Shown one piece after another: positions 1 through 64,000 of a stretch of 64,000 nucleotides of DNA. The stretch is from positions 124,001 through 188,000 of the IMG/VR virus record IMGVR_UViG_3300048672_001051; one strand, 5' to 3'. Within the stretch, counting starts at the first letter, position 1; every line of letters begins with the position of its first letter. Under the pieces are notes generated by a model. The model had not been told where the DNA came from. It worked only from the letters and a program-made list of their open reading frames with translations, and made no database searches. Both the position numbers and the translations under genes were made by a program.

Positions 1-234
1 AGGTTTAGCTGAAAACATATAATTAACTCTATCAATAAAGTGATAACCGTTAAGTATAATTAAAGATCCGCCAGTATCAACAAGAGTCCAAATTAAAGAA
101 TCATGATTTTTTGAAATAAACTCAAGATCTTTGCCATATGTTTCAAAAAGACCGGCCTCATTTCCAGATTCTGTGGGGCCTAAATAGGGTGAATATTGTT
201 CAACCCACTCATCATAAGTTAAATTTGTAGACAT
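1..234 (-). CDS. Hypothetical phage protein, runs off window edge
   Basis: Manual translation from ATG at 234: [14 protein letters not shown]...[10 protein letters not shown]...IWTLVD...[11 protein letters not shown]; open to position 1. Confidence 0.7.
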
Positions 235-362
235 GCCAAAGTACCTAAGTTAAAGACTGTTAACAAATAGTTGCACCAAAGACTGTCTGATGAACCGCGA
301 AACGTTGGTATACCAGACTCGGCGCTAATTCCAGCGCCTGTTATAAAAACTAAATTTTCCAC
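219..362 (-). pseudogene. 47-aa N-terminal stub of a Sir2/CobB sirtuin
   Basis: Manual translation: [31 protein letters not shown] then stop; start overlaps upstream TAG (TAGTG), GAGG SD upstream; not in ORF track. Confidence 0.75.
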
Positions 363-1747
363 TAAGTTAAGTCCTCAGATAACCCTGTAGTCTTAAGTGA
401 TAATTCCCAATGCATATCTATAAACCTAATTATAGCTTGAGCATCAACATCAGCACTAAATACAATATTTGGACCGTGATGATTTAGATGAACTACCCAA
501 ATTAATTGGCCATTGTCAAGATAATACTCACGTAAACCTTGTATTGTGTTTTCAGCACAACTTAAACTTATTGTTTTATCAATAGCATTGTGGGAACCAC
601 ACTCAGCTTCAAATTGAGACTTACAATTAATAAAGTCCCTACTAGCTGACTTTAAAGGGCAATGAAAATGGACAATACAATCTAATGTCGGATATGCATC
701 AAATACAGATCTTTGAGTCTGACCGCCAACAGATGGCTTAGCACCATAAGCATAAATATGATCTGGGCCATCTGTAACAACTTTAACTAAACCTAAAGAC
801 TCTAATTCATTAAAATTAGATTTACGCATGGATGTTAAGAAAGTATTAGAACTTATACGCTGTGCAAAATGCCCAACGGATCCGATCTTACCAGTACCAT
901 CACCTACAGTGAAAGTTTTATAAGCGCCTTTACTTGTAACGTAGTTTACAACGTCTCTAAGAGTGCTAGCGACTTCTTCTGAGTTCCAAGGTACCAATGC
1001 ACTATCAATTACAGTAGAGCGCGTAAACGCTAAATTAGAGCGCTTAATGGCCATATCTACTAATGCTTCTAGTGCATCCTCTCTGGTATTATACCAATAA
1101 GAAGATTCTTCAGGTGTAATTAAACCATTATTTAAAATATCTGGGGAGACATCGTTTACAAAAACAATATTGGCTGAAGATTGTTTTACCAATTTCAGTC
1201 CACGTTCAAACTGAATTTCTTTAGATTTCCCACAAGTGGTTTTAAAACCAACCAATAAAATATCTTTACGAGTTTTACGAATTTTATTAATTACTTTTTC
1301 ATAAGGCTCTAGAGCTAATTCTGCTGAAGCAACATTATGAAGTCTTTCTGCATATTTGTTAAACATTGGTGCATTTAAATCACGGCAAACTCTTGTATAC
1401 CTATGGCCAACATTTAAATTATCTCTAGCGTGATACTTTAAATGTGTAGGTTTAAATTCAACCATGGCGATATTGAATACAACAATACGAACATCTGGGT
1501 CTTCAATAATTCTATCGACTTCTGAAGAAACATCTTCAGGCGTATCCATAGTACTATTAGCAGGATCTGCCATCTTAGTTAATTTTAAAATAACATCCAT
1601 TTTATTTTGTGGATGTTCTTTAAAAAGCTGCTCTAATTGCCTAGCAGTATTGCCGTAAGCAGGTGCAGACAATGCAAAATGATTGTAAACATAGGAGTTA
1701 GTGCCACCACCTAAAATTACTATTTTTTTGTTAGCTGGTAAAGCCAT
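362..1747 (-). CDS. CoaB/DFP-like domain fused to class II aldolase-like domain
   Basis: [14 protein letters not shown] and IVFVND resemble CoaB/DFP; C-terminal CIVHFHCP and LNHHG resemble class II aldolase metal motifs. Confidence 0.55.
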
Positions 1748-1754
1748 TATATTT

Positions 1755-2606
1755 TTACTCTAAGAAGAGTTTAAAAAACTCTTTTGTTGGAATTTTAACA
1801 CCGCTAGACATCTGATGCCCGCCACCACCAAGCTCTTTAGCTATTTCTGAAACATCTACACCAGTCTCAACTGATCTAAAACTAACATGTGCAACATCCC
1901 CACGTATTTCATACATAATAGAAAAAGTATATGGATTTGCTTTAGCTAAAGCATTTCCAACATGACTACTAAATTTGTAATAACAATTACAAATAGGTAC
2001 AAACATATCTTTATATTTAATTATAGTAGAATTCTCAACACACTGAGATATACACTTATCGTAATACTTTTTAATTATAGTACCTTGATTTATTAAAAAA
2101 TTAGTATGTACTGTACTTTCAGTTATAGACTTTTCTAAAACAACTGAATAGGTTTCTAGATTAAATGGTTCTAATTCAATAGCCATTAAGTATTCTTGAG
2201 TGTTAGAATACTTCCAATTCCATAAATCTCTATCTTCAACATACTTTATTAAATCTGGTACAGCCTTATTAGGATAAAAATAATCCCAAGTAAGTCCAGC
2301 GCCAGACTTTTCTAAACTAACATAAGGTGTAAATTTAGGGTGATTAAATATTGGCGCCAAAGCTTCAATTGCAGTCTTATGGTGATCAATAAAATAAACA
2401 TGATTTGCTGTTAGCAACATTTTTGAAACAACTTCGAGACTGTAAGAAAAATCTACAAAGTAAACATTCTTACCTACAACAGAAGGTGGAGCATCCGTAT
2501 AATTTCCTGGAAAATACTCAGCTTGATCTTTAAAATGTAGTTTAGTTACAGCAGCTGCTGCAAAACCGTCGGAACAGTTGTTGTGATAAATAACTATATT
2601 ATTCAT
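1755..2606 (-). CDS. DHH/DHHA1 phosphoesterase (oligoribonuclease-like)
   Basis: YHNNCSDGF, FVDF, IDHHKT, EDRDLW, GGGGH motifs. Confidence 0.9.
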   Translation of the reverse strand: MNNIVIYHNNCSDGFAAAAVTKLHFKDQAEYFPGNYTDAPPSVVGKNVYFVDFSYSLEVVSKMLLTANHVYFIDHHKTAIEALAPIFNHPKFTPYVSLEKSGAGLTWDYFYPNKAVPDLIKYVEDRDLWNWKYSNTQEYLMAIELEPFNLETYSVVLEKSITESTVHTNFLINQGTIIKKYYDKCISQCVENSTIIKYKDMFVPICNCYYKFSSHVGNALAKANPYTFSIMYEIRGDVAHVSFRSVETGVDVSEIAKELGGGGHQMSSGVKIPTKEFFKLFLE

Positions 2607-2665
2607 TTTTAATTAACTAGTTTTTAATATATTGCTATTATAAATAGCGTGTATTTGTTTAGATA

Positions 2666-2896
2666 CTAACAAGTGAGTTCAGGCTTTATTCTCGTGTAAT
2701 ACAAACTCTTCGGGAAGCTAAAACTATCTGGAAATTCTTTTAAAATATCTGAAGTGATATTCGGTGTCTCTTTTTTAAACACTAAATTTAAATGATCTTT
2801 TATAACTTTAACTTGTAGTGGTGTTATTGTTTCTGAATTAGAAAGTTCAAAAAAACCTTGGAGCCAATAACAGAAAAGTTCAGGATTATTAGTCAT
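2666..2896 (-). CDS. Hypothetical protein
   Basis: 76-aa ORF in operon; FCYWLQGFFEL...IKDHLNLVF is phage-like. Confidence 0.7.
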   Translation of the reverse strand: MTNNPELFCYWLQGFFELSNSETITPLQVKVIKDHLNLVFKKETPNITSDILKEFPDSFSFPKSLYYTRIKPELTC

Positions 2897-3180
2897 TATA
2901 AATCCACCATATTTAAAACACTGTTTAAAGTTTGAGTGTTAATCTCAAGCTCTGAATAGCAAGCGCGAATCTGTTTAGCTAAAGGCGATACATTAGGACT
3001 TCCAATAGCGCCTGAAATTGGTTGATCTTCAGGTTGAGGACTTTTTAAAACAGGCGTCAAAACTTGAAGCAGCTTGCTAATAACTGAAGATTGATTGTTA
3101 ATCTGAGCTTGCAAATTTGCAAGCTCAGATGTTAACGTAACTTCAGAGGGTGGTTTTAAAAATTGTTGAGGTTGTTGCAT
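2896..3180 (-). CDS. Hypothetical coiled-coil protein
   Basis: 94-aa ORF; its stop overlaps the start of the next gene. Confidence 0.65.
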   Translation of the reverse strand: MQQPQQFLKPPSEVTLTSELANLQAQINNQSSVISKLLQVLTPVLKSPQPEDQPISGAIGSPNVSPLAKQIRACYSELEINTQTLNSVLNMVDL

Positions 3181-3184
3181 AAAA

Positions 3185-3610
3185 TTATGCTTCCGGGTTA
3201 AATTTAATTATATTTGAAAATTTTTTAAAATGTTGTTTAAGAAATGGTTTTATTACAGGTTTACCATCAAGCCAAATACCTACAAAGATAATTGCTAGAC
3301 TAATAACTACGTAAAAAAGTATTGTCAAATAACTTACAAGTAACGCTAAAGCCGAGCTTAGAGTGTCAAGCTGCCAAGCAATTATAGGTGAAGTTACAAC
3401 AATTAAAATTGGAGCTAAAATTAAAAGTACTAGACCTGTAATAAAAATATTAAACAAAGTTGCTTTTAAAAAAGCAAAAGTATCATTAAATGCGCCAGTA
3501 CTTTCTGGGTAATTATCTGACTCTGGTTCTAAACAACCAAAAAGATAAAGACGAGAATGATAACTTTGATAAAATTTATAGATAGCTGAATGCCTAGTGA
3601 CAGTGAACAT
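3185..3610 (-). CDS. Membrane protein
   Basis: Two long hydrophobic segments. Confidence 0.7.
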   Translation of the reverse strand: MFTVTRHSAIYKFYQSYHSRLYLFGCLEPESDNYPESTGAFNDTFAFLKATLFNIFITGLVLLILAPILIVVTSPIIAWQLDTLSSALALLVSYLTILFYVVISLAIIFVGIWLDGKPVIKPFLKQHFKKFSNIIKFNPEA

Positions 3611-3619
3611 AAATAGACT

Positions 3620-4729
3620 CTAAGTGCAGGTTTTTAAACAACGTAAAACTGCTTGTGGGTATAAAGTCTTGAAGTGATCTTCAAGATTAAAATTTGGATC
3701 TTGTTTAAGCTTAAATAAAAAAGCTTTGCAAGGGTAATGTTTAACAGATTCTGCAAAATCTTTAGCAGAAAGAGCTGAGTCTATGCTGTTAAAAATAGTA
3801 TAAACATCTAAATAAAATTTATCTAAAGTGCTAAGTAATGTATCTATACAAAATTTATACTCAGGACAATAAGCAAGATACTCATGATATTCACCGCTGA
3901 GACATAATTCAATAGCTCTAACTGGTGTTAAAAAGTTACCTTTCAAATGATGTACTTTTAAATATGCATCAGATTTAACTTTAAGACGTAAGTTGTTAAC
4001 ATCTCTTAAAACAAAACCTTCTTGAAGATCTGGTAATAAATTTGCTGCTAAAACAATACTATCAAAAGTTGTAAAAGAATACTTTAAAGGCCTGTGAACA
4101 TTTAAATCTAATGCTATAGTATCAAGAATATCAGTAGTTGTATCATATCCACTTATGTTATTAAAACAACCTAAAAGAAATATTTTAGGTTCTTCGTACA
4201 TATGAACAACTTTATTATCCATAGTGCACAATTCAAAACAATACGTAAATTGTTTATCAAGCTTACTGTAAAATACTGATATGTCTTGACCTGTAGTTTC
4301 AGTGAAAGTTTTAATAAACAAATCTTTAAAAGAAATTAAAGATTCTTTTTCAAACATTGCACTTAACTGTTGGACAGGTGATTCACCATTAGGTGTACCA
4401 TTAGTACCAATTTCAAAAGACTCTGTCAGTTCATTATACCAAACGCCAATAATAGAACCATCTTCTTTAGATTCAATGGTGCAGTTTTCAAATTGAAATT
4501 TAAGATCATTTTCAGGAAATTCTCCTAAATTAAAAAATCTTGGAAACATTCGGCGGACAATTTTCATATCAGACTTACGTACAACAGTGCCACGACAATT
4601 ATGAACAATGGCAGATTCTCTAGGACTTTTTAATTGGTCATAGCTTAAAAGTATATGATCACCGTAATCACGGATATTTACAGATAAATCTGTTAAAGTT
4701 TGAAGTAATGGCTGTAATAAAATATTCAT
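3620..4729 (-). CDS. T4 Rnl1-like RNA ligase
   Basis: Nucleotidyltransferase motifs SKEDGS, CFELCT, EGFVLRD, LKVKSDAY. Confidence 0.85.
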   Translation of the reverse strand: MNILLQPLLQTLTDLSVNIRDYGDHILLSYDQLKSPRESAIVHNCRGTVVRKSDMKIVRRMFPRFFNLGEFPENDLKFQFENCTIESKEDGSIIGVWYNELTESFEIGTNGTPNGESPVQQLSAMFEKESLISFKDLFIKTFTETTGQDISVFYSKLDKQFTYCFELCTMDNKVVHMYEEPKIFLLGCFNNISGYDTTTDILDTIALDLNVHRPLKYSFTTFDSIVLAANLLPDLQEGFVLRDVNNLRLKVKSDAYLKVHHLKGNFLTPVRAIELCLSGEYHEYLAYCPEYKFCIDTLLSTLDKFYLDVYTIFNSIDSALSAKDFAESVKHYPCKAFLFKLKQDPNFNLEDHFKTLYPQAVLRCLKTCT

Positions 4730-4735
4730 AAAATC

Positions 4736-5665
4736 TCAACGAAAAGAACAATTATATCTAGACAATGATCTTGAAAGATCGGGTGATTGTAAATTAAAAA
4801 TTGCAATATATTGTGCAAGAGAATAATAGTCTGCAGGTTGTTTAAAAAACCAAGTTAAAAATAATTGCTGTCTGGAGTAATTATAACCAAACATTTTATA
4901 ATAGATGTCGTGTTCATCGAGCAATAATTGTAGAAGCTTATCGGAATAATTTCTTCGAAAAATACTGACAATTAGTGTAAAACTTGTTTTAGTATATAAG
5001 TTAGATAAGCAAATAAGCTTCCTAGCTCTATCAGCATCAATACGTCGAGTTAGTTGTACAAAAATTAAATAATGCGTAATCTTATCTAGCCCGAGATATT
5101 CTTCAAAAGGTAAACTTGTAACTACCACAGGCATATTATATTGCTGCAAAGAATCGGCTAAGCCTGCATAGTAAAGCTCTGCAACCTTTCGATACTTAGG
5201 TCTCTCTGTATTATATAAATTTAATAAATAATTATTAGTATCAGTAGTTATTGAAGCTAATTTATTCATATTATAACGTCTAACAGCACTACCTTTTCTG
5301 TAAGAACTGGCAGCTCTAATTTTAAGAATAGGTATTAAATGCTGCAAGTTTGTCATCAAATATTCATAAAAAGCAGCATTTAAAGTTTTAGTCAAACCTT
5401 TAATTGTTATACCATACTCTTGAAAAAATTTCTGATAAACAGTTGGAAAATATAGTGTAGGTTGAATGCCAAGGCGGTTAAGCGCATTGGAGCCGTAATT
5501 TTGCAATTGCCGCATTATTATATGAGCAGTTTGAGTAATTGAATAAGAGTTAAAAGGAAAACTTAAGAGTGGAGTTTGAGTGTCAACAAGAAGCACATCT
5601 AATCTAAATAATAGACGTGCTTCGTCACAGCTGACTACCTGAACTCTAAAAGGTAGAGTAGACAT
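4736..5665 (-). CDS. Hypothetical protein
   Basis: 309-aa ORF in operon, no recognised motif. Confidence 0.7.
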   Translation of the reverse strand: MSTLPFRVQVVSCDEARLLFRLDVLLVDTQTPLLSFPFNSYSITQTAHIIMRQLQNYGSNALNRLGIQPTLYFPTVYQKFFQEYGITIKGLTKTLNAAFYEYLMTNLQHLIPILKIRAASSYRKGSAVRRYNMNKLASITTDTNNYLLNLYNTERPKYRKVAELYYAGLADSLQQYNMPVVVTSLPFEEYLGLDKITHYLIFVQLTRRIDADRARKLICLSNLYTKTSFTLIVSIFRRNYSDKLLQLLLDEHDIYYKMFGYNYSRQQLFLTWFFKQPADYYSLAQYIAIFNLQSPDLSRSLSRYNCSFR

Positions 5666-5679
5666 AAAGAGTTTTTAAA

Positions 5680-6261
5680 TTAACGCCGACGGCTAGACGA
5701 ACTGCTAACACTACGGACTGAACGAGTAGAAGACTTACTAAAAGACGGTTTACTTGAATAGTTTGAAGAAGATGGTTTGTTAATAACAGGCTTAGGTGCT
5801 TGAGGCTTAACAACAACTGTTTTATTAATAATTACAGTTTTCTTAACTTGTTGTGGTTGCCGATTATAGCTACCATAATTGTTAGAATTCCCATAGTTAT
5901 TGTTATAGCGGTTGTCATAGCCATAATCTGATGAGCGATTGTTATTACTCATAGCACTAGTTAGCGCAGCACCTGCAACGGCACCAATTGCAGCACCAGC
6001 CAATGCATCACCCATACCACTGTCTTGTTGTACAATGACAGGTTGCTGTGTTGGTTGTTGTACAACCACAGGCTGTTGATACTGTTCAGCAGGCGGCTCA
6101 GATGTATAATACACAGGCGCTGGAGGCTGTTGTGTTTGAACAGGCGCAGAAGTGCGAATCACTTTTGAAACAGCAGGCTCTGAATCATCAGAGCATGCTG
6201 TAAGTGGAAACGCAACTGCTAATGCTAAACAAACAATAAGAGATTTTCGATAATTTAACAT
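5680..6261 (-). CDS. Lipoprotein with low-complexity Q/N/S-rich tail
   Basis: Signal peptide with lipobox LTAC; QQP and NNYG repeats; basic Ser-rich C-terminus. Confidence 0.75.
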   Translation of the reverse strand: MLNYRKSLIVCLALAVAFPLTACSDDSEPAVSKVIRTSAPVQTQQPPAPVYYTSEPPAEQYQQPVVVQQPTQQPVIVQQDSGMGDALAGAAIGAVAGAALTSAMSNNNRSSDYGYDNRYNNNYGNSNNYGSYNRQPQQVKKTVIINKTVVVKPQAPKPVINKPSSSNYSSKPSFSKSSTRSVRSVSSSSSRRR

Positions 6262-6277
6262 ACAGTTGGCGCTCAGT

Positions 6278-6730
6278 TTAAGATTGAACTTTATATTTTG
6301 AAGAGTACCGTTTCAGAATCAAATCAGCGCCTTTAATCAAAACAGACTGCATTGACTCATCTTCGCCTTTTGGCAAAGTAATCAAACGTTTGGTAAGACT
6401 AGCAGCAGTAGCTTCATCTTCAATAGGCAGCAAAGACGCATGAAGTGCATCTGCAGCAATTTTCAAACCAAGGGCACGAGAGAAGTTACACTCTTCACCA
6501 CAAATTGACAACGCCATGTGAACTTCGTCGACATCATTCAAAACACCGGCAATAGTGGCACCGCCACCAATCAGTTCTGGAATGCTAAGTTCTTTTTGAA
6601 CAGCAGGTGTGCAGAAAGTACGACGATCATCTACGTAGTTACGTAGGTGAATAGCGGCAACAACTGGCTCAACACCAGGATTTACACGACGAGCAGAAGC
6701 TTCGAGACTTTTTTGAGCAGGAGAGGTCAT
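6278..6730 (-). CDS. Hypothetical phage protein
   Basis: 150 aa; ALSICGEECNFSRALGLKIA resembles a common phage motif. Confidence 0.7.
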   Translation of the reverse strand: MTSPAQKSLEASARRVNPGVEPVVAAIHLRNYVDDRRTFCTPAVQKELSIPELIGGGATIAGVLNDVDEVHMALSICGEECNFSRALGLKIAADALHASLLPIEDEATAASLTKRLITLPKGEDESMQSVLIKGADLILKRYSSKYKVQS

Positions 6731-6732
6731 TA

Positions 6733-7074
6733 TTATTTCATACCTTTTTTAAGTTCACTTTTATGCACATTTTCAACTTTGGTTACAAATTTGATTGTTT
6801 GTGCAATGCCGTTAGCCACGTCTTTAGTGACAGTGGGGATATTACTTCGAATATAGGAAGTAACTGTGGCGTTACTTTGAAGCCAGCCGAGTTTATTTTT
6901 TGGTTTTTTACGAATGTTAGCAGAGCCAACAACAGTTAGAGCTTGAGCAGCTTTAACATCATTTGGAAACTTTTTGACATGTTTTTCAATTTTGCTACGC
7001 TTATTTTTGATAAACGAGCCGAGCTGTTGATAAACGGTGCCTTTTGACGGTTTACCACCTTTTTGGGGAGCCAT
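6733..7074 (-). CDS. Basic hypothetical protein
   Basis: 113 aa, Lys-rich, AAGGA SD upstream. Confidence 0.7.
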   Translation of the reverse strand: MAPQKGGKPSKGTVYQQLGSFIKNKRSKIEKHVKKFPNDVKAAQALTVVGSANIRKKPKNKLGWLQSNATVTSYIRSNIPTVTKDVANGIAQTIKFVTKVENVHKSELKKGMK

Positions 7075-7160
7075 GAAAATAAATCCTTAAAGATAAAAGG
7101 GAGGGGAGAGATTAGGGTCTTTAAGAAGCAGAGTAACAATCTACACTTAAAGACCCAGGA

Positions 7161-7234
7161 GGTTTCGAATGCGGGATTTGAACCCGCGATGACGCCTTGA
7201 AAGGGCATTGTTATAACCGCTTAACTAATTCGAA
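7161..7234 (-). tRNA. tRNA-Glu(TTC)
   Basis: Cloverleaf; anticodon loop CT-TTC-AA; T-loop TTCAAAT; ends CC-T. Confidence 0.9.
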
Positions 7235-7246
7235 ATAGTATTTAAT

Positions 7247-7322
7247 TGGAGCTACCTATAGGACTCGAACCTATAACAGGCTGATTACAAATCAGCTACT
7301 CTACCAATTGAGTTAAGGAAGC
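7247..7322 (-). tRNA. tRNA-Thr(TGT)
   Basis: GCTGA-TT-TGT-AA-TCAGC; CCA encoded. Confidence 0.95.
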
Positions 7323-7323
7323 T

Positions 7324-7521
7324 TTAAGTAGCATCTGAAATCTTAGAAACTTCGACTACAGAAGAACATTTTAAACATTTAATATAATAAAGAGTATAGT
7401 CAACATCCCAAACAGAACCAAGTTTTGTTTGAATATCAGTTTGAGAGTACTGTAAAAGAGTATAGCACCTCTTACACACAACTCTACTAAAAGAACCAAC
7501 CATACCAACCATACTGACCAT
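7324..7521 (-). CDS. Small Zn-ribbon protein
   Basis: CKRC and CLKC pairs. Confidence 0.55.
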   Translation of the reverse strand: MVSMVGMVGSFSRVVCKRCYTLLQYSQTDIQTKLGSVWDVDYTLYYIKCLKCSSVVEVSKISDAT

Positions 7522-7547
7522 GCTAGCTATCTCAATAATATTAAATT

Positions 7548-7624
7548 TGGTGCTACGGGCTGGAATCGAACCAGCGACACCTGGATTTTCAATCCAGTGC
7601 TACTACCAACTGAGCTACCGAAGC
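7548..7624 (-). tRNA. tRNA-Phe(GAA)
   Basis: CTGGA-TT-GAA-AA-TCCAG; CCA encoded. Confidence 0.95.
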
Positions 7625-7629
7625 AAAAT

Positions 7630-7870
7630 ATTAGCCGATGCCTAATAAAGCGATACTCAGTTCTTAACACTTGACCTCGCTCGAGGGTGCTGCTCGGATC
7701 CGCAAACAAGTTTGTTTGTTCTTTAGAGACCGTCGGACATATAAACGGTCTTTTGTGAAAGTTAACTTTCACAAATCATTGTAAGCAGATAAAAATACTT
7801 AAGCTGGTTTATTTGCCTAACATGCGAAGTAAGCCTAAGACAACAAAACTACTTACAATGATTTGTGAAA
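7630..7870. ncRNA. Candidate structured RNA or switch
   Basis: Perfect 19-bp inverted repeat 7767-7785/7852-7870, alternative partner 7752-7760, GC-rich hairpins at 7675-7703. Confidence 0.35.
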
Positions 7871-7899
7871 AAACCTAGAGTAACTATACTCTAGGTTTT
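7870..7899. terminator. Intrinsic terminator-like hairpin
   Basis: AAAACCTAGAG-8nt-CTCTAGGTTTT. Confidence 0.6.
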
Positions 7900-8269
7900 A
7901 ACAATACAACAATTACATGACACTTAGCCAAGCTGATTGTTTACCTTGACGCCTTGCATGCTTTTTACGATCACGTAAGTTACACATTCTATAAGGAAAA
8001 CAGCATCCAAATTTACAAGCAGCTTGGGGGAATATCTGAACGTTTAACGCCATAAGCTTTCAAAGTCAGACAAGCCCAAAGCTTTCAGCAATGCCGTCAC
8101 CATCAAACACACCCAGACCATAGCCAGCAGTCTTTGCATGAGCAGGTGAAGCAAGTACACTATACTGCATAAAAATACCTCTTTGTTTGTGATAATTAAA
8201 TGAGTACTAAAAGTACACGTTGTATTTGTGCAATTAAGCACAAAGCAGTTGTTTATTTCAAACAACTGC

Positions 8270-8364
8270 TGGCGGTAAGTGTGGGGTACGATCCCACAAC
8301 CCGATTCATCATCAGGCTCTAGTTTTCAGGACTAGTGCAATTATTCCATTTCTGCCAACTTACC
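8270..8364 (-). tRNA. tRNA-Ser(TGA)
   Basis: CTAGT-CC-TGA-AA-ACTAG; long variable arm; G73; T-loop ATCGTAC. Confidence 0.9.
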
Positions 8365-8368
8365 GTTG

Positions 8369-8457
8369 TGGAAAAAGAGCTAGGATTCGAACCTAGGACA
8401 GCTCACGCACGACGGAGTCAAATTCCGTTGTGTTGAACCAGACTTCACCACTCTTCT
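8369..8457 (-). tRNA. tRNA with TTG (Gln) anticodon on a class II long-variable-arm body
   Basis: ACGGA-AT-TTG-AC-TCCGT; 15-nt extra arm; 3-bp D stem; T73; CCA. Confidence 0.8.
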
Positions 8458-8460
8458 ATT

Positions 8461-8537
8461 TGGTGCGGAAAGCGGGACTCGAACCCGCAGCATCTGAAAT
8501 CTAAATCCAGCGTGTTTGCCAATTTCACCATTTCCGC
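8461..8537 (-). tRNA. tRNA-Leu(TAG) with short variable loop
   Basis: CTGGA-TT-TAG-AT-TTCAG; 5-nt variable loop ATGCT; A73; CCA. Confidence 0.9.
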
Positions 8538-8540
8538 AAA

Positions 8541-8615
8541 GGTACATCGTAATGGATTCGAACCATTGACCTACTCCTTGTAAGGGAGCCGCGCTACCAA
8601 CTGCGCTAACGATGC
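8541..8615 (-). tRNA. tRNA-Val(TAC)
   Basis: GCTCC-CT-TAC-AA-GGAGT; ends CC-T. Confidence 0.92.
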
Positions 8616-8670
8616 ATCTAACAAGAGCCTAACATAAGTATGCTCTTGTATTTTAAAAATTTATTAAAAA

Positions 8671-8765
8671 TGGTGTATGCAGTAGGAATCGAACCTACAC
8701 TGTGATCATTAATCCGGGATCGCGTTTACAGCGCGGTGCAACCAACCAATAGTTGCATTACATAC
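8671..8765 (-). tRNA. tRNA-Tyr(GTA)
   Basis: CT-GTA-AA loop; long variable arm; CCA. Confidence 0.92.
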
Positions 8766-8778
8766 ATGGAAAAAATCG

Positions 8779-9165
8779 TTATAAATAACGATTTACTAGA
8801 ATTGCATCGCAATTCGAAACATAAACATCGTGAGCATAATAACCGTTATGCTCATTATAAACAGTAATTTGAAACAAACCTTTAGTAGTTTCAATATTTA
8901 CAAAGATACAGTTGTCAGCTTGCACTTCTTTCAATTTTAAAGTTGTCAAATTTAAAGCGCTGTCTACTACAGAAACAGATAAAACTTGAGAATCAATAAA
9001 ATCATCAAAATTATCTAGAGAACTGAGGTAACCGTAAGATTCACAACATTTCCGTCCTTCCTGTATACCTACACCGATACACCCAGAAGATGTTTCAATT
9101 ACAAATCCAACATATCTTAAGTGTCCAACTACAAAAGAAGATTCTGATATACTTAAAATTTTCAC
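8779..9165 (-). CDS. Conserved phage hypothetical protein
   Basis: CCESYGY and YNEHNGYYAH motifs; TTG/GTG-type start. Confidence 0.7.
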   Translation of the reverse strand: MKILSISESSFVVGHLRYVGFVIETSSGCIGVGIQEGRKCCESYGYLSSLDNFDDFIDSQVLSVSVVDSALNLTTLKLKEVQADNCIFVNIETTKGLFQITVYNEHNGYYAHDVYVSNCDAILVNRYL

Positions 9166-9199
9166 ACAATAACCTCAATCTAAAAAATAACTACTACAA

Positions 9200-9372
9200 T
9201 GCTGGCCGCCGAAACTCTTTAGCACTTACTCTAGCCTACAAAAATGCAAACTAAACCGGGTTCAGGTTGTTTAAACCATTACAGAATAAACCCTCCAGCA
9301 ATTATACCGCAACTTGTATAACAATCTAGAACAGAACAGTGCATTAAGTATGTTGCTACGCTGCTGGATCCT
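9200..9372 (-). ncRNA. Candidate small structured RNA
   Basis: Nested pairings CCAGCA/TGCTGG, AATGCA/TGCATT, GGGTT/AACCC; shares GGATCC(G)AGCAGC with 7689-7701. Confidence 0.3.
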
Positions 9373-9374
9373 CG

Positions 9375-9752
9375 TTATTTTGAAGTAATTATTAAACCTT
9401 CTAAAGTTATAAAACCATACTGCTTAGAATGGTAGTAACCATATTGTCTAATATAATAAACTTCACGGTTAAACATATCAATAAAATAACTTTGATATTT
9501 TTTATGCTCTAAGAAATAAGGACTTTTAACAATATCTTTATAGACATTGTTTATAGACTTATTAATATTTTGGGCTAAAGATTTTTTAAATATTTTATAA
9601 AAAACATTAAGAATATTATTAGCACGCCAAGGAATTTTTTCTGAAACTTCATAATAAGTATTGTTTTCTTTGAATCTATATTTCATAGATTTAATATGAG
9701 TAGAAGACTCATTATTAAACTTTTTTATTTTATGCTGAATACTCAAAAACAC
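9375..9752 (-). CDS. Hypothetical protein
   Basis: 125-aa basic ORF. Confidence 0.6.
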   Translation of the reverse strand: MFLSIQHKIKKFNNESSTHIKSMKYRFKENNTYYEVSEKIPWRANNILNVFYKIFKKSLAQNINKSINNVYKDIVKSPYFLEHKKYQSYFIDMFNREVYYIRQYGYYHSKQYGFITLEGLIITSK

Positions 9753-10161
9753 ACCTACTTAAAAAGTAATATTTGGTCGAGTATTTTTTAAAGAAGATCT
9801 CGAAAACTCCACCCAAATCGGCTACAAGTTGGGATCCTTGTAGCCTGACGCAACTTTTACGACTAAGTCCAAGGTGTAATAGACTTATAGCTAAAATTTA
9901 AGAGTTTTTCTGAAACTAAGTTATCAGAAAAAACAACATTATTTATAACTAATTTAGCACTATCGCCAGCAATTGTAATAGTCCAATCTGTAATATTTTT
10001 TGGCAACTCAGTATTATTTCTAAAAATTTAAAGGCGGAAATTCAGGGATTTTAACCCCATTATATTGAGCAATTACTTCAATATTGTGAACTCTATGAAT
10101 AACTAAATTATACATAAGAATAATTTCTACCATTTTAAACATGCCTTTAAGTTAATTGTTT

Positions 10162-10207
10162 TGGTTGGCCGGGAGGGATTTGAACCCTCGATACCCTGAT
10201 TAAAAGT
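10162..10207 (-). pseudogene. 3' half of a canonical tRNA-Lys(TTT), positions 31-76
   Basis: A-CT-TTT-AA-TCAGG, T arm, CCGGCCA-A-CCA; 5' half missing. Confidence 0.85.
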
Positions 10208-10215
10208 GTAAATAT

Positions 10216-10289
10216 TGGTTGGCCTTGAAGGTATTGATCCTTCTTCTGGAAATTAAAAGTTTCCTGCATCACCTTAATGCTTAAAGCCA
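10216..10289 (-). tRNA. tRNA-Lys(TTT), divergent variant
   Basis: GGAAA-CT-TTT-AA-TTTCC; T-loop ATCAATA; CCA. Confidence 0.85.
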
Positions 10290-10296
10290 ATTATAC

Positions 10297-10325
10297 TTGA
10301 CAATATATTATAAACATAATATAGT
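10297..10325 (+). promoter_or_regulatory. Sigma70-type promoter for HNH gene
   Basis: TTGACA-N17-TATAGT. Confidence 0.7.
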
Positions 10326-10391
10326 AGTAGTTCAATAGTTAGTAGTAAACTACTAACTCAACTTACAATTAAAATTAAAGAGTATCATATT

Positions 10392-10904
10392 ATGAATAAA
10401 CAAATATTATTAGATTTTATTAAACAAAATAAATCTTCTAGACAAATTGCAGAAGAACTTCAAGTATCACAAACAACTATTAGATATTGGCTTAAAAAAT
10501 ATAATTTAAAAACTAAAATATACACACAAATTATAGATAATAAAAAAGTTTGTACTAAATGCAATATTAATAAAGAAATTTCAGAATATTATTTTAAAAA
10601 TAAAAAACATAAAAATATGCACTCGGAATGTAAACTGTGTTTTAATTCTAGAATTACCGAGCAGTTTAGAGATTTAAAAACACAGTGTATAGAATACAAA
10701 GGATCTAAATGTCAAATTTGCGATTATAATAAATATCAAGGAGCTTTAGAATTTCATCATTTAGATCCAAATGAAAAAGATTTTGCTATTTCAGCAGCAA
10801 CTTCAAGGTTGTTAAATGAAACAATGAAAAAAGAATTAGATAAATGTATATTAGTTTGTTCGAATTGCCATAAAGAAATTCACGCTAAACTAGTTGATAT
10901 TTAA
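10392..10904 (+). CDS. Freestanding HNH homing endonuclease with N-terminal HTH
   Basis: RQIAEELQVSQTTIRYWL HTH; CQIC...LEFHHLDP...CSNCHKEIH. Confidence 0.88.
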   Translation: MNKQILLDFIKQNKSSRQIAEELQVSQTTIRYWLKKYNLKTKIYTQIIDNKKVCTKCNINKEISEYYFKNKKHKNMHSECKLCFNSRITEQFRDLKTQCIEYKGSKCQICDYNKYQGALEFHHLDPNEKDFAISAATSRLLNETMKKELDKCILVCSNCHKEIHAKLVDI

Positions 10905-10929
10905 ATTTTCTACCACTGAAATATACTCC
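10905..10929 (-). pseudogene. 5' tRNA fragment (acceptor strand plus D arm)
   Basis: TGGAGTA-TA-TTTC-AGTGGTA-GAAA; perfect D stem; partner 3' half unclear. Confidence 0.5.
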
Positions 10930-10979
10930 AAAATTGCTTATTTTAAAAAATAACCACTAATCTACCGACCAATTGTGTG

Positions 10980-11165
10980 TTAAGTATTTTTTAATAACCA
11001 ATCAGCACGAACTCCTGTGAGAATATTACACTGGCTGTTATACTCACCCTCTATTTCAGCTAATTTTGTCTTAAGAATTCTATTTTCTTGAGCTAGCTGC
11101 ATATTTGCACGTCTTAAAATTTGTAATTCTTCAGTAAGCTTTAAATATTTTACACTTTCTTGCAT
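10980..11165 (-). CDS. Small coiled-coil protein
   Basis: 61 aa with heptad pattern. Confidence 0.55.
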   Translation of the reverse strand: MQESVKYLKLTEELQILRRANMQLAQENRILKTKLAEIEGEYNSQCNILTGVRADWLLKNT

Positions 11166-11293
11166 AATAAACCTTTAATACAGTTAAAAAATAAGGGTCT
11201 TTTGTTTATGAGAATAGACTGTAGTATTAAACTACAGTGAAATCAAAACATTCTGAAGACTTAAAAGTCTTACACAGGGGCGACCTACTCCTG

Positions 11294-11527
11294 TCACTTT
11301 GCCTTACGGCTACGATAATACTTTTTAAAAACACTGTAAGGAATCCGATAACTATTCAAAAACTTATTTAAATAATGCGCAGAAATTTCAGGATGATCTA
11401 TGACAAATTGATGTATATTACACAAGTATTCAAGAAGTTCTGCTCTTTCCATTTGATGTCCAGGTTCTATTGGACAATGGTACGAAGGGCCTTGTAAGTG
11501 ACGTTCCATACGATCTTTATCAAACAT
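11294..11527 (-). CDS. Hypothetical protein
   Basis: 77 aa, AAGG SD. Confidence 0.6.
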   Translation of the reverse strand: MFDKDRMERHLQGPSYHCPIEPGHQMERAELLEYLCNIHQFVIDHPEISAHYLNKFLNSYRIPYSVFKKYYRSRKAK

Positions 11528-11741
11528 AATAAACCTTAATTTTTAAAATAATACTTAGAATTTAGTTGAGGAGGTTTTACTACATACTGTTGAGTTTTAT
11601 CACACCAGATAAAAGAAGATTTTCTTTTATACAAAGTAGGTATAAGTATATTTTCATTTGGTATGTTAATAACTGCATGTATATAACTAGCATATAATTT
11701 TTTAAATAAGCTCATTTTAACTCAATCTTAAAATATATAAA

Positions 11742-11815
11742 GGCGCATTTAATGGGAATCGAACCCACATAAGACTCCTAGACAGGGAGTTACCTTACCA
11801 ATCGGCCTCAAATGC
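11742..11815 (-). tRNA. tRNA-Asp(GTC)
   Basis: ACTCC-CT-GTC-TA-GGAGT (unusual pyrimidine at 37); G73. Confidence 0.88.
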
Positions 11816-11867
11816 GTAAAAAACCAACACGTATAAGTCATAAACCTATGCTGATGTTGGTAAACAG

Positions 11868-11896
11868 TTGCATTGCTAATTACTTTGTAATATACT
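11868..11896 (+). promoter_or_regulatory. Sigma70-type promoter for HNH gene
   Basis: TTGCAT-N17-TATACT. Confidence 0.6.
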
Positions 11897-11970
11897 TGCG
11901 CTACACAAGTTCGAGTTGTTATTAAATAATCGAACAAACATTAAAATTAATAAATTACAGAGTTATAAAC

Positions 11971-12567
11971 ATGCTAAAAGAAACATCTTTAAAAGAGAAA
12001 ATAATTGATTTAAGAAATCAAAATTTAAGTTACAGAGAAATTTCTGAAAAACTTAACTGTACAAAAAGTGTAATATGCTATCACCTTACAGAAAAAGAAA
12101 AACAGAGAGTTGCAGATTCGACTAAAAAATTTAAAGAAAATAACCCTTTAAGTACAAAATTAACTCAATTTACAAGAGAGCAAGCAAAAGGACTTAATAA
12201 TAAAGCTCTTAAATTCTCTCAAGATAGAGAGATTAGAAAAGGCTTAAAATTACATAAAGATGGTGAAAATTATATAAATTATAAAAATCTTTATGAAGAG
12301 TTAATAAAAAAGCCTTATTGTTATTTAACTGGTGAAAGTGTTGATTTAACAAAGTCAGCAGATTATCAACTAGATCATATTATACCTATTTCAAAAAATG
12401 GTAGTTCTACTCTAGATAATATGGGGTTAACAACTAAAGCAGCTAATAAAGCTAAAAGCGATCTAACTTTAGAAGAGTTTTTTGATTTATGCGCAAGTGT
12501 TATTGTTCATAATAATTTAATGCCTTTAGTGGAGGCAAAACTTGCCAATAAAATATTAGCAAAATAA
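11971..12567 (+). CDS. Freestanding HNH homing endonuclease with N-terminal HTH
   Basis: LSYREISEKL HTH; CYLTG...LDHIIPISKNG...NMGLTTKAANKAK. Confidence 0.88.
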   Translation: MLKETSLKEKIIDLRNQNLSYREISEKLNCTKSVICYHLTEKEKQRVADSTKKFKENNPLSTKLTQFTREQAKGLNNKALKFSQDREIRKGLKLHKDGENYINYKNLYEELIKKPYCYLTGESVDLTKSADYQLDHIIPISKNGSSTLDNMGLTTKAANKAKSDLTLEEFFDLCASVIVHNNLMPLVEAKLANKILAK

Positions 12568-12568
12568 G

Positions 12569-12647
12569 TGGCTGCCCATCTAGGTAACGATCCTAGCTAT
12601 TCATTGTTTAACAGACAAGTCCGTGCACCATGCTCGGATTATGGGCA
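12569..12647 (-). tRNA. tRNA-Asn(GTT)
   Basis: TTGT-CT-GTT-AA-ACAA; T-loop ATCGTTA; CCA. Confidence 0.88.
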
Positions 12648-12716
12648 AAAATTTGAAGTTATGTTTTAAATGCACATAACTTCAACTACAACAAGAAAAT
12701 ATAAAGTTAAAAAATT

Positions 12717-12968
12717 TTATATAAAAAATTCACACCAGCTACTTCCAAACTTATCACTATTATTCTCTTCAGCTAATTTTTTAAATTCTTTAGCTGTGTA
12801 AGGTGTGTTAACAATAATAGATTCAAATGCTTGAGTATGTTTAAACTTAGACCAAGTTAAACTAGCACAAGACCCGCATAAATTATAAACTTGTCTAATT
12901 TGTTTACTAATTACTGGAACGTTGAAAGATACTTCTACTTCACCATTATGACAATTTACGCAACCCAT
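12717..12968 (-). CDS. Small Zn-finger protein
   Basis: CVNC and CGSC pairs. Confidence 0.6.
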   Translation of the reverse strand: MGCVNCHNGEVEVSFNVPVISKQIRQVYNLCGSCASLTWSKFKHTQAFESIIVNTPYTAKEFKKLAEENNSDKFGSSWCEFFI

Positions 12969-12971
12969 TTT

Positions 12972-13073
12972 TTAAAACTCTAAATAAATTTTAATTTGTT
13001 GTCTTGCACAAGCTTCACAACAACCATCAGGTACAGTAGCACCTGTTAAAGAATTCCAAATTACTTTTAACAT
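12972..13073 (-). CDS. Possible 33-aa peptide (track ORF trimmed to exclude tRNA)
   Basis: MLKVIWNSLTGATVPDGCCEACARQQ. Confidence 0.35.
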   Translation of the reverse strand: MLKVIWNSLTGATVPDGCCEACARQQIKIYLEF

Positions 13074-13117
13074 GCTTATCCTGCATTTTTTTAACACGTT
13101 ATAAAAACAGTGTATAA

Positions 13118-13206
13118 TGGTCCGGCCGGTGGGACTTGAACCCACAATGTGCTGTAGCACGCTCGATTATGAGTCGAGTCCATTTAACCAATTCTGGCAC
13201 AGCCGG
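13118..13206 (-). tRNA. tRNA(CAT), Ile2-like anticodon arm on a class II long-variable-arm body
   Basis: CTCGA-CT-CAT-AA-TCGAG; extra arm GTGCT-ACA-GCAC; 3-bp D stem; A73; CCA. Confidence 0.85.
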
Positions 13207-13240
13207 ATAAATTTAAAATATAAATAAAAAGGAAATAAAT

Positions 13241-13999
13241 ATGACTACATTACCAAAATATTACATTACAACTCAACATGAAATTGACAACATGAAATCA
13301 AATTCTTTAATTTTTATTAATTGTGAGTATTGCAATACAGAGTTTTCACTGCAAAAGAAGTATTTAACATTACAGCTTAAAAATCAAAACACTTACAGAA
13401 CAACATGCAGTGGAAGTTGTTTTATAAAGCTTAAATCAATAGACTCTAAAGTAATTACAAATTGTAAAACATGCGATAAAGAAATTACTAAAACAAAAAA
13501 AGAAATAGAAGGATCTAAGTCAGGTTTTGTTTTTTGCTCTAGTTCTTGTGCAGCTAAAACAAATAATATCACAAGTAAATTAAAATACTCAATTAAAAAT
13601 TGTTTAAACTGTCTTGTAGATTATAAACCTACAAGATGTAGAGATAGTGGAACATGTTCTCAATTTTGTTTAATGGAGTATGGCATGAAATCAAGAAAAT
13701 TATCAGACGTAGTTAAAAGAACTCATTCAAATAAATACGACGGCGTTAGAAGTAATGCAAGGCTTTACGCTAAATACCACTATTTACCAAAATGTGCACT
13801 ATGTAATTATGATAAACATTTTGAAGTTTGTCATATAAAAGCTTTAACTAATTTTAATAATAATGATTCATTATTTGAAATTAACAATAAAACTAATTTA
13901 ATCCATTTATGTCCAAATTGTCATTGGGAGTTTGATCACAATTTAATACAGCTTGAAACTATAGTTAAAGCACAAGTAGAAAGTTTGCTAGTCTTGTAG
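13241..13999 (+). CDS. Freestanding HNH homing endonuclease with Zn-finger repeats
   Basis: Multiple CxxC; CALC...EVCHIK...LCPNCHWEFDH. Confidence 0.88.
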   Translation: MTTLPKYYITTQHEIDNMKSNSLIFINCEYCNTEFSLQKKYLTLQLKNQNTYRTTCSGSCFIKLKSIDSKVITNCKTCDKEITKTKKEIEGSKSGFVFCSSSCAAKTNNITSKLKYSIKNCLNCLVDYKPTRCRDSGTCSQFCLMEYGMKSRKLSDVVKRTHSNKYDGVRSNARLYAKYHYLPKCALCNYDKHFEVCHIKALTNFNNNDSLFEINNKTNLIHLCPNCHWEFDHNLIQLETIVKAQVESLLVL

Positions 14000-14213
14000 A
14001 CTAGCTATGCTACAGTTGCTAAATAAAAAACGCGTACTCCCAGAATGAATACGACTAGTTGTTTAAAAATATATTTTTAAAGGATAATAACTCAGCGCTG
14101 TCTTCACACGCATAAAAAACCTAGAAGCTTTATATTCCTTCCTGTCAACACTTTCTAGTTTTATAGTCTAAAAGTGCGAAAACGACAAAAGCCTTTCTGA
14201 AGGGCTTAATTTG

Positions 14214-14642
14214 TTATTTAACCAATTCATAAATATGATAACAATAAACTTTTTCAATAAAAGGTTCATCATAAATATATTCATACTGAGGGTCTAAATT
14301 TCCAATATACTCACCCCATTTATGCCAACGCCAACCACCTTCTGCGGGTTGATCAGCTTTAACAACTGGAGTTAATGTAATCACAAATGAACGATCAGTA
14401 GAATCTACCAGTTCAGGGCATTGCTCTAGGATTTGTTCACAATTATCACAAACGCCATAAGGGCCAATATCCAAAGTTGGATATCGTTCAAAATCAGATA
14501 AAATATGGGTACCACCAAAAGAATTAATCTGGTAGATTCCAGGAATAATTTCTACAGATGGAGGTAAGTTGTGGAACTCAGTTAACATCTTTAACACTGG
14601 ATCAGCTGGATCTGCCAATAAAGAAGGCATTGGAATTAACAT
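14214..14642 (-). CDS. Conserved phage hypothetical protein
   Basis: YGVCDN and GGWRWHKWGEYIG motifs. Confidence 0.75.
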   Translation of the reverse strand: MLIPMPSLLADPADPVLKMLTEFHNLPPSVEIIPGIYQINSFGGTHILSDFERYPTLDIGPYGVCDNCEQILEQCPELVDSTDRSFVITLTPVVKADQPAEGGWRWHKWGEYIGNLDPQYEYIYDEPFIEKVYCYHIYELVK

Positions 14643-14667
14643 AATATATTTACCTATTTAAAAAGTT

Positions 14668-14741
14668 TGGAGCGGTGTGGCAGATTCGAACTGCCAACTA
14701 TTGGTTGGAAGCCAAGGTGCTGACCGTTACACTACAGTCCC
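14668..14741 (-). pseudogene. tRNA-Gly(TCC) with non-pairing (chimeric) acceptor stem
   Basis: D, anticodon (CT-TCC-AA) and T arms normal; 5' GGGACTG pairs with 3' ACACCGC at only 2 of 7 positions. Confidence 0.75.
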
Positions 14742-14760
14742 CATCACATTACAACAAAAA

Positions 14761-14847
14761 GGCAGAGTGCAGTGGACTCGAACCACAACCGTAAAAACAA
14801 TCACGTTGCTTAGCAGGCAAGTCTTAACCCAGTTAAGTTTACACTCT
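14761..14847 (-). tRNA. tRNA-Ser(GCT)
   Basis: TTGC-CT-GCT-AA-GCAA; long arm; G73. Confidence 0.88.
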
Positions 14848-15007
14848 ATTTAATTGACAATTATATGCTTCTTTTGCCGTTTAGACATGCTGTACATATC
14901 TTTAGCATTAAGAACATCTTTATATGTTGCTTTAAGAGCTTTAGATAATAACTCAGAAAACTCTTTTAAGTCAATAACTTTTTTCATATTTTTAACAATA
15001 ATAAAAA

Positions 15008-15082
15008 TGGTAGTTCTATCAAGACTTGAACTTGAGTCAAACGATTATCAATCGTCCGTTTTACCGACTAAACTACAGAACT
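15008..15082 (-). tRNA. tRNA-Ile(GAT)
   Basis: ACGA-TT-GAT-AA-TCGT; CCA. Confidence 0.92.
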
Positions 15083-15087
15083 AGTAA

Positions 15088-15117
15088 TGGTCTACTGTTG
15101 TATTAAACAGTAGACCA
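15088..15117 (-). terminator. Terminator-like hairpin after vWA gene
   Basis: TGGTCTACTGT-8nt-ACAGTAGACCA. Confidence 0.6.
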
Positions 15118-15124
15118 TAAAGAA

Positions 15125-15979
15125 TTAACGATTGCAGTAAGCTTGATAATCTTTAATCCAATTTGGAAATTCAGTTAGAAGTTTATCATACAGCTGCTCG
15201 TCAGTAATTGAAGACAAAGAGTCTACTTCAAAGAAGTTGCAGTTGTCAACAGCACGACCTGACATTGTATCAAGATGCTCAAGAATGCCGTAATTGCTGC
15301 CACCCAAACCTACAAACTGCCAGAAAATATTTTCTGTAGAAGCCTGACGGATTAGTTTAGTAATTTCAGCGTCTTTATAGACGCCACCATCACTGATGAA
15401 AATAACGTAGGTTGGTAAACCATTAGTTTCATTTTTATGGTTGGCAATAACTTCATGAATAACTTTTGGCTCATCATTTGAAAAACCAATACCTACGCCA
15501 CTGCCAGCACGGCTCAAGCTTACATTCTTAACGTAGTCTGCGATTGTAGTTAAAGTAATGCTAGGCATTTGGCGAGTCTTACAAGCGAACGCATGACACT
15601 CTAAAATGCCGTCAGGATCGAAATGAGTGGCTAGTGGTACTACACGGTCAAGAACACCCTGAACAGCGCCTGAGCCGTATTGTGAGGTCATAGAGCCAGA
15701 CGCATCAAGAACAATAACAACATTTGCTTTAACTGTAGTTAAGTTATTTTTAACCAAACTAATTGCAGCCGTTTTTGCAAAATTCAGCAAGCTTGGATTT
15801 TGAGTTTCGTACTTTTTAACAAAGTCTAATGTGCTGCTAGGGCGTTCGCCAGCGGCAAACATTTCAAGAGGAGATTTTGAAGGTTGCGGCTTAACAGCTG
15901 GAGTTGGACTTACAGGGGCAGGTGGTTCTGCTACAACAGCAGCAGGTTTACTACCAAAGAGATTTGAAAAAAAGCTCAT
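15125..15979 (-). CDS. vWA domain protein (vWA-TerF-like, Ter stress system)
   Basis: MIDAS VLDASGSM; FISDGG; FWQFVGLG; LEHLDTMSGRAVDNCNFF. Confidence 0.88.
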   Translation of the reverse strand: MSFFSNLFGSKPAAVVAEPPAPVSPTPAVKPQPSKSPLEMFAAGERPSSTLDFVKKYETQNPSLLNFAKTAAISLVKNNLTTVKANVVIVLDASGSMTSQYGSGAVQGVLDRVVPLATHFDPDGILECHAFACKTRQMPSITLTTIADYVKNVSLSRAGSGVGIGFSNDEPKVIHEVIANHKNETNGLPTYVIFISDGGVYKDAEITKLIRQASTENIFWQFVGLGGSNYGILEHLDTMSGRAVDNCNFFEVDSLSSITDEQLYDKLLTEFPNWIKDYQAYCNR

Positions 15980-16189
15980 AGATTACTCGTAAAAAATCTG
16001 AAGAATATTCTTCATTAGAAATAAAGGCTGATGTTTGTATCAAACATCACTAGGGAGTTACTGCAACTGAAGGGCAGAGTGGCTGATGATTTAGGAATAA
16101 TTCACTAACATTGTATGTAGTAACTGATACAACAACTGTAATAATCACCCAAAACCATTGACGGCTTGTAAGTACAACCATAATACATC

Positions 16190-16480
16190 CTAAAGTTTAT
16201 TGACAAATCTGGATGATTTTAAGTCAACTGGAGATACATCATTTATCAAATACTGATAGAGTTCGTCAGTAAGTTTGATTGTTCTCAAATAAATTTGAAA
16301 AGCGTAGTCAACATTTTCATGCTTATAATGAAAATAACTAACTTCTAAATCAATACTAACATCATACAGAAAATGATGATCACCACCATGAAAATTCTCT
16401 ACAGCATTTTCAAATGCTTCAATAATTTTTTTAGAAGAACTATCATTAAATAAGTCTTTCATTATAAAACGTTTAATCAT
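16190..16480 (-). CDS. Hypothetical protein
   Basis: 96-aa ORF in operon. Confidence 0.6.
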   Translation of the reverse strand: MIKRFIMKDLFNDSSSKKIIEAFENAVENFHGGDHHFLYDVSIDLEVSYFHYKHENVDYAFQIYLRTIKLTDELYQYLINDVSPVDLKSSRFVNKL

Positions 16481-16488
16481 ATTAAGTC

Positions 16489-16767
16489 TTAATCTTTTTT
16501 CCGAAATTGCCAGCCAGAAGTATGTGCATAATACATAACTGTTTTTAAGTCTGAACTTACATAAACTTTACGGCTACTTTTTAAAGTCTGATAAAAAACT
16601 TTAAAAAGTTCTTGTTGCTTGTTAAGTTCTACAGTAGTCAAAGCGGTTGAGAGTCTGTTAAACAGGGGATGTTGTATAACATTAAGTTGCTTAGCTAGCG
16701 CTAAAGCATCTGATAAACAGCCATTAATTAAAAGAAACTCAATAACAGAATCATTAAGCTTATTCAT
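16489..16767 (-). CDS. Hypothetical protein
   Basis: 92-aa ORF in operon. Confidence 0.6.
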   Translation of the reverse strand: MNKLNDSVIEFLLINGCLSDALALAKQLNVIQHPLFNRLSTALTTVELNKQQELFKVFYQTLKSSRKVYVSSDLKTVMYYAHTSGWQFRKKD

Positions 16768-16787
16768 AATAAAATCTCTCGAATATG

Positions 16788-16900
16788 TGGCAGTAGACCA
16801 AGGACTTGAACCTAAAAGATATTTATTTTAAATATCTCACAGCACCATTTTAAATAACAGTAACTAGTATGTTAAATAAACTTGACCTGTGGGGTCTACC
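16788..16900 (-). ncRNA. Atypical tRNA-like element
   Basis: Acceptor GGTAGAC/GTCTACT, G73, CCA, T-loop TTCAAGT, AT-rich hairpin arm; no recognisable D or anticodon arm. Confidence 0.5.
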
Positions 16901-16906
16901 ATAATT

Positions 16907-17416
16907 TCAGCTTAAAATTTTTAACAAATCTGGAACTGCACTAGTCATACAATAAAACTGATTGACTTGGACTTGTAGAGTTTGACGCATAAAATGCGAA
17001 AAATTATCTAATCCTTTTTGTCGATCGTCAGTAATTAGATGAACTCTTGCAAATTTTAATTGATTAACAACATCAAAAACAATATTTGCTGGAAAAATAA
17101 ATTCTTTTACATTAAAAGGATCTAATGTAAAGGAATAAGTTCTTAAATTAATGTTAATATTTAATTTATTAACAGTAATAAATTCAAACCAGACTAAAAT
17201 CTCCGGTGTTAGAACAACTTTATCATTTATAGTATTTGCTTTAAAAAAAAGACCATTGACAGCTAATACATTATTTAAAAACTCTAATCGCTGTGTAGCA
17301 GAAAATGTGGCTATAAGCCACAAATGAGGCTCAAGATTTCTTTTTTGACTATTTAAAAAACTTAAAAGCGTAGGAAAGCTTGAGCCGTGAAAACTTTCAA
17401 AAAAATGATTATTCAT
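16907..17416 (-). CDS. Hypothetical protein
   Basis: 169-aa ORF. Confidence 0.65.
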   Translation of the reverse strand: MNNHFFESFHGSSFPTLLSFLNSQKRNLEPHLWLIATFSATQRLEFLNNVLAVNGLFFKANTINDKVVLTPEILVWFEFITVNKLNININLRTYSFTLDPFNVKEFIFPANIVFDVVNQLKFARVHLITDDRQKGLDNFSHFMRQTLQVQVNQFYCMTSAVPDLLKILS

Positions 17417-17475
17417 TTTTAAAGCAACCTATAATATGGGAGTACTCTCGAGATTTGGACTAGTTCTAAAAAACT

Positions 17476-18165
17476 TTAATTTATTAAATCTAGCGTGCTT
17501 TTAACAAAATACAAATCTTGCAAAGATTTTTCAATATCTTTTAATTGAGCTTCATGTCTAAGACGTGGTGAAATACATTCTAAAATATTATTAAAGTATT
17601 CAGAGTCAGACAAACAACGACTATAAAAATCAATGTAAACTTGAGTAATAAGTTTACTTAGTTTTAATAGATTCTTTTCTGTATTATCATTGATTTTAAA
17701 AACTCTAGAGTAATTTTCTGAAATACACATTGTTGGAAAATATTTTAAATCAGTAACTAAGTTTTCATACCAAAAATCATAATTAAAAATATTTTCAGGT
17801 GTTAAAAATACTATAGAGTTAATTTTTTCATCTGTTTCTTTTAAAGCTTTTTCCCACTGCTCTTCTTCAGTTAATTTTAAAAAATTATTTATACGTTTTC
17901 TAGATTTGTAATTTTCTTCAAGTCTATTTTCTATATAAACATTTTCATAATATTGAAGGCACCTTTCTGGTGTTTGTACATCTTTATAGTACTCTGTAAA
18001 AGGAATGTGCCTGTAAAATTGAACAGACTCTACTGGATTACCTTCTACAAAATCAACTCCATTCCCTATAGTAAATAAAAAATGGCTTAATACATCAATC
18101 GGTTTTGAAAAACCTGCTGTATATTTAATTTGAGTTTCAGTTACATATTGAATTAAATAACTCAT
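17476..18165 (-). CDS. Hypothetical protein
   Basis: 229-aa ORF. Confidence 0.7.
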   Translation of the reverse strand: MSYLIQYVTETQIKYTAGFSKPIDVLSHFLFTIGNGVDFVEGNPVESVQFYRHIPFTEYYKDVQTPERCLQYYENVYIENRLEENYKSRKRINNFLKLTEEEQWEKALKETDEKINSIVFLTPENIFNYDFWYENLVTDLKYFPTMCISENYSRVFKINDNTEKNLLKLSKLITQVYIDFYSRCLSDSEYFNNILECISPRLRHEAQLKDIEKSLQDLYFVKSTLDLIN

Positions 18166-18186
18166 TTTTAAATTAACCTGGAATAT

Positions 18187-18244
18187 TGGTCGGCGCAGTC
18201 GGAATCGAACCGACGGTGTACCATTACGATGTACGCGATTCGAA
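18187..18244 (-). pseudogene. 3' half (33-76) of a class II-bodied tRNA with TCG (Arg) anticodon
   Basis: T-TCG-AA-TCGC, long arm, GTCGG-TTCGATT-CCGAC, TGCGCCG-A-CCA. Confidence 0.8.
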
Positions 18245-18253
18245 CTAAGAATT

Positions 18254-18280
18254 TGGTATCACGAACGGGATTCGAAACTG
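18254..18280 (-). pseudogene. Degenerate tRNA 3' end fragment
   Basis: TTCGAAT T-loop plus acceptor strand and ACCA. Confidence 0.55.
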
Positions 18281-18288
18281 TACTATAT

Positions 18289-18339
18289 TGGTGTGGGTAG
18301 GGAGAGTCGAACTCCCAAGGCCGAAACCTGTCAGATTTT
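18289..18339 (-). pseudogene. 3' half (35-76) of a tRNA-Leu-like gene
   Basis: AA-AA-TCTGA, AGGT-TTCG-GCCT arm, T arm, TACCCAC-A-CCA. Confidence 0.75.
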
Positions 18340-18378
18340 CTTACCACTATAGTGTAGGTTTTGGTATACAGTATAAAC

Positions 18379-18407
18379 TTGTAATTTATGTGTATAGCTG
18401 TTATAAT
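18379..18407 (+). promoter_or_regulatory. Sigma70-type promoter reading antisense through tRNA-Leu into the endonuclease gene
   Basis: TTGTAA-N17-TATAAT with extended -10 TGn. Confidence 0.65.
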
Positions 18408-18411
18408 ATAT

Positions 18412-18497
18412 TGGTGGGCGCGACAGGACTTGAACCTGCATGCTTTAAAGCGGGACTGTTTAAGAATCCTGAGTCTACCTGATTTCTCCACACGCCC
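18412..18497 (-). tRNA. tRNA-Leu(TAA)
   Basis: GGATT-CT-TAA-AC-AGTCC; long arm; CCA. Confidence 0.9.
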
Positions 18498-18526
18498 AAT
18501 AAATTAAAACTAATAAAGGATTAAAA

Positions 18527-19285
18527 ATGAATCAATTATCAAAAGAACAATTATATAGTTTATATATAAATTATTATCAAACAAATATAAGTAAATTAAA
18601 AACTGCTAAAGAAACTAAAATAGATCGCAGTACAGTAAGAAAATACTTTAATTTATTTCAAACTTCTAATATTGAAGATATTATAAATACAACACACTCA
18701 GAACTTGCTTCATTAAAAGACTATATAAATAGCTGGTCAGTAGTTGAAAAACGTTGTTATACTTATATTTTAGCACAATATTTTGGGGATGGCTATATAA
18801 ATAAAACAGCCAGAACTTGGAAATTAAGGATTTCCAATGATAAAAAATATGAAAATATAAACTGTCTTATAGAAGATTGTCTTACTACTTTATTTCCAAA
18901 CAATTGTGTATCAAGGATTAATAAAACAGGGTGTTGGGATATTTGCGTTCACAGTAAAAAACTCCCTATTTTATTTCCTCACTTAGGGCAGGGTAAAAAA
19001 CATGAAAGAAAAATAAGTTTAACAACAGAACAATTAGAACTATTAAAAATGTATCCTAAGGATTTTATCTTAGGTTGTTTACATTCCGATGGTGCTAAGT
19101 GTAAAAGAAAAACAACAAATCACTTTTATCAATTTACTAATTTATCTTTAGATATAAAAGAATTTTTTGAAATTGCTTGTAGTTGTATAGGCATACCACT
19201 TAAAAATATTAAAGCTAAAAATGTTTATATTTATAAAAGAGAATATATAAATATTATAGATTCATTTTATATTGATAAATCTTAA
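18527..19285 (+). CDS. Freestanding LAGLIDADG-type homing endonuclease with N-terminal HTH
   Basis: YILAQYFGDGYI and FILGCLHSDG motifs. Confidence 0.8.
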   Translation: MNQLSKEQLYSLYINYYQTNISKLKTAKETKIDRSTVRKYFNLFQTSNIEDIINTTHSELASLKDYINSWSVVEKRCYTYILAQYFGDGYINKTARTWKLRISNDKKYENINCLIEDCLTTLFPNNCVSRINKTGCWDICVHSKKLPILFPHLGQGKKHERKISLTTEQLELLKMYPKDFILGCLHSDGAKCKRKTTNHFYQFTNLSLDIKEFFEIACSCIGIPLKNIKAKNVYIYKREYINIIDSFYIDKS

Positions 19286-19293
19286 TTTTAACA

Positions 19294-19313
19294 ACCTGCT
19301 TCGCCATGCGCCG
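19294..19313 (-). pseudogene. 5' fragment of the split Arg(TCG) tRNA
   Basis: CGGCGCA-TG-GCGAAGCAGGT; pairs 7/7 with acceptor strand TGCGCCG at 18191-18197. Confidence 0.8.
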
Positions 19314-19624
19314 ATATGTTTCTAACAACAATATAAAATCTTCTGGCTATATTTTCGTATACAGCATATCTGTTTTGTTAAAAGATCCGGACCTTTCAGA
19401 TGTTTTTACTCTTAAACTACAGAAGATAAACTACTTATTACAAAATTTTTGCAGTGCAAACTGCTTTGTAATCCGTATAAAAACGTGTATTAAATAACTT
19501 AGTTTGTACTTGTTTCGCTTCTAAGCAAGCTTTAGGCGTTGAATACTCTTGAGAGCCGCTAGAAACACTGTCAGTGCTACTTACAAGAACCCAAGTTAAA
19601 ATCCAAATATTCATACAAAAGTCC

Positions 19625-19840
19625 TTAAATAATAAATTCGACAGTACTTGGTGCTGTCACCATGTAATAAGTTTCTTTAAAAAGTTTTAAAGAAACACTT
19701 ACGTTTTTAAACGGAATTTTATCACGAAAAGCATTAATCAAATTTGGTAAAGATTCTGCAAGAGCTAGTTTAATATCAACTAATCCAGACTCTTTTTCTT
19801 TATCCAATAACTTTAAAAGTTCTTGTTTAAAGTTAATCAT
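19625..19840 (-). CDS. Hypothetical protein (start moved to MINFKQ)
   Basis: 71 aa after trimming overlap with upstream gene. Confidence 0.5.
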   Translation of the reverse strand: MINFKQELLKLLDKEKESGLVDIKLALAESLPNLINAFRDKIPFKNVSVSLKLFKETYYMVTAPSTVEFII

Positions 19841-20054
19841 ATGTAATCGTCCGTTGTTTAAAAGTTGCACTACTAGTAGTGCTATTTTCGCAACGTGCAA
19901 TGTAAAGTCTTTCGGCATTAACCCACAATTTTGTTAATGCGCAGTCTTCAAAACCTGAACGTAAATTTAATTCACGCTCAGCTTCTTCTATAGACGTACA
20001 GCCTTGTAAAAAAGCTAAAAACACTGCAGCAATAATAAAACTTTTAATTTTCAT
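19833..20054 (-). CDS. Small lipoprotein
   Basis: Signal peptide with lipobox LQGC. Confidence 0.7.
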   Translation of the reverse strand: MKIKSFIIAAVFLAFLQGCTSIEEAERELNLRSGFEDCALTKLWVNAERLYIARCENSTTSSATFKQRTITYD

Positions 20055-20180
20055 AAGTAATCCTAGTTATAAAGTCATGCTTACTGAACAGCTTCAGCAG
20101 CTTTAAACATTTTATCAATAATAATTTCAAGCTCATCGAGTAAAAGATGAGCTTGTTTAATAAGTTCTGGCATAAATACC

Positions 20181-20717
20181 TCAACAATATTGTGAGTGGT
20201 TATTTGGTGCAATACAAAAATTGTTAGTCAACAGTTTAAAACAACCTTGAGGTACAATTTTTGAAAGCTTGATATACTCATTGGCATTTAAAAGTTCACG
20301 CACAAGTGTGCCTGAAATGTTTAAATCTGATGTAAAATCACAAAAAGTAACTTTTGGATTTAACTCTAAAATTTGATTTAAATATGTAGTAGTACTTAAG
20401 TCTTTCTTAGAACCCGCTAAATGACTGATATCAAAAAGATCAATGAGTTTTGAAACAGACTGTAGCCAGCTGTTGGTGTCTAAGTCATCGTATAACGGTA
20501 TAAATAAGAATTTATCTGCGTCATCAGATGAAAAAGAATTTTTAATACAGTTGACTCTAAAATTAAAATCAAATGGATTTAAATCGTCTACAATACCTAC
20601 GCCTATAGCGACAACAACATTGTTCAAAGTTTTATTCAAAGCTTGTTGAAGTTGCTGAAAATGTCCATTATGGAAACCTTGAAAACGCCCAACAATTAGA
20701 AAATTTGAGTTAATCAT
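20181..20717 (-). CDS. NMN adenylyltransferase (NadM-like, HxGH nucleotidyltransferase)
   Basis: GRFQGFHNGH and ISGTLVRE motifs. Confidence 0.8.
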   Translation of the reverse strand: MINSNFLIVGRFQGFHNGHFQQLQQALNKTLNNVVVAIGVGIVDDLNPFDFNFRVNCIKNSFSSDDADKFLFIPLYDDLDTNSWLQSVSKLIDLFDISHLAGSKKDLSTTTYLNQILELNPKVTFCDFTSDLNISGTLVRELLNANEYIKLSKIVPQGCFKLLTNNFCIAPNNHSQYC

Positions 20718-21195
20718 TTTGACAACCTTGAAGCTTTTTAATTAAATTATCAGCAACTTCAGCAGTAAAACCATAACTATTATCAATTTTTAGAAACTTA
20801 GTTTCATGTTGATAACTTGCATCAGAATCGTCGTCTAAGACGTAGTAATCTTCACAAGTGTTATTGGCTAACCAGTCGGAGATTTGCAAGCCACGGGCAA
20901 TTAAGCCCGCGCGCTTACGGTGTTCTTCAGGTACTAAATCTTTGCAAGTTGTTGAACCAACAACTTCTGCTGTTAAACCCATTGATTTACAAACTATCTG
21001 TAAAGTTTGAAAGTCATATAGTTTGCGCCAACTACTGCTGACAACTATTTTAAAATTACAAACATCAGTTAAGCGATTAATATTTGCAATTAATATTGGA
21101 GAATAAGAATCAATATCATTAGATTGTAATGTTACTAAGTCTGTCGACTCACAAGCATTTATAACACCATCAAAATCAAGAAAAAGAATTTTCAT
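20710..21195 (-). CDS. HAD-family phosphatase (RNA-repair type)
   Basis: FLDFDGV, VVSSSWR, VLDDD; start trimmed to exclude tRNA-Trp. Confidence 0.85.
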   Translation of the reverse strand: MKILFLDFDGVINACESTDLVTLQSNDIDSYSPILIANINRLTDVCNFKIVVSSSWRKLYDFQTLQIVCKSMGLTAEVVGSTTCKDLVPEEHRKRAGLIARGLQISDWLANNTCEDYYVLDDDSDASYQHETKFLKIDNSYGFTAEVADNLIKKLQGCQND

Positions 21196-21209
21196 GTCTA
21201 AACTCAAAA

Positions 21210-21284
21210 TGGCAGCTATGCACGGACTCGAACCGCAACTAATGGTTTTGGAGACCATTGTCCTGCCAATTAGACGACATAGCT
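21210..21284 (-). tRNA. tRNA-Trp(CCA)
   Basis: ATGGT-CT-CCA-AA-ACCAT; CCA. Confidence 0.93.
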
Positions 21285-21291
21285 ACAACAA

Positions 21292-23829
21292 TTAACGATA
21301 CATTTTTGTTAAATATTTTGTTAACAAAAACTGTGCGTGTAAATCAGAACGCTCTTCTGCGTACTCAATTTCTAACTCAGTTGAAAGCTCTTGTAAACGT
21401 TTATCAATTTTAAGTAATAAAGAGTCAAGGCTAAAAGTCATTTCATTTAAACCTACCACTTTTAAACCTGCCAAAGTTTTTAAACGTGATATGGCAACAT
21501 AACCCTGACCTTTTTCAAAAACTTTTGATAAATCTATCTCAGCTTCGTCTAAACTCATACCTTGACAGTTTGACATTACAAAGCCATTTTGAATAAAATT
21601 TCCAGCATTTGGAACCTCAACACATTGCGATTCAAGTTCAATATTGACTAAATTTTCAATTCGAACGTAATAAAAATCTAACAAGTCAGAACAAATTGAA
21701 GGTACATAATCTCTAGTGACGTAACCTCTTTTTAAACTAGCTTTATACATTGTATAAGATATGTATTTATTCGTATACCAATTTAAAAGAGTTTCCTTAG
21801 TTACTGGAACTCTACTATTAGAATCAGTTCTGATAATAGTGTAATTTAAAAGTCTTTGTTGATTAAATTTATTTATAAATCCGACATAATCTCTAAAAAG
21901 CTTGCAGTACTTACCATAAATATATAAATAAGTAATGTTATCTTTTTTTGATATTGTACAAGCAATCCCTACACGTAATAAGACTTGCTGTACAAATTGA
22001 CAAACAGTAAAAGATTTATTAGCAAATTCAATGTGATCTACTTTACTTTGTTTAATATTTACAGTGCCGTCTTCATAAAGACCTTTTAAAAAAGATAACT
22101 GAACAGAAAGGGGTGATTGTTTTATAATATGAGGAACTTGTTTTAAATTTGAAACTAATTCAGGACACCACTCATTCAGTATATAATGAGAAAGATGACG
22201 AGAACAGACTTCAAATTGATAAAAATCTTTACCACCCACATTTAAAATTCTAATAGGGTTATCAACGACATTAAATAAATTAATACATAATTGTTTAAAA
22301 CGTTCTACTGTTTCAATATGTTTTTTAGTTAAGCTAAAAGAACTTTTTCTAACAGTTCCGTCAGCTAAAAGCAATCCTAAGAATTCTGAGAAATTTTCAT
22401 CAAGTACTTCTGGTAATTTGTATTTTACAGTGCGTACATCAAATATTTTTGAAGTCGCAGATGACAATTTTAAATAAGGACTATTACATGTTTGATTAAG
22501 TTTCAGTTTAAGCCATTGACCTACAATAAGCTCTTTAGCTTCTACATAATTCCAAGAATCTCCAGTAAAAGCTAAGCACTTGTGAGAATCAGTGACCTTA
22601 ATACTATAGTTACGCTCACAAATAATTTCTTTTCCAGTTAGTAAGTGGTTATTAACTTTATTAACATAAGGCAACACTTCAAACTCAGTTTGTATTGCGC
22701 CTGACTCTTGTATATCTTTAATCTGCAATAAGCCTTGAGTAGTATTAACATAAGTGTCAGGATGAATACACTTATGGACTGTTATAGCGTAAGCAAGCGT
22801 TAAAGGCACTTGAGTATAAGTAGCGGTGTTACCAGCGCCATTGTTTTCAAAACGCCATTCAACAGGGTCGGCAGTCACTGTTAATCCTGTTGTTAATTTA
22901 ACTTTAGGATAATATTGACCATTAAATCTTTCAAAACCTACGACTGTACCTTGAGACCCATTAGCGTACTGTCCATTTATGTTGTCATTTTTAACAAACA
23001 TAACTTTAGTGTTAAGTTTTAATTCAAGAACTTCAGGAGCTTTAATATTTGCTTTTAACATATCTACAAATATAGATTTACCTGTAGTTTTAGCCTTATT
23101 AGTATACACAATACCTGGCAGGGCATCAAAATGTTGTTTATTAATAGCTGTAACGTCTCTGTTGTGAGTATACAACTTTAAAGGATTTGTGAGCGTATTT
23201 GAAGAAGTCGCAGCAATAATATCAATGTGCTCTTGAGTGACAGTTTGAGATCTTATTGCATTTAAAATATCATTTAACTTATCACCATCAGCTTGACGAT
23301 ATTGTTTTGTTAAGTAGCAAGACTTAAAATTTGCTCTAACCCAAACAGGTGACATAAAGCAAAATTTATCGCGATTGGCTTCACCATTAGTACTAACTGG
23401 TGGTAATTGTAGCCCATCACCAGCTAATATAACTTGAAGACCGCCAAATGGTTTTTCACTCTGCCGTAGCCTACGTAGTACAAAATCAATTGCTTCAAAC
23501 TGATCTTTGTGCAACATAGATATTTCATCAATAACTAAAACGCGAGCTTTAATTATCTTCATGTATTTTATTTGATTTTTCTTAATCTTGTCGACATGTG
23601 TTTGTGTAATGTGGCTTTTAATTCCAATGCCAGTCCAAGAGTGAATTGTCTGACCATCAATATTTGTAGCTGCAATACCTGTAGACGCAGTAATAGCGTA
23701 AGGCACGTTACGAGCTTTAAGATAGTCTAAATACACTTTTAAAGTATAAGATTTACCAACACCTGCAGAGCCAGTTAAAAATACATTGGCACCTGTTTTA
23801 AGAATATTTAAAGCAGTTGTTTGATCCAT
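21292..23829 (-). CDS. Pif1-family SF1B helicase precursor containing an intein
   Basis: GSAGVGKS, IDEISM, GDGLQLPP, AITVHK|CQG, YVAISR. Confidence 0.92.
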   Translation of the reverse strand: MDQTTALNILKTGANVFLTGSAGVGKSYTLKVYLDYLKARNVPYAITASTGIAATNIDGQTIHSWTGIGIKSHITQTHVDKIKKNQIKYMKIIKARVLVIDEISMLHKDQFEAIDFVLRRLRQSEKPFGGLQVILAGDGLQLPPVSTNGEANRDKFCFMSPVWVRANFKSCYLTKQYRQADGDKLNDILNAIRSQTVTQEHIDIIAATSSNTLTNPLKLYTHNRDVTAINKQHFDALPGIVYTNKAKTTGKSIFVDMLKANIKAPEVLELKLNTKVMFVKNDNINGQYANGSQGTVVGFERFNGQYYPKVKLTTGLTVTADPVEWRFENNGAGNTATYTQVPLTLAYAITVHKCIHPDTYVNTTQGLLQIKDIQESGAIQTEFEVLPYVNKVNNHLLTGKEIICERNYSIKVTDSHKCLAFTGDSWNYVEAKELIVGQWLKLKLNQTCNSPYLKLSSATSKIFDVRTVKYKLPEVLDENFSEFLGLLLADGTVRKSSFSLTKKHIETVERFKQLCINLFNVVDNPIRILNVGGKDFYQFEVCSRHLSHYILNEWCPELVSNLKQVPHIIKQSPLSVQLSFLKGLYEDGTVNIKQSKVDHIEFANKSFTVCQFVQQVLLRVGIACTISKKDNITYLYIYGKYCKLFRDYVGFINKFNQQRLLNYTIIRTDSNSRVPVTKETLLNWYTNKYISYTMYKASLKRGYVTRDYVPSICSDLLDFYYVRIENLVNIELESQCVEVPNAGNFIQNGFVMSNCQGMSLDEAEIDLSKVFEKGQGYVAISRLKTLAGLKVVGLNEMTFSLDSLLLKIDKRLQELSTELEIEYAEERSDLHAQFLLTKYLTKMYR
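21568..22770 (-). mobile_element. 401-aa intein with LAGLIDADG endonuclease
   Basis: Starts CIHPDT after TVHK, ends FVMSN before Cys+1; FLGLLLADG and FLKGLYEDG motifs. Confidence 0.92.
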
Positions 23830-23885
23830 AGCAGTGTTTCATTTTTAATAATTGTATATTTAATGTGTTTTATAAAATTTGTGAG

Positions 23886-23961
23886 TGGTCCACCTGGAGG
23901 GATTCGAACCCCCAATCTAGAGAATAGAAGTCTCTTGCTTTATCCATTTAGCCACAGGCGG
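23886..23961 (-). tRNA. tRNA-Arg(TCT)
   Basis: AGAGA-CT-TCT-AT-TCTCT; CCA. Confidence 0.93.
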
Positions 23962-23971
23962 AAAATAAAAA

Positions 23972-24148
23972 TTAATCAAAAAAACTTTCAAGAATATCTA
24001 GAAAGTTTTTTAAAACATAATCTAGAAAAGCCAAAATAATTGCAGCAACAAATCCAATTAACAATGCAAAAGAAACTTTAGTAATTGTTAAAGAAATTCC
24101 TGCAACTACAATAAATACAGCAATAAAAAATTGGAGTCTTGCTGACAT
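23972..24148 (-). CDS. 58-aa two-helix membrane protein
   Basis: Manual translation MSARLQFFIAVFIVVAG...; below track cutoff. Confidence 0.55.
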   Translation of the reverse strand: MSARLQFFIAVFIVVAGISLTITKVSFALLIGFVAAIILAFLDYVLKNFLDILESFFD

Positions 24149-24335
24149 TTTGTGAAACCTTTTAGCCTAAAGCTGAGAAATTAAAGTGTAATCACTAAGT
24201 TTAAAATTCTTAATGATAAAAACTTTGCCAGTAAAAAAGCATACTTCTTCATAATGCTGCCCTAAAATTTTTGGAGGCTTACATAAATAAAGACGACACA
24301 ATGCTTTTGTTTTATTATTACGATAAAAACTCATA

Positions 24336-24548
24336 TTAATAAAGTTTCTCTAAATATCTGTCTAGATTAGTTTTCAGCTTAAGTTTTTCTTCAGGCGTAC
24401 ATTTTGAGTAATAGCTGTAGAAAAAACTAAATTCTATCCAACCTTCCGTATTAATTACTGAACATTTGCGACACACAACATCGGTAGTTTTTAAAAACCA
24501 AGAGATTGTCGTGCCACAGGAGTGGCAGTGAGAATAAAAAATACCCAT
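24336..24548 (-). CDS. Small Zn-ribbon protein
   Basis: CHSC and CRKC pairs. Confidence 0.6.
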   Translation of the reverse strand: MGIFYSHCHSCGTTISWFLKTTDVVCRKCSVINTEGWIEFSFFYSYYSKCTPEEKLKLKTNLDRYLEKLY

Positions 24549-24572
24549 AATATAGTAAAATCCTGCGTATTT

Positions 24573-24809
24573 TTAAATTGCTAAATTCATTTTACAACAA
24601 AAATCGTCAATGTCCCGATGGTATATCTCTCCAAGACTACTTTGGTAAACAATCAATATAGGAGTACCTTTTAAAACACCTGCTGGTTTACTAATACCTA
24701 AAACTTTATATGTATTAGGTTGATCTGAATAAGTAGCTTCAATATCATTATGATCGTTCAACAGTTTTAATAAGAGATCTGGAACATAACTCTTTGCAAC
24801 TAAATTCAT
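24573..24809 (-). CDS. Hypothetical protein
   Basis: 78 aa; YKVLGI...IVYQS...YHR pattern. Confidence 0.6.
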   Translation of the reverse strand: MNLVAKSYVPDLLLKLLNDHNDIEATYSDQPNTYKVLGISKPAGVLKGTPILIVYQSSLGEIYHRDIDDFCCKMNLAI

Positions 24810-24823
24810 ATTTAAAATCTATA

Positions 24824-24900
24824 TGGAGCTTGTGCAGAGACTTTAACTCTGTATCACTGGATTTGCAATCCAGTCCCTCGAACACTTCGGGTTAACAAGC
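24824..24900 (-). tRNA. tRNA-Cys(GCA)
   Basis: CTGGA-TT-GCA-AA-TCCAG; atypical T-loop TTAAAGT; T73; CCA. Confidence 0.85.
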
Positions 24901-24904
24901 ATGT

Positions 24905-25114
24905 TTAATGGATGTTTAAAACATACCACAAAATACAACCTGCAACAATTGAAGAAGCTGCAGAAACTAAAAAACTTGCGAAATATGATTTAAAATCACA
25001 ATCTTTTTTTAAAACTTCAGGTGGAGTAGTTTGAGGGCTGCTGGATGCAATTCCCAAATCGTTACCCAGACCATCCCACATTTCAAAACAATTTTGAGAG
25101 TAAATGTTAAACAT
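24905..25114 (-). CDS. Small membrane protein
   Basis: C-terminal hydrophobic helix. Confidence 0.55.
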   Translation of the reverse strand: MFNIYSQNCFEMWDGLGNDLGIASSSPQTTPPEVLKKDCDFKSYFASFLVSAASSIVAGCILWYVLNIH

Positions 25115-25130
25115 AAAAATACCTTAAAAA

Positions 25131-25261
25131 GTACAAGGCCAGGACTCGAACCTGGAACCAGCTGATTGGTCGATGTAAACCTTTACTACAACACTCTATG
25201 GAGGTTAAAAGTGCAAAAGTTACTTTTTGTCGGCTGCTCTACCGATTGAGCTACCCTGTAC
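25131..25261 (-). ncRNA. tRNA-shaped RNA with about 60-nt insert in place of the anticodon loop; candidate Y (Yrl) RNA
   Basis: Acceptor (G)TACAGGG/CCTTGTA(C), canonical D and T arms, no CCA, followed by U run; starts 11 nt after TROVE stop. Confidence 0.75.
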
Positions 25262-25272
25262 TATTTTAAAAC

Positions 25273-26736
25273 TTAAACTGAAAGTGTATTAATTAACACT
25301 TCAGCATCACCAGACATGCTAAGGTATTGTAAGATGTTGTCGCTATAGCCTGCAAACTGAGTCCAACCATTAGATGGCTGTGCAGCAGATGTAGGTGAGC
25401 GGCCCATATTAAAAGCAAATTTATGCTCAATACTTCTAAAAAAGCTGTCAAAAGAATTGCCAGTGGCTAAAGACTGCAGCTGCATGTCTGAAAACATGAA
25501 CACAGTGTCTAATTCAACATTTGGAATGTTGTCAACAATACTTGCTAAATTAGTTCCACCGCCGACATCAAAGTGTTTAATCTTATTAATGATATCTTGA
25601 TAAGAATCACTAACAGACACTTCAATATTTTTAGAGAATGTGCCAAAGGTTGTAATGTAAACTGGTATGTTGTAATTATGTAATGATTTACAAATCACAG
25701 CAGCCAGAAAAGCACTATTATTCATTGGAATGCCCTGCATTGACAAGCTTGCGTCAACAACTAACCAACAAGCTCGTTTAGAAACTTGTGGAACATTGTC
25801 AATAGCGTAGCCCAAAGCTTGCACTAACTCGCTTTTGTACGATTGCGTTTGGTCGATAGCTGAATAAAACTGATATGGATACAGTTTTGCTCTAGCTACT
25901 GAACGACGATCGACAAGTTTTGAGCGAATTAAACTTTGAATTTCAGTTAAGCTTTCTGAAGCAACAAGCATACTAATAGACATGCGTTCGATATTAGCTA
26001 AGTTTTTAAGCAAAGCTTGATAACCGAGTTTATTGTTGCGTAGAAGGCTTAACCAACTGTCAATTCGAGCTTGAGGTGTTGAATTTTGCGAACTATCACT
26101 AAGCAAAACTTCGTGAGTGTCAGGTTTTTCTAAAGTATTATTTAAAATACATTTAAAAATACGTGACTGCTCAGAATCCTTAGGTTGAGGCCTTGCTGTT
26201 AAAATAAGAAACTTCAAATTGACATTGTTAATCTTTCGGTTATATTTGCCAAATTGATAAGCATCAAACTTATTTAAACCAACTTCCAAAGATTTTTTTA
26301 CAATTTTAGGAAGTTCTTTAGGCAGCAAACCGCCTGCAAGTAAATTACCAACTAGTTTCAACATGTCATCGACACGATAAAAATACTCGCCAATCAACTT
26401 ATAAGAGTTTGGAGGAAACTCAGTACAAGTTAAAAGATAGCTAGTTAGTAAATCTAAAGGTGCTTGTTTTAACCCAAGTATATGCCGTGCAAAAATAGCC
26501 AGATTAAAAACAAATTTACTTTCACCTGCAGCGTGTAAGTCTGCAAGTAGTTTAATAACAACAGTCTGAAGTTCAGTCTGTGTGTGGTAAAAAGTATCAC
26601 CTTTAATTAAACTGTTCAACACAATGTTTAAAAGTTGTTGTTTAGAGCTTAAAGTTAGTTGAGGATTCCCCTCAAGAGAAATTGACATTTTTGTCATTTG
26701 AACATCGCCTTTTAAAAGGGAAATGCTGACTTTCAA
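25273..26736 (-). CDS. Ro60/TROVE domain protein with C-terminal vWA
   Basis: FGKYNRK, THEVLLS, YQALLKNLANI, LYPYQFYSA, VVDASLSM, GGTN, FSDMQ. Confidence 0.85.
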   Translation of the reverse strand: MKVSISLLKGDVQMTKMSISLEGNPQLTLSSKQQLLNIVLNSLIKGDTFYHTQTELQTVVIKLLADLHAAGESKFVFNLAIFARHILGLKQAPLDLLTSYLLTCTEFPPNSYKLIGEYFYRVDDMLKLVGNLLAGGLLPKELPKIVKKSLEVGLNKFDAYQFGKYNRKINNVNLKFLILTARPQPKDSEQSRIFKCILNNTLEKPDTHEVLLSDSSQNSTPQARIDSWLSLLRNNKLGYQALLKNLANIERMSISMLVASESLTEIQSLIRSKLVDRRSVARAKLYPYQFYSAIDQTQSYKSELVQALGYAIDNVPQVSKRACWLVVDASLSMQGIPMNNSAFLAAVICKSLHNYNIPVYITTFGTFSKNIEVSVSDSYQDIINKIKHFDVGGGTNLASIVDNIPNVELDTVFMFSDMQLQSLATGNSFDSFFRSIEHKFAFNMGRSPTSAAQPSNGWTQFAGYSDNILQYLSMSGDAEVLINTLSV

Positions 26737-26760
26737 TTGAAAGTCAGCTTTAAATTTAAA

Positions 26761-27330
26761 TTACTGAATTGAGCGGATAAAACCTGCCAAGTCAGTCTTA
26801 CTACCTGCGCCAACAGCTTTAAACTTCCAATCGCCGTTATGTCGATACAGCTCTGCAAAAGTCACAAGAGTGCTTGTCGAATGATCTTCAGTCAAGTCAA
26901 AACGAAGAATTTCAACGTTAGTAACATTGTCAACCATACGTGCATACGAGTTATCGACTTGGCCAAAATTTTGCGAATTTTCCGCTGCATTGTGGATGCT
27001 AACCACGATTACAATTTTGGCAACATCAGCAGGCACTAGTGGCAAGTTGATAAAAATTTCTTCATCATCACCAGAGGCGCCACCAGTACGGTTATCACCA
27101 CTTAAAGTGACAGCCTTGTTTGGAGATTCTTTTTGGTTATAAAAAATGACGTTGGCTTCAGTGGCAAGTTTGCCATCTGAATTTAACAAATATGCAGAAG
27201 CATCCAAATCATGCGGATATGGAGAAGCAGTGGCATTTGGATTCCAGCCAAGTCCAATCATAATTTTACTAAGAGTTGGACAATCTTTGCTCAAGTTGAG
27301 GCTTTGGCCCTTTTCAAAAGACAATGACAT
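26761..27330 (-). CDS. terD: TerD-family stress protein
   Basis: LSFEKGQSLNL, GLGW, DLDASA, GDNRTG...GDDE, ELYRHNGDWKFKAVG. Confidence 0.92.
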   Translation of the reverse strand: MSLSFEKGQSLNLSKDCPTLSKIMIGLGWNPNATASPYPHDLDASAYLLNSDGKLATEANVIFYNQKESPNKAVTLSGDNRTGGASGDDEEIFINLPLVPADVAKIVIVVSIHNAAENSQNFGQVDNSYARMVDNVTNVEILRFDLTEDHSTSTLVTFAELYRHNGDWKFKAVGAGSKTDLAGFIRSIQ

Positions 27331-27366
27331 ATTTATACAAACCTTTGTTAACAGCATTAAGATTAA

Positions 27367-27714
27367 TTAGTCACAAATTTTGTAACTAACATTACAAGTG
27401 CCTTGGTTTAGGAAACCTAAACTTTGTGCAGCTTTTTTTGATAAATCAAGAGCTCGCCCTTTAATATAAGGCCCTCTGTCATTAACACGAACTTTAATTG
27501 TCTTAGCAGTCTTCAAATTAGTGACACACAAAACAGTACCAAAAGGTAACGTTTTATGCGCTACGGTCAAATCATTTTGATTAAACCTTTCACCATTTGC
27601 AGTTTGTTTTCCATGAAAACCTGGCCCGTACCAAGAAGCTTTACCGTGAAGTAAATCTGCAGCTGGGCATAAACTACTAAAACAAAGAGCTAATACTGAA
27701 ATAAAATATTTCAT
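27367..27714 (-). CDS. rlpA: RlpA-family lytic transglycosylase (DPBB)
   Basis: GKASWYG, TANGERF, HKTLPFGT, VNDRGPY, LDLSKKAA. Confidence 0.92.
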   Translation of the reverse strand: MKYFISVLALCFSSLCPAADLLHGKASWYGPGFHGKQTANGERFNQNDLTVAHKTLPFGTVLCVTNLKTAKTIKVRVNDRGPYIKGRALDLSKKAAQSLGFLNQGTCNVSYKICD

Positions 27715-27908
27715 ATAAACTCTCCTTCTATAATATTTTGCAGAATTGCAAAAATAGTATGTAAGTTTTGTCGGTTATGTTCCGACATTGGATTGTCGTA
27801 CCAATCATTGAGACGGTCAGGTGTGAGACCTGGCAGAATATAGTCAACATACTCACATAATCGACTATAGCAACACACAGTATTTTGTACGAAGTGTGTT
27901 ACAAACAA
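27711..27908 (-). CDS. Hypothetical protein
   Basis: 65 aa, coupled to neighbours. Confidence 0.55.
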   Translation of the reverse strand: MFVTHFVQNTVCCYSRLCEYVDYILPGLTPDRLNDWYDNPMSEHNRQNLHTIFAILQNIIEGEFI

Positions 27909-27909
27909 C

Positions 27910-28392
27910 TCAGGTGAGCATTAGCTTAATAGTTTCTCGAACTTCCATAAGTACAAGACCCAGCTTATTTTCACCTAGCCATTTTTCTTTTTTATAGATA
28001 TCTGGATTATATAAACTTAAACCAACACCCCAAAGTAAATCTTTAGGTGAGGCTTCAACAAGAATTTTATCACCAGTTTCTAAAAGACGAGTACGGATAT
28101 AAGGATTTTGCATAAACTTCAACAAGTTAGCTTCCACCATATACTCGTATGAAACTTGCAACCAATCTTCAGGTACAAAGTTGGCTACACGTCGACCAAA
28201 ACCTTTAATTTCGTCTGGGTTTGAAGTCTTTAAAATCTTTTGTGCAATTTTTACATCGTTGAAATACAAAGCTTTAGAATACATAAAGTATTGCTCAGTG
28301 CTCGTAAACCAATGATTATAGCGATCGCTATAAAATTTTGTAATATAAAAATTACTAAAATAATTTTTATAAAAAGGTACTATGTTATTCAC
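27910..28392 (-). CDS. NADAR (YbiA-like) family protein
   Basis: FSNFY, EQYFMYSKA, LVEASPKDLLWGVG, GENKLG. Confidence 0.92.
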   Translation of the reverse strand: MNNIVPFYKNYFSNFYITKFYSDRYNHWFTSTEQYFMYSKALYFNDVKIAQKILKTSNPDEIKGFGRRVANFVPEDWLQVSYEYMVEANLLKFMQNPYIRTRLLETGDKILVEASPKDLLWGVGLSLYNPDIYKKEKWLGENKLGLVLMEVRETIKLMLT

Positions 28393-28540
28393 GGAGTAAC
28401 TCGTTTATTTTTAATATTACGGGAATTTCGCCATGTACGATAAGATGTTTTCTTTGTTGTAAGCCAACATCCAAAAACATAAAACCAGTAAAGAGCTGTA
28501 ATAAGCCCAATCAACGCTAAAACATTTGTTACACTGATAA

Positions 28541-29167
28541 TCAGCATGTTTGAACACTCTCTGCCTTAATGAGGTTGAAAATAGTTTTATACAAACCTGG
28601 ATGAATATCATGCAAAAGTGGTGTAACTTGTGCACGAATTCTATTACGCCTATATTTTAAATTTGAATTGGATTTATCTGTGTGATAACAGATTGAATGC
28701 CTAGCTGCATACTCGTAAAAATCATTCTTACGTACAAGCAAAAATGGTCTTATAACATTAACTGTCGAGTATGGAATTAACTTAGGCTTGCCAGTAAGAC
28801 AAGTCATAATCCAATTTTCAACCTGATCATCTAAATGATGACCAGTGATAATTGGGTATTCTTTTTTAGTGAAAAAGTTATAACGTTGTCTATGATAATA
28901 ACTTTCTTCATTAACAGAAGAGTCAGTTAATTTTTTTAGATAGTCAATATGCAACTTAATGTTTGGGTATTCTTTAACATTCGACCAATAAAAATTTAAA
29001 ACTGCATTTAAATTTGCAGAACTATCTTGTGTATAATGCCACAAGTAGTGGATATGAATTTCACGGCTTTTTGATTGCATTAAAAAATGAACAATACTCA
29101 AGCTGTCAACACCGCCAGAACAAGCTACACCTAAAATATTAGGAATTTTACCAAGAAGTTCAAACAT
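28541..29167 (-). CDS. tilS: tRNA(Ile)-lysidine synthetase, N-terminal catalytic domain only
   Basis: PP-loop ACSGGVDS, GHHLDDQVE, RPFL, DKSN...RRNRIR; 208 aa. Confidence 0.82.
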   Translation of the reverse strand: MFELLGKIPNILGVACSGGVDSLSIVHFLMQSKSREIHIHYLWHYTQDSSANLNAVLNFYWSNVKEYPNIKLHIDYLKKLTDSSVNEESYYHRQRYNFFTKKEYPIITGHHLDDQVENWIMTCLTGKPKLIPYSTVNVIRPFLLVRKNDFYEYAARHSICYHTDKSNSNLKYRRNRIRAQVTPLLHDIHPGLYKTIFNLIKAESVQTC

Positions 29168-29179
29168 ACAATTTCGCTA

Positions 29180-29836
29180 TTAAGTAAAGTCTACTTCAGG
29201 CATAATTTTTTGATAAATCATTGTATTCATGTCTAACTCATATTCCAGCTCTGGTGGGAAATGAATGTGTGCATCTGGGCTGATATAAATCCGCAAAGTA
29301 TGATCTGGAGAGATGCCTTCAATGAGACCAATAAATTGGACTTCGTGTGCCATTTCTGGGAAAAATGGGAAAATCCAAGGAGTATCTTGATTATACGTAA
29401 GAAGCAAATATTCATAAGCTTCCATATGTAAATCAAAATCATCAATCATTTTCAGACGAATTTTATGAGGATACTCAGCAGTTGGTACCGTTTGACGGAC
29501 AACAGACCCATCGCTAGGTGTTGGAGTAGGTTCAACATAAGCACTCATTTGAGCAATACGTTCCAACAGTGCAGCGTCTGTCGCTGACACACCAGTAGTA
29601 GCTTGGATAGTTTCTTGTGGTGTACTGAAAGTTGCAGTAGGCTCAGATGTGGGAGCTAATGTCGCTGCAGCTTCTGTAGGTGCAGCAGCTACAACTGGCT
29701 GAATATTCAGCTGACTAGCAAGACTTTGCGTAGTTGTCACTGTAGCATCAGCAACCACAAGCTGCGGTGTATTTGCATTACGAGCATCTAAAGCGGTTTG
29801 TAGATTATTAGTCACTGTCATAGAGATTATACTCAA
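29180..29836 (-). CDS. Hypothetical protein with Ala/Thr/Pro-rich linker
   Basis: 218 aa; low-complexity N half, globular acidic C half. Confidence 0.7.
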   Translation of the reverse strand: MSIISMTVTNNLQTALDARNANTPQLVVADATVTTTQSLASQLNIQPVVAAAPTEAAATLAPTSEPTATFSTPQETIQATTGVSATDAALLERIAQMSAYVEPTPTPSDGSVVRQTVPTAEYPHKIRLKMIDDFDLHMEAYEYLLLTYNQDTPWIFPFFPEMAHEVQFIGLIEGISPDHTLRIYISPDAHIHFPPELEYELDMNTMIYQKIMPEVDFT

Positions 29837-29869
29837 TTGATATTTATGTTGATAATTTTAAAAATAAAA

Positions 29870-30178
29870 GACCTAGCTTTGATCCTAAGGCTAGGGCTTA
29901 GCCTACACACCAGCTACGAGTAAACACCAAGGACAGACCCCTTGTAAAAACATATACGTAGATTTTAAAAAGCTTTAAGCATTACGCTTTAAACTTTGCC
30001 TATCATAAACTTTTAGCTTTTAGCTTTAAGCTTTAAGCTTTAAGAGTCGAAAAGCACCGTCTTGCCAGAAGCAAGACAGTCCACTTTTTTATCTTATGAT
30101 AGCGGTAATAAATAATGGCTATTACCAAGCCCGTCTGTAACGGTATTTGCAGTGTGCAAGTAAAGATCAGTTCAAATA
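29870..30178 (-). ncRNA. Candidate structured RNA with tandem T(T/A)AAAG(C/T) heptamers
   Basis: Five tandem 7-mers at 30008-30044 plus two more nearby; multiple hairpins; 9-bp long-range stem. Confidence 0.55.
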
Positions 30179-30799
30179 CTAAAGTTCGAGTTCGACTTTA
30201 ATATTAATATTTGCTTCTGAAAGTACAGTGTCAAGTTCTGATTTCAAGAACTCAATCTGTACAGCCATTGCTTCCATATGCTCAGCTGGGGTACTTGAAG
30301 AGCCTTTATAAGCTAAGATAACTGGACAATGTAACTTGTCCAAACTATCTTTAAACGAGGCCACCATATCTGCAGGTGTAGTCGGATCCATTTTAGCTAA
30401 AGTTTGTGCTTCATAAGCTTCAGCAATTTTTTGAGTATCAAGAAATTGCCGACGATACGTAGCTAAAATAGTCTCAAGCTCTGCCACATAATTTTTACGA
30501 ATAATGGCTTCAGCAATAGACATTTCTACACCATTCACAACAACAGTGTTTTCAACGTTTGCTTTAGCAATAGCACTTTTAATGCGAATAATTTGATCTG
30601 CTTTTGCAGTCAGGCTTTGGCCTGACGACATAATAGCATTATTCAAACTTTTATCATCTGGATACGTCTTCAAACTTGGGCGACGTGTTTGAGTTCCAAT
30701 TACAAGACTGACAAGTACAGAACGATCTAATAGTTTTTTAAAACTATCAGGATGCTGTTTAACCATACTGAGAAGACGATGAAGGGTGTACTGGGCCAT
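30179..30799 (-). CDS. Coiled-coil protein, DIP1984-like from memory (start at MAQYTLHRLL)
   Basis: TLHRLL, MSIAEAIIRK, IEFLKSELDTVLSEAN pattern. Confidence 0.65.
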   Translation of the reverse strand: MAQYTLHRLLSMVKQHPDSFKKLLDRSVLVSLVIGTQTRRPSLKTYPDDKSLNNAIMSSGQSLTAKADQIIRIKSAIAKANVENTVVVNGVEMSIAEAIIRKNYVAELETILATYRRQFLDTQKIAEAYEAQTLAKMDPTTPADMVASFKDSLDKLHCPVILAYKGSSSTPAEHMEAMAVQIEFLKSELDTVLSEANINIKVELEL

Positions 30800-30945
30800 A
30801 AAAAATCCTATGTTTAAGTGTAAAGGAAAAAAGAAATAATAAGAAAAAGAATAGTTGTAGTATAGTAAATAAAACAACAATATTCTTTACAAAATAATGT
30901 TAAAAATTTCATGTTTAACCTTCAAAGGTAAACAAAGGCATTAAT

Positions 30946-30979
30946 GATGCTCCCTCTTATTTAAATAAGAGGGAGCATC
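30946..30979 (-). terminator. Terminator-like hairpin after NAMPT-like gene
   Basis: 15-bp perfect stem GATGCTCCCTCTTAT/ATAAGAGGGAGCATC. Confidence 0.7.
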
Positions 30980-30982
30980 TAG

Positions 30983-31272
30983 TTAAGACCAAAGACGCTG
31001 GCGAATTGCTTCCAATGAAGTTTCAGCAACAAACTGACCATCTTTATAGACAGTTTGAAGACATCCAACAGCTTCTTCTTCAAGTGTCACACTGTCTTTT
31101 AAGACGTATGCGCCACTCTCGCCAACAACTTGCAAAAGACCTTTTGCAGATTTTTTTGAAGAATCTGTTTTAGGATCTTTATAAATTGCTTGTGATTGGC
31201 CATTAACAATAGCGTTAGTGGCTTTCACTGCAGTGCCCAAATGATCACGAGAAAGCATATTCAAAGAGAATG
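30983..31272 (-). CDS. nadV: NAMPT-like protein, exon 2
   Basis: Splicing gives GVG-S-FSLNMLSRDHLGTAVKAT...KDPKTD...KKSAKG, matching the NAMPT C-terminus. Confidence 0.88.
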
Positions 31273-32289
31273 CATTTTTAAATAGTCGCCTAAAGGCGAT
31301 ACTACAGGAATATTAAAAAGTTCTGTCGACCAGTTCGTAAACACGCGAAAACTTTTATGCGTGTCTAAAATTAGTTGTTCAATCTGATAGGCAGTGTATA
31401 AATTTGTTTGTAAGCTGTCTAATAAGCTAACAGAGAGTTTAGACTTACTTTCAATAGCTTTTAAACGCTTATCTAAATTAGTCGTAATACCTATTTTATA
31501 ATAGGGTCCAACTTTTAAATAATAGACAAAAGCATTTACAAATTTTTTATCAGGATTTCTCAAAAAGAAACAATCTGAATAATTGCCGAGTAATTTTTTA
31601 TTTGCAACTAAATCGTCTATAGCACATCTAAAACAATGCTGACCTTGCAAATGTTTTGCAAAAGATTTTTTAAACAATCCGTGAATTGGGCATACAATAT
31701 CAATTACACTACGCATATTAACATATAAATCCAAATTTGTTTTAGGATAAATATATTTAAAATTGTAGTGATTATTGCAACGATTGATAACAGAATAATA
31801 GTCAGAAGTTCTTGTAACTTTAGATAAGTTAATGACACATCTCGGACAAAATTCTGTATATAATCTTTTATAAGCAAAATTTGTTAATTGATAAAAATAT
31901 GCACAATTTTTACAAATAAAATTTACTTTCAACTCTTTAAGAGTTGTTACAGTCGGTTGATCAACAACTTCATAAATAAAAGCATTAGTTTCGAAATTTT
32001 CCTTTAAAAGTGTTAAACGTTCTAAAAACTTATTAGCCATAGCTTTTGACAAATTAACATGCCTTTTTAAAGCTACGGCTGCAGCTGTAGATTGTTTATA
32101 CTCTTTTAAACATAAATGACAAGAATGTTTAGCTTGTAAATGCTTATCAGCTGTTTGCTGAAAAACATAGTTATGTTTTAAACATTTTATATCTGATTTA
32201 TCTTTCCAACTTTTAGCTTGGAAATTTGAATAATCGTATAAGCCATTGTAACGATTTTTTGCTTTGTTTATAAAAAACTCAATATTCAT
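31261..32289 (-). CDS. Intron-encoded endonuclease: Zn-finger repeats plus C-terminal GIY-YIG-like (T5orf172-type) domain
   Basis: C-x2-H...H-x4-C-x2-C repeats; VYYLKVGPYYKIGITTNLDKRL; GGAGGT SD. Confidence 0.8.
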   Translation of the reverse strand: MNIEFFINKAKNRYNGLYDYSNFQAKSWKDKSDIKCLKHNYVFQQTADKHLQAKHSCHLCLKEYKQSTAAAVALKRHVNLSKAMANKFLERLTLLKENFETNAFIYEVVDQPTVTTLKELKVNFICKNCAYFYQLTNFAYKRLYTEFCPRCVINLSKVTRTSDYYSVINRCNNHYNFKYIYPKTNLDLYVNMRSVIDIVCPIHGLFKKSFAKHLQGQHCFRCAIDDLVANKKLLGNYSDCFFLRNPDKKFVNAFVYYLKVGPYYKIGITTNLDKRLKAIESKSKLSVSLLDSLQTNLYTAYQIEQLILDTHKSFRVFTNWSTELFNIPVVSPLGDYLKMHSL

Positions 32290-32640
32290 CTAGTATTACA
32301 CCTCCATTTTTTGTGTTAATTATTATAACACAAAAATTAAAAATGTAAATTTAAAAATGGACTATATCTTCACTCCTAAATAAGGAGGCTTCCTGTTTCG
32401 GGTGATAAAACCCTACTCTACTCGCTTCTTCGGGTAGTTAACCCTATGCTTTCGATAGTCTCTGAACTCTCATCTGTATTTATTATACAGATGCTCAGCT
32501 GCGGATTAATTCATCAATAAACTTTTTACTATACCTAGGTCATTACGCTAGCCCTTATCTATATCACTATGATAAGTTAGTATTTATTGATTAAGAACAG
32601 TCCCCGCAATTAAGGAAGTTTTACTTGGGCCATTTTGTTA
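31273..32640 (-). mobile_element. Group I intron, 1368 nt
   Basis: P AATTGCGGGGA 32601-32611, Q AATCCGCAGC 32498-32507, R GTTCAGAGACTAT 32455-32467, S AAGATATAGTCC 32359-32370; P1 TTGGGT/GCCCAA with U.G at splice site; terminal G. Confidence 0.93.
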
Positions 32641-34096
32641 ACCCAACGCCAAATACAATATTGGTGCTAGCAAAGCCTTTCGCTTCAAGCCGTTTGAAAA
32701 TTTCAGTAGCACGTTCAAATGTAATGCCATCGCCATAAATCATACCGATATGACTATCTAGTACTTTATAGCCAAGCTCGTTAACCGTGCCGCCGAATAA
32801 ATCCCAAAGAGCTTCAATTGTGCCTTTGTACTCAACATCAATTTCTTTTTCAACAAAAGACATTACTGCAGTTTTATGATTGAGCTGATAATAATTTGGA
32901 GCTGCACGAACCCACGTTAATTCATTAGCAGTCACAACCCACAGCTTATCATCCCATTTAAAAGACATTGTGTAAGTAGTCACACCTTCTTTATTAGTTG
33001 GTGTGGTAGCTTCGACTTTGTTTGCAATACGCATTTTACAAACACTTAAAAATTCATCAAAAGTCTCAGCAGACTCTTTTGAAATTTCAATGTATTGCAA
33101 ATTTGTACCTGTAATGATATCGACAGGATTGCCGGAATCACCACGAATAACAAATTTGCCATCACGCGACATAATTTTGTCTTTGTGAATTGGTAAAATG
33201 TTTTCAATAACATTCCAATAGTCATAACTGTCAGCTACATAGCTGACAATACCCGTTTTGAATTGATTCAATACGTAGTCAATATACTTGACTTCACCAT
33301 CGTACTTATCATCAGGGTTAGACATTGTAATACCTAAAGTGGTAACACTATGCTCACCAGCTGGGACTGAATAGGCAATAGGTTGTTTTGAAATATCAGC
33401 ATTATAGTACTGTTCTAAGTACATGATTGCAGGCATATTATCTGAGCCCAAAGAGCTTAGAAGAAAACCTGCACCATTTGCTGCTGAACTTTCAAAACCA
33501 CTTTGACCGCGGAATGAAAAATCATGCAATTGAAAATCTACACCATCTGTTGAACCAGTGGTTTTGATTGCTGCCGCATTAGCTAAAATACGGAACAATC
33601 GGCCAACAGTTGCAACTGTCATTGGCTTCCAAATCTGAGCACTCAAGATAGTCTCAAGATAATTTGGAAGCCACTGAAAATCTGGATGAGTATTTTTTAT
33701 AGTAAACAGTGGAATGTTTGGTTGTACTAAGGAACCTTCAGGCAAGCCTTTGATTTCAATAGGTAAATAGCCCAAATCATGCAACTGTTCAAAATGCGAG
33801 TAATCACTCATACCGATGTATGGCGTGAGTACACGTTTCATCTCAGCGATAACTTCATCTTTTGGCTGATTAAAAAATGTGTCATTCCACATATTGTGAA
33901 AAATTTCTTTGATAGCTGCTTGCAAACCAAAGAAAACAATTTGATCATCAAACAACGGATAAAGTTGTTTCAAATAATGCGTAAATCGAGCAGTAAAGTT
34001 CGAATAAATCTGCTGTGTACCTGGAGTGGTAAACTGAATATGACTCAATTTGTATGAGTCTGTTAGTAGTGCTGCAAAAGCTGGAGTTAACTTCAT
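32641..34096 (-). CDS. nadV: NAMPT-like protein (NadV or Namat), exon 1; spliced product 581 aa
   Basis: LTDSYKLSH, YLET, LHDFSFRG, PAGEHS, VADSYD, RGDSGNP, IYGDGIT. Confidence 0.92.
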
Positions 34097-34105
34097 AAAA
34101 ATCTC

Positions 34106-34933
34106 TTAAAAATCATTAGCTGTTTTAACAAACATAGTATTAATCATACCATGCCAATTATAATAAGCATAAACCATGTCAATATCTACAAGCAGAGGTT
34201 CGAGACCTTTACTGAAAATACCATGAGTAATGTATAGTGTAACAGTTTTAGCGCCAGCTTCTTTTAAAGCTTTAGCTAGTTGGATAAAAGTCCAACCACC
34301 GTCGCAGATATCATCTGCAATTAAAACATCCAAACCGTCAACAGGATCAGTTACACGAGTACCTGTGATTGCACCAGTAGTGACATCACGGTCTTTCAAT
34401 GCAACAATTAACTTGTTGACGCCAAGAGCTTTGCTAACATTTAAACACTTTTTATAAGCACCAGCATCTGGACTAATAATAGCGTCAAAAGTTTTTCCAA
34501 AGTCGAATGTTTTAATACACTCATATTGATTTATAACATAAGAGTTATTAATTAAAGCTGGAGCAACATCACTGTGAGGATCAGTTACTATAACTTTAGG
34601 AAGATTGAAGCTATTTAGCAATTCTGCAAATAACTTTAAACTTTGAGCATCACCTTCAACCATTGCACGATCTTGACGTGCAAAAGAGATATATGGCAGA
34701 TATAACACAATATCAGAAGATGTTGATTTGAGGACGCTTAAGACTTGGAGCAATGCAAGAACGCCACTGGAATCTTTTATTTTCGCAGTAACATTAAAGC
34801 TATCACAAGTGTTAGCAGCCCCTAGAGTGACTTGTACTTCTCCAGCTGAGAAAGTTTTGCAACTCACCTCAAGTGGGATTGTTGTTTGAAGTCCTTTGAG
34901 ACGACCAACAACGGTAATTAATGATTTCATCAT
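34106..34933 (-). CDS. prs: Ribose-phosphate pyrophosphokinase-like protein (PRS or Adps)
   Basis: FSAGEV, PYISFARQDR, DPHSDV, SPDAGA, ADDICDGGWTF, THGIFSKG. Confidence 0.9.
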   Translation of the reverse strand: MMKSLITVVGRLKGLQTTIPLEVSCKTFSAGEVQVTLGAANTCDSFNVTAKIKDSSGVLALLQVLSVLKSTSSDIVLYLPYISFARQDRAMVEGDAQSLKLFAELLNSFNLPKVIVTDPHSDVAPALINNSYVINQYECIKTFDFGKTFDAIISPDAGAYKKCLNVSKALGVNKLIVALKDRDVTTGAITGTRVTDPVDGLDVLIADDICDGGWTFIQLAKALKEAGAKTVTLYITHGIFSKGLEPLLVDIDMVYAYYNWHGMINTMFVKTANDF

Positions 34934-35007
34934 AATTCCTGTAGAAGTTGTCTATATGATAGATACTAAAACAATACCTATCAGATAACCGCCTTATACA
35001 AAAAGAG

Positions 35008-35040
35008 TGGGGGGGTTGATTTAAAAAATCAATCCCCCCA
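35008..35040 (-). terminator. Terminator-like hairpin
   Basis: G-run TTGAT / ATCAA C-run stem downstream of TerC-like gene. Confidence 0.6.
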
Positions 35041-35047
35041 CTTCAAA

Positions 35048-36091
35048 TTATTTAGCTTTTAAAGACTTAACAACAGCAATACCGATAAATACAATACCGA
35101 GAACTGCAGCTAAAAACTCATTAACATGGCTAAAAATTGAATAAAACATAATACCAACTAGACCTAAGATAGCCCAGAATGCACCATGTTCAAGATATTT
35201 CAGTGTTGAAATACGTTGATTATCAAGCAGTTGCAATGTAAAACTACGTACAAACATTGCACCAATACCTAGACCTAGCATAATAATAAAGATGTTGGTA
35301 CTAACAGCAAAAGCTGCTACAACGCCATCTAAACTGAAAGATGCATCAACAAGCTCAAGATAAAGCAAACCAACAACACCTTGTCGAATTACACCATCTG
35401 CAGTTCCATCAGAGAGTTTATCTGAAATGAAATGCAGTGCATAAAATGACACCATACCGATGGCTGCTGCGATAACTACTTCAACGCCAAAATATGCTTG
35501 ATAAAATCCATAAACAAATGCTGCAAGCGCAACGGAAGTTACCAGCAATGGTTGGCGAAGTTTTTGAAATAATGTTTCAAACTTAGGAAACAAGTGGTCT
35601 TCTTTATCTTTATTAATAAAGAAACCCATAGCAACACAAAGAAGAAACATACCGCCAAAAGCTGCAATCTGAGGATGAACTGATTGCAAAACTTCACCAT
35701 AGTGTTTTGAATCGTTAACTGCCATATTGAAAGTTTCAATCAAGCCTAAGCTTGCAGCAGAACTAACAATTACCAGTGGGAACACAAAACGCATACCAAA
35801 GACGGCGATAGGTAAACCAACCCAAAGGAAAATTTTACGCCATTTATCATTCCAATTTTTCAAAATTGTCATGTTAAAAACAGCATTATCCAATGATACA
35901 GAGGTTTCAACAAGGCCTAGCATTAAAACGCTAAGCAAGCCTGCCAGTCCAAAAAAATAAAAAGCAACAATTGCAGCAAAGATTGTTGCAAAAAAGGACG
36001 CAGTATGATACTTACGGATTTGATCAAACATGATAGAACTCTGATTTAACGCCAAGAAAGCCACGCGTTGTTGCCACTTTATACGTTTCAC
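35048..36091 (-). CDS. TerC-like (DUF475-type) membrane protein
   Basis: ETSVSLDNAV, DASFSLDGVVAAFA, YLEHGAFWAI; many TM helices. Confidence 0.88.
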   Translation of the reverse strand: MKRIKWQQRVAFLALNQSSIMFDQIRKYHTASFFATIFAAIVAFYFFGLAGLLSVLMLGLVETSVSLDNAVFNMTILKNWNDKWRKIFLWVGLPIAVFGMRFVFPLVIVSSAASLGLIETFNMAVNDSKHYGEVLQSVHPQIAAFGGMFLLCVAMGFFINKDKEDHLFPKFETLFQKLRQPLLVTSVALAAFVYGFYQAYFGVEVVIAAAIGMVSFYALHFISDKLSDGTADGVIRQGVVGLLYLELVDASFSLDGVVAAFAVSTNIFIIMLGLGIGAMFVRSFTLQLLDNQRISTLKYLEHGAFWAILGLVGIMFYSIFSHVNEFLAAVLGIVFIGIAVVKSLKAK

Positions 36092-36118
36092 CTGTTAAGG
36101 TAGTGGGTTTTAACTGCA

Positions 36119-36514
36119 TTAATGGAGTAAGCTAAACAATTTACTGTTTTCTTCGCAGTAATTTGAATGCTGCGGGTTTAACAACGTTTCTTTTGTAACA
36201 AAAAAGACATAACCTAGTTTGGTCAAATCTATGTTATCAAAAGCAGGCCCTTGATATTTATAGACCATAATCATAACATCTGTGGTATGTTTTAAAAGAA
36301 AACGAACATGCTCAACTTCTAAAGCAATACCTAGATCTAGATGTACTTTACGGACTAGTCCATGCCAGTAATTTTCATAAGGCCCTAGAAGACCTCCAGG
36401 CAACCTGAATTTACCAGTAGTCTCATCACGAACTACAAGAATTAATCCTTCAGGTGTTTCGTGATACAAACAACTGGCTGCATCAATATTAGTCGTAGTC
36501 ATAGTCGTAGTCAT
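36119..36514 (-). CDS. Nudix-fold protein with degenerate Nudix box
   Basis: LPGGLLGPYENYWHGLVRKVHLDLGI; REUXEE glutamates lost. Confidence 0.7.
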   Translation of the reverse strand: MTTTMTTTNIDAASCLYHETPEGLILVVRDETTGKFRLPGGLLGPYENYWHGLVRKVHLDLGIALEVEHVRFLLKHTTDVMIMVYKYQGPAFDNIDLTKLGYVFFVTKETLLNPQHSNYCEENSKLFSLLH

Positions 36515-36710
36515 TATCGCGGCCTTTAGATTTCCGTTGACGAGACTTCAATCGTCGGTCATCACGACCTGGTTTTTGAAGCCATCCTTTTTGACCAGTC
36601 TTTGTAACTGGTTGTTCGTCAAGCTCTTGAAAACCTGAGTTTTCAAACAACTTAATTTCATTATTAAAATCATCAGACATGATAAGCAAGTCCTGGAATA
36701 CCTGTTGCAT
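36489..36710 (-). CDS. Small charged protein
   Basis: RRLKSRQRK and DYDYDYD tail; start uncertain. Confidence 0.55.
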   Translation of the reverse strand: MQQVFQDLLIMSDDFNNEIKLFENSGFQELDEQPVTKTGQKGWLQKPGRDDRRLKSRQRKSKGRDNDYDYDYD

Positions 36711-37014
36711 TTACAGCCATAGTGTCAATCTGAATTGGCGCGTCTTTCCAGTACAAATGCCGAGTCCACTGCTTACAAGCCAACACTTTAATTTTCAAAC
36801 CGCGGCTTACAAGCAATTCGTGAGTACTTCGAATTTCAAATGTGCGTTGGGGTAACCCCAAAGTTTTTGCAATAATTTGACACAACCCTGTAAATTCAGA
36901 GTAGGATAATTCGTTAACTTTGTTAACATTTACAAATTTAACGAAGTTGTCAGCAAAACGACACAAGTCTGATTCTGACCAACGAGGGCGGGGGTTTACT
37001 GCTAAGCGTGGCAT
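36673..37014 (-). CDS. Hypothetical protein (start moved to MPRLAV)
   Basis: 113 aa after trimming overlap with HD gene. Confidence 0.55.
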   Translation of the reverse strand: MPRLAVNPRPRWSESDLCRFADNFVKFVNVNKVNELSYSEFTGLCQIIAKTLGLPQRTFEIRSTHELLVSRGLKIKVLACKQWTRHLYWKDAPIQIDTMAVNATGIPGLAYHV

Positions 37015-37060
37015 AAGGGCTACCTTACATACTAAAAAAGAATGAACTACAACAACATGC

Positions 37061-37573
37061 TTAACGCAATGCAGCAAAAATCTGCATATACTCAGCTTGA
37101 TATTTTGAAATGCGAAGCAAACTTTGCTCAACAGTTTCAGAATTTTTAAAGCGACCAATAAGACTATTGTGAGTTAAGTCAGCAAGTTTGATATATTTAA
37201 CATATTCAAATTCTGCTGGAACTTCACAAATATTCTGAATATACTCTGCACGAGACATATCCGATTTTTTTGTCAAGAAGACTAAAGCTTGATCTAGCAG
37301 TAGAGCTACACGATCGCCTAAAATGCTCTCTAAGCCGTTAAATAGCTCTTGAGCTACAACTGGACTTAAATCTTCGTACACGTCGTGTAGAAGGGCTACG
37401 GCGGCAGCAAACTCGCTATAGTCTGGCAGAAGAGCCTCTGTAAATACAGCCACTGTTTCGCAATGGAAATAATAAGGCAAACCATCAGAAAGTTTTTTAG
37501 CTGAGAATTCACATCTTACAAATTCAAGTGCAAAATCGTCTAAACGATTTTTAGGCTTGTAAGTGATATACAT
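37061..37573 (-). CDS. HD-domain hydrolase, RelA/SpoT-hydrolase (SAH/Mesh1) type
   Basis: PYYFHCETVA, LLHDVYED, LTKK, IKLADLTHNS. Confidence 0.8.
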   Translation of the reverse strand: MYITYKPKNRLDDFALEFVRCEFSAKKLSDGLPYYFHCETVAVFTEALLPDYSEFAAAVALLHDVYEDLSPVVAQELFNGLESILGDRVALLLDQALVFLTKKSDMSRAEYIQNICEVPAEFEYVKYIKLADLTHNSLIGRFKNSETVEQSLLRISKYQAEYMQIFAALR

Positions 37574-37575
37574 GG

Positions 37576-38001
37576 CTATGATCCCATAACTAGTGGTCGA
37601 TAACTTTCAAAAAGATTTTTAATATCTGCAGTAACTGGCTCTAAAGCCAATGTTGTAGCAGAATAAAAACCATCTTTGTCAGTATACAAAATTGCCGATA
37701 AATTTAAGTTATCACGAATATATTCGTGAAGACTAGAGACTGTGTCTGGCGCTACTAGCAAGATTAACTCTGGTTGCCGTTTACTAGGACTTCCATAAAG
37801 TAAACCAGCTTCATAAGCAGCCATAGCAATATGCTTTAAATAAACTTGAACAGGTAAACCTTTATTTACAAAAATATGCAAATATGTAGGCTCTTGTCCA
37901 AGCATGTCGCCAACAAAGTTGTTGGTAAACTTATCAGCAGTTAGCAACGCTTGGTCTGGTAGGATACCAGAAGTTGGAAATTCCATAGCAGTAGCTGGCA
38001 T
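37576..38001 (-). CDS. Peptidyl-tRNA hydrolase 2 (Pth2)-like protein
   Basis: YLHIFVNKGL...HIAMAAYEAG...LILLV...TTLALEPV pattern. Confidence 0.5.
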   Translation of the reverse strand: MPATAMEFPTSGILPDQALLTADKFTNNFVGDMLGQEPTYLHIFVNKGLPVQVYLKHIAMAAYEAGLLYGSPSKRQPELILLVAPDTVSSLHEYIRDNLNLSAILYTDKDGFYSATTLALEPVTADIKNLFESYRPLVMGS

Positions 38002-38003
38002 GT

Positions 38004-38384
38004 TTAAAGTCCTCTGACTTTACAGATTGTTTGTTTGATTTCAATTAAATCATCTTTGATTTGTTCCTGTTCTTCGTGAGTAAAAATATCACGATCAACA
38101 ATAACTTTTGTAATCATATTTGCAATAATGCAAGGAATGATTACAAATATCCAAAAATGACCTAAAAGAATAGTTAAAACTTTACCTAAAACAGTGTGTG
38201 GTGATATATCTCCATAACCAATAGTTAATGAAGTTATGCAAGCCCACCAAAGGCTGTTGAACAACGTCTCATGCTCAACAATTGAGTAAACAACAGTGCT
38301 TAAAACAAGGCTTAGCCCGTATGTAAAAAATAACAGGCTGAGATTGTTTGAAAGCTTTGTAAACAGCTTTATAAATGAGGACAT
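38004..38384 (-). CDS. Pore-only two-TM potassium channel
   Basis: SLWWACITSLTIGYGDISP selectivity filter flanked by TM helices. Confidence 0.9.
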   Translation of the reverse strand: MSSFIKLFTKLSNNLSLLFFTYGLSLVLSTVVYSIVEHETLFNSLWWACITSLTIGYGDISPHTVLGKVLTILLGHFWIFVIIPCIIANMITKVIVDRDIFTHEEQEQIKDDLIEIKQTICKVRGL

Positions 38385-38824
38385 TTTGGATTGTGATCTT
38401 GAAAATGATCAAACAGTAGTGTAAATACGCGACTGTTATAAGTTTCAAAACGATACGATGGAATATGATTAAGTTTTACAGGCAATTTTAAAAGTTCAAT
38501 TACATCTTTAATGAACAAAACAATTGCAGCAGAACGACTTATACCCATTAAACAATGTACATAAATATTGTCGTAAGGTTTTAAATCACCATTCACATCA
38601 AAAACGAGATCGTAGATTACCTTAGCATGCTTTGTTGTGAAACTAAAGTGATCATCTTCAAAGATTAACTGTGCACTAGCCGCAAATTTGTCACCTAAAT
38701 CAAAACGATTATCAGGTTTGGTGATAACAGAAATTGCAAGAGTTTTAGACAAATCTAAATTACCTTGCATAATTTTTTCACCAAAAACATATTGTGAAAA
38801 AAAGTCAATATTTAAATTTTTCAT
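38369..38824 (-). CDS. Protein-tyrosine/dual-specificity phosphatase-like protein
   Basis: VHCLMGISRS (CX5R). Confidence 0.82.
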   Translation of the reverse strand: MKNLNIDFFSQYVFGEKIMQGNLDLSKTLAISVITKPDNRFDLGDKFAASAQLIFEDDHFSFTTKHAKVIYDLVFDVNGDLKPYDNIYVHCLMGISRSAAIVLFIKDVIELLKLPVKLNHIPSYRFETYNSRVFTLLFDHFQDHNPKCPHL

Positions 38825-38826
38825 CG

Positions 38827-39273
38827 TTAAGGCTCCAACCGTAGCTGCTCTTTTAAAAAAGAATAGTTAGGATATTTTTCAAATTGAATACAATGCCAAA
38901 CATTAGGCGTATCGGAATATTGCAGGATATTAGTAATAGTTCCAACACGCCCATGATACATTGAACCTGGATAATAAATTTTCACGTTATCATTAATTTT
39001 AAAAGACCGTGGTTGAGACGATGCAATTAAAATTTTTAAGAAATCTTCAGAGACTACTCGACAAGGCGGACTTCCAACTATTAAAGAAACAGTATTTTCA
39101 AAAATATCTAAACATTCAGTATTAGATATTTTTTTGAAAATACTGTAGCTACAAATTTCAAGTACACCATCAACTAAACGTTGTTTAGGTTGAATATAGT
39201 GCTGACCTTTCTTAACAAATAAGCTGAGAGGGTTTGTTAGAGTACTCATAAGAAGACCTTTAGAATAAATCAA
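38827..39273 (-). CDS. Hypothetical protein
   Basis: 148 aa; C-terminal KOW/SH3-like GRVGTITNI. Confidence 0.6.
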
Positions 39274-40481
39274 GCAAAGATTTTAATCCGTGCAATATTT
39301 TTCTTACCAAGTTGAACTACAACAGTTTGACCAGCTGTAAAAACAACAGTTGGTGTAGCAATAACACCATCAACTTTTACAGCACTATTTTTTAAAGCGT
39401 CCTTAGCCATTGCAGAGTTTTTAGCTAATTTAGCTCGTAGTAGTACACTACCAATAAACAACTGCTCCTGTCCTTCTAAAGATAGGCTGACTTCAGGCAT
39501 GTCCTCTGGTAGCTCACCATCCATGATGCGGTTGCCTGAGCTCTTGTGAGCATTGGCGGCGGCATCGGCGTCGTGGAAGCGTTCGATCAACTCTAATGCC
39601 AAGATGCGCTTGATCTCTTGCGGGTTACGGCCTGCTTGCATTTCGGCAAGTAGCGATTCGACTTCGCTCATGCTGCGGAAACTGAGCAGCTCGAAGTAAC
39701 GGGCGATCAGTGTGTCTGGCATGGAGAGGATTTTTTGATACATGCTGCCTGCGCTGTCGTGCACACCAATATAGTTGCCCAGTGACTTTGACATTTTTTG
39801 TACGCCGTCAAGTCCTTCTAGGATTGGGACGGTGATACAGACTTGTGGGGTTTGGTCGTAGCGCGATTGCAGGGTGCGACCCATCAATAGGTTAAAGGTT
39901 TGATCGGTTCCACCAAGTTCGACGTCAGCCTTGAGTGCAACAGAATCATAGCCTTGTACTAATGGGTACAAAAACTCGTGAATTGCAATCGGTTGTTGGT
40001 CGTTAAAGCGCTTACTAAAGTCATTACGTTCCATCATGCGGGAGACGGTTTGCTGACTGGCTAGACGAATCAGGTCGGCGGCGGACATGGCATCAAACCA
40101 TGTGCTGTTAAACACGACTTCGGTTTTGGCGGGATCCAGAATTTTAAACACTTGTTCTTGGTAGCTCTTGGCATTTTCGGCCACTTGTTCGCGAGTCAGT
40201 GGTGGGCGGGTAGCGCTTTTGCCTGTGGGATCGCCAATCATGCCGGTGTAGTCGCCAATCAAGAAGAGGACGTGGTGGCCAAGTTCTTGGAAGGTGCGTA
40301 GTTTGTTGATCAATACGGTATGACCCAAATGCAGGTCTGGTGCGGTGGGATCGAATCCGGCTTTGATGCGCAGCGGGCGATTTTCTTGCAGTTTTTTGAG
40401 CAGGTCTTCGCGCGAGATGATTTCGCTGGTGCCGCGTTCGATCAGGGCCAGTTGTTGCTCGGCTGGGAGAAAGGAGGTCAT
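39270..40481 (-). CDS. tyrS: Tyrosine--tRNA ligase, GC-mosaic, Moraxellaceae-like
   Basis: [34 protein letters not shown]; C-terminal S4 domain. Confidence 0.97.
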
Positions 40482-40669
40482 GTTAATATGCTCAAGATGA
40501 CAGAAGCAATAGCAACTGTTTCAGAAGAATGAGCAATTAAAAAATAAGTTAAGATAATCATGTGTCATCATCACAAGTAAAAGATTTAAAAAAGAATAAA
40601 GCTATAAAAATAGCTAGAGGATATTTTAGAAGTTTCATTTTGAATAGCCTTTGAGTCGTGGTATAACTT

Positions 40670-40960
40670 TTAATGGAAGTGTTGGTATAAAACAATCCCG
40701 ATACAATGAGTTAAAATAAGACAAATAAAATTAATTAAAAAATAATTTTTAAAAGTCTTTTGAGCATAGTATTCTCTATTAAAAATTAAAAAGAATACTA
40801 AAGCTTGTGCAAAACAGCTAAGTAAAATACCTACGTAAGTCAATTCTGGTGGTGGCGCAACAAATGCTAACCAACCAGAAATTGCAATAACATAGATAAT
40901 AACTCTGCCAAAAAGCATAATATTATTAAAAAAATTTGAAGGTTGTGCTGAAGAATTCAT
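40670..40960 (-). CDS. Small three-TM membrane protein
   Basis: Hydrophobic segments. Confidence 0.65.
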   Translation of the reverse strand: MNSSAQPSNFFNNIMLFGRVIIYVIAISGWLAFVAPPPELTYVGILLSCFAQALVFFLIFNREYYAQKTFKNYFLINFICLILTHCIGIVLYQHFH

Positions 40961-40962
40961 TT

Positions 40963-41190
40963 TTAAATACTCTCAGAATACTTTAAAAGCCAATGACGAG
41001 TTACTGTACATTGATCAACTGGATAAGCTTTATCACCAATGAAGTAGATGTTTTTAATACGACTTACTTCAAAATTTAATACATACATTTTTTCAGTATT
41101 ACAAACAACTGTCAAAGGCATGATAATTAAATACAAAATAAAGAATATTCCAGCAGTAATCAAAACAAGTTTACTAATACTTTTAAACAT
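40963..41190 (-). CDS. Small membrane-anchored protein
   Basis: N-terminal TM helix. Confidence 0.6.
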   Translation of the reverse strand: MFKSISKLVLITAGIFFILYLIIMPLTVVCNTEKMYVLNFEVSRIKNIYFIGDKAYPVDQCTVTRHWLLKYSESI

Positions 41191-41229
41191 TGCGCTAACC
41201 TTTAGCTAAAAAATTATTAGTTGTAGCGC

Positions 41230-41870
41230 CAGAGTCGGCGTACATTCCGTTTTGTGTTAAAAGAACAGTACTCATATCGGTAACACTTAATCAGGGTAGA
41301 GAGGAAAAGCTTTGTTGTTTCTCAATAATAGTCTATTTTACAAAAGCATTATTGAGAAACAACAACTTTTTAAGGTTGTTGTTTCTACGGCGTTCTTTAG
41401 ATTCTAATTTTAAATAAGGTTGATGTAATTTAGCCTTTCGGCTAACGATAAAGCAGTAATTTAGGCATATTTTATCTCGCAAGGTGGGGGCGGGAACGGC
41501 GGAAAGAACTGGGCTAATGTTACATTACAACAAAGAATTAATAGTTGCAAAACAGACAGACTAGCTAGAAAGTTTTGCAACATGGGTTTTACCGATTAAG
41601 CAGATAAATAAATCAACTGCCTTGTAGAGCCTATAGCAAAATAGGTTTTACGCGCTGTATACACTATATTTTAGTATATTAGTGTATTTCTCAACGCTTA
41701 AAAAATTGCTTTTTGACTAAACAAACGGTACGGTTGTCGCACTTTTTAGTCGCTATAATATTTTAAAAAGTGCGACATTTACTCAGAAAGATGGAATGCC
41801 ACTTTTGGACATTCAATATACACCCCCTGAGCTATGCTATAAGCGTAAGACGCCTTTTACAAGGCGTCCG
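41230..41870 (-). ncRNA. About 640-nt ORF-free, hairpin-rich region (large ncRNA or origin candidate)
   Basis: Perfect inverted repeats of 18, 14 and 10 bp; two GNRA-capped hairpins on the minus strand. Confidence 0.4.
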
Positions 41871-41903
41871 GTGACTTTCACACCTTTAAGTACCTAGGGC
41901 ATT

Positions 41904-42329
41904 TTAAGTGCGGGCTGGTTTTTTGATCTTTGCCAACTCTTTCAAATCTTTTGGATCCAGAAGAATTTCAAGCGCTTGATCTTTCAATTGGCACTTGCCA
42001 ACTAGCAACTGCAAAAGCGGTACAGGATTCGAAGATTCACATGCGTAATTTTCTGCTTCTGTAACGTCTTTAAGCAACTTTGTTAGGCGAGTTTCTTGCG
42101 CGCGAAGCGAACGAAGCTCGGCCACCATCTTAATGCGAGTTTCTTGGCTGATATTAATCAAGCGAGTTACACCAGTAGCGTAAACAGTAGCTTTCTCAAT
42201 TTCAGCTGCAGCATTTTGTTGCGCTAAGATTTGCTTGACCAAGTCGATATTTACACCAGCTGGTGCCATACTTGTCAAGTCGTCAGGTTTCAAATGTGCT
42301 TGAGCAGCACGGCTCAATACGCTAGACAT
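41904..42329 (-). CDS. Coiled-coil hypothetical protein
   Basis: 141 aa, GAGG SD, higher-GC codon usage. Confidence 0.7.
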   Translation of the reverse strand: MSSVLSRAAQAHLKPDDLTSMAPAGVNIDLVKQILAQQNAAAEIEKATVYATGVTRLINISQETRIKMVAELRSLRAQETRLTKLLKDVTEAENYACESSNPVPLLQLLVGKCQLKDQALEILLDPKDLKELAKIKKPART

Positions 42330-42396
42330 GGGCTTATCCTCATAAGGGCGGATTGGTATGAAAGATTACTGCAACAACAACACAAACATGCTTTTA

Positions 42397-42849
42397 CTAC
42401 TTTGTTAAAACAACACTTCCATTTTGAAAATGTTTACAAAGTTCGTTCGTAGCTACAGCAGATAAACTTGTAACTAAAGGCAACATTTGATCTGTTGTGC
42501 GTAATGAGTTAGCACTACGTGCAAGTTTTCCATTGTTATCGCGATAAGTTTCGTAAATAACCTCTGAGTTAATTACTAACTTAAATTTTGAAAAATTGTC
42601 AAATGTGCATTTTAAAGTTCGAGATTTATTTGTCAAAACTAAAAGACCATTTACTTTAGTTTTGACAATATCTTTTCGAGCATAAAGATTAAAAATTGTG
42701 TAATAAACAACTTTTTTAACAGGATATTTTTGGATAACAATCCAAAAAAGAATTAAAATCAATAACAAAAAAGCTAGCAGTGTAAAAATTGCTTGTAAGC
42801 TTATAAGTATAAAAGACATGGTGGTTGCTACAGTATATGGAGGACACAC
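42397..42849 (-). CDS. Membrane-anchored hypothetical protein
   Basis: N-terminal TM helix. Confidence 0.6.
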   Translation of the reverse strand: MCPPYTVATTMSFILISLQAIFTLLAFLLLILILFWIVIQKYPVKKVVYYTIFNLYARKDIVKTKVNGLLVLTNKSRTLKCTFDNFSKFKLVINSEVIYETYRDNNGKLARSANSLRTTDQMLPLVTSLSAVATNELCKHFQNGSVVLTK

Positions 42850-42859
42850 ACATGCTTAT

Positions 42860-43450
42860 TTATGGTGCTAATGTTGTACTATCTAAGTGCAGTCCTGCTT
42901 TCAAAGCTTCCATGAAATCTACATCCATTCCAGGCGAATACTGAGATTTAATTTTGGATGCGACATAAGAGGTTCTAGGCTCTGCTAAACCAGTACCATA
43001 TTGATATTCCCGACTAAAGAAATCTCTTTGGCCATAGCTACCTAACTCAACACCATCATACTCCAAATCGCAGTCTACTTTTTTACAATACAAGCCTATG
43101 CTTCTAAAAAAAATCAAAGCATCTTCTTGTATATTTCTAGTTGTAGGTCCAATTGTACACAACTCTAATTTTAAAAAAATCTTTTGATGTGTCTCATCTT
43201 CTACGTCATTTCTAACACAAGGAGTTAGAGCCATGTAAGCTCCATCTTCAAGTTTAGGTAGTAGACTAAAGAATGACTGTTCGGCACTACCAACATAATA
43301 TTGATTTGTTGGTGGATAAGCTTTAGAAATTCCTTCAAAGCTTAAATCAATAAATTCTTTATCAATGATATATGGCACTGATAATGCTTTATAACCTAAA
43401 CTTTGATAAAAATTTATTGCAGCAGTCAAGTAAGGTAAGGATATCATCAT
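42860..43450 (-). CDS. Minimal class II aminoacyl-tRNA synthetase-like catalytic domain
   Basis: Motif 2-like TPCVRND...HQKIFLKLEL; ELGSYG; motif 3-like GTGLAEPR; ATGATGA overlap with upstream gene. Confidence 0.65.
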   Translation of the reverse strand: MMISLPYLTAAINFYQSLGYKALSVPYIIDKEFIDLSFEGISKAYPPTNQYYVGSAEQSFFSLLPKLEDGAYMALTPCVRNDVEDETHQKIFLKLELCTIGPTTRNIQEDALIFFRSIGLYCKKVDCDLEYDGVELGSYGQRDFFSREYQYGTGLAEPRTSYVASKIKSQYSPGMDVDFMEALKAGLHLDSTTLAP

Positions 43451-44043
43451 AGCGTAAATCTCTGTAAATGATACATTGGAAGTTTTTCGCAATTATCTAG
43501 AAAGCTTAACTCTAATTTAGATTCATGAATAACTCTAAAAACACTGAAATCATGTGAATTTTGAACAGCAAGTTTATCAATAATTTCAAGATCATTTGTA
43601 AAATACATTTTAGAATTAATTACAGGAGTACCTTTAAGAATCTCTAAAATAGCATTTTTTGAAAAAATTGTCTGATCATTTGAATTAGGGACTGAGTTTT
43701 CTGTAACATAGTAAGTTATGTTACCAATAACTACTACATGACAATTATTCTGGCAAACAATATATTCACCATTATCTATCAGATACTCAAATAAGTTAAA
43801 ACAAGGTCTTGAACCTGTTTCAAATACTTCTTTAGTTTTACTAGCCATTATGTCTAGATCTTTGACAGTTAAGCCTAATTTAAATGCTTCTGATTTTATA
43901 CATAAAAATAAATCAGACAACTCTGTAGCTGCCATTATTTTATTTTTATGACTAAGCGCATCAATATATTCTAAAAATTCTTCATAAATTTTAAAAGGTG
44001 ATGTGTGCGGAACTTTTGGAATTTCAAGTGTATGATAAGACAT
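43447..44043 (-). CDS. MazG-like nucleotide pyrophosphohydrolase with C-terminal extension
   Basis: KIYEEFLEYIDA...ATELSDLF. Confidence 0.65.
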   Translation of the reverse strand: MSYHTLEIPKVPHTSPFKIYEEFLEYIDALSHKNKIMAATELSDLFLCIKSEAFKLGLTVKDLDIMASKTKEVFETGSRPCFNLFEYLIDNGEYIVCQNNCHVVVIGNITYYVTENSVPNSNDQTIFSKNAILEILKGTPVINSKMYFTNDLEIIDKLAVQNSHDFSVFRVIHESKLELSFLDNCEKLPMYHLQRFTL

Positions 44044-44081
44044 ATTTAAATATTTCTCTAAATTATAATACTTAAATGCTT

Positions 44082-44546
44082 TTATAAATATCTAAGATTG
44101 TGTATAGGTACAACTTCACCTGCAATGTAAAAAATTGAAGAGTATCTTTGTCCAGAATTTACATTTGAAATTCGTGCAGTAGATCCGTGTAATAAGCCAT
44201 TTTTAAAAAATCCTTCAGGTACAGTTGAATTATAAGCTCTGCGGCTATTTTTAAAATTACCGAACATACGTCTATTTGAAAGGTAAAAAGAATCTTTAAA
44301 TGTTGCAACAGTTGATTCATAATCAGTAACACACTTACAAGATTTTGGGATATTAGGATACGTATTATAAAAAACAACTTGATTATAAAAATATTTTAAA
44401 ATATTTTCAAATTGAAGTAGTCTGTTAGTTTTTAATAAAAATTTTAAAATTTTTATTTTTTCAATTAAAGGATACCTTGAAGTCATCCTGTGAGAATTAT
44501 TTAAAATAAATGTGTAATATTCTTCAGCTTCACTTCTTTTTAACAT
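44082..44546 (-). CDS. LRxL-array paralog 1
   Basis: LHG...YIAG...LRYL. Confidence 0.8.
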   Translation of the reverse strand: MLKRSEAEEYYTFILNNSHRMTSRYPLIEKIKILKFLLKTNRLLQFENILKYFYNQVVFYNTYPNIPKSCKCVTDYESTVATFKDSFYLSNRRMFGNFKNSRRAYNSTVPEGFFKNGLLHGSTARISNVNSGQRYSSIFYIAGEVVPIHNLRYL

Positions 44547-44547
44547 A

Positions 44548-44934
44548 TTATAAATCTCTTAGTTGTAAATATTTTGGTAATTCTTCATCATTAATGATAA
44601 AAGAAACTAAACTAGTAGCCATATCTTTAAAAGCTCCGTGAAGTTCATAGCTCTCTAAAAAATACATTTTATTTTGATAAGCATGTTGAAAGCCACTAAC
44701 TTGTAAACCAATTTTATTTAATTTAGAAGTTAAATAGTATGAGTTATATCTACTCTTACAAAAACCTGACGGAATTTTAAGAGAACCTTTTCGACAATAA
44801 ATATCATGAAGTATCGCTCTAAAATACGCATTAAAATCTTTAGGGTTTTCCATTGTAATTAGATGTTCGTACTGGCTTTTATTAAACTCTTTAAGGTTTA
44901 ATAAAAAATCTATATATTCTTTTGTATATATCAT
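44548..44934 (-). CDS. LRxL-array paralog 2
   Basis: LHG...LRDL. Confidence 0.8.
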   Translation of the reverse strand: MIYTKEYIDFLLNLKEFNKSQYEHLITMENPKDFNAYFRAILHDIYCRKGSLKIPSGFCKSRYNSYYLTSKLNKIGLQVSGFQHAYQNKMYFLESYELHGAFKDMATSLVSFIINDEELPKYLQLRDL

Positions 44935-44951
44935 ACTTTAAACCTGTAACT

Positions 44952-45305
44952 TTATAAATGTGCTAAATTTGTTATATTTAAAACTAGTCGTTTATTTATA
45001 TAAAAAGAATATTTTTTAGTATATTTTTCAAAGTAGCAGCCGTGTTGATTCCCACAAGTTAAAAAAGAATTTACATATAAACTTTTAGAAATTCCGAAAA
45101 TATAATTTTCGGAATGTTGATAAAATTCAACATTTCTCCATTTAGCAAAACCTGCTTTTTTAAAATGTTTTCTTAAATCTTTAAATAAATTAAGCCTGTA
45201 GAAACTATAACGCATTAAAATATCAAAATCTACACAAGAACCTACTTTAGCAGTTTTTATCAGGTCAGTATACAAATCAGTTAAGTATCTTTCGTTCATA
45301 CTCAT
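44952..45305 (-). CDS. LRxL-array paralog 3
   Basis: QHG...YIN...LAHL. Confidence 0.8.
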   Translation of the reverse strand: MSMNERYLTDLYTDLIKTAKVGSCVDFDILMRYSFYRLNLFKDLRKHFKKAGFAKWRNVEFYQHSENYIFGISKSLYVNSFLTCGNQHGCYFEKYTKKYSFYINKRLVLNITNLAHL

Positions 45306-45306
45306 A

Positions 45307-45708
45307 TTAAAGCTCTCTTAAATTTGAAATTTTTAATCTTTGATTATTTATTGCAAAATGTGTTTTTTGATATTCTGATGCAACTGCGCCCAAGAATCTG
45401 TTAGCCACAACAAAGCCAGTTCTCCTTGTAGTGCTAGTACAAAGACCTATTGCGTCACATTTAGTGGTTAAAAAACCTGACAGGCCAGAATCACTTTTAA
45501 ATTTACCAGCTAAAGGTTGTTTATAATCCCAAGCAATTGTTCGATTACCAGTTGTTTTGTTAAGATAAACTATAGACCGAGCATACTCCCAAAACATTTT
45601 TTTACTTTTAATTCCTAAAAAATATTTATTATTAAAGTACTTTTTATCCCAATTTTTTGTAACAAATTTACTAGCTTCTGGGTCGTGTTGCCAATCAAAT
45701 GTTTGCAT
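45307..45708 (-). CDS. LRxL-array paralog 4
   Basis: KMFWEYAR...LREL. Confidence 0.8.
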   Translation of the reverse strand: MQTFDWQHDPEASKFVTKNWDKKYFNNKYFLGIKSKKMFWEYARSIVYLNKTTGNRTIAWDYKQPLAGKFKSDSGLSGFLTTKCDAIGLCTSTTRRTGFVVANRFLGAVASEYQKTHFAINNQRLKISNLREL

Positions 45709-46106
45709 TATAAGTATCTCAAGTTAGTAATTGGTTTTTTGTATCCAGCTATGTAGTGCGTCAGCTGAGCGTTATAAACCTCTGCACCATGTTGTGCTGA
45801 ACTATTTAGATGGTACTTAATTCTATCACCACGAACTGATTTGACTAAACCAATTGTTTTTGCCTTAGCTGTAATAATATAGCTAATATCTGAGTTAGGT
45901 GAATACGCAATTCCACCTATATTATAAAAAATATCTAACAGATCATATCTTAGCATGTCTCTAACAAGAGAATAAAATTCTTTAGAATTTTTATTTCTAG
46001 TTGTATTTTTAAAAATTCCTATTAGTTGTGGAGTTACTTTTGAACAAGCACTAAAGCCATCTAAAATTTCTTGCGGTGTTGAATTATTAAAATCAATTTT
46101 TTTCAT
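45708..46106 (-). CDS. LRxL-array paralog 5
   Basis: QHG...YIAG...LRYL. Confidence 0.8.
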   Translation of the reverse strand: MKKIDFNNSTPQEILDGFSACSKVTPQLIGIFKNTTRNKNSKEFYSLVRDMLRYDLLDIFYNIGGIAYSPNSDISYIITAKAKTIGLVKSVRGDRIKYHLNSSAQHGAEVYNAQLTHYIAGYKKPITNLRYL

Positions 46107-46483
46107 AAATGTCTCAAATGTGTAGCTGCTACACGTTCACCATCAATATAAAGTTTTAAAGAATTTGCGACAGCACCATGACGGATGTCGTTAGCATAAA
46201 ATATTCTTAAATCGCCTTCCTCGAAAATCCCAAGCATGCCACTATTTTTTAAATAATAATTACAACCGTAAGTACTTCGTATAAAGCCATTTTTTAATTT
46301 AGCTAGTAACCTATGATTAAATAGAGAAGGGTATACTTGAATCGTATTTCTCAAGAATCCCCAAAAATATTTAGGATTTTTTTCGTATGAATATTTTATC
46401 AAATATTTATAATAAAGATTGGAAGTTCCTAAATGTTTTTTTATAAGTTTAATAGCATCAAAAACATCTTTAATTTCATGCAT
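46103..46483 (-). CDS. LRxL-array paralog 6
   Basis: KYFWGFLR...RHG...LRHL. Confidence 0.8.
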   Translation of the reverse strand: MHEIKDVFDAIKLIKKHLGTSNLYYKYLIKYSYEKNPKYFWGFLRNTIQVYPSLFNHRLLAKLKNGFIRSTYGCNYYLKNSGMLGIFEEGDLRIFYANDIRHGAVANSLKLYIDGERVAATHLRHL

Positions 46484-46484
46484 A

Positions 46485-46922
46485 TTACAAATACCTTAAA
46501 TGTGTACAGGATACAACTTGATCAGCAATATTAAAATAAGTTTCTACGTAAGAGTGATATGTGTCTGTCGCGTCGTCATAATCTTCTCCGCTGTAAATAG
46601 TAGCTCCATGCTCCCCAACTGAAGACTTAAACCACTGCGAATCTGAAGTGGTAATTAAGCCTCTGGTGCTATTGTGGTAAGAACTGTAGTAGTGTGTTGG
46701 TGGAGAATGTGTAGACTTGAGTGGATCATAACTCTCAGCCGGTCCAGAACTTACTGTTATAGTTTCGTTTTTAAATGTTCTTCTAATTTTTAAATATCTA
46801 ACATACCGCCAAAATGATTTTAGATCTTTTTCTAATAATAATTTTTCAAGCATTATTACTTCATGCTGATAATTTTTAATTGAGCTAAGCTCTTTAAGTA
46901 TTTCAAGAGGTGTACTATACAT
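46485..46922 (-). CDS. LRxL-array paralog 7
   Basis: KSFWRYVRY...EHG...LRYL. Confidence 0.8.
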   Translation of the reverse strand: MYSTPLEILKELSSIKNYQHEVIMLEKLLLEKDLKSFWRYVRYLKIRRTFKNETITVSSGPAESYDPLKSTHSPPTHYYSSYHNSTRGLITTSDSQWFKSSVGEHGATIYSGEDYDDATDTYHSYVETYFNIADQVVSCTHLRYL

Positions 46923-46942
46923 TATAAATCTCTAAATTTTAA

Positions 46943-47353
46943 TTACAAGTATCTTAAAGATGCCGTATCAATAGGTCTGTTGTTAATCCAAAAGCGTTTT
47001 GTTCTGTTAGGTTCATATAAACTCCCATGCACAGAACAACGTTCTTTGCAGAAATATTTCCTTTTTGTAGGTGATAAGTGAAAACCAATCAGTTCAAGAT
47101 TTTTTTTACGATAATAGATTTCACTATTAAAGTCTAAGCTGTTGACATATTTACCAGCACCTAACTCTTTTTTAAATTTTTTTAAAAATTTAGAATTCTG
47201 GGAGTTATAATTTTCTAAAAAATGCCTAATTCTTGGAATAATATTTTTTAAATCTGTAGAATTTTCAATTTTAATATTATTAAAATAATTAAAAAAAACA
47301 GTTTGTTCAGAAATTTTTTTAACAAATTTTCTAAATTTTTTTTCGGTTAACAT
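46943..47353 (-). CDS. LRxL-array paralog 8
   Basis: VHG...WIN...LRYL. Confidence 0.8.
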   Translation of the reverse strand: MLTEKKFRKFVKKISEQTVFFNYFNNIKIENSTDLKNIIPRIRHFLENYNSQNSKFLKKFKKELGAGKYVNSLDFNSEIYYRKKNLELIGFHLSPTKRKYFCKERCSVHGSLYEPNRTKRFWINNRPIDTASLRYL

Positions 47354-47370
47354 TATAAAGTCCTTAGTAG

Positions 47371-47772
47371 CTACAAACTTCTTAAAGAAGTTATTAATGT
47401 TTGGTGCCCATTTAGATATAAAGATATATCATTAAAATGTTTAGAAGCGCCGTGTTGTTTAGTATCTAGTAAAAAATACATATATTGCTTATTTTGAAAT
47501 ACTAATTTATGTCTACGATTTGGTGGACCTATAGTGTAAATAGCATAAGTAATTTTATTAACTTTTAAATATACGCTACAAACATAACCAAAACTGCTGT
47601 TAAAATTTGGTAATTTAATATACTTTCTTGATGCTAAAAATCTAACATAAGCCCAAAAGTCTTTAAGATTACCATTACTACTTAAAGACAGCATATAATT
47701 TGTTCTACTTCCAAGAGTATATTTATCAATTTCATTTAGTACAGTTTGAATTTTATTCATATTACAATTCAC
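47371..47772 (-). CDS. LRxL-array paralog 9
   Basis: KDFWAYVRF...QHG...LRSL. Confidence 0.8.
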   Translation of the reverse strand: MNCNMNKIQTVLNEIDKYTLGSRTNYMLSLSSNGNLKDFWAYVRFLASRKYIKLPNFNSSFGYVCSVYLKVNKITYAIYTIGPPNRRHKLVFQNKQYMYFLLDTKQHGASKHFNDISLYLNGHQTLITSLRSL

Positions 47773-48187
47773 TTAATTTTAAATTTGAAATATGTTTATC
47801 ATTAACATAAATTAGATAAGAAGTAGTACCAATCTGCGCCATACCGTGAGACTCATCCTGTTTTTTATAAGTTTTTTGATTTGACATACTAAGTAAACCA
47901 AAAGTATTGTCAGAACTATTAACATAACCTACAACTTTTAAGCTGTGCGGTGCTATAAGGTGTCCAGCAATTTTTAATTCTAAATCTTCTAGATTAAAAA
48001 AAGTGTAACGTTTATAAAATCGCAGAGTACCAAAAAATTTCATTAAATTTTTATAATTATTTAATGAAATTTTTTTCAAAGATATCAAAGCATTTGTTGC
48101 AAAGTATGAACTAACTACAGAATTTTGCTCTGCAATAGCCTCTATTTCACCTAATATTTGTAAACATGAATCTTTAGTTTCTAGCAT
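47762..48187 (-). CDS. LRxL-array paralog 10
   Basis: SHG...YVN...LSEL. Confidence 0.8.
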   Translation of the reverse strand: MLETKDSCLQILGEIEAIAEQNSVVSSYFATNALISLKKISLNNYKNLMKFFGTLRFYKRYTFFNLEDLELKIAGHLIAPHSLKVVGYVNSSDNTFGLLSMSNQKTYKKQDESHGMAQIGTTSYLIYVNDKHISNLKLSEL

Positions 48188-48202
48188 AATTTGTAATAAT
48201 CC

Positions 48203-48583
48203 TTAAAGATTTCTTAATGTTCTATATGCAGGTACCCTACAGCCTTCAAAATAGAAGGTTGTTATATTACCTGTCTTAGAGCAGCCGTGTATAACATTTT
48301 TAGAATAAAAATTAACTCTAATAAAAGATACTGAAAAACCTACACAACTATTATTACTTGTTAGGTAGTAACTTACTGTATTATCTGTTGAAATTATAGC
48401 ACCATAGCTTTTAGAGCACAGGTACATCTCAAATAAGCCTCTAGATATTTTTTTTAAATAGCGCACTTTAGCCCAAAAATACTTATATTCACCAGCATCT
48501 AAATGTTTTTTTAAAGTTTGGATACTCTTATCTTCGTATATATCTAAATCTATTATATATTTCAAAACATCTTGTGGGGTCAT
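48203..48583 (-). CDS. LRxL-array paralog 11
   Basis: KYFWAKVRY...IHG...LRNL. Confidence 0.8.
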   Translation of the reverse strand: MTPQDVLKYIIDLDIYEDKSIQTLKKHLDAGEYKYFWAKVRYLKKISRGLFEMYLCSKSYGAIISTDNTVSYYLTSNNSCVGFSVSFIRVNFYSKNVIHGCSKTGNITTFYFEGCRVPAYRTLRNL

Positions 48584-49065
48584 AAGTCTCTCAATCTTAA
48601 GTTTTTTGGGGCGTAGCAGTCTGGTTTAAATAAAAATTTAAATTTTATAGACTGGGCTTCGTATACAGTACCGTGTGACCCAGTAAATTTTGTTTGAAAA
48701 TGTTTAGAATATGTATGCACTACTAACCCTACGTTGTTTAAATTTTTACCATTTGCGTAATAACTACAGTTTTCTTTATAATAATATCCAGACATATTTA
48801 AATTAAGTCTAAAATAGGTTGGAAGTTGATAATTTATATATCTTGCATACCCCCAAAATTTTTTAAAATCTTTGTCCATAAAAAATTTTAAAAGTTTATC
48901 GTATTTTGCGCTTGATACCGTGTCTAGTGCATAAAAATATTGCAAAACTTTTAAAGGATTAACAATAACTGTGTAGTTAAAGCTTTTATAAAAAAGCATT
49001 AAAGTTTTTGTAGAATTATCATATATCTTAATATTTAAAATATAGTTTATAAGCTTATTAAACAT
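48580..49065 (-). CDS. LRxL-array paralog 12
   Basis: KKFWGYARY...SHG...LRDL; start uncertain. Confidence 0.8.
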   Translation of the reverse strand: MFNKLINYILNIKIYDNSTKTLMLFYKSFNYTVIVNPLKVLQYFYALDTVSSAKYDKLLKFFMDKDFKKFWGYARYINYQLPTYFRLNLNMSGYYYKENCSYYANGKNLNNVGLVVHTYSKHFQTKFTGSHGTVYEAQSIKFKFLFKPDCYAPKNLRLRDL

Positions 49066-49067
49066 AG

Positions 49068-49466
49068 TTATAAGTACCTTAAATTTGAAATATGTATAAG
49101 GTCACCGTCTAGATAATAAGCTACCTCAGAGGAGTTGTGCTGATATGTGCCGTGCCTTGAAGAGTTTTTTAAAAAATAATTAAAATAATATTTATTGCTT
49201 TTAACTAAGCCAATTAAATCTCTAGCTGTATTTATAGTGTATAGTGCGTTTTCACCCGGAGTGTTTGCACTCCCCGCTACATTATAAAAGTTAGTTAATT
49301 CATAAAAATGTACTATATATCTTAAATATTTTAAAGCTTCGTTAAACATTAAATTTTTAATATAGTCTTCAGCAGTTTTTATATGACTAAAGTGTATCTG
49401 AGGTATTTGTTTTAAAATTTTTAAAATCTGCTGAGGTTTTAAATTATTAAAATCTGTTGTAATCAT
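49068..49466 (-). CDS. LRxL-array paralog 13
   Basis: RHG...YLDG...LRYL. Confidence 0.8.
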   Translation of the reverse strand: MITTDFNNLKPQQILKILKQIPQIHFSHIKTAEDYIKNLMFNEALKYLRYIVHFYELTNFYNVAGSANTPGENALYTINTARDLIGLVKSNKYYFNYFLKNSSRHGTYQHNSSEVAYYLDGDLIHISNLRYL

Positions 49467-49834
49467 AAATTCCTTAAACCTGTATACGGTATTTTTTTAC
49501 CCATCAGATATAACCTTGTATTCTTGCGATCAACATCATCTTTAAAACTTCCATGTTGCATATTATTACTTGTAAAATATTTTAAATATTTATATTCTAA
49601 ATAGCCGACTTTATAAAAATCCTTAGAAGTGCCTATAAAAAAAGTATGCCAATTATTAATATCTCTAGTTTGACCGGTTTTAAATTTGCCTAGGTTTAGA
49701 TGAGGAATTAAATAATATCTAGCGCGCTCCCAAAATAATTTAATATCATTTGTAAGGTAAATTTTATTCAGTGCATTAAAAATTGAAGCATATTTTAAAT
49801 ATTCTAAAACTTTTTCTGGTGTGTCGTAAATCAT
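49463..49834 (-). CDS. LRxL-array paralog 14
   Basis: KLFWERARY...QHG...LRNL. Confidence 0.8.
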   Translation of the reverse strand: MIYDTPEKVLEYLKYASIFNALNKIYLTNDIKLFWERARYYLIPHLNLGKFKTGQTRDINNWHTFFIGTSKDFYKVGYLEYKYLKYFTSNNMQHGSFKDDVDRKNTRLYLMGKKIPYTGLRNL

Positions 49835-49846
49835 TTTATAAGCCTA

Positions 49847-50278
49847 TTAAAGATTTCTTAAAGTAGTTTTTAAACTTAACTTTTGTCCATAAATATAGTG
49901 AAAAGCTGAAGTAATTTTATAATATTCAAAAATGTTGATATCAAAAAATTGTCCATGAGGCAAACTTGCAGTGTAGTAACCTTTTTTTGTAGCCCTTTTA
50001 TAAAGTCCAAATCTTTCTGAGTTATTTTTAATATAATAGTTTGGTGCGTCATTATAGTCGAACGCTACATAACCTTTAGCAGTATGTGAATTTAAAAATT
50101 TTGCATCTAAGCGCCAACGCATAGTGTTAATATATCTAATATTATTCCAAAAATTATTTAAATCATCGTTAATAATATTTGTAACTAATTTTTCATAAGT
50201 TTTATTATTAAGATTATTTTTTATATATTTTAAAATATCAAATATTTCTCGAGCTTCTTCAACACTTACTTTACCCAT
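49847..50278 (-). CDS. LRxL-array paralog 15
   Basis: NNFWNNIRY...PHG...LRNL. Confidence 0.8.
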   Translation of the reverse strand: MGKVSVEEAREIFDILKYIKNNLNNKTYEKLVTNIINDDLNNFWNNIRYINTMRWRLDAKFLNSHTAKGYVAFDYNDAPNYYIKNNSERFGLYKRATKKGYYTASLPHGQFFDINIFEYYKITSAFHYIYGQKLSLKTTLRNL

Positions 50279-50279
50279 A

Positions 50280-50669
50280 TTATAATTCCTTTAAAGCTAC
50301 ATTTAAAATATTATTGTTAACCAACAACTCGTAACGTCGCCTATTTAGTTTTGTTGTTGCAGGTAAAACTCTACCATTCATAAAAGTTTTATGACTGCGG
50401 TTGGCTATTACGAGGCCAACTTTTAAGTTATTACTTTTTATGTAAAAAGTGCTTAACATACTATGAGTTATAACAAAAGCTTTACCGATGTTGTAAATAC
50501 CTAAATCAATTTTTAATTTATAATAGGATTTTATTCCACGCGCAAACATCCAAAATAACTTATCGTTTTTAGATAACAATTCACGTCTTAGCTTATAAAA
50601 TTCTAAATAAACTTGAGAATGATTTCTTAAAAGTTCATCCATAAATTCTTCAGGTGTGTCAAAAACCAT
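50280..50669 (-). CDS. LRxL-array paralog 16
   Basis: KLFWMFAR...LKEL. Confidence 0.8.
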   Translation of the reverse strand: MVFDTPEEFMDELLRNHSQVYLEFYKLRRELLSKNDKLFWMFARGIKSYYKLKIDLGIYNIGKAFVITHSMLSTFYIKSNNLKVGLVIANRSHKTFMNGRVLPATTKLNRRRYELLVNNNILNVALKEL

Positions 50670-50681
50670 TGCATAATGCTC

Positions 50682-51068
50682 CTATATATATCTTAAATTA
50701 TTTACATTCAAATTTGAACCATTAATAAAATATACACCTGAAACTTTACTAAATCCGTTTAGCATGTTTTTATTATAAAAAGAACTCGAAGAATCACGGT
50801 TGTGTAGTCCAAATTTTACAAAATTTTTTTTAAAATAGTAAAAATTTCTAAAAGAGTTGCTTGCAAAACGTCCGGTAGATATTTTAGAATTTTTACTGAC
50901 AGGTTCTAAATCTAAAATACAGTTATTAGTATATCGGATAATTTCCCAAAACTTTTTATAATCACCTTCGTTAATACTATTTAATAATCTTACACAGAAA
51001 GAGTCTTTAGCGCCTAAATTATTTTCAATATATTTAACTATATTAAATATTTCTACAACTTCAGTCAT
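50682..51068 (-). CDS. LRxL-array paralog 17
   Basis: KKFWEIIRY...FING...LRYI. Confidence 0.8.
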   Translation of the reverse strand: MTEVVEIFNIVKYIENNLGAKDSFCVRLLNSINEGDYKKFWEIIRYTNNCILDLEPVSKNSKISTGRFASNSFRNFYYFKKNFVKFGLHNRDSSSSFYNKNMLNGFSKVSGVYFINGSNLNVNNLRYI

Positions 51069-51070
51069 AA

Positions 51071-51445
51071 CTACAAATCTCTTAATTTTAAAAATTTTGG
51101 TAAAGGTTTATTATCAATAATAAACCTACCCCTAGTATTTTGTCCGTGATAGCAGTCATTTTTAAAATATTGTACTTTACGGTCATTATAATGTTTTCCA
51201 AATCTCTGTCGACGACTGTTTACATAAAATTTATCGTTAAATAAACTGTATTTTGCAAAACCAGCTTTACGTTTATCGGATAAAATTTTTAACTCTTGAG
51301 TAAATTCAATATGTCTACAAATTTTCCAAAAATCTTCTAAAGATTTTTGGAAAATAACTTCAAGAATTTTTTTAAGACCGGGAGATTTATTACCCAAGCT
51401 TTTTTGAAATTCTTTATATGTTTGAAATATTTCTTCATGATCCAT
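51071..51445 (-). CDS. LRxL-array paralog 18
   Basis: EDFWKICRH...YHG...LRDL. Confidence 0.8.
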   Translation of the reverse strand: MDHEEIFQTYKEFQKSLGNKSPGLKKILEVIFQKSLEDFWKICRHIEFTQELKILSDKRKAGFAKYSLFNDKFYVNSRRQRFGKHYNDRKVQYFKNDCYHGQNTRGRFIIDNKPLPKFLKLRDL

Positions 51446-51446
51446 T

Positions 51447-51872
51447 TTATATATACCTTAAGTTTTTTACAGATAGAGGTCGGCCATTAATAATAATTCC
51501 AGTTTCACTGCTAGTACCATGATACTGACTATTATTAAAAAAATTTAATTCGCCATTCCAGTTATCAAAACCTAAAATACAATGGTCTTTAACATAATTA
51601 GTTACAGTTAAAGTTTTACCAGAAATAGCTTTACCAGTAGGATATTTATTAAATATCCTACTTAGGTTTAGCTCTTCATTTAAATTTAAATTTAAATAAA
51701 TATGTCTAACTACACACCAAAACAAATTTATATTTGGAGGTTCAGCCAAAAGGCTTAGTCTTAATACTTCAACACTAACTTGTGTATCATAAGCTAAAGA
51801 ATCGTAACAGTTATCTTCAGCTATAAGATTATTAATATAGTTTAAAAATTCTTCACATTCTAATATGTCCAT
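51447..51872 (-). CDS. LRxL-array paralog 19
   Basis: LFWCVVRH...YHGT...LRYI. Confidence 0.8.
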   Translation of the reverse strand: MDILECEEFLNYINNLIAEDNCYDSLAYDTQVSVEVLRLSLLAEPPNINLFWCVVRHIYLNLNLNEELNLSRIFNKYPTGKAISGKTLTVTNYVKDHCILGFDNWNGELNFFNNSQYHGTSSETGIIINGRPLSVKNLRYI

Positions 51873-52279
51873 TATAAATACCTTAAGTTAGTAACATTGC
51901 ACGCGACAGCATTTACATAAAATCTTCTTGTGTGTTGACAATAACCGTGAACTTTACCTAAAAATCTAGCGCGGTACAAATAGCCTGATACTCCTGGGAG
52001 CCGAATAACGCCAAAAACTATAGAATTACTATTTACGTAAATTTTAAGGTCTTCAGCATGTCGGTTACAGACTCCAGCTTCATATTCATATAGTGTAAAA
52101 GTAAAATTACATAAATATTTAAAGTATCTTGCAACTTCCCAAAATCTTTTGAAAGACTTTTTAATTAAAAGATTTTCCAAATATTCATAATCACGGTGGC
52201 TTAAGTGTATAAATCTTTCTAAAACTTCAGTTGCTTTTTGAAACTCACTCATTCTTATAAATACCTTAAATTTGAACAT
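51872..52279 (-). CDS. LRxL-array paralog 20
   Basis: KRFWEVARY...VHGY...LRYL; likely start MSEFQ. Confidence 0.8.
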   Translation of the reverse strand: MFKFKVFIRMSEFQKATEVLERFIHLSHRDYEYLENLLIKKSFKRFWEVARYFKYLCNFTFTLYEYEAGVCNRHAEDLKIYVNSNSIVFGVIRLPGVSGYLYRARFLGKVHGYCQHTRRFYVNAVACNVTNLRYL

Positions 52280-52638
52280 TGAATATAAATATTTTTTATA
52301 TAAAATTCAGGGTTAGTCAGACTGCCTGAGCAGCCATGTAAAGTATCATTCACGTGAAATTGCTTTTTTTCGCAGTAGTTGTGTCGCCCAATTCTTTTAA
52401 AATTACTGTTAAAATAACAAAATTTTTTGTCTGTTAAATCTAGACTATATCCACTATTATATTTTCCAAAAGATACGTCGTACCTAAAACCGTGCTTAAT
52501 ATAACGAGCTACACTCCAAAATTTTTTTAAGTCTCCAGTTATTAAAATATTATTTAAAGTTTTTAATATACGTGTTGGGTACTTAAGTGTAGCCATATGG
52601 TCTATTATTACGTTTGGATCTTCAATAACTTGTAACAT
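52255..52638 (-). CDS. LRxL-array paralog 21
   Basis: KKFWSVARY...LHG...LRYL. Confidence 0.8.
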   Translation of the reverse strand: MLQVIEDPNVIIDHMATLKYPTRILKTLNNILITGDLKKFWSVARYIKHGFRYDVSFGKYNSGYSLDLTDKKFCYFNSNFKRIGRHNYCEKKQFHVNDTLHGCSGSLTNPEFYIKNIYIQCSNLRYL

Positions 52639-52639
52639 T

Positions 52640-53002
52640 TTAAAGCTCTCTTAATTTTAAATCGTAAATTGGCTTACCGTTAATTTTGAAACCTAAATAA
52701 CCTGTGCCATGCAATTTATCTTTATTTACAAACAAATGTCCAATTAAACATTTGTTTAGACCTACTCGCTCACTTTTTGAATTTACGTAAAAAGTTATTT
52801 GACTACTCATATTTTGTGAAAAACCAGAAGTGTGTGAATTTAACTTTAAGTGTGGACACAGACCTTTTAAAAACCTTGCATATATCCAAAAAAATTTAGT
52901 ATCACAACTTTTAACAATAGCTTTTAAATTTTTAAAAATAGTGTCATTAGACTCAAACTTAATTTCGTTTAAAAAAGTTAATATTTCTAATTCTTGATTC
53001 AT
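52640..53002 (-). CDS. LRxL-array paralog 22
   Basis: KFFWIYARF...LHGT...LREL. Confidence 0.8.
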   Translation of the reverse strand: MNQELEILTFLNEIKFESNDTIFKNLKAIVKSCDTKFFWIYARFLKGLCPHLKLNSHTSGFSQNMSSQITFYVNSKSERVGLNKCLIGHLFVNKDKLHGTGYLGFKINGKPIYDLKLREL

Positions 53003-53004
53003 GC

Positions 53005-53388
53005 TTATAAATGCCTTAAACTTGTTATAGGTCGACTATTACTTTTTATATAAAATTTTTTTGTAAAATTAGAATAGCCGTGTGCATAACCGTCAAGTCT
53101 AAATGTTTCACAAGATTTTCTCTCTAAAAGAAAAGTTTTACCAAATTTTCTGCCAGTACTATTTAAATAGTAAGCCCAATTATTATCTGATCTTTTGGCA
53201 AGACCAGACTCATATTCATATAATCCAATAGGAAGTCTTGATTCATATTTAATATATCTAGCTATTTCCCAAAATATTTTAAAGCATTTCTGCTTTAAAA
53301 TATAATTAAGATTAATGCAAATAATTTTGTAGCGCGCAAAATTTTCAAAATATTCTAAAACTCTGGTTGCTTTTTCAGATTCATTCAT
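53005..53388 (-). CDS. LRxL-array paralog 23
   Basis: KIFWEIARY...AHGY...LRHL. Confidence 0.8.
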   Translation of the reverse strand: MNESEKATRVLEYFENFARYKIICINLNYILKQKCFKIFWEIARYIKYESRLPIGLYEYESGLAKRSDNNWAYYLNSTGRKFGKTFLLERKSCETFRLDGYAHGYSNFTKKFYIKSNSRPITSLRHL

Positions 53389-53389
53389 A

Positions 53390-53788
53390 TTACAAGTACC
53401 TTAAGCTATTAACATGGTTAATAAAATTATTTAAAAAATATTTTTGCATAGTAAAATTATAACCGTGAAGTTTGTTTTGAATAGTGAAATAACGTTGAGG
53501 ATCTTTTCTATTGTCAACAACTTTACCTACTCGTCTGCTAATAGAATTAACATACGCATAGTAGGTATTTGAGCTGTTTATAGCTTTTCCAGCGCTATAT
53601 TCTGCTAAGTCTAAAGTTATTAAAGATTGATATTTTAATTTCAAATATCTTACATACTCCCAATAACGTTTAAAAATTCCTGTCTTTAAACCAAAATTAT
53701 ATTGCTCAGTTAAAAACTGCAAATTAAATTTCTCTTTAGAATTTTTAATTTGCATAAAAATATTTGCACCAAATGTCAAAACATTCAT
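53390..53788 (-). CDS. LRxL-array paralog 24
   Basis: KRYWEYVRY...LHGY...LRYL. Confidence 0.8.
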   Translation of the reverse strand: MNVLTFGANIFMQIKNSKEKFNLQFLTEQYNFGLKTGIFKRYWEYVRYLKLKYQSLITLDLAEYSAGKAINSSNTYYAYVNSISRRVGKVVDNRKDPQRYFTIQNKLHGYNFTMQKYFLNNFINHVNSLRYL

Positions 53789-53791
53789 CAG

Positions 53792-54226
53792 TTAAAGCTC
53801 TCTTAATTTTAAATTAAAAACATCTTCGTCATTAACACTAAATCCGAGACTATGAGTACCATGGCAGGTACTGTCTGTACAGTAGTACTTATGATCATCT
53901 GACGAGATATGCAAACCTATTGTAAAATTATCAGATTTTATATAACTAGTTGTTATAAGTTTTATCGGATCTATAATAGCACCTACTGGGTACTTATTAT
54001 AAAATTTATCTAAGTCTGCGTACCAACTAAATATATCATATGCATATCTGACTACGCCCCAAAAAAAGACTGAATTTAGAGGTTTTTGAGTTGCAATAAA
54101 ATCTAGCCTATTTACAATATCTATAAGTGTTGGTGAACACTCACCTTCAATACTTATTTTCACTATCTCTAAAACTTCTTTGAAGTATTTAACAACCTCT
54201 AAACACTCTTTTAATTTCAAATCCAT
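53792..54226 (-). CDS. LRxL-array paralog 25
   Basis: FFWGVVRY...CHGT...LREL. Confidence 0.8.
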   Translation of the reverse strand: MDLKLKECLEVVKYFKEVLEIVKISIEGECSPTLIDIVNRLDFIATQKPLNSVFFWGVVRYAYDIFSWYADLDKFYNKYPVGAIIDPIKLITTSYIKSDNFTIGLHISSDDHKYYCTDSTCHGTHSLGFSVNDEDVFNLKLREL

Positions 54227-54227
54227 A

Positions 54228-54620
54228 CTATAAATGCCTTAAATGCAGGTCAATCATGTCGCCATTAATAATAAAATAACTTTTATCGAGAGTATTACTT
54301 TGTCCATGGCTTGTACCTTTAAAACGAAAGCTGTGAGTTTTAATCCAGCCGGCTGCTACACAATTACCTAGTCTTATACCTGAAGTTGTACAGTAAAATT
54401 TTCCAAAAAATTTATTTGGTACTTGGCTAAAACCTTCAGAATATTTTTTTAAATCTACATTTTTCGTATGACAATTTTTTAAATAACGAGCTGCTTGCCA
54501 AAATACTTTAGCACTTCTTTCAATATTAATGACATTTAATAAAATTTTATAAGCTTCCTCATTTTCTTTTTTAAAGTCTGTTAAAACTTTAAAAATTTCT
54601 AACGCTTGAACTTCATTCAT
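54228..54620 (-). CDS. LRxL-array paralog 26
   Basis: KVFWQAARY...SHG...LRHL. Confidence 0.8.
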   Translation of the reverse strand: MNEVQALEIFKVLTDFKKENEEAYKILLNVINIERSAKVFWQAARYLKNCHTKNVDLKKYSEGFSQVPNKFFGKFYCTTSGIRLGNCVAAGWIKTHSFRFKGTSHGQSNTLDKSYFIINGDMIDLHLRHL

Positions 54621-54622
54621 AT

Positions 54623-55003
54623 TTACAGATACCTGAGAGATTTGATACGATTAGGAATACCGTTTAAATAATATTTTTTATCTATTTGGTCATAGCCGTG
54701 AAGCTCACCTTTAATATAAAAATATTCACGATTATCAAAAATAGCGCGACCAAATCTTTCGAGAGAGCTTGATAAATATCCTGGACGTCTAGACTCTGAA
54801 TTAAATATAGGTCCAGCAGTGTATTCTTTTAAATCTATTTCATGTCCAGCACACGCTTTAAAAAATCTCAGTATCATCCAGTATTTTTTAAAATTGGCAG
54901 TTTTTAATGCCAATTTAAATTCGTCTTTTAGTTCACTGCCTAGCTTATGACGCGTGTCCGGAATAAGTTGAAAAATATGCTGTGCAAATAGTTCTTCTCT
55001 CAT
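54623..55003 (-). CDS. LRxL-array paralog 27
   Basis: KKYWMILRF...LHGY...LRYL. Confidence 0.8.
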   Translation of the reverse strand: MREELFAQHIFQLIPDTRHKLGSELKDEFKLALKTANFKKYWMILRFFKACAGHEIDLKEYTAGPIFNSESRRPGYLSSSLERFGRAIFDNREYFYIKGELHGYDQIDKKYYLNGIPNRIKSLRYL

Positions 55004-55455
55004 TATAACTCTCTTAGTCTTAAAGTATTTTTTAGTGCGCGATCATTTATATTGAAACTAATACTATTATTAATACTGCAAGTCCCATGCTTCATATCTT
55101 TAAGTCTATAACTTGTACTCTCCAAGTAATAATCCAAACCTATTAGTTTAAAATCTGTTGTAAGATAACTTACAATTTTTAAATCTGTCGGTGATCTAGC
55201 CAAACCTGCAGGATATTTATTTAAAGTTTTGTCGAAATAATAAAAATAATTTGCCAAATTTAAATAGACATAACGGGTTATCTGCCAAAAACAAATAATA
55301 CTTGGACTAGGAGATTTAAAAATGTAGTCTAAAATTTTACAAGCAAGCGATAATTCATCAATATATTTTATACGAACATTTTTAAGCATTTCAGGCGTTT
55401 CTAAATATTCTTTAAAATATCTTAAGATTTTTTCAGAGTCTTCTAGTTGTGTCAT
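55003..55455 (-). CDS. LRxL-array paralog 28
   Basis: CFWQITRY...KHGT...LREL. Confidence 0.8.
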   Translation of the reverse strand: MTQLEDSEKILRYFKEYLETPEMLKNVRIKYIDELSLACKILDYIFKSPSPSIICFWQITRYVYLNLANYFYYFDKTLNKYPAGLARSPTDLKIVSYLTTDFKLIGLDYYLESTSYRLKDMKHGTCSINNSISFNINDRALKNTLRLREL

Positions 55456-55457
55456 AA

Positions 55458-55835
55458 TTACAAATCTCTCAGTTTTAAATTAGAATTTAAAACACAATTA
55501 TTTATTTTTAAAATAAATATTTTTGAAGCCTTATTAACATACACGCCGTGCATTCCACCGTTATTTTGAAAAAATTTTAAATTAATATTGTCATATTCGC
55601 CGAAAGACCTGAGATAACTATTAAAATAATATTTTCGATTAGTGCCAGGCGATACATACAAACCAGCTCTTGTTAGAAAATTTGGCCGTACTGGACGGCC
55701 AACATCATATTGTAATTCTCTTAAAACACCTAGGAATTTAGTTGTCTCACCGTCAGCTAACATTTTTAAACATAAAATATATGCATACGTATTTTTCGGA
55801 ATATTTTGTAATAAATCTAAAAATAATATTTTCAT
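55458..55835 (-). CDS. LRxL-array paralog 29
   Basis: YYFNS...MHG...LRDL. Confidence 0.8.
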   Translation of the reverse strand: MKILFLDLLQNIPKNTYAYILCLKMLADGETTKFLGVLRELQYDVGRPVRPNFLTRAGLYVSPGTNRKYYFNSYLRSFGEYDNINLKFFQNNGGMHGVYVNKASKIFILKINNCVLNSNLKLRDL

Positions 55836-56242
55836 TATAAATGCCTTAATTCTCTAGTTTTTACATCACGGCTGTTAATAATAAAAATAAAGCCTCTCTC
55901 AATGTCAAAAACCCCATGTTTTCGACTTTGTTTGTAATGCCTTCTAGCTACACTATTAAATTTAGCCATACCAATTACTTTGTCTTGTTTGTTTACATAA
56001 TAATGATAATTACCTAATATTGATGTAGCTAAGCCTGAACGCATGTGGCCTATATCTACACCCGAAGGCTTTATAGCTTTATGGTAATTATAATGTCTAA
56101 TAATCTCCCAAAATTTTTTAAAATTGTTAGTAGCAATTAAACTTTCTAATTTTCTAGTAGTTTTTTTGTCAATACTTGGTTGATTATACTCTTGTATAAT
56201 TTTTAAAATTTCATAAGGATTTGTAGTAATCATTTGCCACAC
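55835..56242 (-). CDS. LRxL-array paralog 30
   Basis: KKFWEIIRH...KHG...LRHL. Confidence 0.8.
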   Translation of the reverse strand: MWQMITTNPYEILKIIQEYNQPSIDKKTTRKLESLIATNNFKKFWEIIRHYNYHKAIKPSGVDIGHMRSGLATSILGNYHYYVNKQDKVIGMAKFNSVARRHYKQSRKHGVFDIERGFIFIINSRDVKTRELRHL

Positions 56243-56254
56243 CTTTGTTAATAT

Positions 56255-56674
56255 TTATAAATACCTTAGATTTTTTTTGTAAAAAAAATCATTATTAATA
56301 TACATGGTAGTAATATTATTCAGGAAAGCCATGCCGTGAAAATAATTATTTTTAAAAAATAAACATTCTTTATTAATACCAGTCTTGTGTAAACCTATTC
56401 TTAAGCCTAAGGAGTTAATATAAAAACTTTCATTGCCTGAGTTTAGGCTAACAAAACCGCTTGCCTTACTTCCTAGCGGTATTTTTAAATCATAATTTTG
56501 ATTAACATACCGACATACTTCCCAAAATTTTTTAGTATTATTTTGATAAATCAATTGTGATAGTATTGCAGGGTAATCTTTTAAAGTAATATACTTTTTT
56601 GTATATTTTTCAACTTCTTTTATAATTTCTAAGGGTTGCATTTCTAGAGATTCCTTAAAGACTTTGTTGGGCAT
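56255..56674 (-). CDS. LRxL-array paralog 31
   Basis: KKFWEVCRY...FHG...LRYL; likely start MQPLE. Confidence 0.8.
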   Translation of the reverse strand: MPNKVFKESLEMQPLEIIKEVEKYTKKYITLKDYPAILSQLIYQNNTKKFWEVCRYVNQNYDLKIPLGSKASGFVSLNSGNESFYINSLGLRIGLHKTGINKECLFFKNNYFHGMAFLNNITTMYINNDFFYKKNLRYL

Positions 56675-57039
56675 TCAGAATTATTAATATAATTTTGAAA
56701 ATAAGAATTCACAGTACGAACTCCGTGTAATTTTCTATTTTTAAAAAATAATTTTGCTTTATGATGGATTGATAAACCCACCACCTTACCTTTACTATTT
56801 AAATAGTAACTACTAGATAAGTTATGCATACAAGCTAAGCCCACTAAACGTGGGCCTGTAATATATTTTAAATCAAATTCATTTTTTAAATATCTGTACA
56901 GTTCCCAAAATTCTTTAACATTTTTAGTAGTACTTAAAAGATTGTAAACATAATGATTACAGTCAGCAGGATCTTTTAAAATTAATTTTAAAAGATCATA
57001 TATTTCAATAATTTCGTGTTGTTCAATTGTCTTAGTCAC
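56644..57039 (-). CDS. LRxL-array paralog 32
   Basis: KEFWELYRY...LHG...LRNL. Confidence 0.8.
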   Translation of the reverse strand: MTKTIEQHEIIEIYDLLKLILKDPADCNHYVYNLLSTTKNVKEFWELYRYLKNEFDLKYITGPRLVGLACMHNLSSSYYLNSKGKVVGLSIHHKAKLFFKNRKLHGVRTVNSYFQNYINNSECPTKSLRNL

Positions 57040-57408
57040 TTATAAATACCTTAAGCTCCGCCATGTCAGTAAATTGCCTTTAAGCCAGAATTTATGAAAT
57101 CTATCATCGCAACCATGCCTATAGCCTTGACAATAAAAAACTCTATCTCGAGAGTTTCTTGCAAATCCAAATTCTCTAGCTTCTCTATTAATATAACTTA
57201 AAAAATTAGAATTAGAGTTATAAATTTTACCAGCAGTATACTCACCTAAAATTAAATTAAACTTTTCTGTTTTTTTAATTCTACGAGCTACACTCCAAAA
57301 TTCTTTAAAATTTTGGTTAAGAAGACATTCTTGCAAAAGTCTAGTGTCAATATGGTAACTAAATCTTAAGTGGTCTAAAACATTTTTAGCTGATTCTAAT
57401 TCAGTCAT
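57040..57408 (-). CDS. LRxL-array paralog 33
   Basis: KEFWSVARR...RHG...LRYL. Confidence 0.8.
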   Translation of the reverse strand: MTELESAKNVLDHLRFSYHIDTRLLQECLLNQNFKEFWSVARRIKKTEKFNLILGEYTAGKIYNSNSNFLSYINREAREFGFARNSRDRVFYCQGYRHGCDDRFHKFWLKGNLLTWRSLRYL

Positions 57409-57409
57409 A

Positions 57410-57886
57410 TCATAAATACCTTAGCCTAGTCACATTACTTCGTATTCCATCAATATAAAAATCAGGTGCATTGAATCTTTTATATGCGCCATGTCTAATA
57501 TTATTTTTAAAATAACATGATTCATTATCAGACCTTTGACACAGACCTATCATGCCACTATTTTTTAATTTATAATAAAAATTATTATAACGCATAAACT
57601 TACCATTAAAATAATGTTGTAAGTTTATTTCAGGGCAATAAGAAGTACTAATATATTTTATTTTAGGCCAAAAATTTTTGGTATTATTGTCTGATAGAGC
57701 ATTTTTAAAAAGTCGCAAAATATCTACAGACTTTAAAGATCTTTGATAAACAGTTCTAACTATATCTTCACGAGTGTGACACTTTTTTAAAATTTCTTTT
57801 GTATTACAAGGATTGTAAAAAAAAGGAAAAGGACTTGGTGACAATATGGTTGAATAAGCCATAGACGTAATATCTGTAGGGTACAT
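57410..57886 (-). CDS. LRxL-array paralog 34
   Basis: KNFWPKIKY...RHG...YIDG...LRYL. Confidence 0.8.
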   Translation of the reverse strand: MYPTDITSMAYSTILSPSPFPFFYNPCNTKEILKKCHTREDIVRTVYQRSLKSVDILRLFKNALSDNNTKNFWPKIKYISTSYCPEINLQHYFNGKFMRYNNFYYKLKNSGMIGLCQRSDNESCYFKNNIRHGAYKRFNAPDFYIDGIRSNVTRLRYL

Positions 57887-57898
57887 AAAATATCCGTT

Positions 57899-58117
57899 TT
57901 AAAGTTGTAATAGTGTAATATTTTTTGAAAGTTTTTTACCAGCTATATATAATGTAATATTCTCTTGATCCTGTAGCGAAGAACCATGTCTTCCAGCTAT
58001 AGAGTTAAAGAAACTTTCAAAAGAGTCCATATATAACCCAACAATTCTTGCCAAACTATCTCTAAAATAATTGCCGTATTCGCCAGTATAGTAACCTGCA
58101 ACTTCAGATTTTTCCAT
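57899..58117 (-). CDS. LRxL-array paralog 35, lacking the N-terminal helical half
   Basis: 72 aa: GYY...IVG...RHG...LYIAG...LLQL. Confidence 0.7.
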   Translation of the reverse strand: MEKSEVAGYYTGEYGNYFRDSLARIVGLYMDSFESFFNSIAGRHGSSLQDQENITLYIAGKKLSKNITLLQL

Positions 58118-58276
58118 AAAAATGACTCGTTATTGTAAACAAAAAAGGGGTTTTAAGCTAAGATGCTAAAGCTTTGCACCCCTTAAAATAAGTATACTTA
58201 AATAATATTGCTTAAAAAAATGACTCGTTATTGTGATAGAAAAATTTTTTAAAAACAATTCTAACAACAATAACGA
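58118..58276. repeat. 19-bp direct repeat and partial inverted copy upstream of the array
   Basis: AAAAATGACTCGTTATTGT at 58118-58136 and 58216-58234; ACAATAACGA at 58267-58276. Confidence 0.75.
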
Positions 58277-58310
58277 TAAAAAATAAAAAGTCAAAAAAGC
58301 CTTATAGCTC

Positions 58311-58592
58311 TTAAAGCTTTAAAAAGAATTTATTAGAATTTTCTAAATTAGAAAGCAGATATACGTGCTTAATATTCAGAAAAGAGTCAATAAATGAATA
58401 ACCTAAAATATTATTTTGATTTGAAGTTTTAAGAACCTTCAAATCTTTAATAAGATTCAAATTATTAATGAAATAATTCAAATAACTATGATTACCTTGA
58501 ACATTTGGAAAATTAGAATATAAATCTTCTAAAATTTTCCGAGTAGTATTCAAGTTACGAGCACGTGTTAAAACATACCGCGGGCGAGTCAT
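58311..58592 (-). CDS. Hypothetical protein (start MTRPRY)
   Basis: GGAGG SD before ATG at 58592; 93 aa. Confidence 0.6.
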   Translation of the reverse strand: MTRPRYVLTRARNLNTTRKILEDLYSNFPNVQGNHSYLNYFINNLNLIKDLKVLKTSNQNNILGYSFIDSFLNIKHVYLLSNLENSNKFFLKL

Positions 58593-58770
58593 TAAAACCT
58601 CCACAAAAAGAAAGAATTTTTGATACGGTAAACCAGAGATTGGGGGATTGTTTGCACTAGTCCAAGGGGGTTAGACCAGAATTGCAAATAAAAGAACCAC
58701 TACTACATAAGTTTTCCAAGACTACTCTAACGATCTTCAATGATCATTGATGCTATAATGCTTTTTAATT

Positions 58771-58800
58771 GGTGTTTCGGAAGTTAACTTCCGAAACACC
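58771..58800. terminator. Perfect 30-bp palindrome after the RNAP stop
   Basis: GGTGTTTCGGAAGTT|AACTTCCGAAACACC. Confidence 0.65.
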
Positions 58801-58810
58801 GTGTTAAGGA

Positions 58811-61800
58811 TTACATACCTAAACTTTTCATTAGTGCATCTAAGTCATCTGGCGGAACGTTACCATTTGAATTAGCGCCTTCTTGAATGTTAAGGTCACT
58901 AAACTCTTCAGGATCTGCACAGAAAGCCTCAAATTTCTGACGGATCTCGAAAAGTTTTGAAACAAGTGAACCGAAATATGTGTTTTCAGAAATGAATGTC
59001 TCCCACATTTTCAATTCACTTTCGTCTACCGGAATTCGACCCTTATTGTATAAAGAGATAAAATTCCGACAACCTTTTAAAGCCTTCGAATGAGAACCCC
59101 AAGTGATAATAAACAAAAGTTTATTAATATCACCAAGGGTCATCCGATATTCAGGTTTTTGCAATTCAGCAATAATAATCTTACGATTTTCAGGCAATGC
59201 CATATTGCGCAGAAAGAACATTTCAAAGTCCTTACTACCATTTTTGGCATGCTTAATTGCTTCAATAACTTTTTCCTGAACCAAACGAGTATAAGCAAAA
59301 GAGAATTGTTTAAATTCTAAATCGCTAAGGGGCTGCAATAAAACAGGGTTAGGGACATTAGCAGTTTTGTATAAACCTTTATTTGCGACAAAGAATGCTT
59401 GATAACACTGCATTAAAGCAGTAGCAGTCCAAATGTCTAGGGTGGCAGGGCCAATATTAGCTTTAGCAACAGAGGCATTAAGCAAATACTGTTGATAGCA
59501 TGGAATGCCATTTTGAGGTGCCATTGGAACTTTGTTCAGTTTATAAACATGTTGACCAATAGGTAACAACTTGTTAGTTGTTTCATACTCACCATCAATA
59601 TACTCTTCATTCCAACATAATTCTTGCTCAAGAGGTTGAGGCCGAACAAATCGACGAAGAATTTCTTGACCAATTGGATTAGGAATAGCTAATGGTAGAG
59701 CATCACCATCACAATCACTTCGTGCTTCCAAAGCAATAGTAGGGCTGATTAACAGAATGTCACTATTGTACCGAGGATTCAAATACGCGTGCAAATCAAT
59801 ATTATGCACTGTCTTCAAATACATTCGGAACAAGTTAACATCCCAAATACGAGGTACTTGTAGCTGCATTTCCCAAAGTACAGGATTACGCACTGCTAAG
59901 CTACGAGGAACTTCGTTTAAAGCACGATCTACAGCTTGTTTGTCTAAAGTGCCATGCTCATTTAAACGCGCTAAGATGTCAATCTGAGAACTAACAAGAC
60001 GTTCCCAATCATCACCAAAGGCTTCATTCGAGATACGTTCAAATTTAGACTGACTCATAACAACAACAACATCAGGTGGTAGATAATGATCAACTACCTG
60101 TTTCATACCAAAGCCTTTCATACGAGGCTTGATAAGATGTTGAATTACCATTTGAGCGGCTTCTTCGTCTGAATAAAGCGTCGATTTAACTGCACGCAAA
60201 TACTCGTCTAAAGCATAAGACTGTTGTCGATTGTTGTCAGGCATTAACATGTTTCGGAAAACTTTATTATACCCTTTCAGGTATTTATAGTTTTCACGAA
60301 CAAGTCGCAAAATCTTAGACAATCGAATTAAAATGTCTGGATAATTTGTTTCGCCACTCATAAGTCGACCAGTAAACCGGTTCAACAAATAAGCACTAGG
60401 CATCCGGACACAAGGGCCGCCGAGAGAGCTGAAATCCAAATAAAAACCATTCGGATTATATTCAGCATTTAACAAGCGAGAATTAGATGGAAAAATTGCC
60501 TTCTTTGTTAATACAAAGTCGTCAGGTCCATACATAGGATTCTTACTAATTAAATCGGCAGGGGTGATAATTGGAAGTTCATCAACTTCTGAAAATACAG
60601 CGCGATCATCTGTTAGAATTTTAAACAATTCATAAACAGCTTTAATAGAATCAGGATCACGATAACTTTCAAAAATATGATTTGCAAGTTCAAGCGATAC
60701 GCCACCTTGGAATGTTAACATCTTCAAGGTTTCAAACATTACAGATTGAGGTTTCCAATCTGCGTAGATGTCAGTAATTTCAGTGTAGTTGATATAGACA
60801 AGTCCAATCTCAACGTTAACTTCATTACCAAAATTATCTACATATTTGTATTCAGGCAAAGACTGAGACGCAGCATTAATTTCAGCTTCATCCAATGAAT
60901 TTAAATAGCCTGAATTACCACGTTTAACACTGGGTTTATAGTAGCCCAGCTTAACAGCTAGAGCAGCTCGTGCTAAAACAATGGTGTTTGATGCAGCTTT
61001 AACAGCATTCATACCAGTAACAATGTCCGGTACGAGAAAATCTTTTTCATTCCAAGTGTTATCTGTCGAGGAATCTCCAAGATATTCAGAAGCATTTGGA
61101 TAACGTTCAGCAATAGCAGAGTCATCAAAAACATTCTTAAACATAATCTTACCAGTATTGGTAAGAACTTTAGTAACACCTTTAAGTCCGGTGCTACTTG
61201 TGATACGGCAGTTACCTGCACGGCAAATACCTTTAAAACGAATTTTAAAAGAATTTGCAATGCTTGTCGCATCAATAGAAAGTACAGTAATGGTTTTAAA
61301 ATTGTACAAGTCGATAGGACTTGACAAGTTATTCAACCCAACTGTAAATGTTTTAAAAGAAGGCTGATAAGTCTTGCCAGCTTCTACTAAAACTTCAGAA
61401 AAAATTTCTTCAATACTGAAAGAAACTTCTAAAGCTTGAGCTGCAATAGTTGCTGCAATTTCAATTTCACCGGAAACAAAACGTTTAGTGTCTGGGTCCA
61501 TTGGATGAAATACAATAAAAGCTTCACGTTGGCAATCGTCTTTACGAGTAAAGACGTCACCATTAATGATATAATCCTGTGTAAAAACAGAATTACTAGG
61601 GTTTTCAATCTTTAGATGCTCTCCTAAAGAATGAGTTTTAAGACGAGCAGCTAACGACTGTTTATTATCGAAAATAGTCAAGATCGAAGGAACTGTATCT
61701 CGAAGATTTTCAGAATAACCTGTGTTGCGAAACATAAAAGGCTGTTCACCTGTAAACAGGCTAACAGTAGCAGTTTTAGACATACTACCTTCAGATGTCA

Positions 61801-62434
61801 GATGAATCTGACAATCACGGATAATATTTGGCCAATCTTTTTCACGAGGTTGTGAATTAGAAATAATTTGGCCAAGAACAAACTTACCATTATTGATTTT
61901 GTCCAGATGTTGATTAAAACTAAGAATAACAAAAGAATGTTCAGATTTTTTCTGAGCATTAAAACTTACAGGCTTGGTATAATTTGCAAAAGACTGCAAA
62001 TTATTAATATCAGTGTTTAACAAACCTGTATAGATGTCTTTGCTGTACTGTTGATACATATTAAGACGATCTACTAAAATAAGATAAAATACTTGATTTT
62101 GATTAAGAATCAAATAATTATGATGACCAAAATAATCAATTCGACTATTAGAAGTCGAGCTGACTTCTACGAGAAAAGGATAATACGTTGTCTGCACTGG
62201 TGCAGTGCTAGGTGAAAACAATGTTTTACGAATAATAACTTCCATTGCATGAGTATCACTGCGAGGGAAAGCTATAATAACATCATCATCAGCATTAATA
62301 GAATAATTGCACAGCCCACTGTAACCTTGAGGCAGGTGTCCAATAAGTTCTTCAGCTGTGCAATTTGCCGGAATATCACGAAAGGCTTGTGTGCGTACAA
62401 TACCATCCAAACGTGCAATCGGAAATGAAGACAT
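58811..62434 (-). CDS. Single-polypeptide two-barrel DNA-directed RNA polymerase (beta-like plus beta-prime-like)
   Basis: Beta-like RITSSTGLKGV (K/R-x7-K) and PDIV; beta-prime-like VRNPVLW and catalytic RSDCDGD at 59702-59716. Confidence 0.8.
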   Translation of the reverse strand: MSSFPIARLDGIVRTQAFRDIPANCTAEELIGHLPQGYSGLCNYSINADDDVIIAFPRSDTHAMEVIIRKTLFSPSTAPVQTTYYPFLVEVSSTSNSRIDYFGHHNYLILNQNQVFYLILVDRLNMYQQYSKDIYTGLLNTDINNLQSFANYTKPVSFNAQKKSEHSFVILSFNQHLDKINNGKFVLGQIISNSQPREKDWPNIIRDCQIHLTSEGSMSKTATVSLFTGEQPFMFRNTGYSENLRDTVPSILTIFDNKQSLAARLKTHSLGEHLKIENPSNSVFTQDYIINGDVFTRKDDCQREAFIVFHPMDPDTKRFVSGEIEIAATIAAQALEVSFSIEEIFSEVLVEAGKTYQPSFKTFTVGLNNLSSPIDLYNFKTITVLSIDATSIANSFKIRFKGICRAGNCRITSSTGLKGVTKVLTNTGKIMFKNVFDDSAIAERYPNASEYLGDSSTDNTWNEKDFLVPDIVTGMNAVKAASNTIVLARAALAVKLGYYKPSVKRGNSGYLNSLDEAEINAASQSLPEYKYVDNFGNEVNVEIGLVYINYTEITDIYADWKPQSVMFETLKMLTFQGGVSLELANHIFESYRDPDSIKAVYELFKILTDDRAVFSEVDELPIITPADLISKNPMYGPDDFVLTKKAIFPSNSRLLNAEYNPNGFYLDFSSLGGPCVRMPSAYLLNRFTGRLMSGETNYPDILIRLSKILRLVRENYKYLKGYNKVFRNMLMPDNNRQQSYALDEYLRAVKSTLYSDEEAAQMVIQHLIKPRMKGFGMKQVVDHYLPPDVVVVMSQSKFERISNEAFGDDWERLVSSQIDILARLNEHGTLDKQAVDRALNEVPRSLAVRNPVLWEMQLQVPRIWDVNLFRMYLKTVHNIDLHAYLNPRYNSDILLISPTIALEARSDCDGDALPLAIPNPIGQEILRRFVRPQPLEQELCWNEEYIDGEYETTNKLLPIGQHVYKLNKVPMAPQNGIPCYQQYLLNASVAKANIGPATLDIWTATALMQCYQAFFVANKGLYKTANVPNPVLLQPLSDLEFKQFSFAYTRLVQEKVIEAIKHAKNGSKDFEMFFLRNMALPENRKIIIAELQKPEYRMTLGDINKLLFIITWGSHSKALKGCRNFISLYNKGRIPVDESELKMWETFISENTYFGSLVSKLFEIRQKFEAFCADPEEFSDLNIQEGANSNGNVPPDDLDALMKSLGM

Positions 62435-62455
62435 AATACGTTCCTTAAAAAATGT

Positions 62456-62806
62456 CTAAAGTGTTGTGTATAAAAAACACTCTTGACTGTTGAAAAACAA
62501 CGGTTCAGTTTGAATAAGATAACCATTGGTCATCAGATTCATCTGAATCCTCTTTACAGCAGTATGATTTAAGAGTTCTGAATTTTTTAAAAACAAAAAT
62601 CCTAAACCAGAATCTTTACAATAATCAATATTATTGAAAAAATCTGTGACATCAAAGTCTTGATAAGACTTAGAGTCAGAAGCTTTAATGACAGACTCAA
62701 GATCAATAAAAACATGTTCAACATTTTCAAAGATGTTGACAGATTGATTTTGAGATTGTTTGGGTTGAAGAGCCAGTACAACTGGTTTCAAAATAGTATC
62801 AGACAT
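62456..62806 (-). CDS. Hypothetical protein
   Basis: 116 aa directly upstream of RNAP. Confidence 0.7.
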   Translation of the reverse strand: MSDTILKPVVLALQPKQSQNQSVNIFENVEHVFIDLESVIKASDSKSYQDFDVTDFFNNIDYCKDSGLGFLFLKNSELLNHTAVKRIQMNLMTNGYLIQTEPLFFNSQECFLYTTL

Positions 62807-63080
62807 GATAATAAGTCCTAAGAGGTATTGATAATAAAAAATCCATTATAGTCTGAATTTAAACATGTGGTAACCTCTTTAACCACATTAAAATTCAAAC
62901 CCTGAAATCGTAAAAACATTACACGATTCATCCTATCTGTTCAAAAGAATTACTGTAACCAGTAAAGTATTACAAAAATTGAAAGCAATAAAACAAAAAA
63001 TGTTACATTAAACATCAAAGATGATTAACATTTTAACCTCCGTTAAAAATTGATTAAACTTAATGTAATGCTCCAACTTA

Positions 63081-63344
63081 TTAAGTCAGAGCATTTTGAA
63101 CTTGAATGTTTTTAATACAGGCATTTTGTAAATAATGCCTATAAAAATACATCGCAATTCTTTCACAACATAAACCTGCAATAAATGTTGTAGCTAATAG
63201 CCAACTAACACTCATTACAGGTGCTAATAATGTAACGGAAAACCATGAAATTAAACAAAGAGAACTCAAAAGAACTACTGTATAAATTCTTGTAGAGTTT
63301 TCAAAAAATTTCATGTTAAGTGTTACTTGCCGCACGGGTTTCAT
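63081..63344 (-). CDS. Small two-TM membrane protein
   Basis: Hydrophobic segments. Confidence 0.65.
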   Translation of the reverse strand: MKPVRQVTLNMKFFENSTRIYTVVLLSSLCLISWFSVTLLAPVMSVSWLLATTFIAGLCCERIAMYFYRHYLQNACIKNIQVQNALT

Positions 63345-63586
63345 GCAGATACAGTTCGGATGTTGTTAATCATCGAATTGATACCTTCGCCAGCTAAATA
63401 AGCAGCAGCAAAGAGCCCCGCATAGTAAAAAACTTCAATGGCTGCATGTGCAAACAGCATATGAAAGCCAAAGAAATAACCAGCAGCAGCAACAACTGCC
63501 ATAGTAGCAGCGGTTACAAGAATACGTTGGCTGGTGTTATTGCTAACACAAATTTTAGCAGCAGGTGTGGCGGTTGCAGTAGTCAT
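63341..63586 (-). CDS. Small membrane protein (start MTTATATP)
   Basis: Ala-rich TM helices; GAGG SD. Confidence 0.65.
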   Translation of the reverse strand: MTTATATPAAKICVSNNTSQRILVTAATMAVVAAAGYFFGFHMLFAHAAIEVFYYAGLFAAAYLAGEGINSMINNIRTVSA

Positions 63587-63608
63587 GATTTGAATCCTCA
63601 AAATTTGA

Positions 63609-63794
63609 TTATGCAGCAACAGAATTGTTACTTGCATTTAAAAGAGTTGAATTTTCAGCGTATTGTTTATATAACGCAACGCATAAAAATCCAATGGCAC
63701 TAACTAGCATAATGTTGGTAAAACCAACAACACTGCCAAGAATAATGCCAACAAAAAGCAGTAACCAGTCTTGGACACTGACTAAGATTTTCAT
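63609..63794 (-). CDS. Small membrane protein
   Basis: Two TM helices; CAGGGAG SD. Confidence 0.55.
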   Translation of the reverse strand: MKILVSVQDWLLLFVGIILGSVVGFTNIMLVSAIGFLCVALYKQYAENSTLLNASNNSVAA

Positions 63795-64000
63795 ACAAAA
63801 GCTCCCTGAGGTAAACCTGTCCAGTCGCTATAAGCTTTGCCATAACCATGTTTATACTGTAAGCCAATGCTTCTGTAGGCATAAACAAGATTTGTAAACA
63901 TTGTTTTCAAAGCAAACCCGAATTGACCAAATCGAACATTCATTATGTTATACCTTGCCATTGCAAAGTAATAAATGAAGTAAGATTTAATAGCCCAAAC

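What the first reader, a model, noticed from the sequence alone, without database searches (positions are those of the whole stretch)
8369..8457. Gln anticodon on a class II (Leu/Ser/Tyr-type) tRNA body
Seen: anticodon TTG with A32, a 15-nt extra arm capped by a GNRA loop (GC-GTGA-GC), a 3-bp D stem with A13.A22, and U73. Established: long variable arms normally occur only in Leu, Ser, Tyr and Sec tRNAs. The same swap appears in the CAT tRNA (13118) and the split TCG tRNA (18187). Inference: either long-arm tRNAs that evade host nucleases, or mis-acylating tRNAs (e.g. Ser or Leu at CAA codons).
Basis: partly seen in the sequence, partly recalled or inferred. Interest (0 to 1): 0.62.

Follow-up and report, generated by a model that had tools for sequence, protein, structure and literature searches.

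The report
Phage glutamine tRNA with inserted extra arm
A jumbo phage of a freshwater Moraxellaceae-like bacterium carries a glutamine tRNA whose short variable loop has grown into a small hairpin; similar enlarged glutamine tRNAs turn up in many unrelated phages and almost never in bacteria, so it is an odd viral variant of a normal tRNA and not a recoding device.

Summary
Window 8369-8457 (minus strand) is an 89-nt tRNA gene with anticodon UUG, A32, U73, an encoded CCA, a 3-bp D stem with A13.A22, and a 15-nt variable region whose only pairing is GC-GUGA-GC.

The interpretation of a Leu/Ser/Tyr-type body is not supported. The 3-bp D stem with A13.A22 is the normal tRNA-Gln D arm. The closest tRNAs among 980 compared are ordinary short-loop viral tRNA-Gln(UUG) genes. 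The A1-U72 pair matches tRNA-Gln of the inferred host lineage (Moraxellaceae-like, which has GlnRS). It lacks the main identity marks of Leu (A73), Ser (G1-C72, G2-C71, G73, long arm) and Tyr (A73, G1-C72).

CAA codons sit at invariant Gln positions of the phage TyrRS, and the genome reads well under the standard code.

About 14 different variable-region hairpins occur on tRNA-Gln(UUG) in about 28 viral or metagenomic contigs. Only 3 such genes were found across 185,579 bacterial and archaeal species genomes.

Best reading: a host-GlnRS-charged tRNA-Gln that decodes CAA and carries a tolerated, possibly adaptive, extra hairpin. Charging, expression and the role of the hairpin are untested. Its acceptor stem and U73 are atypical for tRNA-Gln.

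The parts
8369..8457 (-). tRNA(UUG) gene, 89 nt, CCA encoded, discriminator U73
   Evidence: ARAGORN; Rfam RF00005 48.6 bits
8419..8421 (-). anticodon UUG (tRNA positions 34-36) inside loop AUUUGAC
8397..8411 (-). 15-nt variable region. The mini-hairpin GC-GUGA-GC lies at 8401-8408. This is about 10 nt more than in the nearest short-loop tRNA-Gln relatives.
8434..8444 (-). enlarged 11-nt D loop (5 nt before GG, 4 after). It is identical to that of the long-arm tRNA-Gln of the 243-kb viral contig behind L025.
   Evidence: pattern scan
8270..8765 (-). tight tRNA array Tyr(GUA)-Val(UAC)-Leu(UAG)-Gln(UUG)-Ser(UGA). Spacers between the last four genes are 3-4 nt, so the tRNA(UUG) sits in the middle of one likely transcript.
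8244..8270 (-). terminator-like hairpin directly after the last tRNA of the array
   Evidence: consensus scan only
39270..40481 (-). phage-encoded bacterial-type TyrRS. Used here to infer the host and for the CAA codon test.
   Evidence: TIGR00234 376 bits; 91-92% identity to a chromosomal TyrRS of a Moraxellaceae-like MAG; codon test

Best explanation
This is a phage tRNA-Gln(UUG) built on a class I glutamine body. It belongs to the subfamily with A1-U72, G9 and a GUG(A)/(A)CAC D stem. Compared with its nearest relatives it has about 10 extra nucleotides in the variable region, forming a 2-bp GNRA-capped mini-hairpin, and 4 extra nucleotides in the D loop.

It lies in a five-tRNA array and is probably co-transcribed with its neighbours and processed (inferred). 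It is probably charged with glutamine by the host GlnRS (inferred). GlnRS is a class I enzyme that reads the anticodon, G10 and a weak 1-72 pair, and by established structural knowledge it leaves the variable region facing solvent. The tRNA would then supply decoding of CAA, the phage's preferred Gln codon.

The extra hairpin is one case of a recurrent, almost virus-only remodelling of the variable region of class I tRNAs. Its role is not shown. It may simply be tolerated, or it may protect the phage tRNA from host factors that target tRNA.
For: Real tRNA: with all tertiary invariants present.

Gln-type body:
- E. coli tRNA-Gln has the same 3-bp D stem with A13.A22.
- The nearest neighbours among 980 unique tRNAs are short-loop viral tRNA-Gln genes: L206 43/53, L145 41/53, L153 40/53. 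On the 34 positions not used in the fetch pattern they score 24, 22 and 21. The best class II neighbours reach 37/53 and 36/53.
- The classifier gives Gln 13.7 bits, with Trp next at 3.3.

Host:
- The phage TyrRS is 91-92% identical to a chromosomal TyrRS in a gyrB/AdeT/anmK context, and 77-85% identical to Moraxellaceae, Alkanindiges and Acinetobacter proteins.
- tRNA-Gln of that genome and of 4 of 5 relatives has A1-U72.
- 12 of 12 relatives carry glnS above its cut-off.
- The phage has no Glu/Gln synthetase domain.

Decoding:
- 20 of 24 CAA/CAG codons of the phage TyrRS lie in Gln-majority columns, and 12 of the CAA codons lie in columns that are Gln in 119 of 119 homologues.
- Long ORFs read under the standard code (table 11) cover 86% of the genome. 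CAA makes up 75% of Gln codons. The phage tRNA set is mostly U34 tRNAs for A-ending codons.

Recurrence:
- 25 IMG/VR contigs hold tRNA-Gln(UUG) genes of 78-93 nt, mostly with U1-A72, G2-C71, G3-C70 and G73/A73. Their variable hairpins are unrelated to one another.
- Further cases occur in metagenome contigs L258/L274 and L296.
- Only 3 real hits were found in 185,579 species genomes.

Tolerance of a long arm by GlnRS: an amber tRNA-Ser becomes a Gln acceptor after two acceptor-pair changes (PMC9976931, section 17).
Against: - G2.U71, A3-U70 and U73 depart from the acceptor identity set of E. coli and host tRNA-Gln (G2-C71, G3-C70, G73 or A73), so charging could be poor.
- On the positions not used for fetching, the Gln signal is weak (4.4 bits, against Trp 5.9).
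- The predicted cloverleaf is 6.8-9 kcal/mol above the minimum-energy fold, about the 97th percentile of 980 tRNAs.
- No orthologue in a related phage could be found.
- No RNA data exist: one DNA run only.
- The hairpin has only 2 base pairs.
Confidence: 0.6

Rival explanations
1. It is a class II (Leu/Ser/Tyr-derived) tRNA that acquired a UUG anticodon and is charged with Ser, Leu or Tyr, so that CAA is ambiguously or wrongly decoded during infection.
For: - The variable region is long, and the D loop has class II-like geometry (5 nt before GG, 4 after, the pattern seen in 14 Ser tRNAs).
- The variable-region sequence resembles that of the host tRNA-Tyr (C-GC-GAAA-GC-UUC), and a naive whole-length alignment ranks host tRNA-Tyr first.
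- The D stem alone scores slightly better as Leu than as Gln.
- The phage encodes its own TyrRS, and U35 is shared with tRNA-Tyr.
Against: - U73 excludes the key A73 of Leu and Tyr and the G73 of Ser. A1-U72 and G2.U71 exclude the G1-C72 and G2-C71 conserved in bacterial tRNA-Ser, and the G1-C72 of bacterial tRNA-Tyr. The arm has only 2 bp (identity rules from PMC9976931).
- Classifier scores are Leu -19.7, Ser -2.0 and Tyr -1.7 bits. The window's true Ser, Leu and Tyr tRNAs score +17.4, +14.3/+3.4 and +5.7.
- The nearest neighbours are class I tRNA-Gln genes with the same G9 and GUGA/ACAC D stem.
- 12 CAA codons sit at invariant Gln positions of TyrRS.
Confidence: 0.07
2. It is a decaying or non-translational tRNA gene. 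It may be poorly charged or uncharged, and either a pseudogene in the making or a decoy that soaks up a host tRNA-targeting nuclease or modification enzyme.
For: - The acceptor stem is AU-rich with a G.U pair and lacks G2-C71 and G3-C70. U73 matches no Gln rule.
- It has one of the lower Rfam scores among the window's tRNAs, well below those of its neighbours Leu (67) and Val (71).
- The cloverleaf is disfavoured relative to the minimum-energy fold, at the 97th percentile.
- No conserved orthologue was found.
- The phage is equipped for conflict over tRNA: an Rnl1-type RNA ligase and a Ro60/TROVE protein with a tRNA-like RNA next to it.
Against: - Every invariant tertiary nucleotide, the 7-nt anticodon loop with U33 and A37, the T loop and the encoded CCA are intact.
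- It sits between functional-looking tRNAs with 3-4-nt spacers.
- Several other tRNAs of this AT-rich phage have equally weak stems.
- The anticodon fits the phage's U34 tRNA set and its CAA bias.
Confidence: 0.2
3. The extra hairpin is an adaptive counter-defence feature. The tRNA is a working tRNA-Gln, and its remodelled variable region and D loop make it resistant to a host nuclease, or another factor, that inactivates the host tRNA-Gln during infection.
For: - Unrelated hairpins were gained independently on tRNA-Gln in about 14 viral lineages, against near absence in bacterial genomes.
- The same kind of GNRA-capped mini-hairpin occurs on viral Thr, Lys, Asn and Met tRNAs.
- There is published precedent for the variable region as a battleground. 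[quoted passage not shown]
- An Rnl1-type tRNA repair ligase lies 4 kb away.
Against: - No nuclease is known that recognises the variable loop of tRNA-Gln.
- Most viral tRNA-Gln(UUG) genes keep a short loop: at least 119 contigs against 25.
- Hairpin length and sequence are not conserved, which also fits neutral insertions that are merely tolerated.
Confidence: 0.25

Closest known systems
Bacterial tRNA-Gln(UUG) (E. coli glnU/glnW; Moraxellaceae-type with A1-U72)
   Same: Anticodon UUG with A37, G10, a 3-bp D stem with A13.A22, T loop UUCGAAU, a weak 1-72 pair (A1-U72, as in the inferred host lineage), and 7/5 acceptor/T geometry.
   Different: 15-nt instead of 5-nt variable region; 11-nt instead of 7-8-nt D loop; G2.U71 and A3-U70 instead of two G-C pairs; U73 instead of G/A73; A32/C38 instead of U32/U38.
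Short-loop viral tRNA-Gln(UUG) of the A1-U72 / G9 / GUGA-ACAC type (loci L206, L145, L153)
   Same: A1-U72, U8-G9, an identical D stem, A26, an anticodon stem identical to L145 and a T arm identical to L206. Identity is 40-43 of 53 body positions.
   Different: They have 5-6-nt variable loops, 7-9-nt D loops, G-C-rich acceptor stems and G73.
Long-arm viral tRNA-Gln(UUG) (loci L002-L026, L028-L030, L258, L274, L296)
   Same: UUG anticodon, Gln-type body and a variable-region hairpin. In several of them (L002, L028, L258, L296) it is a 2-3-bp stem capped by a GNRA loop of about the same size. L025 has the identical enlarged D loop.
   Different: The phages are unrelated. Most have the full U1-A72, G2-C71, G3-C70, G73/A73 set and a normal small D loop. 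Their hairpins differ in sequence and length (9-25 nt).
Class II tRNAs (bacterial Leu, Ser, Tyr)
   Same: Variable region longer than 10 nt, an enlarged D loop and a 3-bp D stem.
   Different: It lacks A73 (Leu, Tyr), G73 with G1-C72 and G2-C71 (Ser), and G1-C72 (Tyr). The arm has only 2 bp. Body positions score negative for all three.
Allo-tRNAs and nematode nev-tRNAs (long-arm tRNAs whose anticodon does not match their charging identity)
   Same: A long variable arm combined with an anticodon of a class I amino acid.
   Different: Allo-tRNAs have 8/4 or 9/3 acceptor/T geometry and Ser or Ala identity elements (PMC5389517), whereas this tRNA is 7/5. Nev-tRNAs carry Leu identity (own knowledge), and this tRNA has no Leu determinants.
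Phage T5/T6 tRNA-Tyr in escape from retron-Eco7 and Septu
   Same: A phage-encoded tRNA whose variable region differs from the host's, sitting in a tRNA cluster interspersed with homing-endonuclease genes.
   Different: That case is a genuine class II tRNA with a demonstrated nuclease. Here the isotype is class I and no nuclease is known.

Membership tests
tRNA (Rfam RF00005) | Cloverleaf with 7-bp acceptor and 5-bp T stem, conserved U8, A14, G18G19, U33, T loop | tested here: met
   48.6 bits against a 29-bit gathering score, full model 1-71; ARAGORN 7/5 structure; invariants read directly
tRNA-Gln | Anticodon YUG with U35 and G36, purine 37 | tested here: met
   Loop AUUUGAC
tRNA-Gln | 3-bp D stem with A13.A22 and the G10-C25 pair | tested here: met
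   GUG(A)/(A)CAC in the window. The same architecture is present in E. coli, host-lineage and viral tRNA-Gln.
tRNA-Gln | Weak first pair (U1-A72, or A1-U72 in the host lineage) | tested here: met
   A1-U72. The inferred host genome G001 and 4 of 5 relatives have A1-U72 in tRNA-Gln.
tRNA-Gln | G2-C71 and G3-C70 plus discriminator G73 (A73 in G001) | tested here: not met
   G2.U71, A3-U70 and U73
tRNA-Gln | Class I variable loop of 4-5 nt | tested here: not met
   15 nt. This is the anomaly itself, shared with about 14 viral lineages.
tRNA-Gln | Glutaminylation by GlnRS | not testable with these tools
   Only context is available: glnS in 12 of 12 host relatives and none in the phage.
tRNA-Leu (class II) | A73; A15-U48 tertiary pair; Leu-type body | tested here: not met
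   U73 and G15/C48. Body score is -19.7 bits. Identity rules from PMC9976931.
tRNA-Ser (class II) | G1-C72 and G2-C71, G73, long stable extra arm | tested here: not met
   A1-U72, G2.U71, U73 and a 2-bp arm. Body score is -2.0 bits. Rules.
tRNA-Tyr (bacterial class II) | A73, G1-C72, G34-U35, long arm | tested here: not met
   Only U35 and a Tyr-like mini-hairpin are shared. It has U73, A1-U72 and U34. Body score is -1.7 bits. Rules.
allo-tRNA | 8/4 or 9/3 acceptor/T-stem geometry with a long arm | tested here: not met
   7/5 geometry in ARAGORN and Rfam. Definition from PMC5389517.

The most novel reading that the evidence does not exclude
Hairpin insertion into the variable region is a convergent, adaptive trait of phage class I tRNAs (Gln above all, also Met/Ile-CAU, Ile-UAU, Thr, Lys, Asn, Glu). 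It would make them class II-shaped so that they escape a host tRNA-inactivating defence, or so that phage factors can tell them from host tRNAs, while they are still charged by the cognate class I-type recognition. This tRNA, with a co-expanded D loop, would be the most class II-like example.
Probability: 0.25. Interest if true: 0.75.

Novelty: new variant of a known kind. Interest (0 to 1): 0.48.

Why it matters
The rule that only Leu, Ser, Tyr and Sec tRNAs carry long variable arms is a textbook rule, and it underlies tRNA annotation and identity prediction. This case, together with the roughly 14 independent viral lineages found with it, shows that phages repeatedly break the rule for tRNA-Gln and for several other class I tRNAs, while their bacterial hosts almost never do. 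The reverse also occurs: 23 of 73 viral tRNA-Leu genes in the sample have only a 5-nt loop.

If the hairpins are adaptive, they mark a new front in the conflict over tRNAs between phages and bacterial defences. They would also offer natural examples of tRNA scaffolds that tolerate insertions, which is useful for tRNA engineering. If they are neutral, they measure how little GlnRS, EF-Tu and the ribosome care about this face of the tRNA.

In practice, the finding warns annotators not to read such genes as evidence of recoding.

Tried and rejected
1. GenBank phage searches with the tRNA region (megablast) and with the tRNA alone (blastn) found no match.
2. A search for related loci with the neighbouring RNA ligase found nothing.
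3. An IMG/VR scan for the enlarged D loop plus the UUG anticodon gave 21 hits. Twenty were chance matches inside coding DNA, and only L025 was a tRNA.
4. A metagenome scan for the anticodon arm plus T arm with any variable length gave 84 loci, none of them an orthologue of this tRNA.
5. I considered an alternative fold in which the variable region pairs with the 3' half of the D arm (predicted -23.5 against -16.7 kcal/mol, pair probabilities 0.77-0.97). I rejected it as a specific feature. Shuffling the 15 nt gives the same gap (mean 6.4), and 39% of shuffles do as well or better. L025, which has the same D loop, lacks the complementarity.
6. Naive global alignment to host tRNAs ranks Tyr, Pro, Ser and Gln close together and does not discriminate. 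I replaced it with a comparison by canonical tRNA position.
7. The first classifier result (Gln 13.7 bits) was partly circular, because the Gln training genes had been fetched with the anticodon-stem and T-arm motif. I therefore recomputed it without those positions and backed it with nearest neighbours.
8. The phage nature of the two 182-184-kb MAG contigs that carry a long-arm tRNA-Gln could not be confirmed. Terminase_6N hits lie on other contigs.
9. Expression could not be tested. One DNA run from a freshwater metagenome holds the region and no RNA run does.
10. Six full-text literature searches found no description of long-arm tRNA-Gln in phages.
11. The large representative protein search, structure prediction and complex prediction were not needed and were not run.
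12. Loci labelled as human gut metagenome are microbial contigs and were only scanned for tRNAs.

Full report
**What is at the coordinates**

The window is bases 124001-188000 of a 229,656-bp IMG/VR virus record estimated to be 98% complete. It has about 32% G+C. The one sequencing run that holds the region is a freshwater metagenome.

ARAGORN finds 15 tRNA genes, all on the minus strand. One of them is tRNA(ttg) at 8369-8457, 89 nt long. Rfam's tRNA model matches it end to end at 48.6 bits, against a gathering score of 29.

- anticodon loop AUUUGAC, with A32;
- U73 followed by an encoded CCA;
- a 3-bp D stem (GUG/CAC) flanked by A13 and A22;
- a 15-nt variable region whose only possible pairing is GC-GUGA-GC.

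That hairpin is marginal. ARAGORN leaves it unpaired, and it contributes about 2 kcal/mol. All conserved tertiary positions are intact.

The gene sits inside a tight array, Tyr-Val-Leu(UAG)-Gln-Ser, with 3-4-nt spacers between the last four genes. A terminator-like hairpin follows the array.

**Is the body class II?**

The D-arm argument does not hold. E. coli tRNA-Gln, fetched from an annotated genome, has the same 3-bp D stem with A13.A22. So do tRNA-Gln genes of the inferred host lineage.

I parsed 980 unique tRNAs into canonical positions. They came from the viral loci, the host genome and the window.

A position-weight classifier over 53 body positions, leaving out the anticodon loop, D loop and variable region, has 81% leave-one-out accuracy. 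It calls this tRNA Gln at 13.7 bits, with Trp next at 3.3.

The Gln training genes had been fetched by a motif in the anticodon stem and T arm, so I repeated the test on the 34 positions outside that motif. The Gln signal then falls to 4.4 bits (Trp 5.9). The class II isotypes stay negative: Tyr -1.7, Ser -2.0, Leu -19.7. The window's own Ser, Leu and Tyr tRNAs score +17.4, +14.3/+3.4 and +5.7 on the same positions.

The clearest evidence comes from nearest neighbours. On both position sets the top three are ordinary short-loop viral tRNA-Gln(UUG) genes: L206, L145 and L153, with 43, 41 and 40 of 53 positions identical. They share A1-U72, U8-G9, the identical GUGA/ACAC D stem and A26. L145 has the same anticodon stem and L206 the same T arm, and all three have a 5-6-nt variable loop and G73.

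So this tRNA is that body with four changes: about 10 nt added in the variable region, 4 nt added in the D loop, an AT-drifted acceptor stem, and U73.

**Host and charging route**

The phage encodes a full-length bacterial TyrRS (TIGR00234, 376 bits). It is 91-92% identical to a TyrRS that sits in a chromosomal gyrB/AdeT/anmK context in a bacterial MAG. It is 77-85% identical to proteins named as Moraxellaceae, Alkanindiges and Acinetobacter. I take this as recent capture from the host lineage. That is an inference.

In that MAG, tRNA-Gln(UUG) has A1-U72, G2-C71, G3-C70, A73 and a 5-nt variable loop. Four of five relatives also have A1-U72. The phage tRNA therefore shares the lineage-specific first pair.

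Twelve of twelve relatives carry glnS above its curated cut-off. The MAG itself is incomplete. The phage has no Glu/Gln synthetase domain. Charging, if it happens, would be by the host GlnRS.

GlnRS identity rests on the anticodon (U35, G36), the 10-25 pair, the acceptor pairs 1-72 to 3-70, and the discriminator base. A class II amber tRNA-Ser becomes a Gln acceptor after two acceptor-pair changes (PMC9976931), which shows that a long arm does not block GlnRS. It is established structural knowledge, not tested here, that class I synthetases approach from the side that leaves the variable region in solvent.

Against efficient charging stand G2.U71, A3-U70 and U73.

**Test of mis-decoding**

Long ORFs read under the standard code (table 11) cover 86% of the genome, and TAA is the commonest of the three stop codons at their ends. 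CAA makes up 75% of Gln codons. The phage tRNAs are mostly U34 species for A-ending codons, so a UUG tRNA fits the set.

In the phage TyrRS, aligned with 119 homologues, 20 of 24 CAA/CAG codons lie in Gln-majority columns. Twelve of the CAA codons lie in columns where all 119 homologues have Gln. A phage tRNA inserting Ser, Leu or Tyr at CAA would damage such sites.

The identity marks for those three amino acids are also absent. This test cannot exclude low-level ambiguity.

**Recurrence**

A pattern requiring the Gln-type anticodon arm, at least 13 intervening bases and the T arm hit 25 IMG/VR contigs. ARAGORN calls a tRNA-Gln(ttg) of 78-93 nt in 24 of the 25; in L005 the match lies at the end of the locus and was not called.

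Most have the complete Gln set: U1-A72, G2-C71, G3-C70, G73/A73 and the canonical D arm. Their variable hairpins have 3-7 bp and are unrelated in sequence, and most of these tRNAs fold into five-arm cloverleaves as their minimum-energy structure.

Several hairpins are capped by GNRA loops, as here: L002, L028, L258 and L296. L025, from a 243-kb contig, has the identical enlarged D loop. Metagenome contigs add further lineages, including arrays that hold both a 72-nt and an 83-nt tRNA-Gln(UUG).

These phages are not related to the one studied here.

The same pattern over one genome for each of 185,579 bacterial and archaeal species gave four hits. One was an artefact of masked bases. Two are an identical gene on 182-184-kb MAG contigs dense with tRNAs, a tmRNA and a CUA suppressor tRNA. 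One lies on a 3.4-kb contig.

Long-arm forms are therefore a minority, at most about one in six for this motif.

Among the other tRNAs in the same loci, variable regions of 9 nt or more also occur on Ile(UAU), Thr, Lys, Asn, Glu and Met(CAU) tRNAs. Conversely, 23 of 73 viral tRNA-Leu genes have a 5-nt loop with A73, like the window's Leu(UAG).

Six literature searches found no description of this.

**Mechanism and caveats**

Shown here:
- It is a real tRNA gene.
- Its body is Gln-type.
- Its first pair matches the host lineage's tRNA-Gln.
- CAA is used as Gln.
- The extra hairpin belongs to a recurrent trait that is almost confined to viruses.

Inferred: co-transcription with the array, charging by host GlnRS, and use on the ribosome.

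Unknown: what the hairpin does. A counter-defence role is plausible. Variable loops are proven targets of retron-Eco7 and Septu, and the distinctive variable loop of T5 tRNA-Tyr confers resistance (PMC13096335). This phage also carries an Rnl1-type RNA ligase and a Ro60-type protein close to the tRNA region. Neutral tolerance explains the data equally well.

The cloverleaf is predicted to be 6.8-9 kcal/mol less stable than an alternative fold, about the 97th percentile of 980 tRNAs. Shuffling the variable region gives the same gap, so this reflects the weak AU-rich stems and not a designed switch.

No orthologue and no RNA data were available, so a poorly charged or decoy tRNA cannot be excluded.

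**Verdict**

The class II swap and mis-acylation reading is not supported. The best explanation is a tRNA-Gln with an inserted extra arm: a new variant of a known kind and part of a wider, apparently undescribed viral habit of remodelling the variable region.

Noticed in passing
window 13118-13206 (-): tRNA(CAT) of 89 nt with a 16-nt variable region (4-bp stem, tetraloop), A73, C1-G72, a class II-like D arm and a possible A15-U48 pair. Its body scores weakly Leu-like (7.1 bits on all positions) and not Met-like. It may decode AUA or AUG; ATA makes up 32% of the phage's Ile codons. This is a better candidate than the Gln gene for a class II body with a class I anticodon. Long-arm Met(CAT) genes also occur in metagenome loci L294 and L296.
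   Followed up: partly
window 8461-8537 (-): tRNA-Leu(UAG) of 77 nt with a Leu-type body (14.3 bits) and A73 but only a 5-nt variable loop. 23 of 73 unique viral tRNA-Leu genes in the sampled loci share this short-loop form.
   Followed up: partly
window 25100-25275 (-), next to 25273-26736 (-): A tRNA-like RNA (acceptor, D and T arms) with a roughly 50-nt insert where the anticodon loop should be. ARAGORN with introns calls it 'tRNA-Stop(tta)'. Its fold z-score is -2.9. It lies directly downstream of a TROVE/Ro60 plus vWA protein gene and looks like a bacterial Y-RNA (YrlA-type) module carried by a phage. No Rfam family matched.
   Followed up: partly
window 39270-40481 (-): The phage-encoded TyrRS is 91-92% identical to a chromosomal Moraxellaceae-like TyrRS, indicating very recent capture from the host. 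The phage's own tRNA-Tyr (8671-8765, 95 nt) is highly divergent: Rfam 34.9 bits, and its cloverleaf lies 12 kcal/mol above the minimum-energy fold.
   Followed up: partly
window 3620-4729 (-): A T4 Rnl1-type RNA ligase (Pfam RNA_lig_T4_1, 4e-16) lies about 4 kb from the tRNA array. The adjacent 309-aa ORF (4736-5665) has no family match. A tRNA repair function is possible.
   Followed up: no
window 10392-10904 (+), 11971-12567 (+), 13241-13999 (+), 18527-19285 (+): ORFs on the opposite strand are interspersed among the tRNA genes. The first three have HNH endonuclease matches. The fourth has only a weak IS21-type transposase match (E 5e-4). The HNH genes recall the Seg/homing endonucleases of T-even tRNA regions.
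   Followed up: no
window 18150-18300 (-): Three pieces that look like tRNA T arms and 3' ends (ending ..ACCA) sit just downstream of tRNA-Leu(UAA). Neither ARAGORN nor Rfam calls a tRNA there, so the 'split TCG tRNA' is unconfirmed.
   Followed up: partly
window 24827-24900 (-) and 14679-14734 (-): Two further Rfam tRNA matches (41.1 and 33.1 bits) that ARAGORN does not call. The first has a GCA (Cys) anticodon loop and an odd D arm.
   Followed up: no
window 21292-23829 (-): A PIF1-type helicase gene interrupted by an intein with a LAGLIDADG domain.
   Followed up: no
L110, L151, L190, L197, L220 (viral and metagenome loci): tRNA-Ile(UAU) genes with 20-27-nt variable arms and A73 recur in unrelated viral contigs. 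They recall the nematode long-arm UAU tRNAs that are charged with Leu.
   Followed up: no
L012:9000-9075 compared with L003, L011, L017, L024 and L026: In one member of a group of related contigs, the tRNA next to the long-arm tRNA-Gln has anticodon CTA where its siblings have Trp(CCA). This may be an amber suppressor derived from tRNA-Trp.
   Followed up: no

What the first reader, a model, noticed from the sequence alone, without database searches (positions are those of the whole stretch)
10162..10929. Canonical tRNA-Lys replaced by a divergent tRNA-Lys linked to an HNH gene
Seen: the 3' half of a textbook tRNA-Lys(TTT) (stem strand TCAGG) is cut at position 31 and lies 8 nt downstream of a full tRNA-Lys(TTT) with a different anticodon stem (GGAAA/TTTCC) and T-loop ATCAATA. 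Beyond it are a TTGACA-N17-TATAGT promoter, an HNH gene and a D-arm-containing 5' fragment. This is the same layout as the Leu/Arg locus. Established: tRNA-Lys(UUU) is the target of PrrC and PARIS, and T5 uses a variant tRNA-Lys to escape PARIS. Inference: homing may be spreading nuclease-resistant tRNA alleles. Caveat: the 5' fragment pairs with the 3' half at only 3 of 7 positions.
Basis: partly seen in the sequence, partly recalled or inferred. Interest (0 to 1): 0.65.

Follow-up and report, generated by a model that had tools for sequence, protein, structure and literature searches.

The report
Homing-nuclease cassette splitting a phage tRNA-Lys gene
In this uncultured freshwater phage, a selfish HNH nuclease gene that carries its own unusual but intact tRNA-Lys sits inside an ordinary tRNA-Lys gene, now broken in two, and related nuclease genes split other phage tRNA genes in the same way.

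Summary
The true 5' partner of the canonical tRNA-Lys 3' half is at 10951-10971. A canonical tRNA-Lys(UUU) gene is therefore split, with 9 nt lost, by a 743-bp insert.

The insert holds a 5' piece of another tRNA, an AT-rich antisense HNH gene with a near-consensus promoter, and an intact non-canonical tRNA-Lys.

The nearest HNH relatives (53-70% aa) lie between matching tRNA 5' and 3' pieces in five independent metagenomic contexts. One 657-bp cassette is 98% identical in two otherwise unrelated contigs. [quoted passage not shown]

- The closest HNH (70%) is linked to a canonical tRNA-Lys.
- The divergent tRNA-Lys occurs without the HNH in a syntenic relative, and belongs to a large phage tRNA class found in at least 119 viral contigs.
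- The broken canonical gene keeps the exact PARIS/AriB site UAAUCA, while the intact one reads UAAUUU. Nuclease resistance is plausible but untested.

Verdict: a new variant of a known kind, of moderate interest.

The parts
10951..10971 (-). 5' piece (positions 1-21: acceptor strand TGGTCGG, U8 A9, D-stem strand GATT, D-loop AGTGGTTA) of the canonical tRNA-Lys gene. It begins 9 nt after the stop of the upstream 61-aa ORF.
   Evidence: Sequence. Pairs 7/7 with the 3' half. Motif frequency against shuffles.
10931..10950 (-). 20-nt AT-rich spacer carried in with the cassette. It is homologous to the sequence upstream of the tRNA 5' piece in L131.
   Evidence: Alignment of the window with L131.
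10906..10930 (-). 5' piece (positions 1-26, TGGAGTA-TA-TTTC-AGTGGTA-GAAA-A) of a different tRNA ('Z'), ending 2 nt from the HNH stop codon. It is a relic of the cassette's former insertion site.
   Evidence: 3/7 pairing with the Lys 3' half. Homologous fragment in the same place in L131/L132, where its own 3' partner is present. tRNA D-arm matches.
10392..10904 (+). HNH homing-type endonuclease gene, P0001 (170 aa): N-terminal helix-turn-helix, CxxC...CxxC zinc ribbon, HNH core CQIC...EFHHLDP...CSNCHKEIH. It is antisense to the tRNA operon. GC is 0.228 against 0.347 for the genome.
   Evidence: PHROG 2255, E = 2e-33. Pfam HTH hits only. Alignment with homologues. Composition in the lowest 0.6% of windows. 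Single copy in the genome.
10297..10325 (+). Sigma-70-like promoter TTGACA-N17-TATAGT for the HNH gene. The -35 element is conserved in L131 at the same distance from the linked tRNA.
10307..10335 (-). Promoter-like TTGAAC-N17-TATAAT that overlaps the HNH promoter back to back and would start transcription just upstream of the intact tRNA-Lys. TTGAAC is conserved in L131.
   Evidence: consensus match only.
10216..10289 (-). Intact non-canonical tRNA-Lys(UUU), called Lys' here: A8 A9, D-arm GCAU-UAAGGUG-AUGC, anticodon stem GGAAA/UUUCC, T arm GAAGG-AUCAAUA-CCUUC, encoded CCA. It is the only tRNA-Lys in the genome.
   Evidence: Orthologue in L129 with three compensatory stem changes. Class-wide covariation.
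10208..10215 (-). 8-nt spacer ATATTTAC between the CCA of Lys' and the canonical 3' half. L131 also has 8 nt between its linked tRNA-Lys and the next tRNA fragment.
10162..10207 (-). 3' part (positions 31-76 with CCA) of the canonical tRNA-Lys(UUU) gene. It carries the sequence U36-AAUCA41.
   Evidence: (84% identity to the intact tRNA-Lys of L131, 20 nt identical).

Best explanation
The interval 10162-10971 is the scar left when a free-standing HNH homing-endonuclease cassette invaded a phage tRNA-Lys gene.

The window comes from a 229.7-kb AT-rich phage genome assembled from a freshwater metagenome. Its tRNA genes lie in a minus-strand cluster that is full of selfish endonuclease genes.

Inferred order of events: a canonical tRNA-Lys(UUU) gene lying just after a 61-aa ORF was broken in its D-arm/anticodon-arm region and lost positions 22-30. 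It now brackets a 743-bp insert. The insert consists of:
- a 20-nt spacer plus a 26-position 5' piece of another tRNA, dragged along from the cassette's previous insertion site;
- the HNH gene, antisense to the tRNA operon and driven by its own near-consensus promoter;
- a complete tRNA-Lys(UUU) of a widespread non-canonical phage class, with its own promoter-like site.

Inferred mechanism, by analogy with T4 SegB and the T5 HNH enzymes:
- During co-infection the HNH enzyme cuts or nicks tRNA-gene DNA in genomes that lack it.
- Repair copies the cassette into the break.
- The conserved D- and T-arm sequences shared by all tRNA genes act as short homology arms, so the element can hop between different tRNA genes. 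The outermost acceptor strands remain those of the recipient gene.
- Insertion destroys the target, which makes the carrier immune.
- The linked intact tRNA-Lys keeps lysine decoding supplied.

What is shown:
- the anatomy of the locus;
- the intact HNH motifs;
- the foreign base composition;
- the presence/absence difference against a close relative;
- the recurrent bracketing of this HNH clade by matching tRNA halves;
- a 98%-identical cassette in two unrelated contexts.

What is inferred:
- cleavage specificity;
- the order of events;
- whether the non-canonical tRNA-Lys arrived with the cassette, or later replaced the 5' half of a canonical tRNA-Lys that the cassette carried, as in L131.
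For: Anatomy and pairing.

HNH identity and integrity.

Foreign composition: all four plus-strand endonuclease-type ORFs in the cluster have GC 0.23-0.27 against 0.347 for the genome.

Presence/absence against a relative: the syntenic relative L129 (76-94% nt) lacks the HNH and the canonical fragments, but has the Lys' orthologue.

Nearest homologues, all antisense to their neighbours:
- L131/L132 (70% aa): tRNA 5' piece | HNH | promoter | intact canonical tRNA-Lys | 8 nt | matching 3' piece.
- L133, L134/L135, L136 and L137 (53-62% aa): HNH between 5' and 3' tRNA pieces whose acceptor strands pair 7/7 in every case. The chance of this per case is about 0.001.
- L133 and L135 share only 657 nt, at 98% identity, and that stretch is the split tRNA plus the HNH.

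More distant family members sit between tRNA genes in Yersinia, Klebsiella, Vibrio (T5-like) and FelixO1 phages and in IMG/VR contigs.

Precedents:
- SegB recognises tRNA T-arm DNA and homes within tRNA clusters (PMC2330249).
- SegB association with tRNA genes and its anti-defence role (PMC13096335).
- T5 heg genes overlapping tRNA genes and a tRNA pseudogene.

The Leu locus in the same window repeats the layout, and L129 preserves the uninvaded, intron-bearing tRNA-Leu gene.
Against: - No genome with the uninterrupted canonical tRNA-Lys at this exact site was found. The flanking 125-aa ORF has no relatives, and tRNA patterns found nothing. The insertion is therefore inferred from the scar, not from an empty allele.
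- The left junction is not a clean homology junction, because two 5' fragments lie in tandem.
- No cleavage data exist for any member of this HNH clade.
- Pfam's HNH models do not reach threshold on P0001.
- The promoter calls are consensus matches in AT-rich DNA.
- The source run's contigs did not let me verify the assembly junctions.
Confidence: 0.72

Rival explanations
1. The HNH cassette is a vehicle that spreads a nuclease-resistant tRNA-Lys allele. The non-canonical tRNA-Lys escapes a host anticodon nuclease (PARIS/AriB-, PrrC- or RloC-like) that cleaves the canonical one. This benefit drives retention and spread of the cassette.
For: - The canonical remnant has exactly the AriB site UAAUC|A, and its 5' piece has U16. 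The intact tRNA reads UAAUUU with A16.
- None of the 64 tRNA-Lys(UUU) members of the non-canonical class has UAAUCA.
- Both cassette copies that carry a tRNA (the window and L131) carry tRNA-Lys(UUU).
- The phage invests in RNA repair: Rnl1, Ro/TROVE and a HAD 'Swiss army knife' domain.
- A homing endonuclease has been shown to help phages beat a tRNA-cleaving defence (PMC13096335).
Against: - The closest HNH is linked to a canonical tRNA-Lys with UAAUCA.
- Lys' occurs without the HNH in the nearest relative and in most of at least 119 other viral contigs.
- U39, whose change alone abolishes AriB cleavage, is unchanged.
- The host and its defences are unknown.
- The phage's own tRNA-Thr(UGU) keeps UAAUCA.
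- The divergence could equally reflect immunity to DNA-level homing endonucleases, since Lys' lacks the GGTTCRANTCC and canonical D-arm DNA motifs.
Confidence: 0.2
2. The tRNA pieces are debris of ordinary illegitimate recombination and decay in a crowded tRNA cluster. The HNH gene is merely a neighbour and played no causal role.
For: The cluster holds other tRNA debris and odd tRNAs that are not directly next to endonuclease genes (14679-14847, 16800, 18190-18290). Gene order differs greatly from the relative L129.
Against: - Matching tRNA halves bracket this HNH clade in five of five independent contexts, with the 5' piece ending at the HNH stop.
- A near-identical cassette lies in unrelated contexts.
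- The spacer and inner 5' piece are shared with L131.
- Among 125 class members examined, the configuration 'Lys' followed by a tRNA 3' half' occurs only here.
Confidence: 0.06
3. The split canonical tRNA-Lys is still functional. The insert would be an intron, or the halves would be joined in trans.
For: Group I introns do occur in tRNA genes of this phage group: the relative L129 has one in tRNA-Leu(UAA).
Against: - Nine nucleotides are absent (the D-stem 3' strand, position 26 and most of the anticodon-stem 5' strand).
- No intron family hit anywhere in 6500-25500, even at E <= 10.
- The ORF is antisense.
- The insert contains a complete tRNA and promoters.
Confidence: 0.02

Closest known systems
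T4 SegB (GIY-YIG free-standing homing endonuclease in the T4 tRNA cluster)
   Same: - Selfish endonuclease gene embedded in a phage tRNA cluster.
- Targets tRNA-gene DNA through conserved tRNA sequence (GGTTCRANTCC).
- Causes replacement or loss of the recipient's tRNA genes.
- Statistically associated with tRNA genes across phages, and able to help evade tRNA-cleaving defences (PMC2330249; PMC13096335).
   Different: - P0001 is an HNH enzyme with an HTH and a zinc ribbon, not a GIY-YIG enzyme.
- It lies antisense, inside a split tRNA gene, rather than between genes.
- It carries a whole tRNA as cargo.
- No biochemistry is available.
T5 HNH endonucleases F-TflI/II/IV (hegA, hegC, hegD) and the FelixO1 tRNA-cluster HNH genes
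   Same: - HNH homing-type genes interspersed with tRNA genes.
- T5 heg ORFs overlap tRNA genes, and hegD overlaps a tRNA-Gln pseudogene.
- FelixO1 ORF45 is a homologue of P0001 (40% over 77% of the query).
- P0001 shows weak similarity to hegA (E = 3e-4).
   Different: - T5 and FelixO1 genes are co-oriented with the tRNAs and mostly intergenic.
- The clade nearest P0001 is antisense and bracketed by the two halves of one tRNA gene.
- From memory, the T5 enzymes were reported to cut within tRNA genes of relatives (Akulenko et al. 2004). That paper is not in the library and I did not read it.
T5 tRNA-Lys(UUU) variant that neutralises PARIS (AriB)
   Same: A phage-encoded tRNA-Lys(UUU) that differs from the sensitive form at positions around the AriB cut (40/41) and in the D-loop (position 16).
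   Different: - T5 tRNA-Lys has a canonical D-arm and T-loop, and changes U39 (UAAACC).
- Lys' keeps U39, changes C40 and A41, and belongs to a structurally distinct class (A8/U14, altered 54:58).
- Resistance has not been tested.
Homing-endonuclease insertions that split a host gene without an intron or intein (for example mobE splitting nrdA in Aeromonas phage Aeh1; recalled from memory, Friedrich et al. 2007)
   Same: A free-standing endonuclease gene sits inside a gene and leaves two pieces.
   Different: In Aeh1 the two protein pieces reassemble and stay functional. Here the split tRNA is dead, and function is supplied by a separate, complete tRNA gene in the insert.

Membership tests
Free-standing HNH homing endonuclease | Intact HNH (beta-beta-alpha-metal) catalytic core | tested here: met
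   PHROG 2255, E = 2e-33. CxxC, EFHH, N and CxxCHxxxH are conserved against 7 homologues. Pfam's HNH models did not reach threshold; only HTH models hit.
Free-standing HNH homing endonuclease | Sporadic presence among close relatives, and foreign base composition | tested here: met
   Absent from the syntenic relative L129. GC 0.228, in the lowest 0.6% of genome windows. A sister cassette is 98% identical in unrelated contexts.
Free-standing HNH homing endonuclease | Sits in or next to a disrupted or variant copy of its target site | tested here: met
   Bracketed by complementary tRNA halves in the window and in 5 of 5 contexts of its nearest homologues.
Free-standing HNH homing endonuclease | Site-specific cleavage of the endonuclease-free allele, and biased inheritance in mixed infection | not testable with these tools
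   The phage is uncultured and no biochemistry exists. No empty-site allele was found.
Intron-encoded endonuclease / group I intron in a tRNA gene | Self-splicing ribozyme core flanking the ORF, with exons that join into a complete tRNA | tested here: not met
   No Intron_gpI hit in 6500-25500 at E <= 10. Nine tRNA positions are missing and the ORF is antisense.
SegB-like GIY-YIG endonucleases | GIY-YIG catalytic domain | tested here: not met
   Only HTH (Pfam) and HNH (PHROG) matches.
Functional tRNA-Lys (the intact gene, 10216-10289) | Cloverleaf with UUU anticodon, supported by covariation | tested here: met
   Rfam 47.9 bits and ARAGORN. The minimum-energy fold is a cloverleaf. The L129 orthologue has 3 compensatory pair changes and no disruptive ones. 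In the class, 101 of 105 unique sequences keep at least 15 of 17 stem pairs across 64 different acceptor strands.
Anti-defence (nuclease-resistant) phage tRNA, T5 tRNA-Lys type | Substitutions at the nuclease's recognition or cleavage positions | tested here: inconclusive
   C40U, A41U and U16A differ from the AriB-sensitive pattern, but U39 is retained. The host and its nucleases are unknown.
Anti-defence (nuclease-resistant) phage tRNA, T5 tRNA-Lys type | Resists cleavage and rescues infection under the defence system | not testable with these tools
   Needs in vitro cleavage and infection assays.

The most novel reading that the evidence does not exclude
A clade of antisense HNH cassettes homes promiscuously into many different tRNA genes, using the universally conserved D- and T-arm DNA as homology arms. 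Some copies have acquired a complete spare tRNA-Lys(UUU) as cargo. This makes invasion of a tRNA-Lys gene harmless, and may deliver a tRNA design (A8:U14, altered T-loop, changed 40/41) that is blind both to tRNA-gene-cutting homing endonucleases and to host anticodon nucleases. It would be a third way, besides introns and inteins, for a selfish nuclease to sit inside a useful gene.
Probability: 0.3. Interest if true: 0.75.

Novelty: new variant of a known kind. Interest (0 to 1): 0.55.

Why it matters
Phage tRNA genes have recently been recognised as counter-defence tools against tRNA-cleaving immunity, including PARIS, Septu and retrons. Homing endonucleases in tRNA clusters have just been shown to reshape those genes.

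This locus, together with its relatives, gives a clear natural example of an HNH element that breaks a tRNA gene and brings a replacement.
- It suggests how such elements move between unlike tRNA genes.
- It points to a large, mostly unannotated class of non-canonical phage tRNA-Lys genes, about a third of which ARAGORN misses in isolated ~90-nt excerpts at default settings (40 of 121).

If the cargo tRNA is nuclease-resistant, selfish DNA and anti-defence would be directly coupled. If it is not, the locus is still a useful model for how tRNA repertoires of large phages turn over.

Tried and rejected
Searches for an uninvaded allele or for close relatives that found nothing useful:
- megablast and blastn against 50,697 phage records;
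- IMG/VR by the flanking 125-aa ORF;
- exact tRNA patterns for the canonical 3' half, the 5' piece and the Lys' 5' part;
- a protein word search with the 125-aa ORF, which found only itself;
- a metagenome scan with the Lys' 5' part, which gave one unrelated tRNA-rich contig, L130.

Other dead ends:
- The sequencing-run search found only the probable source run. Laying its contigs showed only fragments of other HNH genes, with no joints, so it neither confirms nor refutes the assembly.
- The isotype of the two 5' fragments could not be assigned by similarity to 1,557 phage tRNAs, because D-arms are too generic.

Ideas considered and rejected:
- The insert is an intron.
- Lys' genes commonly displace the 5' halves of neighbouring tRNAs: 0 further cases among 125.
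- T5 tRNA-Lys belongs to the Lys' class.
- The four endonuclease ORFs of the window are paralogues.
- tRNA-Lys is the immediate neighbour of this HNH family more often than chance: about 3 of 13 unbiased contexts, which is not significant.

Not used: the big representative-protein search, structure prediction and complex prediction, because the family scans left no open question about the protein.
Full report
**Setting.** The window is bases 124001-188000 of a single 229,656-bp contig with 34.7% GC. The contig was assembled from a freshwater metagenome.
- It is a large phage. It encodes T4-type RNA ligase 1, a Ro/TROVE protein, tyrosyl-tRNA synthetase, NAMPT, a Pif1 helicase with an intein, and a TerF-like vWA protein.
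- Its nearest named relative is Acinetobacter phage ME3, at only about 31% amino-acid identity.
- Fifteen to sixteen tRNA genes lie on the minus strand between 7161 and 24900.
- Four ORFs in this cluster run the other way: 10392-10904, 11971-12567, 13241-13999 and 18527-19285.
- Three of the four are HNH endonucleases of different families. All four are markedly AT-rich, with GC 0.23-0.27.

**Check of the observation.** The list below reads the minus strand 5' to 3'.
- 10971-10951 is TGGTCGG-TA-GATT-AGTGGTTA, which is positions 1-21 of a tRNA.
- 10950-10931 is a 20-nt AT-rich spacer.
- 10930-10906 is TGGAGTA-TA-TTTC-AGTGGTA-GAAA-A, positions 1-26 of another tRNA.
- 10904-10392 is the HNH ORF in antisense.
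- 10325-10297 is its TTGACA-N17-TATAGT promoter, the best match in 4.9 kb.
- 10289-10216 is a complete tRNA-Lys(UUU), followed by 8 nt.
- 10207-10162 is positions 31-76 of a canonical tRNA-Lys(UUU).

The fragment 20 nt further upstream pairs 7 of 7, and it matches a pattern that occurs 0.21 times per 64 kb by chance. A canonical tRNA-Lys gene is therefore split by a 743-bp insert, with positions 22-30 lost. No intron model matches the region.

**The HNH protein.** P0001 has an N-terminal helix-turn-helix, a zinc ribbon and a complete HNH core.
- Its family is very large: 2,078 proteins at E <= 1e-15.
- In named phages its members sit inside tRNA clusters: Yersinia fHe-Yen9-04, Klebsiella Muenster, Vibrio VCPH and FelixO1.
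- It is weakly similar to T5 hegA.
- T5's tRNA region contains three HNH genes that overlap tRNA genes, one of them a pseudogene.

**Nearest homologues.** I fetched the contexts of the closest homologues. In every case the HNH gene is antisense to its neighbours, as it is here. It also lies between a tRNA 5' piece, which ends near the HNH stop codon, and a tRNA 3' piece, which follows the HNH promoter. The acceptor strands of the two pieces pair 7 of 7 in each case:

| Locus | Protein | aa identity | 5' acceptor / 3' acceptor |
|---|---|---|---|
| L131/L132 | P0123 | 70% | GGGAGTA / TGCTCCC |
| L133 | P0125 | 62% | GGAAGTA / TGCTTCC |
| L134/L135 | P0125 | 62% | GCGATCG / TGGTCGC |
| L136 | P0126 | 55% | AGGGTTG / CAGCCCT |
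| L137 | P0127 | 53% | GCCCGTT / AACGGGT |

- L133 and L135 share nothing except 657 nt at 98% identity. That stretch is exactly the split tRNA plus the HNH, and their acceptor strands differ.
- I read this as a mobile cassette that recombines into different tRNA genes through the conserved D- and T-arm sequences. The outermost ends remain those of the recipient gene.
- More distant homologues (48-52%) are co-oriented with the tRNAs and lie between tRNA genes.

**Comparison with L131.** L131/L132 is the key comparison. Its order on the tRNA-sense strand is as follows:
- ORF stop;
- a spacer homologous to the window's 20-nt spacer;
- a 5' piece homologous to the window's inner fragment;
- the HNH in antisense (75% nt identity over 586 nt, promoter region included);
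- the -35 element;
- an intact canonical tRNA-Lys(UUU);
- 8 nt;
- the matching 3' piece of the split tRNA.

That tRNA-Lys has the same anticodon-stem strand, variable loop and T-loop as the window's broken gene (20 nt identical, 84% over 49 nt). Relative to L131, the window has the non-canonical tRNA-Lys plus 8 nt in place of positions 1-30 of the canonical tRNA-Lys. The difference begins within about 7 nt of the conserved -35 element.

Two histories fit these data.
- **History one.** An L131-like cassette with a canonical tRNA-Lys as cargo invaded the resident canonical tRNA-Lys, using the cargo as its one homology arm. This left positions 1-21 upstream. Later, the non-canonical gene replaced the 5' half of the cargo.
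- **History two.** The donor cassette already carried the non-canonical tRNA-Lys, and it was captured in a break in the resident gene.

I cannot decide between them. In both, the inner 5' fragment is a relic of an earlier insertion site, and the HNH is the agent.

**The non-canonical tRNA-Lys.** It folds as a clean cloverleaf.
- A syntenic relative, L129 (76-94% nt identity across the region), was found through the TerF-like protein.
- L129 has an orthologue with the same acceptor stem and D-arm, and three fully compensatory changes in the anticodon and T stems.
- In L129 that tRNA is not next to this HNH, and there are no canonical tRNA-Lys fragments.
- Its D-arm signature AAGCWTTAAGGTGAWGCA (A8, A9, U14) occurs in at least 119 IMG/VR contigs; the scan was truncated at that number.
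- Of 105 unique sequences, 101 keep at least 15 of 17 stem pairs across 64 different acceptor strands.
- The anticodons are UUU (64), CUU (23), GUG (12) and two others.
- T-loop positions 54:58 are G:G, A:T, T:A or A:A.
- It is therefore a genuine, widespread phage tRNA type, not a one-off. Only about 5 of 119 loci have a P0001 homologue within 1 kb.
- T5's tRNA-Lys is not of this type.

- AriB of PARIS cuts E. coli tRNA-Lys at U36-AAUC|A41. U39>A abolishes cleavage, and A41>C and U16>C reduce it (bioRxiv 10.1101/2025.02.04.636281).
- The broken canonical gene reads UAAUCA, and its 5' piece has U16.
- The intact gene reads UAAUUU with A16. Its L129 orthologue reads UAAUCU.
- Resistance is therefore conceivable.
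- Against this, U39 is kept, the host is unknown, and the closest HNH travels with a UAAUCA tRNA-Lys.
- The non-canonical gene also lacks the conserved DNA motifs that tRNA-gene-cutting endonucleases use. SegB, for example, needs GGTTCRANTCC. Immunity to homing enzymes is therefore an equally good reason for its survival.
- That homing endonucleases associate with tRNA genes and can aid escape from tRNA-cleaving defences was published in 2026 for SegB (PMC13096335).

**The Leu locus.** The same layout recurs.
- It consists of a plus-strand 252-aa ORF, an intact intronless tRNA-Leu(UAA) (18412-18497) and, about 70 nt downstream, the 3' exon of a different tRNA-Leu(UAA) (18288-18341).
- The ORF has no family match. 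By eye it has two LAGLIDADG-like motifs, which is an inference.
- L129 still has that second gene whole, with a group I intron in the anticodon loop (Rfam Intron_gpI, 45.1 bits, E = 3e-10).
- This is an independent before-and-after pair. It supports replacement of a resident tRNA gene by an endonuclease-plus-tRNA unit.

**Verdict.**
- The best explanation is a nested scar of HNH homing into a tRNA-Lys gene, with a complete tRNA-Lys as cargo (confidence about 0.7).
- The nuclease-resistance idea remains a minority possibility that simple assays could test.
- In kind, this is a new variant of the known endonuclease-in-tRNA-cluster theme.

**Limits.**
- No empty-site allele was found.
- No biochemistry exists for this clade.
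- The assembly could not be checked with reads.
- Short DNA patterns were typed for searches.

Noticed in passing
window 10216-10289; L005 1994-2067; L009-L127: The intact tRNA-Lys belongs to a large phage tRNA class with D-arm AAGCWTTAAGGTGAWGCA (A8, A9, U14) and a non-standard T-loop 54:58 pair. It occurs in at least 119 IMG/VR contigs. Most members are Lys(UUU/CUU) and some are His(GUG). ARAGORN made no call on 40 of 121 isolated ~90-nt excerpts, and the copy in Xanthomonas phage X1 is unannotated.
   Followed up: partly
window 12569-12647 (-): A non-canonical tRNA-Asn(GUU)-like gene (AA at positions 8-9, T-loop ATCGTTA, UAAACA after the anticodon) abuts the 3' end of the antisense HNH_4 ORF 11971-12567. 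ARAGORN at default settings and Rfam both miss it.
   Followed up: partly
window 18254-19285; L129 14218-14535: The Leu locus repeats the layout: an antisense 252-aa ORF of no known family (LAGLIDADG-like motifs by eye), an intact intronless tRNA-Leu(UAA), and the 3' exon remnant of another tRNA-Leu(UAA). The relative L129 keeps that other gene whole, with a group I intron in the anticodon loop.
   Followed up: partly
window 18190-18290, 14679-14847, 16800-16814, 10033-10060 (all -): Further tRNA debris and odd tRNAs: several 3' ends with CCA downstream of the Leu locus; a tRNA-Gly(UCC)-like gene with a broken acceptor stem; a tRNA-Ser(GCU)-like gene; and unassigned T-arm-like pieces.
   Followed up: no
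window 25125-25272 (-): A tRNA-like RNA lies directly downstream of the Ro/TROVE gene (25273-26736). It has an acceptor-like stem, a canonical D-arm and T-arm, and a large insert where the anticodon arm should be; its fold has z = -3.3. It is conserved in L129. It resembles the YrlA-type Y RNAs that accompany bacterial Ro (recalled from memory), but there is no Rfam hit.
   Followed up: partly
window 21292-23829 (-): The Pif1-type helicase carries a LAGLIDADG intein (about 21571-22780). The L129 orthologue is 444 aa and lacks it. This is another presence/absence difference in a selfish element between the two relatives.
   Followed up: partly
window 3620-4729, 20181-21258, 25273-26736, 39270-40481, 32621-34096: An RNA-repair and translation toolkit surrounds the tRNA cluster: T4-type RNA ligase 1, a HAD 'Swiss army knife' RNA-repair domain, a nucleotidyltransferase, Ro/TROVE, tyrosyl-tRNA synthetase and NAMPT.
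   Followed up: no
window 13118-13206 and 8369-8457 (-): tRNA-Met(CAU) and tRNA-Gln(UUG) are 89 nt long with long variable arms, which is unusual for these isotypes.
   Followed up: no
L133 2890-3545 vs L135 2416-3072; L071 8851-9381: An identical HNH protein (P0125) lies in a 657-bp cassette that is 98% identical between otherwise unrelated contigs. In L071, an AT-rich homologue (42% aa) sits in a roughly 50% GC phage and overlaps the 5' end of tRNA-Arg. Both are signs of recent horizontal movement.
   Followed up: partly

What the first reader, a model, noticed from the sequence alone, without database searches (positions are those of the whole stretch)
18187..19313. A tRNA gene split around an endonuclease cassette that carries its own promoter and a complete tRNA
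Seen, in minus-strand order: a 5' tRNA fragment (19294-19313), a LAGLIDADG gene on the opposite strand, an intact tRNA-Leu(TAA), a sigma70 promoter (+ strand), a Leu-like 3' half cut in the anticodon, another 3'-end stub, then a 3' half with TCG anticodon. The acceptor strand of that last half pairs 7/7 with the 5' fragment 1.1 kb away. The two longer 3' halves begin at positions 33 and 35. Inference: repeated insertions into anticodon loops by cassettes of promoter, replacement tRNA and nuclease, leaving a stack of fossil halves. Established: freestanding endonucleases spread phage tRNA regions (T4 SegB). The nested anticodon-targeted scars are the new part.
Basis: partly seen in the sequence, partly recalled or inferred. 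Interest (0 to 1): 0.75.

Follow-up and report, generated by a model that had tools for sequence, protein, structure and literature searches.

The report
Nuclease-plus-tRNA cassette splitting a phage tRNA
In a 230-kb freshwater phage, a selfish nuclease gene that travels with its own leucine tRNA gene has landed inside another tRNA gene and left its pieces behind. Relatives show that this nuclease family sits beside (sometimes around) leucine tRNA genes almost everywhere it occurs.

Summary

**Confirmed**
- The + strand ORF 18527-19285 is a free-standing homing endonuclease: an N-terminal helix-turn-helix (HTH) plus a double LAGLIDADG core with both catalytic Asp kept.
- Together with a promoter-like site and tRNA-Leu(TAA) it forms a roughly 940-bp unit (18351-19291).
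- That unit recurs at about 88-90% identity in a second metagenome contig whose flanks are different on both sides.
- In the window it sits between a 22-nt 5' tRNA stub (19313-19292) and, 1.1 kb away, the matching 3' part (about 18249-18187). The acceptor pairs 7/7, and the 7-mer occurs once on that strand in the window.
- Two orphan 3' tRNA pieces lie in between.

**Changed**
- The 5' stubs end in the D-loop or D-arm (about positions 21-26), not in the anticodon loop.
- The "TCG anticodon" reading is doubtful. The split gene looks Leu-type.

**Added**
- A second locus (HNH nuclease with tRNA-Lys, 10162-10971) has the same nested layout.
- In 25 of 25 lineages of this nuclease family a tRNA-Leu gene is the nearest tRNA (one of them recognised by eye, not by a caller).
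- Several lineages carry Leu-type 5' stubs that end after the D-arm.
- In three lineages a tRNA sits in frame inside the ORF.

**Verdict:** a new variant of the known association between homing endonucleases and phage tRNA genes. Cleavage of tRNA-gene DNA is inferred, not shown.

The parts
19292..19313 (-). 5' stub of split tRNA gene X. Acceptor strand CGGCGCA, then T8 G9, D-stem GCG(A), D-loop AAGCAGGTTG. It ends in the D-loop and abuts the cassette boundary.
   Evidence: Sequence. The 7-mer is unique on this strand in the window. The D-arm is Leu-type when compared with tRNA-Leu genes.
18527..19285 (+). Free-standing homing endonuclease gene, 252 aa: N-terminal HTH plus two LAGLIDADG motifs (catalytic D88 and D188).
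   Evidence: - 1084 homolog clusters.
- 57 of 62 aligned homologs hit PF14528; D88/G89 and D188/G189 are invariant.
- The family profile hits I-DmoI and I-AniI.
- AF2 pLDDT 93; Foldseek top hits are I-WcaI, I-SceI and I-DmoI.
- dN/dS 0.15 against the L002 copy.
18498..18526 (.). 29-nt gap between the tRNA 5' end and the ORF start. It contains the ribosome-binding site AAAGGA.
   Evidence: 29/29 identical to L002, although synonymous divergence of the ORF is 0.46.
18412..18497 (-). Intact tRNA-Leu(TAA) carried inside the cassette.
   Evidence: ARAGORN and Rfam 42.4 bits. 84/87 identical to L002, with a compensatory 4:69 change from C-G to T-A.
18379..18407 (+). Promoter-like site (TTGTAA, 17 nt, TATAAT, TG upstream). 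It points through the antisense of the tRNA into the nuclease ORF.
   Evidence: Best match in the region. L002 keeps TTGTAA-17-TACAAT despite two 3-nt insertions in this spacer (alignment A1). Function is inferred.
18351..19291 (.). The whole mobile cassette: spacer, promoter, tRNA-Leu(TAA) and nuclease ORF plus about 6 nt.
   Evidence: Alignment with L002: homology starts at 18351 and ends about 19290. Both flanks are unrelated.
18289..18350 (-). Orphan 3' tRNA piece (a): long variable arm, T-arm, acceptor TACCCAC, A73, CCA. Leu-like, with an uncertain start. No 5' partner nearby: the window's minus strand has none, and the few copies of the 7-mer elsewhere in the genome are tens of kb away.
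   Evidence: It lies directly outside the cassette boundary and is absent from L002.
18254..18276 (-). Orphan 3' stub (b): T-loop TTCGAAT, T-stem strand CCCGT, acceptor TCGTGAT, A73, CCA.
   Evidence: Sequence. The upstream T-stem strand does not pair.
18187..18249 (-). 3' part (c) of split tRNA gene X. Certain: T-arm, acceptor TGCGCCG, A73, CCA (18214-18187). Upstream: a hairpin and a loop-like CTTAGTT whose register is uncertain.
   Evidence: The acceptor pairs 7/7 with the stub at 19313.
10951..10971 (-). Second locus: 5' stub of an old tRNA-Lys (TGGTCGG TA GATT AGTGGTTA), ending at position 21.
   Evidence: It pairs 7/7 (one G-U) with CCGGCCA of the Lys 3' half. This motif occurs 8 times on the minus strand per 230 kb.
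10907..10930 (-). Second locus: another 5' stub with a complete D-arm (TGGAGTA TA TTTC AGTGGTA GAAA), 2 nt from the nuclease stop codon.
10392..10904 (+). Second locus: HTH-HNH nuclease gene, 170 aa.
   Evidence: Pfam HTH_28 above its cut-off; HNH hit weak and below its cut-off. A 38%-identical homolog sits beside a tRNA-Met in relative L007.
10216..10289 (-). Second locus: resident tRNA-Lys(TTT), with an unusual T-loop ATCAATA.
   Evidence: ARAGORN, Rfam 47.9 bits, sequence.
10162..10206 (-). Second locus: 3' half of the old tRNA-Lys. It starts exactly at the anticodon loop (CTTTTAA) and has a canonical T-arm, acceptor CCGGCCA, A73 and CCA.

Best explanation
A free-standing homing endonuclease gene (HTH plus double LAGLIDADG) belongs to a family that lives next to tRNA-Leu genes. 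Here it forms a roughly 940-bp unit with its own promoter-like site and a working tRNA-Leu(TAA).

The likely mechanism is as follows.
1. The nuclease cuts tRNA-Leu-type gene DNA in or near the D-arm in phage genomes that lack it.
2. Repair copies in the nuclease gene together with the linked tRNA allele, which is presumably resistant to cutting.
3. When homology is short, because the recipient gene is only distantly similar, one or both joins are imprecise. The ends of the recipient tRNA gene then survive as dead stubs.

In this phage the unit landed in a Leu-type tRNA gene X. About ten nucleotides between the D-loop and the anticodon loop were lost. Two further orphan 3' pieces, (a) and (b), are left from earlier events of the same kind, either carried in with the unit or already present.

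Shown: the parts, the two contexts of the unit, the nuclease fold and catalytic residues, the matching ends of X, the family-wide link to tRNA-Leu, and the recurrent stub end point.

Inferred: that this nuclease makes the cut, where it cuts, that the resident tRNA is immune, that the promoter works, and the order of events.
For: - **Cassette in two contexts.** 18351-19291 aligns with L002 at about 88-90% with unrelated flanks. In both, the nuclease 3' end abuts a 5' tRNA stub cut in the D-loop.
- **Selection on the parts.** dN/dS is 0.15. The tRNA is 84/87 identical with a compensatory pair. The 29-nt gap is identical.
- **Nuclease identity.**
- **Split gene X.** The acceptor pairs 7/7 with a 7-mer that is unique in the window. 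The stub has a Leu-type D-arm and X has A73.
- **Replicate in the same genome.** An old tRNA-Lys is split around an HNH nuclease plus a new tRNA-Lys, with a second stub nested inside.
- **Family link.** tRNA-Leu is the nearest tRNA in 9 of 9 contigs fetched by protein identity. It is also nearest in 16 of 16 IMG/VR loci: 15 by ARAGORN and L039 from the sequence.
- **Recurrent stubs.** Orphan Leu-type 5' stubs ending after GGTAGAC or GGCATAC lie next to the nuclease in L026, L031, L032, L040 and L044. In L044 the stub (1371) and a T-arm/acceptor stub right after the stop codon (2179) match each other and bracket the ORF.
- **Precedent.** T4 SegB cuts tRNA genes at the T-loop motif and drives inheritance and amplification of tRNA genes. 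Co-location of segB homologs with phage tRNA genes is widespread (PMC2330249, PMC13096335).
- **Assembly.** An independent Logan assembly of one run holds all sampled words of 17400-20400.
Against: - No uninterrupted allele of X, and no relative lacking the cassette at this site, was found.
- Pieces (a) and (b) have no 5' partners near the locus, so their history is a guess.
- The 3' break points vary (C32, T-arm, T-loop). No single cut site explains all the scars without resection or imprecise joining.
- The second locus has an HNH enzyme, not a LAGLIDADG enzyme, yet a similar geometry. The geometry may therefore reflect repair at conserved tRNA blocks rather than the cut site of one enzyme.
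- No biochemical data exist for this family.
Confidence: 0.72

Rival explanations
1. The tRNA pieces are ordinary decay of a tRNA array: deletions, slippage, or recombination between conserved tRNA blocks. The nuclease genes are only bystanders that prefer the same permissive region.
For: The array also holds debris that is not next to a nuclease gene. Examples are a T-arm/CCA stub near 16810, a Gly(TCC)-like gene at 14670-14745 with only 4 of 7 acceptor pairs, and an orphan T-arm at 25150. Relatives L006, L007 and L010 keep an orphan T-arm stub.
Against: Both clearly split genes (X and the old Lys) bracket exactly one nuclease-plus-tRNA unit. The cassette boundary defined from L002 abuts the X stub to within a base or two. 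The same family shows stubs at the same tRNA coordinate in unrelated contigs.
Confidence: 0.13
2. The 3' halves are attachment-site scars of integrase-driven elements. Such elements classically target tRNA genes at the anticodon loop or T-loop and duplicate the 3' part of the gene.
For: The old Lys half starts exactly at the anticodon loop and stub (b) starts at the T-loop. These are the two classical integrase crossover sectors (established knowledge; an example of an anticodon-loop attB is in PMC3706429). The N-terminal HTH resembles transposase and resolvase HTH domains.
Against: No integrase or recombinase catalytic domain was found in the ORFs scanned near the two loci. Conservative site-specific integration keeps an intact tRNA and loses no bases, whereas here positions 22-31 or so are missing and dead 5' stubs remain. 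The only enzymes inside the inserts are LAGLIDADG and HNH nucleases.
Confidence: 0.05
3. The fragments are kept because they work. They could be decoys or substrates for host anticodon nucleases or the phage RNA repair system, processing signals in the long minus-strand tRNA transcript, or a tRNA assembled from two separate pieces.
For: The acceptor and T-arm of pieces (a), (c) and the Lys half are perfect and end in CCA followed by a recurrent ATAT trailer. All lie on the transcribed strand of the array.
Against: Piece (a) is not part of the conserved cassette. No Rfam intron or other RNA family was found in 16000-22000. Folding energies are no better than shuffles. Positions 22-31 are missing under the favoured readings of piece (c), so the two parts of X would not make a whole tRNA; the D-loop reading leaves this open. 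No relatives were available to test conservation and no RNA data exist.
Confidence: 0.07
4. Assembly artefact: a metagenome assembler joined unrelated tRNA-containing pieces at short shared tRNA motifs.
For: The genome is a metagenome-assembled IMG/VR contig.
Against: Shared tRNA motifs here are under 20 nt, which is too short to mislead assemblers. A separate Logan assembly holds 100% of the sampled 31-mers of 17400-20400. The cassette itself is confirmed by L002 and by a 151-nt contig from a third run.
Confidence: 0.03

Closest known systems
T4 SegB, a free-standing GIY-YIG homing endonuclease in the T-even tRNA gene cluster
   Same: A free-standing nuclease gene inside a phage tRNA array. 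Its target lies within tRNA genes. It drives inheritance and amplification of neighbouring tRNA genes, and the nuclease and tRNA move together (PMC2330249, PMC13096335).
   Different: - A different nuclease fold: LAGLIDADG plus HTH, not GIY-YIG.
- Isotype-specific linkage to tRNA-Leu, whereas the segB association favours no isotype.
- The inferred site is the D-arm, not the T-loop motif.
- Here the insertion destroyed a tRNA gene and left stubs, which was not described for SegB.
Monomeric double-motif LAGLIDADG homing endonucleases (I-DmoI, I-SceI, I-AniI, I-WcaI)
   Same: The fold and the two catalytic acidic residues.
   Different: Those enzymes are encoded in introns. This one is free-standing, on the strand opposite to its neighbouring tRNA, and has an added N-terminal HTH of transposase or resolvase type.
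Group I intron in the anticodon loop of cyanobacterial and plastid tRNA-Leu(UAA) (own knowledge)
   Same: A mobile insertion in a tRNA-Leu gene.
   Different: No group I ribozyme was detected. The ORF is on the opposite strand. The insert contains a whole tRNA gene. The 5' part ends in the D-loop and bases are missing, so it cannot be spliced.
Integrase attachment sites in tRNA genes
   Same: Duplicated 3' parts of tRNA genes that start at the anticodon loop or T-loop.
   Different: There is no recombinase, 5' stubs are left dead, and bases are lost at the join.
Split tRNA genes of Nanoarchaeum (own knowledge)
   Same: The 5' and 3' parts of one tRNA are encoded apart.
   Different: Those halves are complete, carry complementary leaders and are joined by the archaeal splicing machinery. 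Here about 10 positions are missing (under the favoured readings) and no joining system is evident.

Membership tests
LAGLIDADG homing endonucleases | Two LAGLIDADG motifs, each with a conserved acidic catalytic residue | tested here: met
   D88/G89 and D188/G189 are invariant in 62 aligned homologs. The motifs read YFGDGYI and LHSDGAK.
LAGLIDADG homing endonucleases | Pseudo-dimeric alpha-beta-beta-alpha-beta-beta-alpha fold | tested here: met
   AF2 pLDDT 93. The top 50 Foldseek matches listed are all LAGLIDADG-fold proteins, mostly homing endonucleases plus a maturase and WhiA, with probability 1.00. The profile matches I-DmoI over residues 77-250. 57 of 62 homologs hit PF14528.
LAGLIDADG homing endonucleases | Site-specific double-strand cleavage of a long DNA target | not testable with these tools
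   Needs protein and substrate DNA.
Free-standing homing endonuclease genes of phages (SegB type) | Not inside an intron or intein; own expression signals | tested here: met
   No intron family in 16000-22000. The ORF is on the strand opposite to the tRNAs. A promoter-like site and a ribosome-binding site are conserved with L002.
Free-standing homing endonuclease genes of phages (SegB type) | Presence/absence polymorphism between related genomes, with co-transfer of flanking markers | tested here: inconclusive
   The same unit, including the tRNA, occurs in two unrelated flanks. Relatives L007 and L010 carry different nuclease-plus-tRNA-Met units between identical flanks. No empty site for this cassette was found.
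Free-standing homing endonuclease genes of phages (SegB type) | Cuts the allele that lacks the nuclease gene, near the insertion point | not testable with these tools
   Only inferred, from stubs that end at the same tRNA coordinate.
Group I intron in a tRNA gene | Ribozyme core between two exons that rejoin into a complete tRNA | tested here: not met
   No Rfam intron match at E up to 10. Under two of the three readings of piece (c) the two parts lack positions 22-31 or so; only the D-loop reading gives a whole cloverleaf. The insert holds an opposite-strand ORF and a tRNA.
Integrase attachment-site scar | Tyrosine or serine recombinase nearby; exact repeat; intact tRNA restored | tested here: not met
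   No recombinase domain in the ORFs scanned near the two loci. The tRNA is not restored and bases are lost.

The most novel reading that the evidence does not exclude
Nuclease-plus-tRNA units are the vehicle by which phage tRNA arrays are built and renewed. A large, uncharacterised HTH-LAGLIDADG family is dedicated to tRNA-Leu genes in phages and even in bacterial chromosomes. It overwrites resident alleles with the one it carries, and in one subclade the tRNA is encoded in frame inside the nuclease ORF, so the two can never be separated. The stacked stubs would then be a readable record of successive overwrites. They might also be expressed as tRNA-like decoys against host tRNA-cutting defences.
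Probability: 0.25. Interest if true: 0.8.

Novelty: new variant of a known kind. Interest (0 to 1): 0.62.

Why it matters
Phage tRNA genes are now seen as counter-measures to host tRNA-cutting defences, and SegB showed that a homing endonuclease can move and amplify them.

This locus adds three things:
- a second, unrelated nuclease family with a strict link to one isotype (Leu);
- a unit that carries its own replacement tRNA;
- natural footprints (stubs ending at one tRNA coordinate) that predict where the enzyme acts.

That gives a directly testable target for an uncharacterised family with more than 1000 sequence clusters. It also offers a way to read the history of tRNA-array turnover from sequence alone.

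Tried and rejected
**Searches for relatives or an intact allele that found nothing useful**
- blastn and tblastn of the region and the ORF against GenBank phages: no match. The neighbouring 229-aa protein found only 22%-identical Vibrio phage hits.
- Single-protein scans of IMG/VR: nothing.
- Exact-pattern scans for an intact copy of tRNA X: none in viral contigs or genome contigs. Three hits in metagenome contigs were chance matches in GC-rich coding DNA, not tRNAs.
- The spacer pattern in viral contigs found nothing. The T-arm pattern found only unrelated jumbo-phage tRNA-Leu(TAG) genes.
- Laying contigs of four runs on 17000-20600 showed only the L002-type cassette, and neither an empty nor an uninterrupted site.

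**Methods that did not discriminate**
- The AF2 model from the single sequence was useless, pLDDT 34.
- ARAGORN on artificial joins of the two parts of X called a tRNA for nearly every join, so it cannot choose between readings.
- Rfam on 18170-18411 recognised only the T-arms.
- RNA folding of the pieces gave no signal above shuffles.

**Considered and dropped**
- I considered that a GTGG segment at the start of piece (a) is its own acceptor 5' strand. It forms only 4 pairs and has z = 0, so I rejected it.
- I did not run a protein-DNA complex prediction. Any tRNA-Leu gene of the nuclease-carrying genome should be immune, and no unaltered susceptible allele was available.
Full report
**Setting.** The window is bases 124001-188000 of a 229,656-bp IMG/VR viral contig, 35% G+C, estimated 98% complete. 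The only run holding it is a freshwater metagenome. All of its tRNA genes lie on the minus strand between window positions 7161 and 24900. Four nuclease genes sit in this array on the opposite (+) strand. Each starts near the 5' end of a tRNA gene:
- an HTH-HNH gene at 10392-10904, next to tRNA-Lys;
- an HTH-HNH gene at 11971-12567, next to tRNA-Asp;
- an HNH_2 gene at 13241-13999, next to tRNA-Met;
- the ORF of the finding at 18527-19285, next to tRNA-Leu(TAA).

**The observation.** Reading the minus strand from 19313 down to 18187, the order is:
- A 22-nt 5' tRNA stub: CGGCGCA, TG, GCGA, AGCAGGTTG.
- The ORF in antisense.
- An intact tRNA-Leu(TAA) at 18497-18412 (ARAGORN; Rfam 42.4 bits).
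- A 60-nt spacer that carries, on the + strand, the best promoter-like match of the region: TTGTAA, 17 nt, TATAAT, with TG upstream.
- Piece (a): long variable arm, perfect T-arm, acceptor TACCCAC, A73, CCA.
- Stub (b): T-loop onward, acceptor TCGTGAT, A73, CCA.
- Piece (c): perfect T-arm, acceptor TGCGCCG, A73, CCA, ending at 18187.

The acceptor strand of (c) pairs 7/7 with the stub at 19313. That 7-mer occurs once on the minus strand of the window and four times in 230 kb. About 0.02 copies are therefore expected by chance within 1.2 kb upstream, before the tRNA-like D-arm that follows it is counted. Perfect GC-containing T-arms followed by 7 nt, one nt and CCA are found nowhere in the genome outside the tRNA region. 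The pieces are real tRNA-gene fragments.

**The nuclease.** Pfam does not hit the single sequence, but the protein has 1084 homolog clusters.
- In an alignment of 62 homologs, D88/G89 and D188/G189 are invariant, and 57 members hit LAGLIDADG_3.
- The family profile matches I-DmoI over residues 77-250. It matches transposase and resolvase HTH domains over residues 1-56.
- The AF2 model built with the alignment has pLDDT 93. All 50 of its top listed PDB neighbours have the LAGLIDADG fold, mostly homing endonucleases.

It is therefore a free-standing HTH plus double-LAGLIDADG enzyme with its catalytic residues intact.

**The cassette is a unit.** One close homolog (87% amino-acid identity) lies on a 1237-bp contig from another run, L002.
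- Window 18351-19291 aligns with it throughout. Both flanks are unrelated.
- Between the two copies the ORF has dS 0.46 and dN/dS 0.15.
- The tRNA is 84/87 identical, with a compensatory change at pair 4:69.
- The 29 nt between the tRNA and the start codon are identical.
- A -35/-10 pair at 17-nt spacing is kept despite indels.

In L002 the nuclease 3' end also abuts a 5' tRNA stub cut in the D-loop. That stub is plainly Leu-like and differs from the resident tRNA. The unit of promoter, tRNA-Leu and nuclease has therefore moved, and both times it came to lie against the 5' end of a tRNA gene.

**What was hit, and where.** The stub of gene X has the D-arm typical of tRNA-Leu genes and X has A73. 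Piece (c) can be read in three ways.
This is an odd pairing of isotype and tRNA class.
- A join in the D-loop: TCGC pairs with the stub's GCGA, and the joined sequence folds as a complete cloverleaf, but with a 9-nt anticodon loop.
- A start at C32 with the loop CTTAGTT (Leu, TAG), a 23-nt variable arm with a 6-bp hairpin, then the T-arm.

I favour the third reading, because it matches the second locus and the family's tie to Leu, but I cannot exclude the second. In every reading the 5' stub ends in the D-loop, so the break is not simply in the anticodon loop. The start of piece (a) cannot be fixed. It begins directly at the cassette boundary and is not part of the conserved unit.

**A replicate in the same genome.** Around the HNH gene at 10392-10904 the minus strand reads:
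- a 5' stub of an old tRNA-Lys, ending at position 21 (10971-10951);
- a second 5' stub with a complete D-arm, 2 nt from the nuclease stop codon (10930-10907);
- the nuclease in antisense;
- the resident tRNA-Lys(TTT);
- nine bases later, a canonical Lys 3' half that starts exactly at the anticodon loop (10206-10162).

The acceptor of that 3' half pairs 7/7 (one G-U) with the outer stub. Positions 22-31 are missing. This is the same nested layout with a different nuclease family.

**Family-wide evidence.**
- Every contig fetched for nine homolog lineages has a tRNA-Leu gene within about 100 nt of the ORF. One of them is a Micromonospora chromosome.
- Of 16 further IMG/VR loci, 15 have tRNA-Leu as the nearest called tRNA.
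- The sixteenth, L039, has an uncalled Leu(TAG)-type gene just upstream of the ORF, recognised from its sequence.
- Orphan Leu-type 5' stubs ending right after the D-arm lie next to the nuclease in L026, L031, L032, L040 and L044.
- In L044 a 5' stub at the ORF start and a T-arm/acceptor stub right after the stop codon match each other and bracket the ORF.

The recurrent end point at about positions 21-27 is the best available pointer to where this family acts.

**Mechanism.** The most economical reading is the known homing scheme for free-standing nucleases (SegB: PMC2330249, PMC13096335). It has two features special to this case: the linked marker is a tRNA-Leu gene that replaces the one hit, and imprecise joins in poorly homologous recipients leave stubs.

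Shown:
- the parts of the locus;
- the mobility of the unit;
- the enzyme class;
- the matched ends of gene X;
- the isotype link to tRNA-Leu;
- the common stub coordinate.

Inferred:
- cleavage of tRNA-Leu DNA by this protein;
- immunity of the resident allele;
- activity of the promoter;
- the order of events that stacked pieces (a) and (b).

The HNH locus has a similar geometry. Part of the pattern may therefore come from repair at conserved tRNA blocks rather than from one enzyme's cut site.

**Rivals.**
- *Plain decay of the array* is weakened because the split genes bracket the units so exactly.
- *Integrase scars* are weakened by the absence of any recombinase and by the loss of bases.
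- *Functional halves* cannot be excluded but have no support: there is no conservation, no structural signal and no RNA data.
- *Misassembly* is unlikely.

**What failed.** No intact allele of X and no empty site were found in any collection. The history of this particular insertion therefore rests on one comparison (L002) plus analogies.

**Verdict.** This is a real and well-defined locus. It is a new variant of the known association between homing endonucleases and phage tRNA genes, with a strong and apparently undescribed tie between one LAGLIDADG family and tRNA-Leu.

Noticed in passing
L032:1459-2229, L044:1375-2175, L026:1501-2307: In three homolog lineages a tRNA-Leu gene lies inside the nuclease ORF, on the same strand and in frame, in the linker between the HTH and the LAGLIDADG core. 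Rfam scores are 60.5, 51.3 and 49.3 bits. In all three, tRNA base 1 is at codon position 1.
   Followed up: partly
L007:5413-6700 versus L010:900-1997: Two related phage contigs share identical flanks but carry different nuclease-plus-tRNA-Met units between them: an HNH with a 75-nt tRNA-Met versus an HNH_2 with a 90-nt tRNA-Met. The units behave as alleles at one site.
   Followed up: partly
window 10216-10289 and 12569-12648: The tRNA-Lys next to the HNH gene has the T-loop ATCAATA. An Asn(GTT)-like cloverleaf that abuts the stop codon of the second HNH gene has ATCGTTA and was missed by ARAGORN and Rfam. Both lack T54, while the dead Lys half keeps a canonical T-loop. These may be alleles resistant to a nuclease that targets the T-loop.
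   Followed up: partly
window 14670-14745: A Gly(TCC)-like gene has good D, anticodon and T arms, but only 4 of 7 acceptor pairs. It looks like a chimera of two alleles. Rfam gives a partial hit of 33 bits.
   Followed up: partly
window 24827-24900 and about 14770-14858: Two tRNA genes were missed by ARAGORN. One is Cys(GCA), with Rfam 41 bits and a clean cloverleaf. The other is a likely Ser(GCT) with a long variable arm and no encoded CCA.
   Followed up: partly
window 21292-23829 (minus strand): A PIF1-type helicase gene is interrupted by an intein that carries a LAGLIDADG_3 domain. This is a second, unrelated LAGLIDADG element in the same array.
   Followed up: partly
window 16783-16815 and 25115-25155 (minus strand); L006:5307, L007:5504, L010:991: There are orphan T-arm-plus-acceptor stubs that are not next to a nuclease gene. 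The stub in the relatives is conserved in three contigs just downstream of the homolog of the 229-aa gene, and it is followed by a GC-rich 5'-stub-like segment ending in AAGCAGCGGTTG, similar to the end of the X stub.
   Followed up: no
window 18181-18190, 18282-18291, 18403-18412, 10207-10218; L024:2725-2732: tRNA genes and fragments are repeatedly followed by CCA-ATAT(T), also in an unrelated phage contig. This may be a 3' processing context or part of a recombination or recognition site.
   Followed up: no
window 25273-26736 and 15125-15979 (minus strand): The tRNA array is interleaved with a gene for a TROVE/Ro-like protein with a vWA domain and a gene for a TerF-type vWA protein. Relatives have a tRNA-synthetase-like gene nearby.
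   Followed up: no
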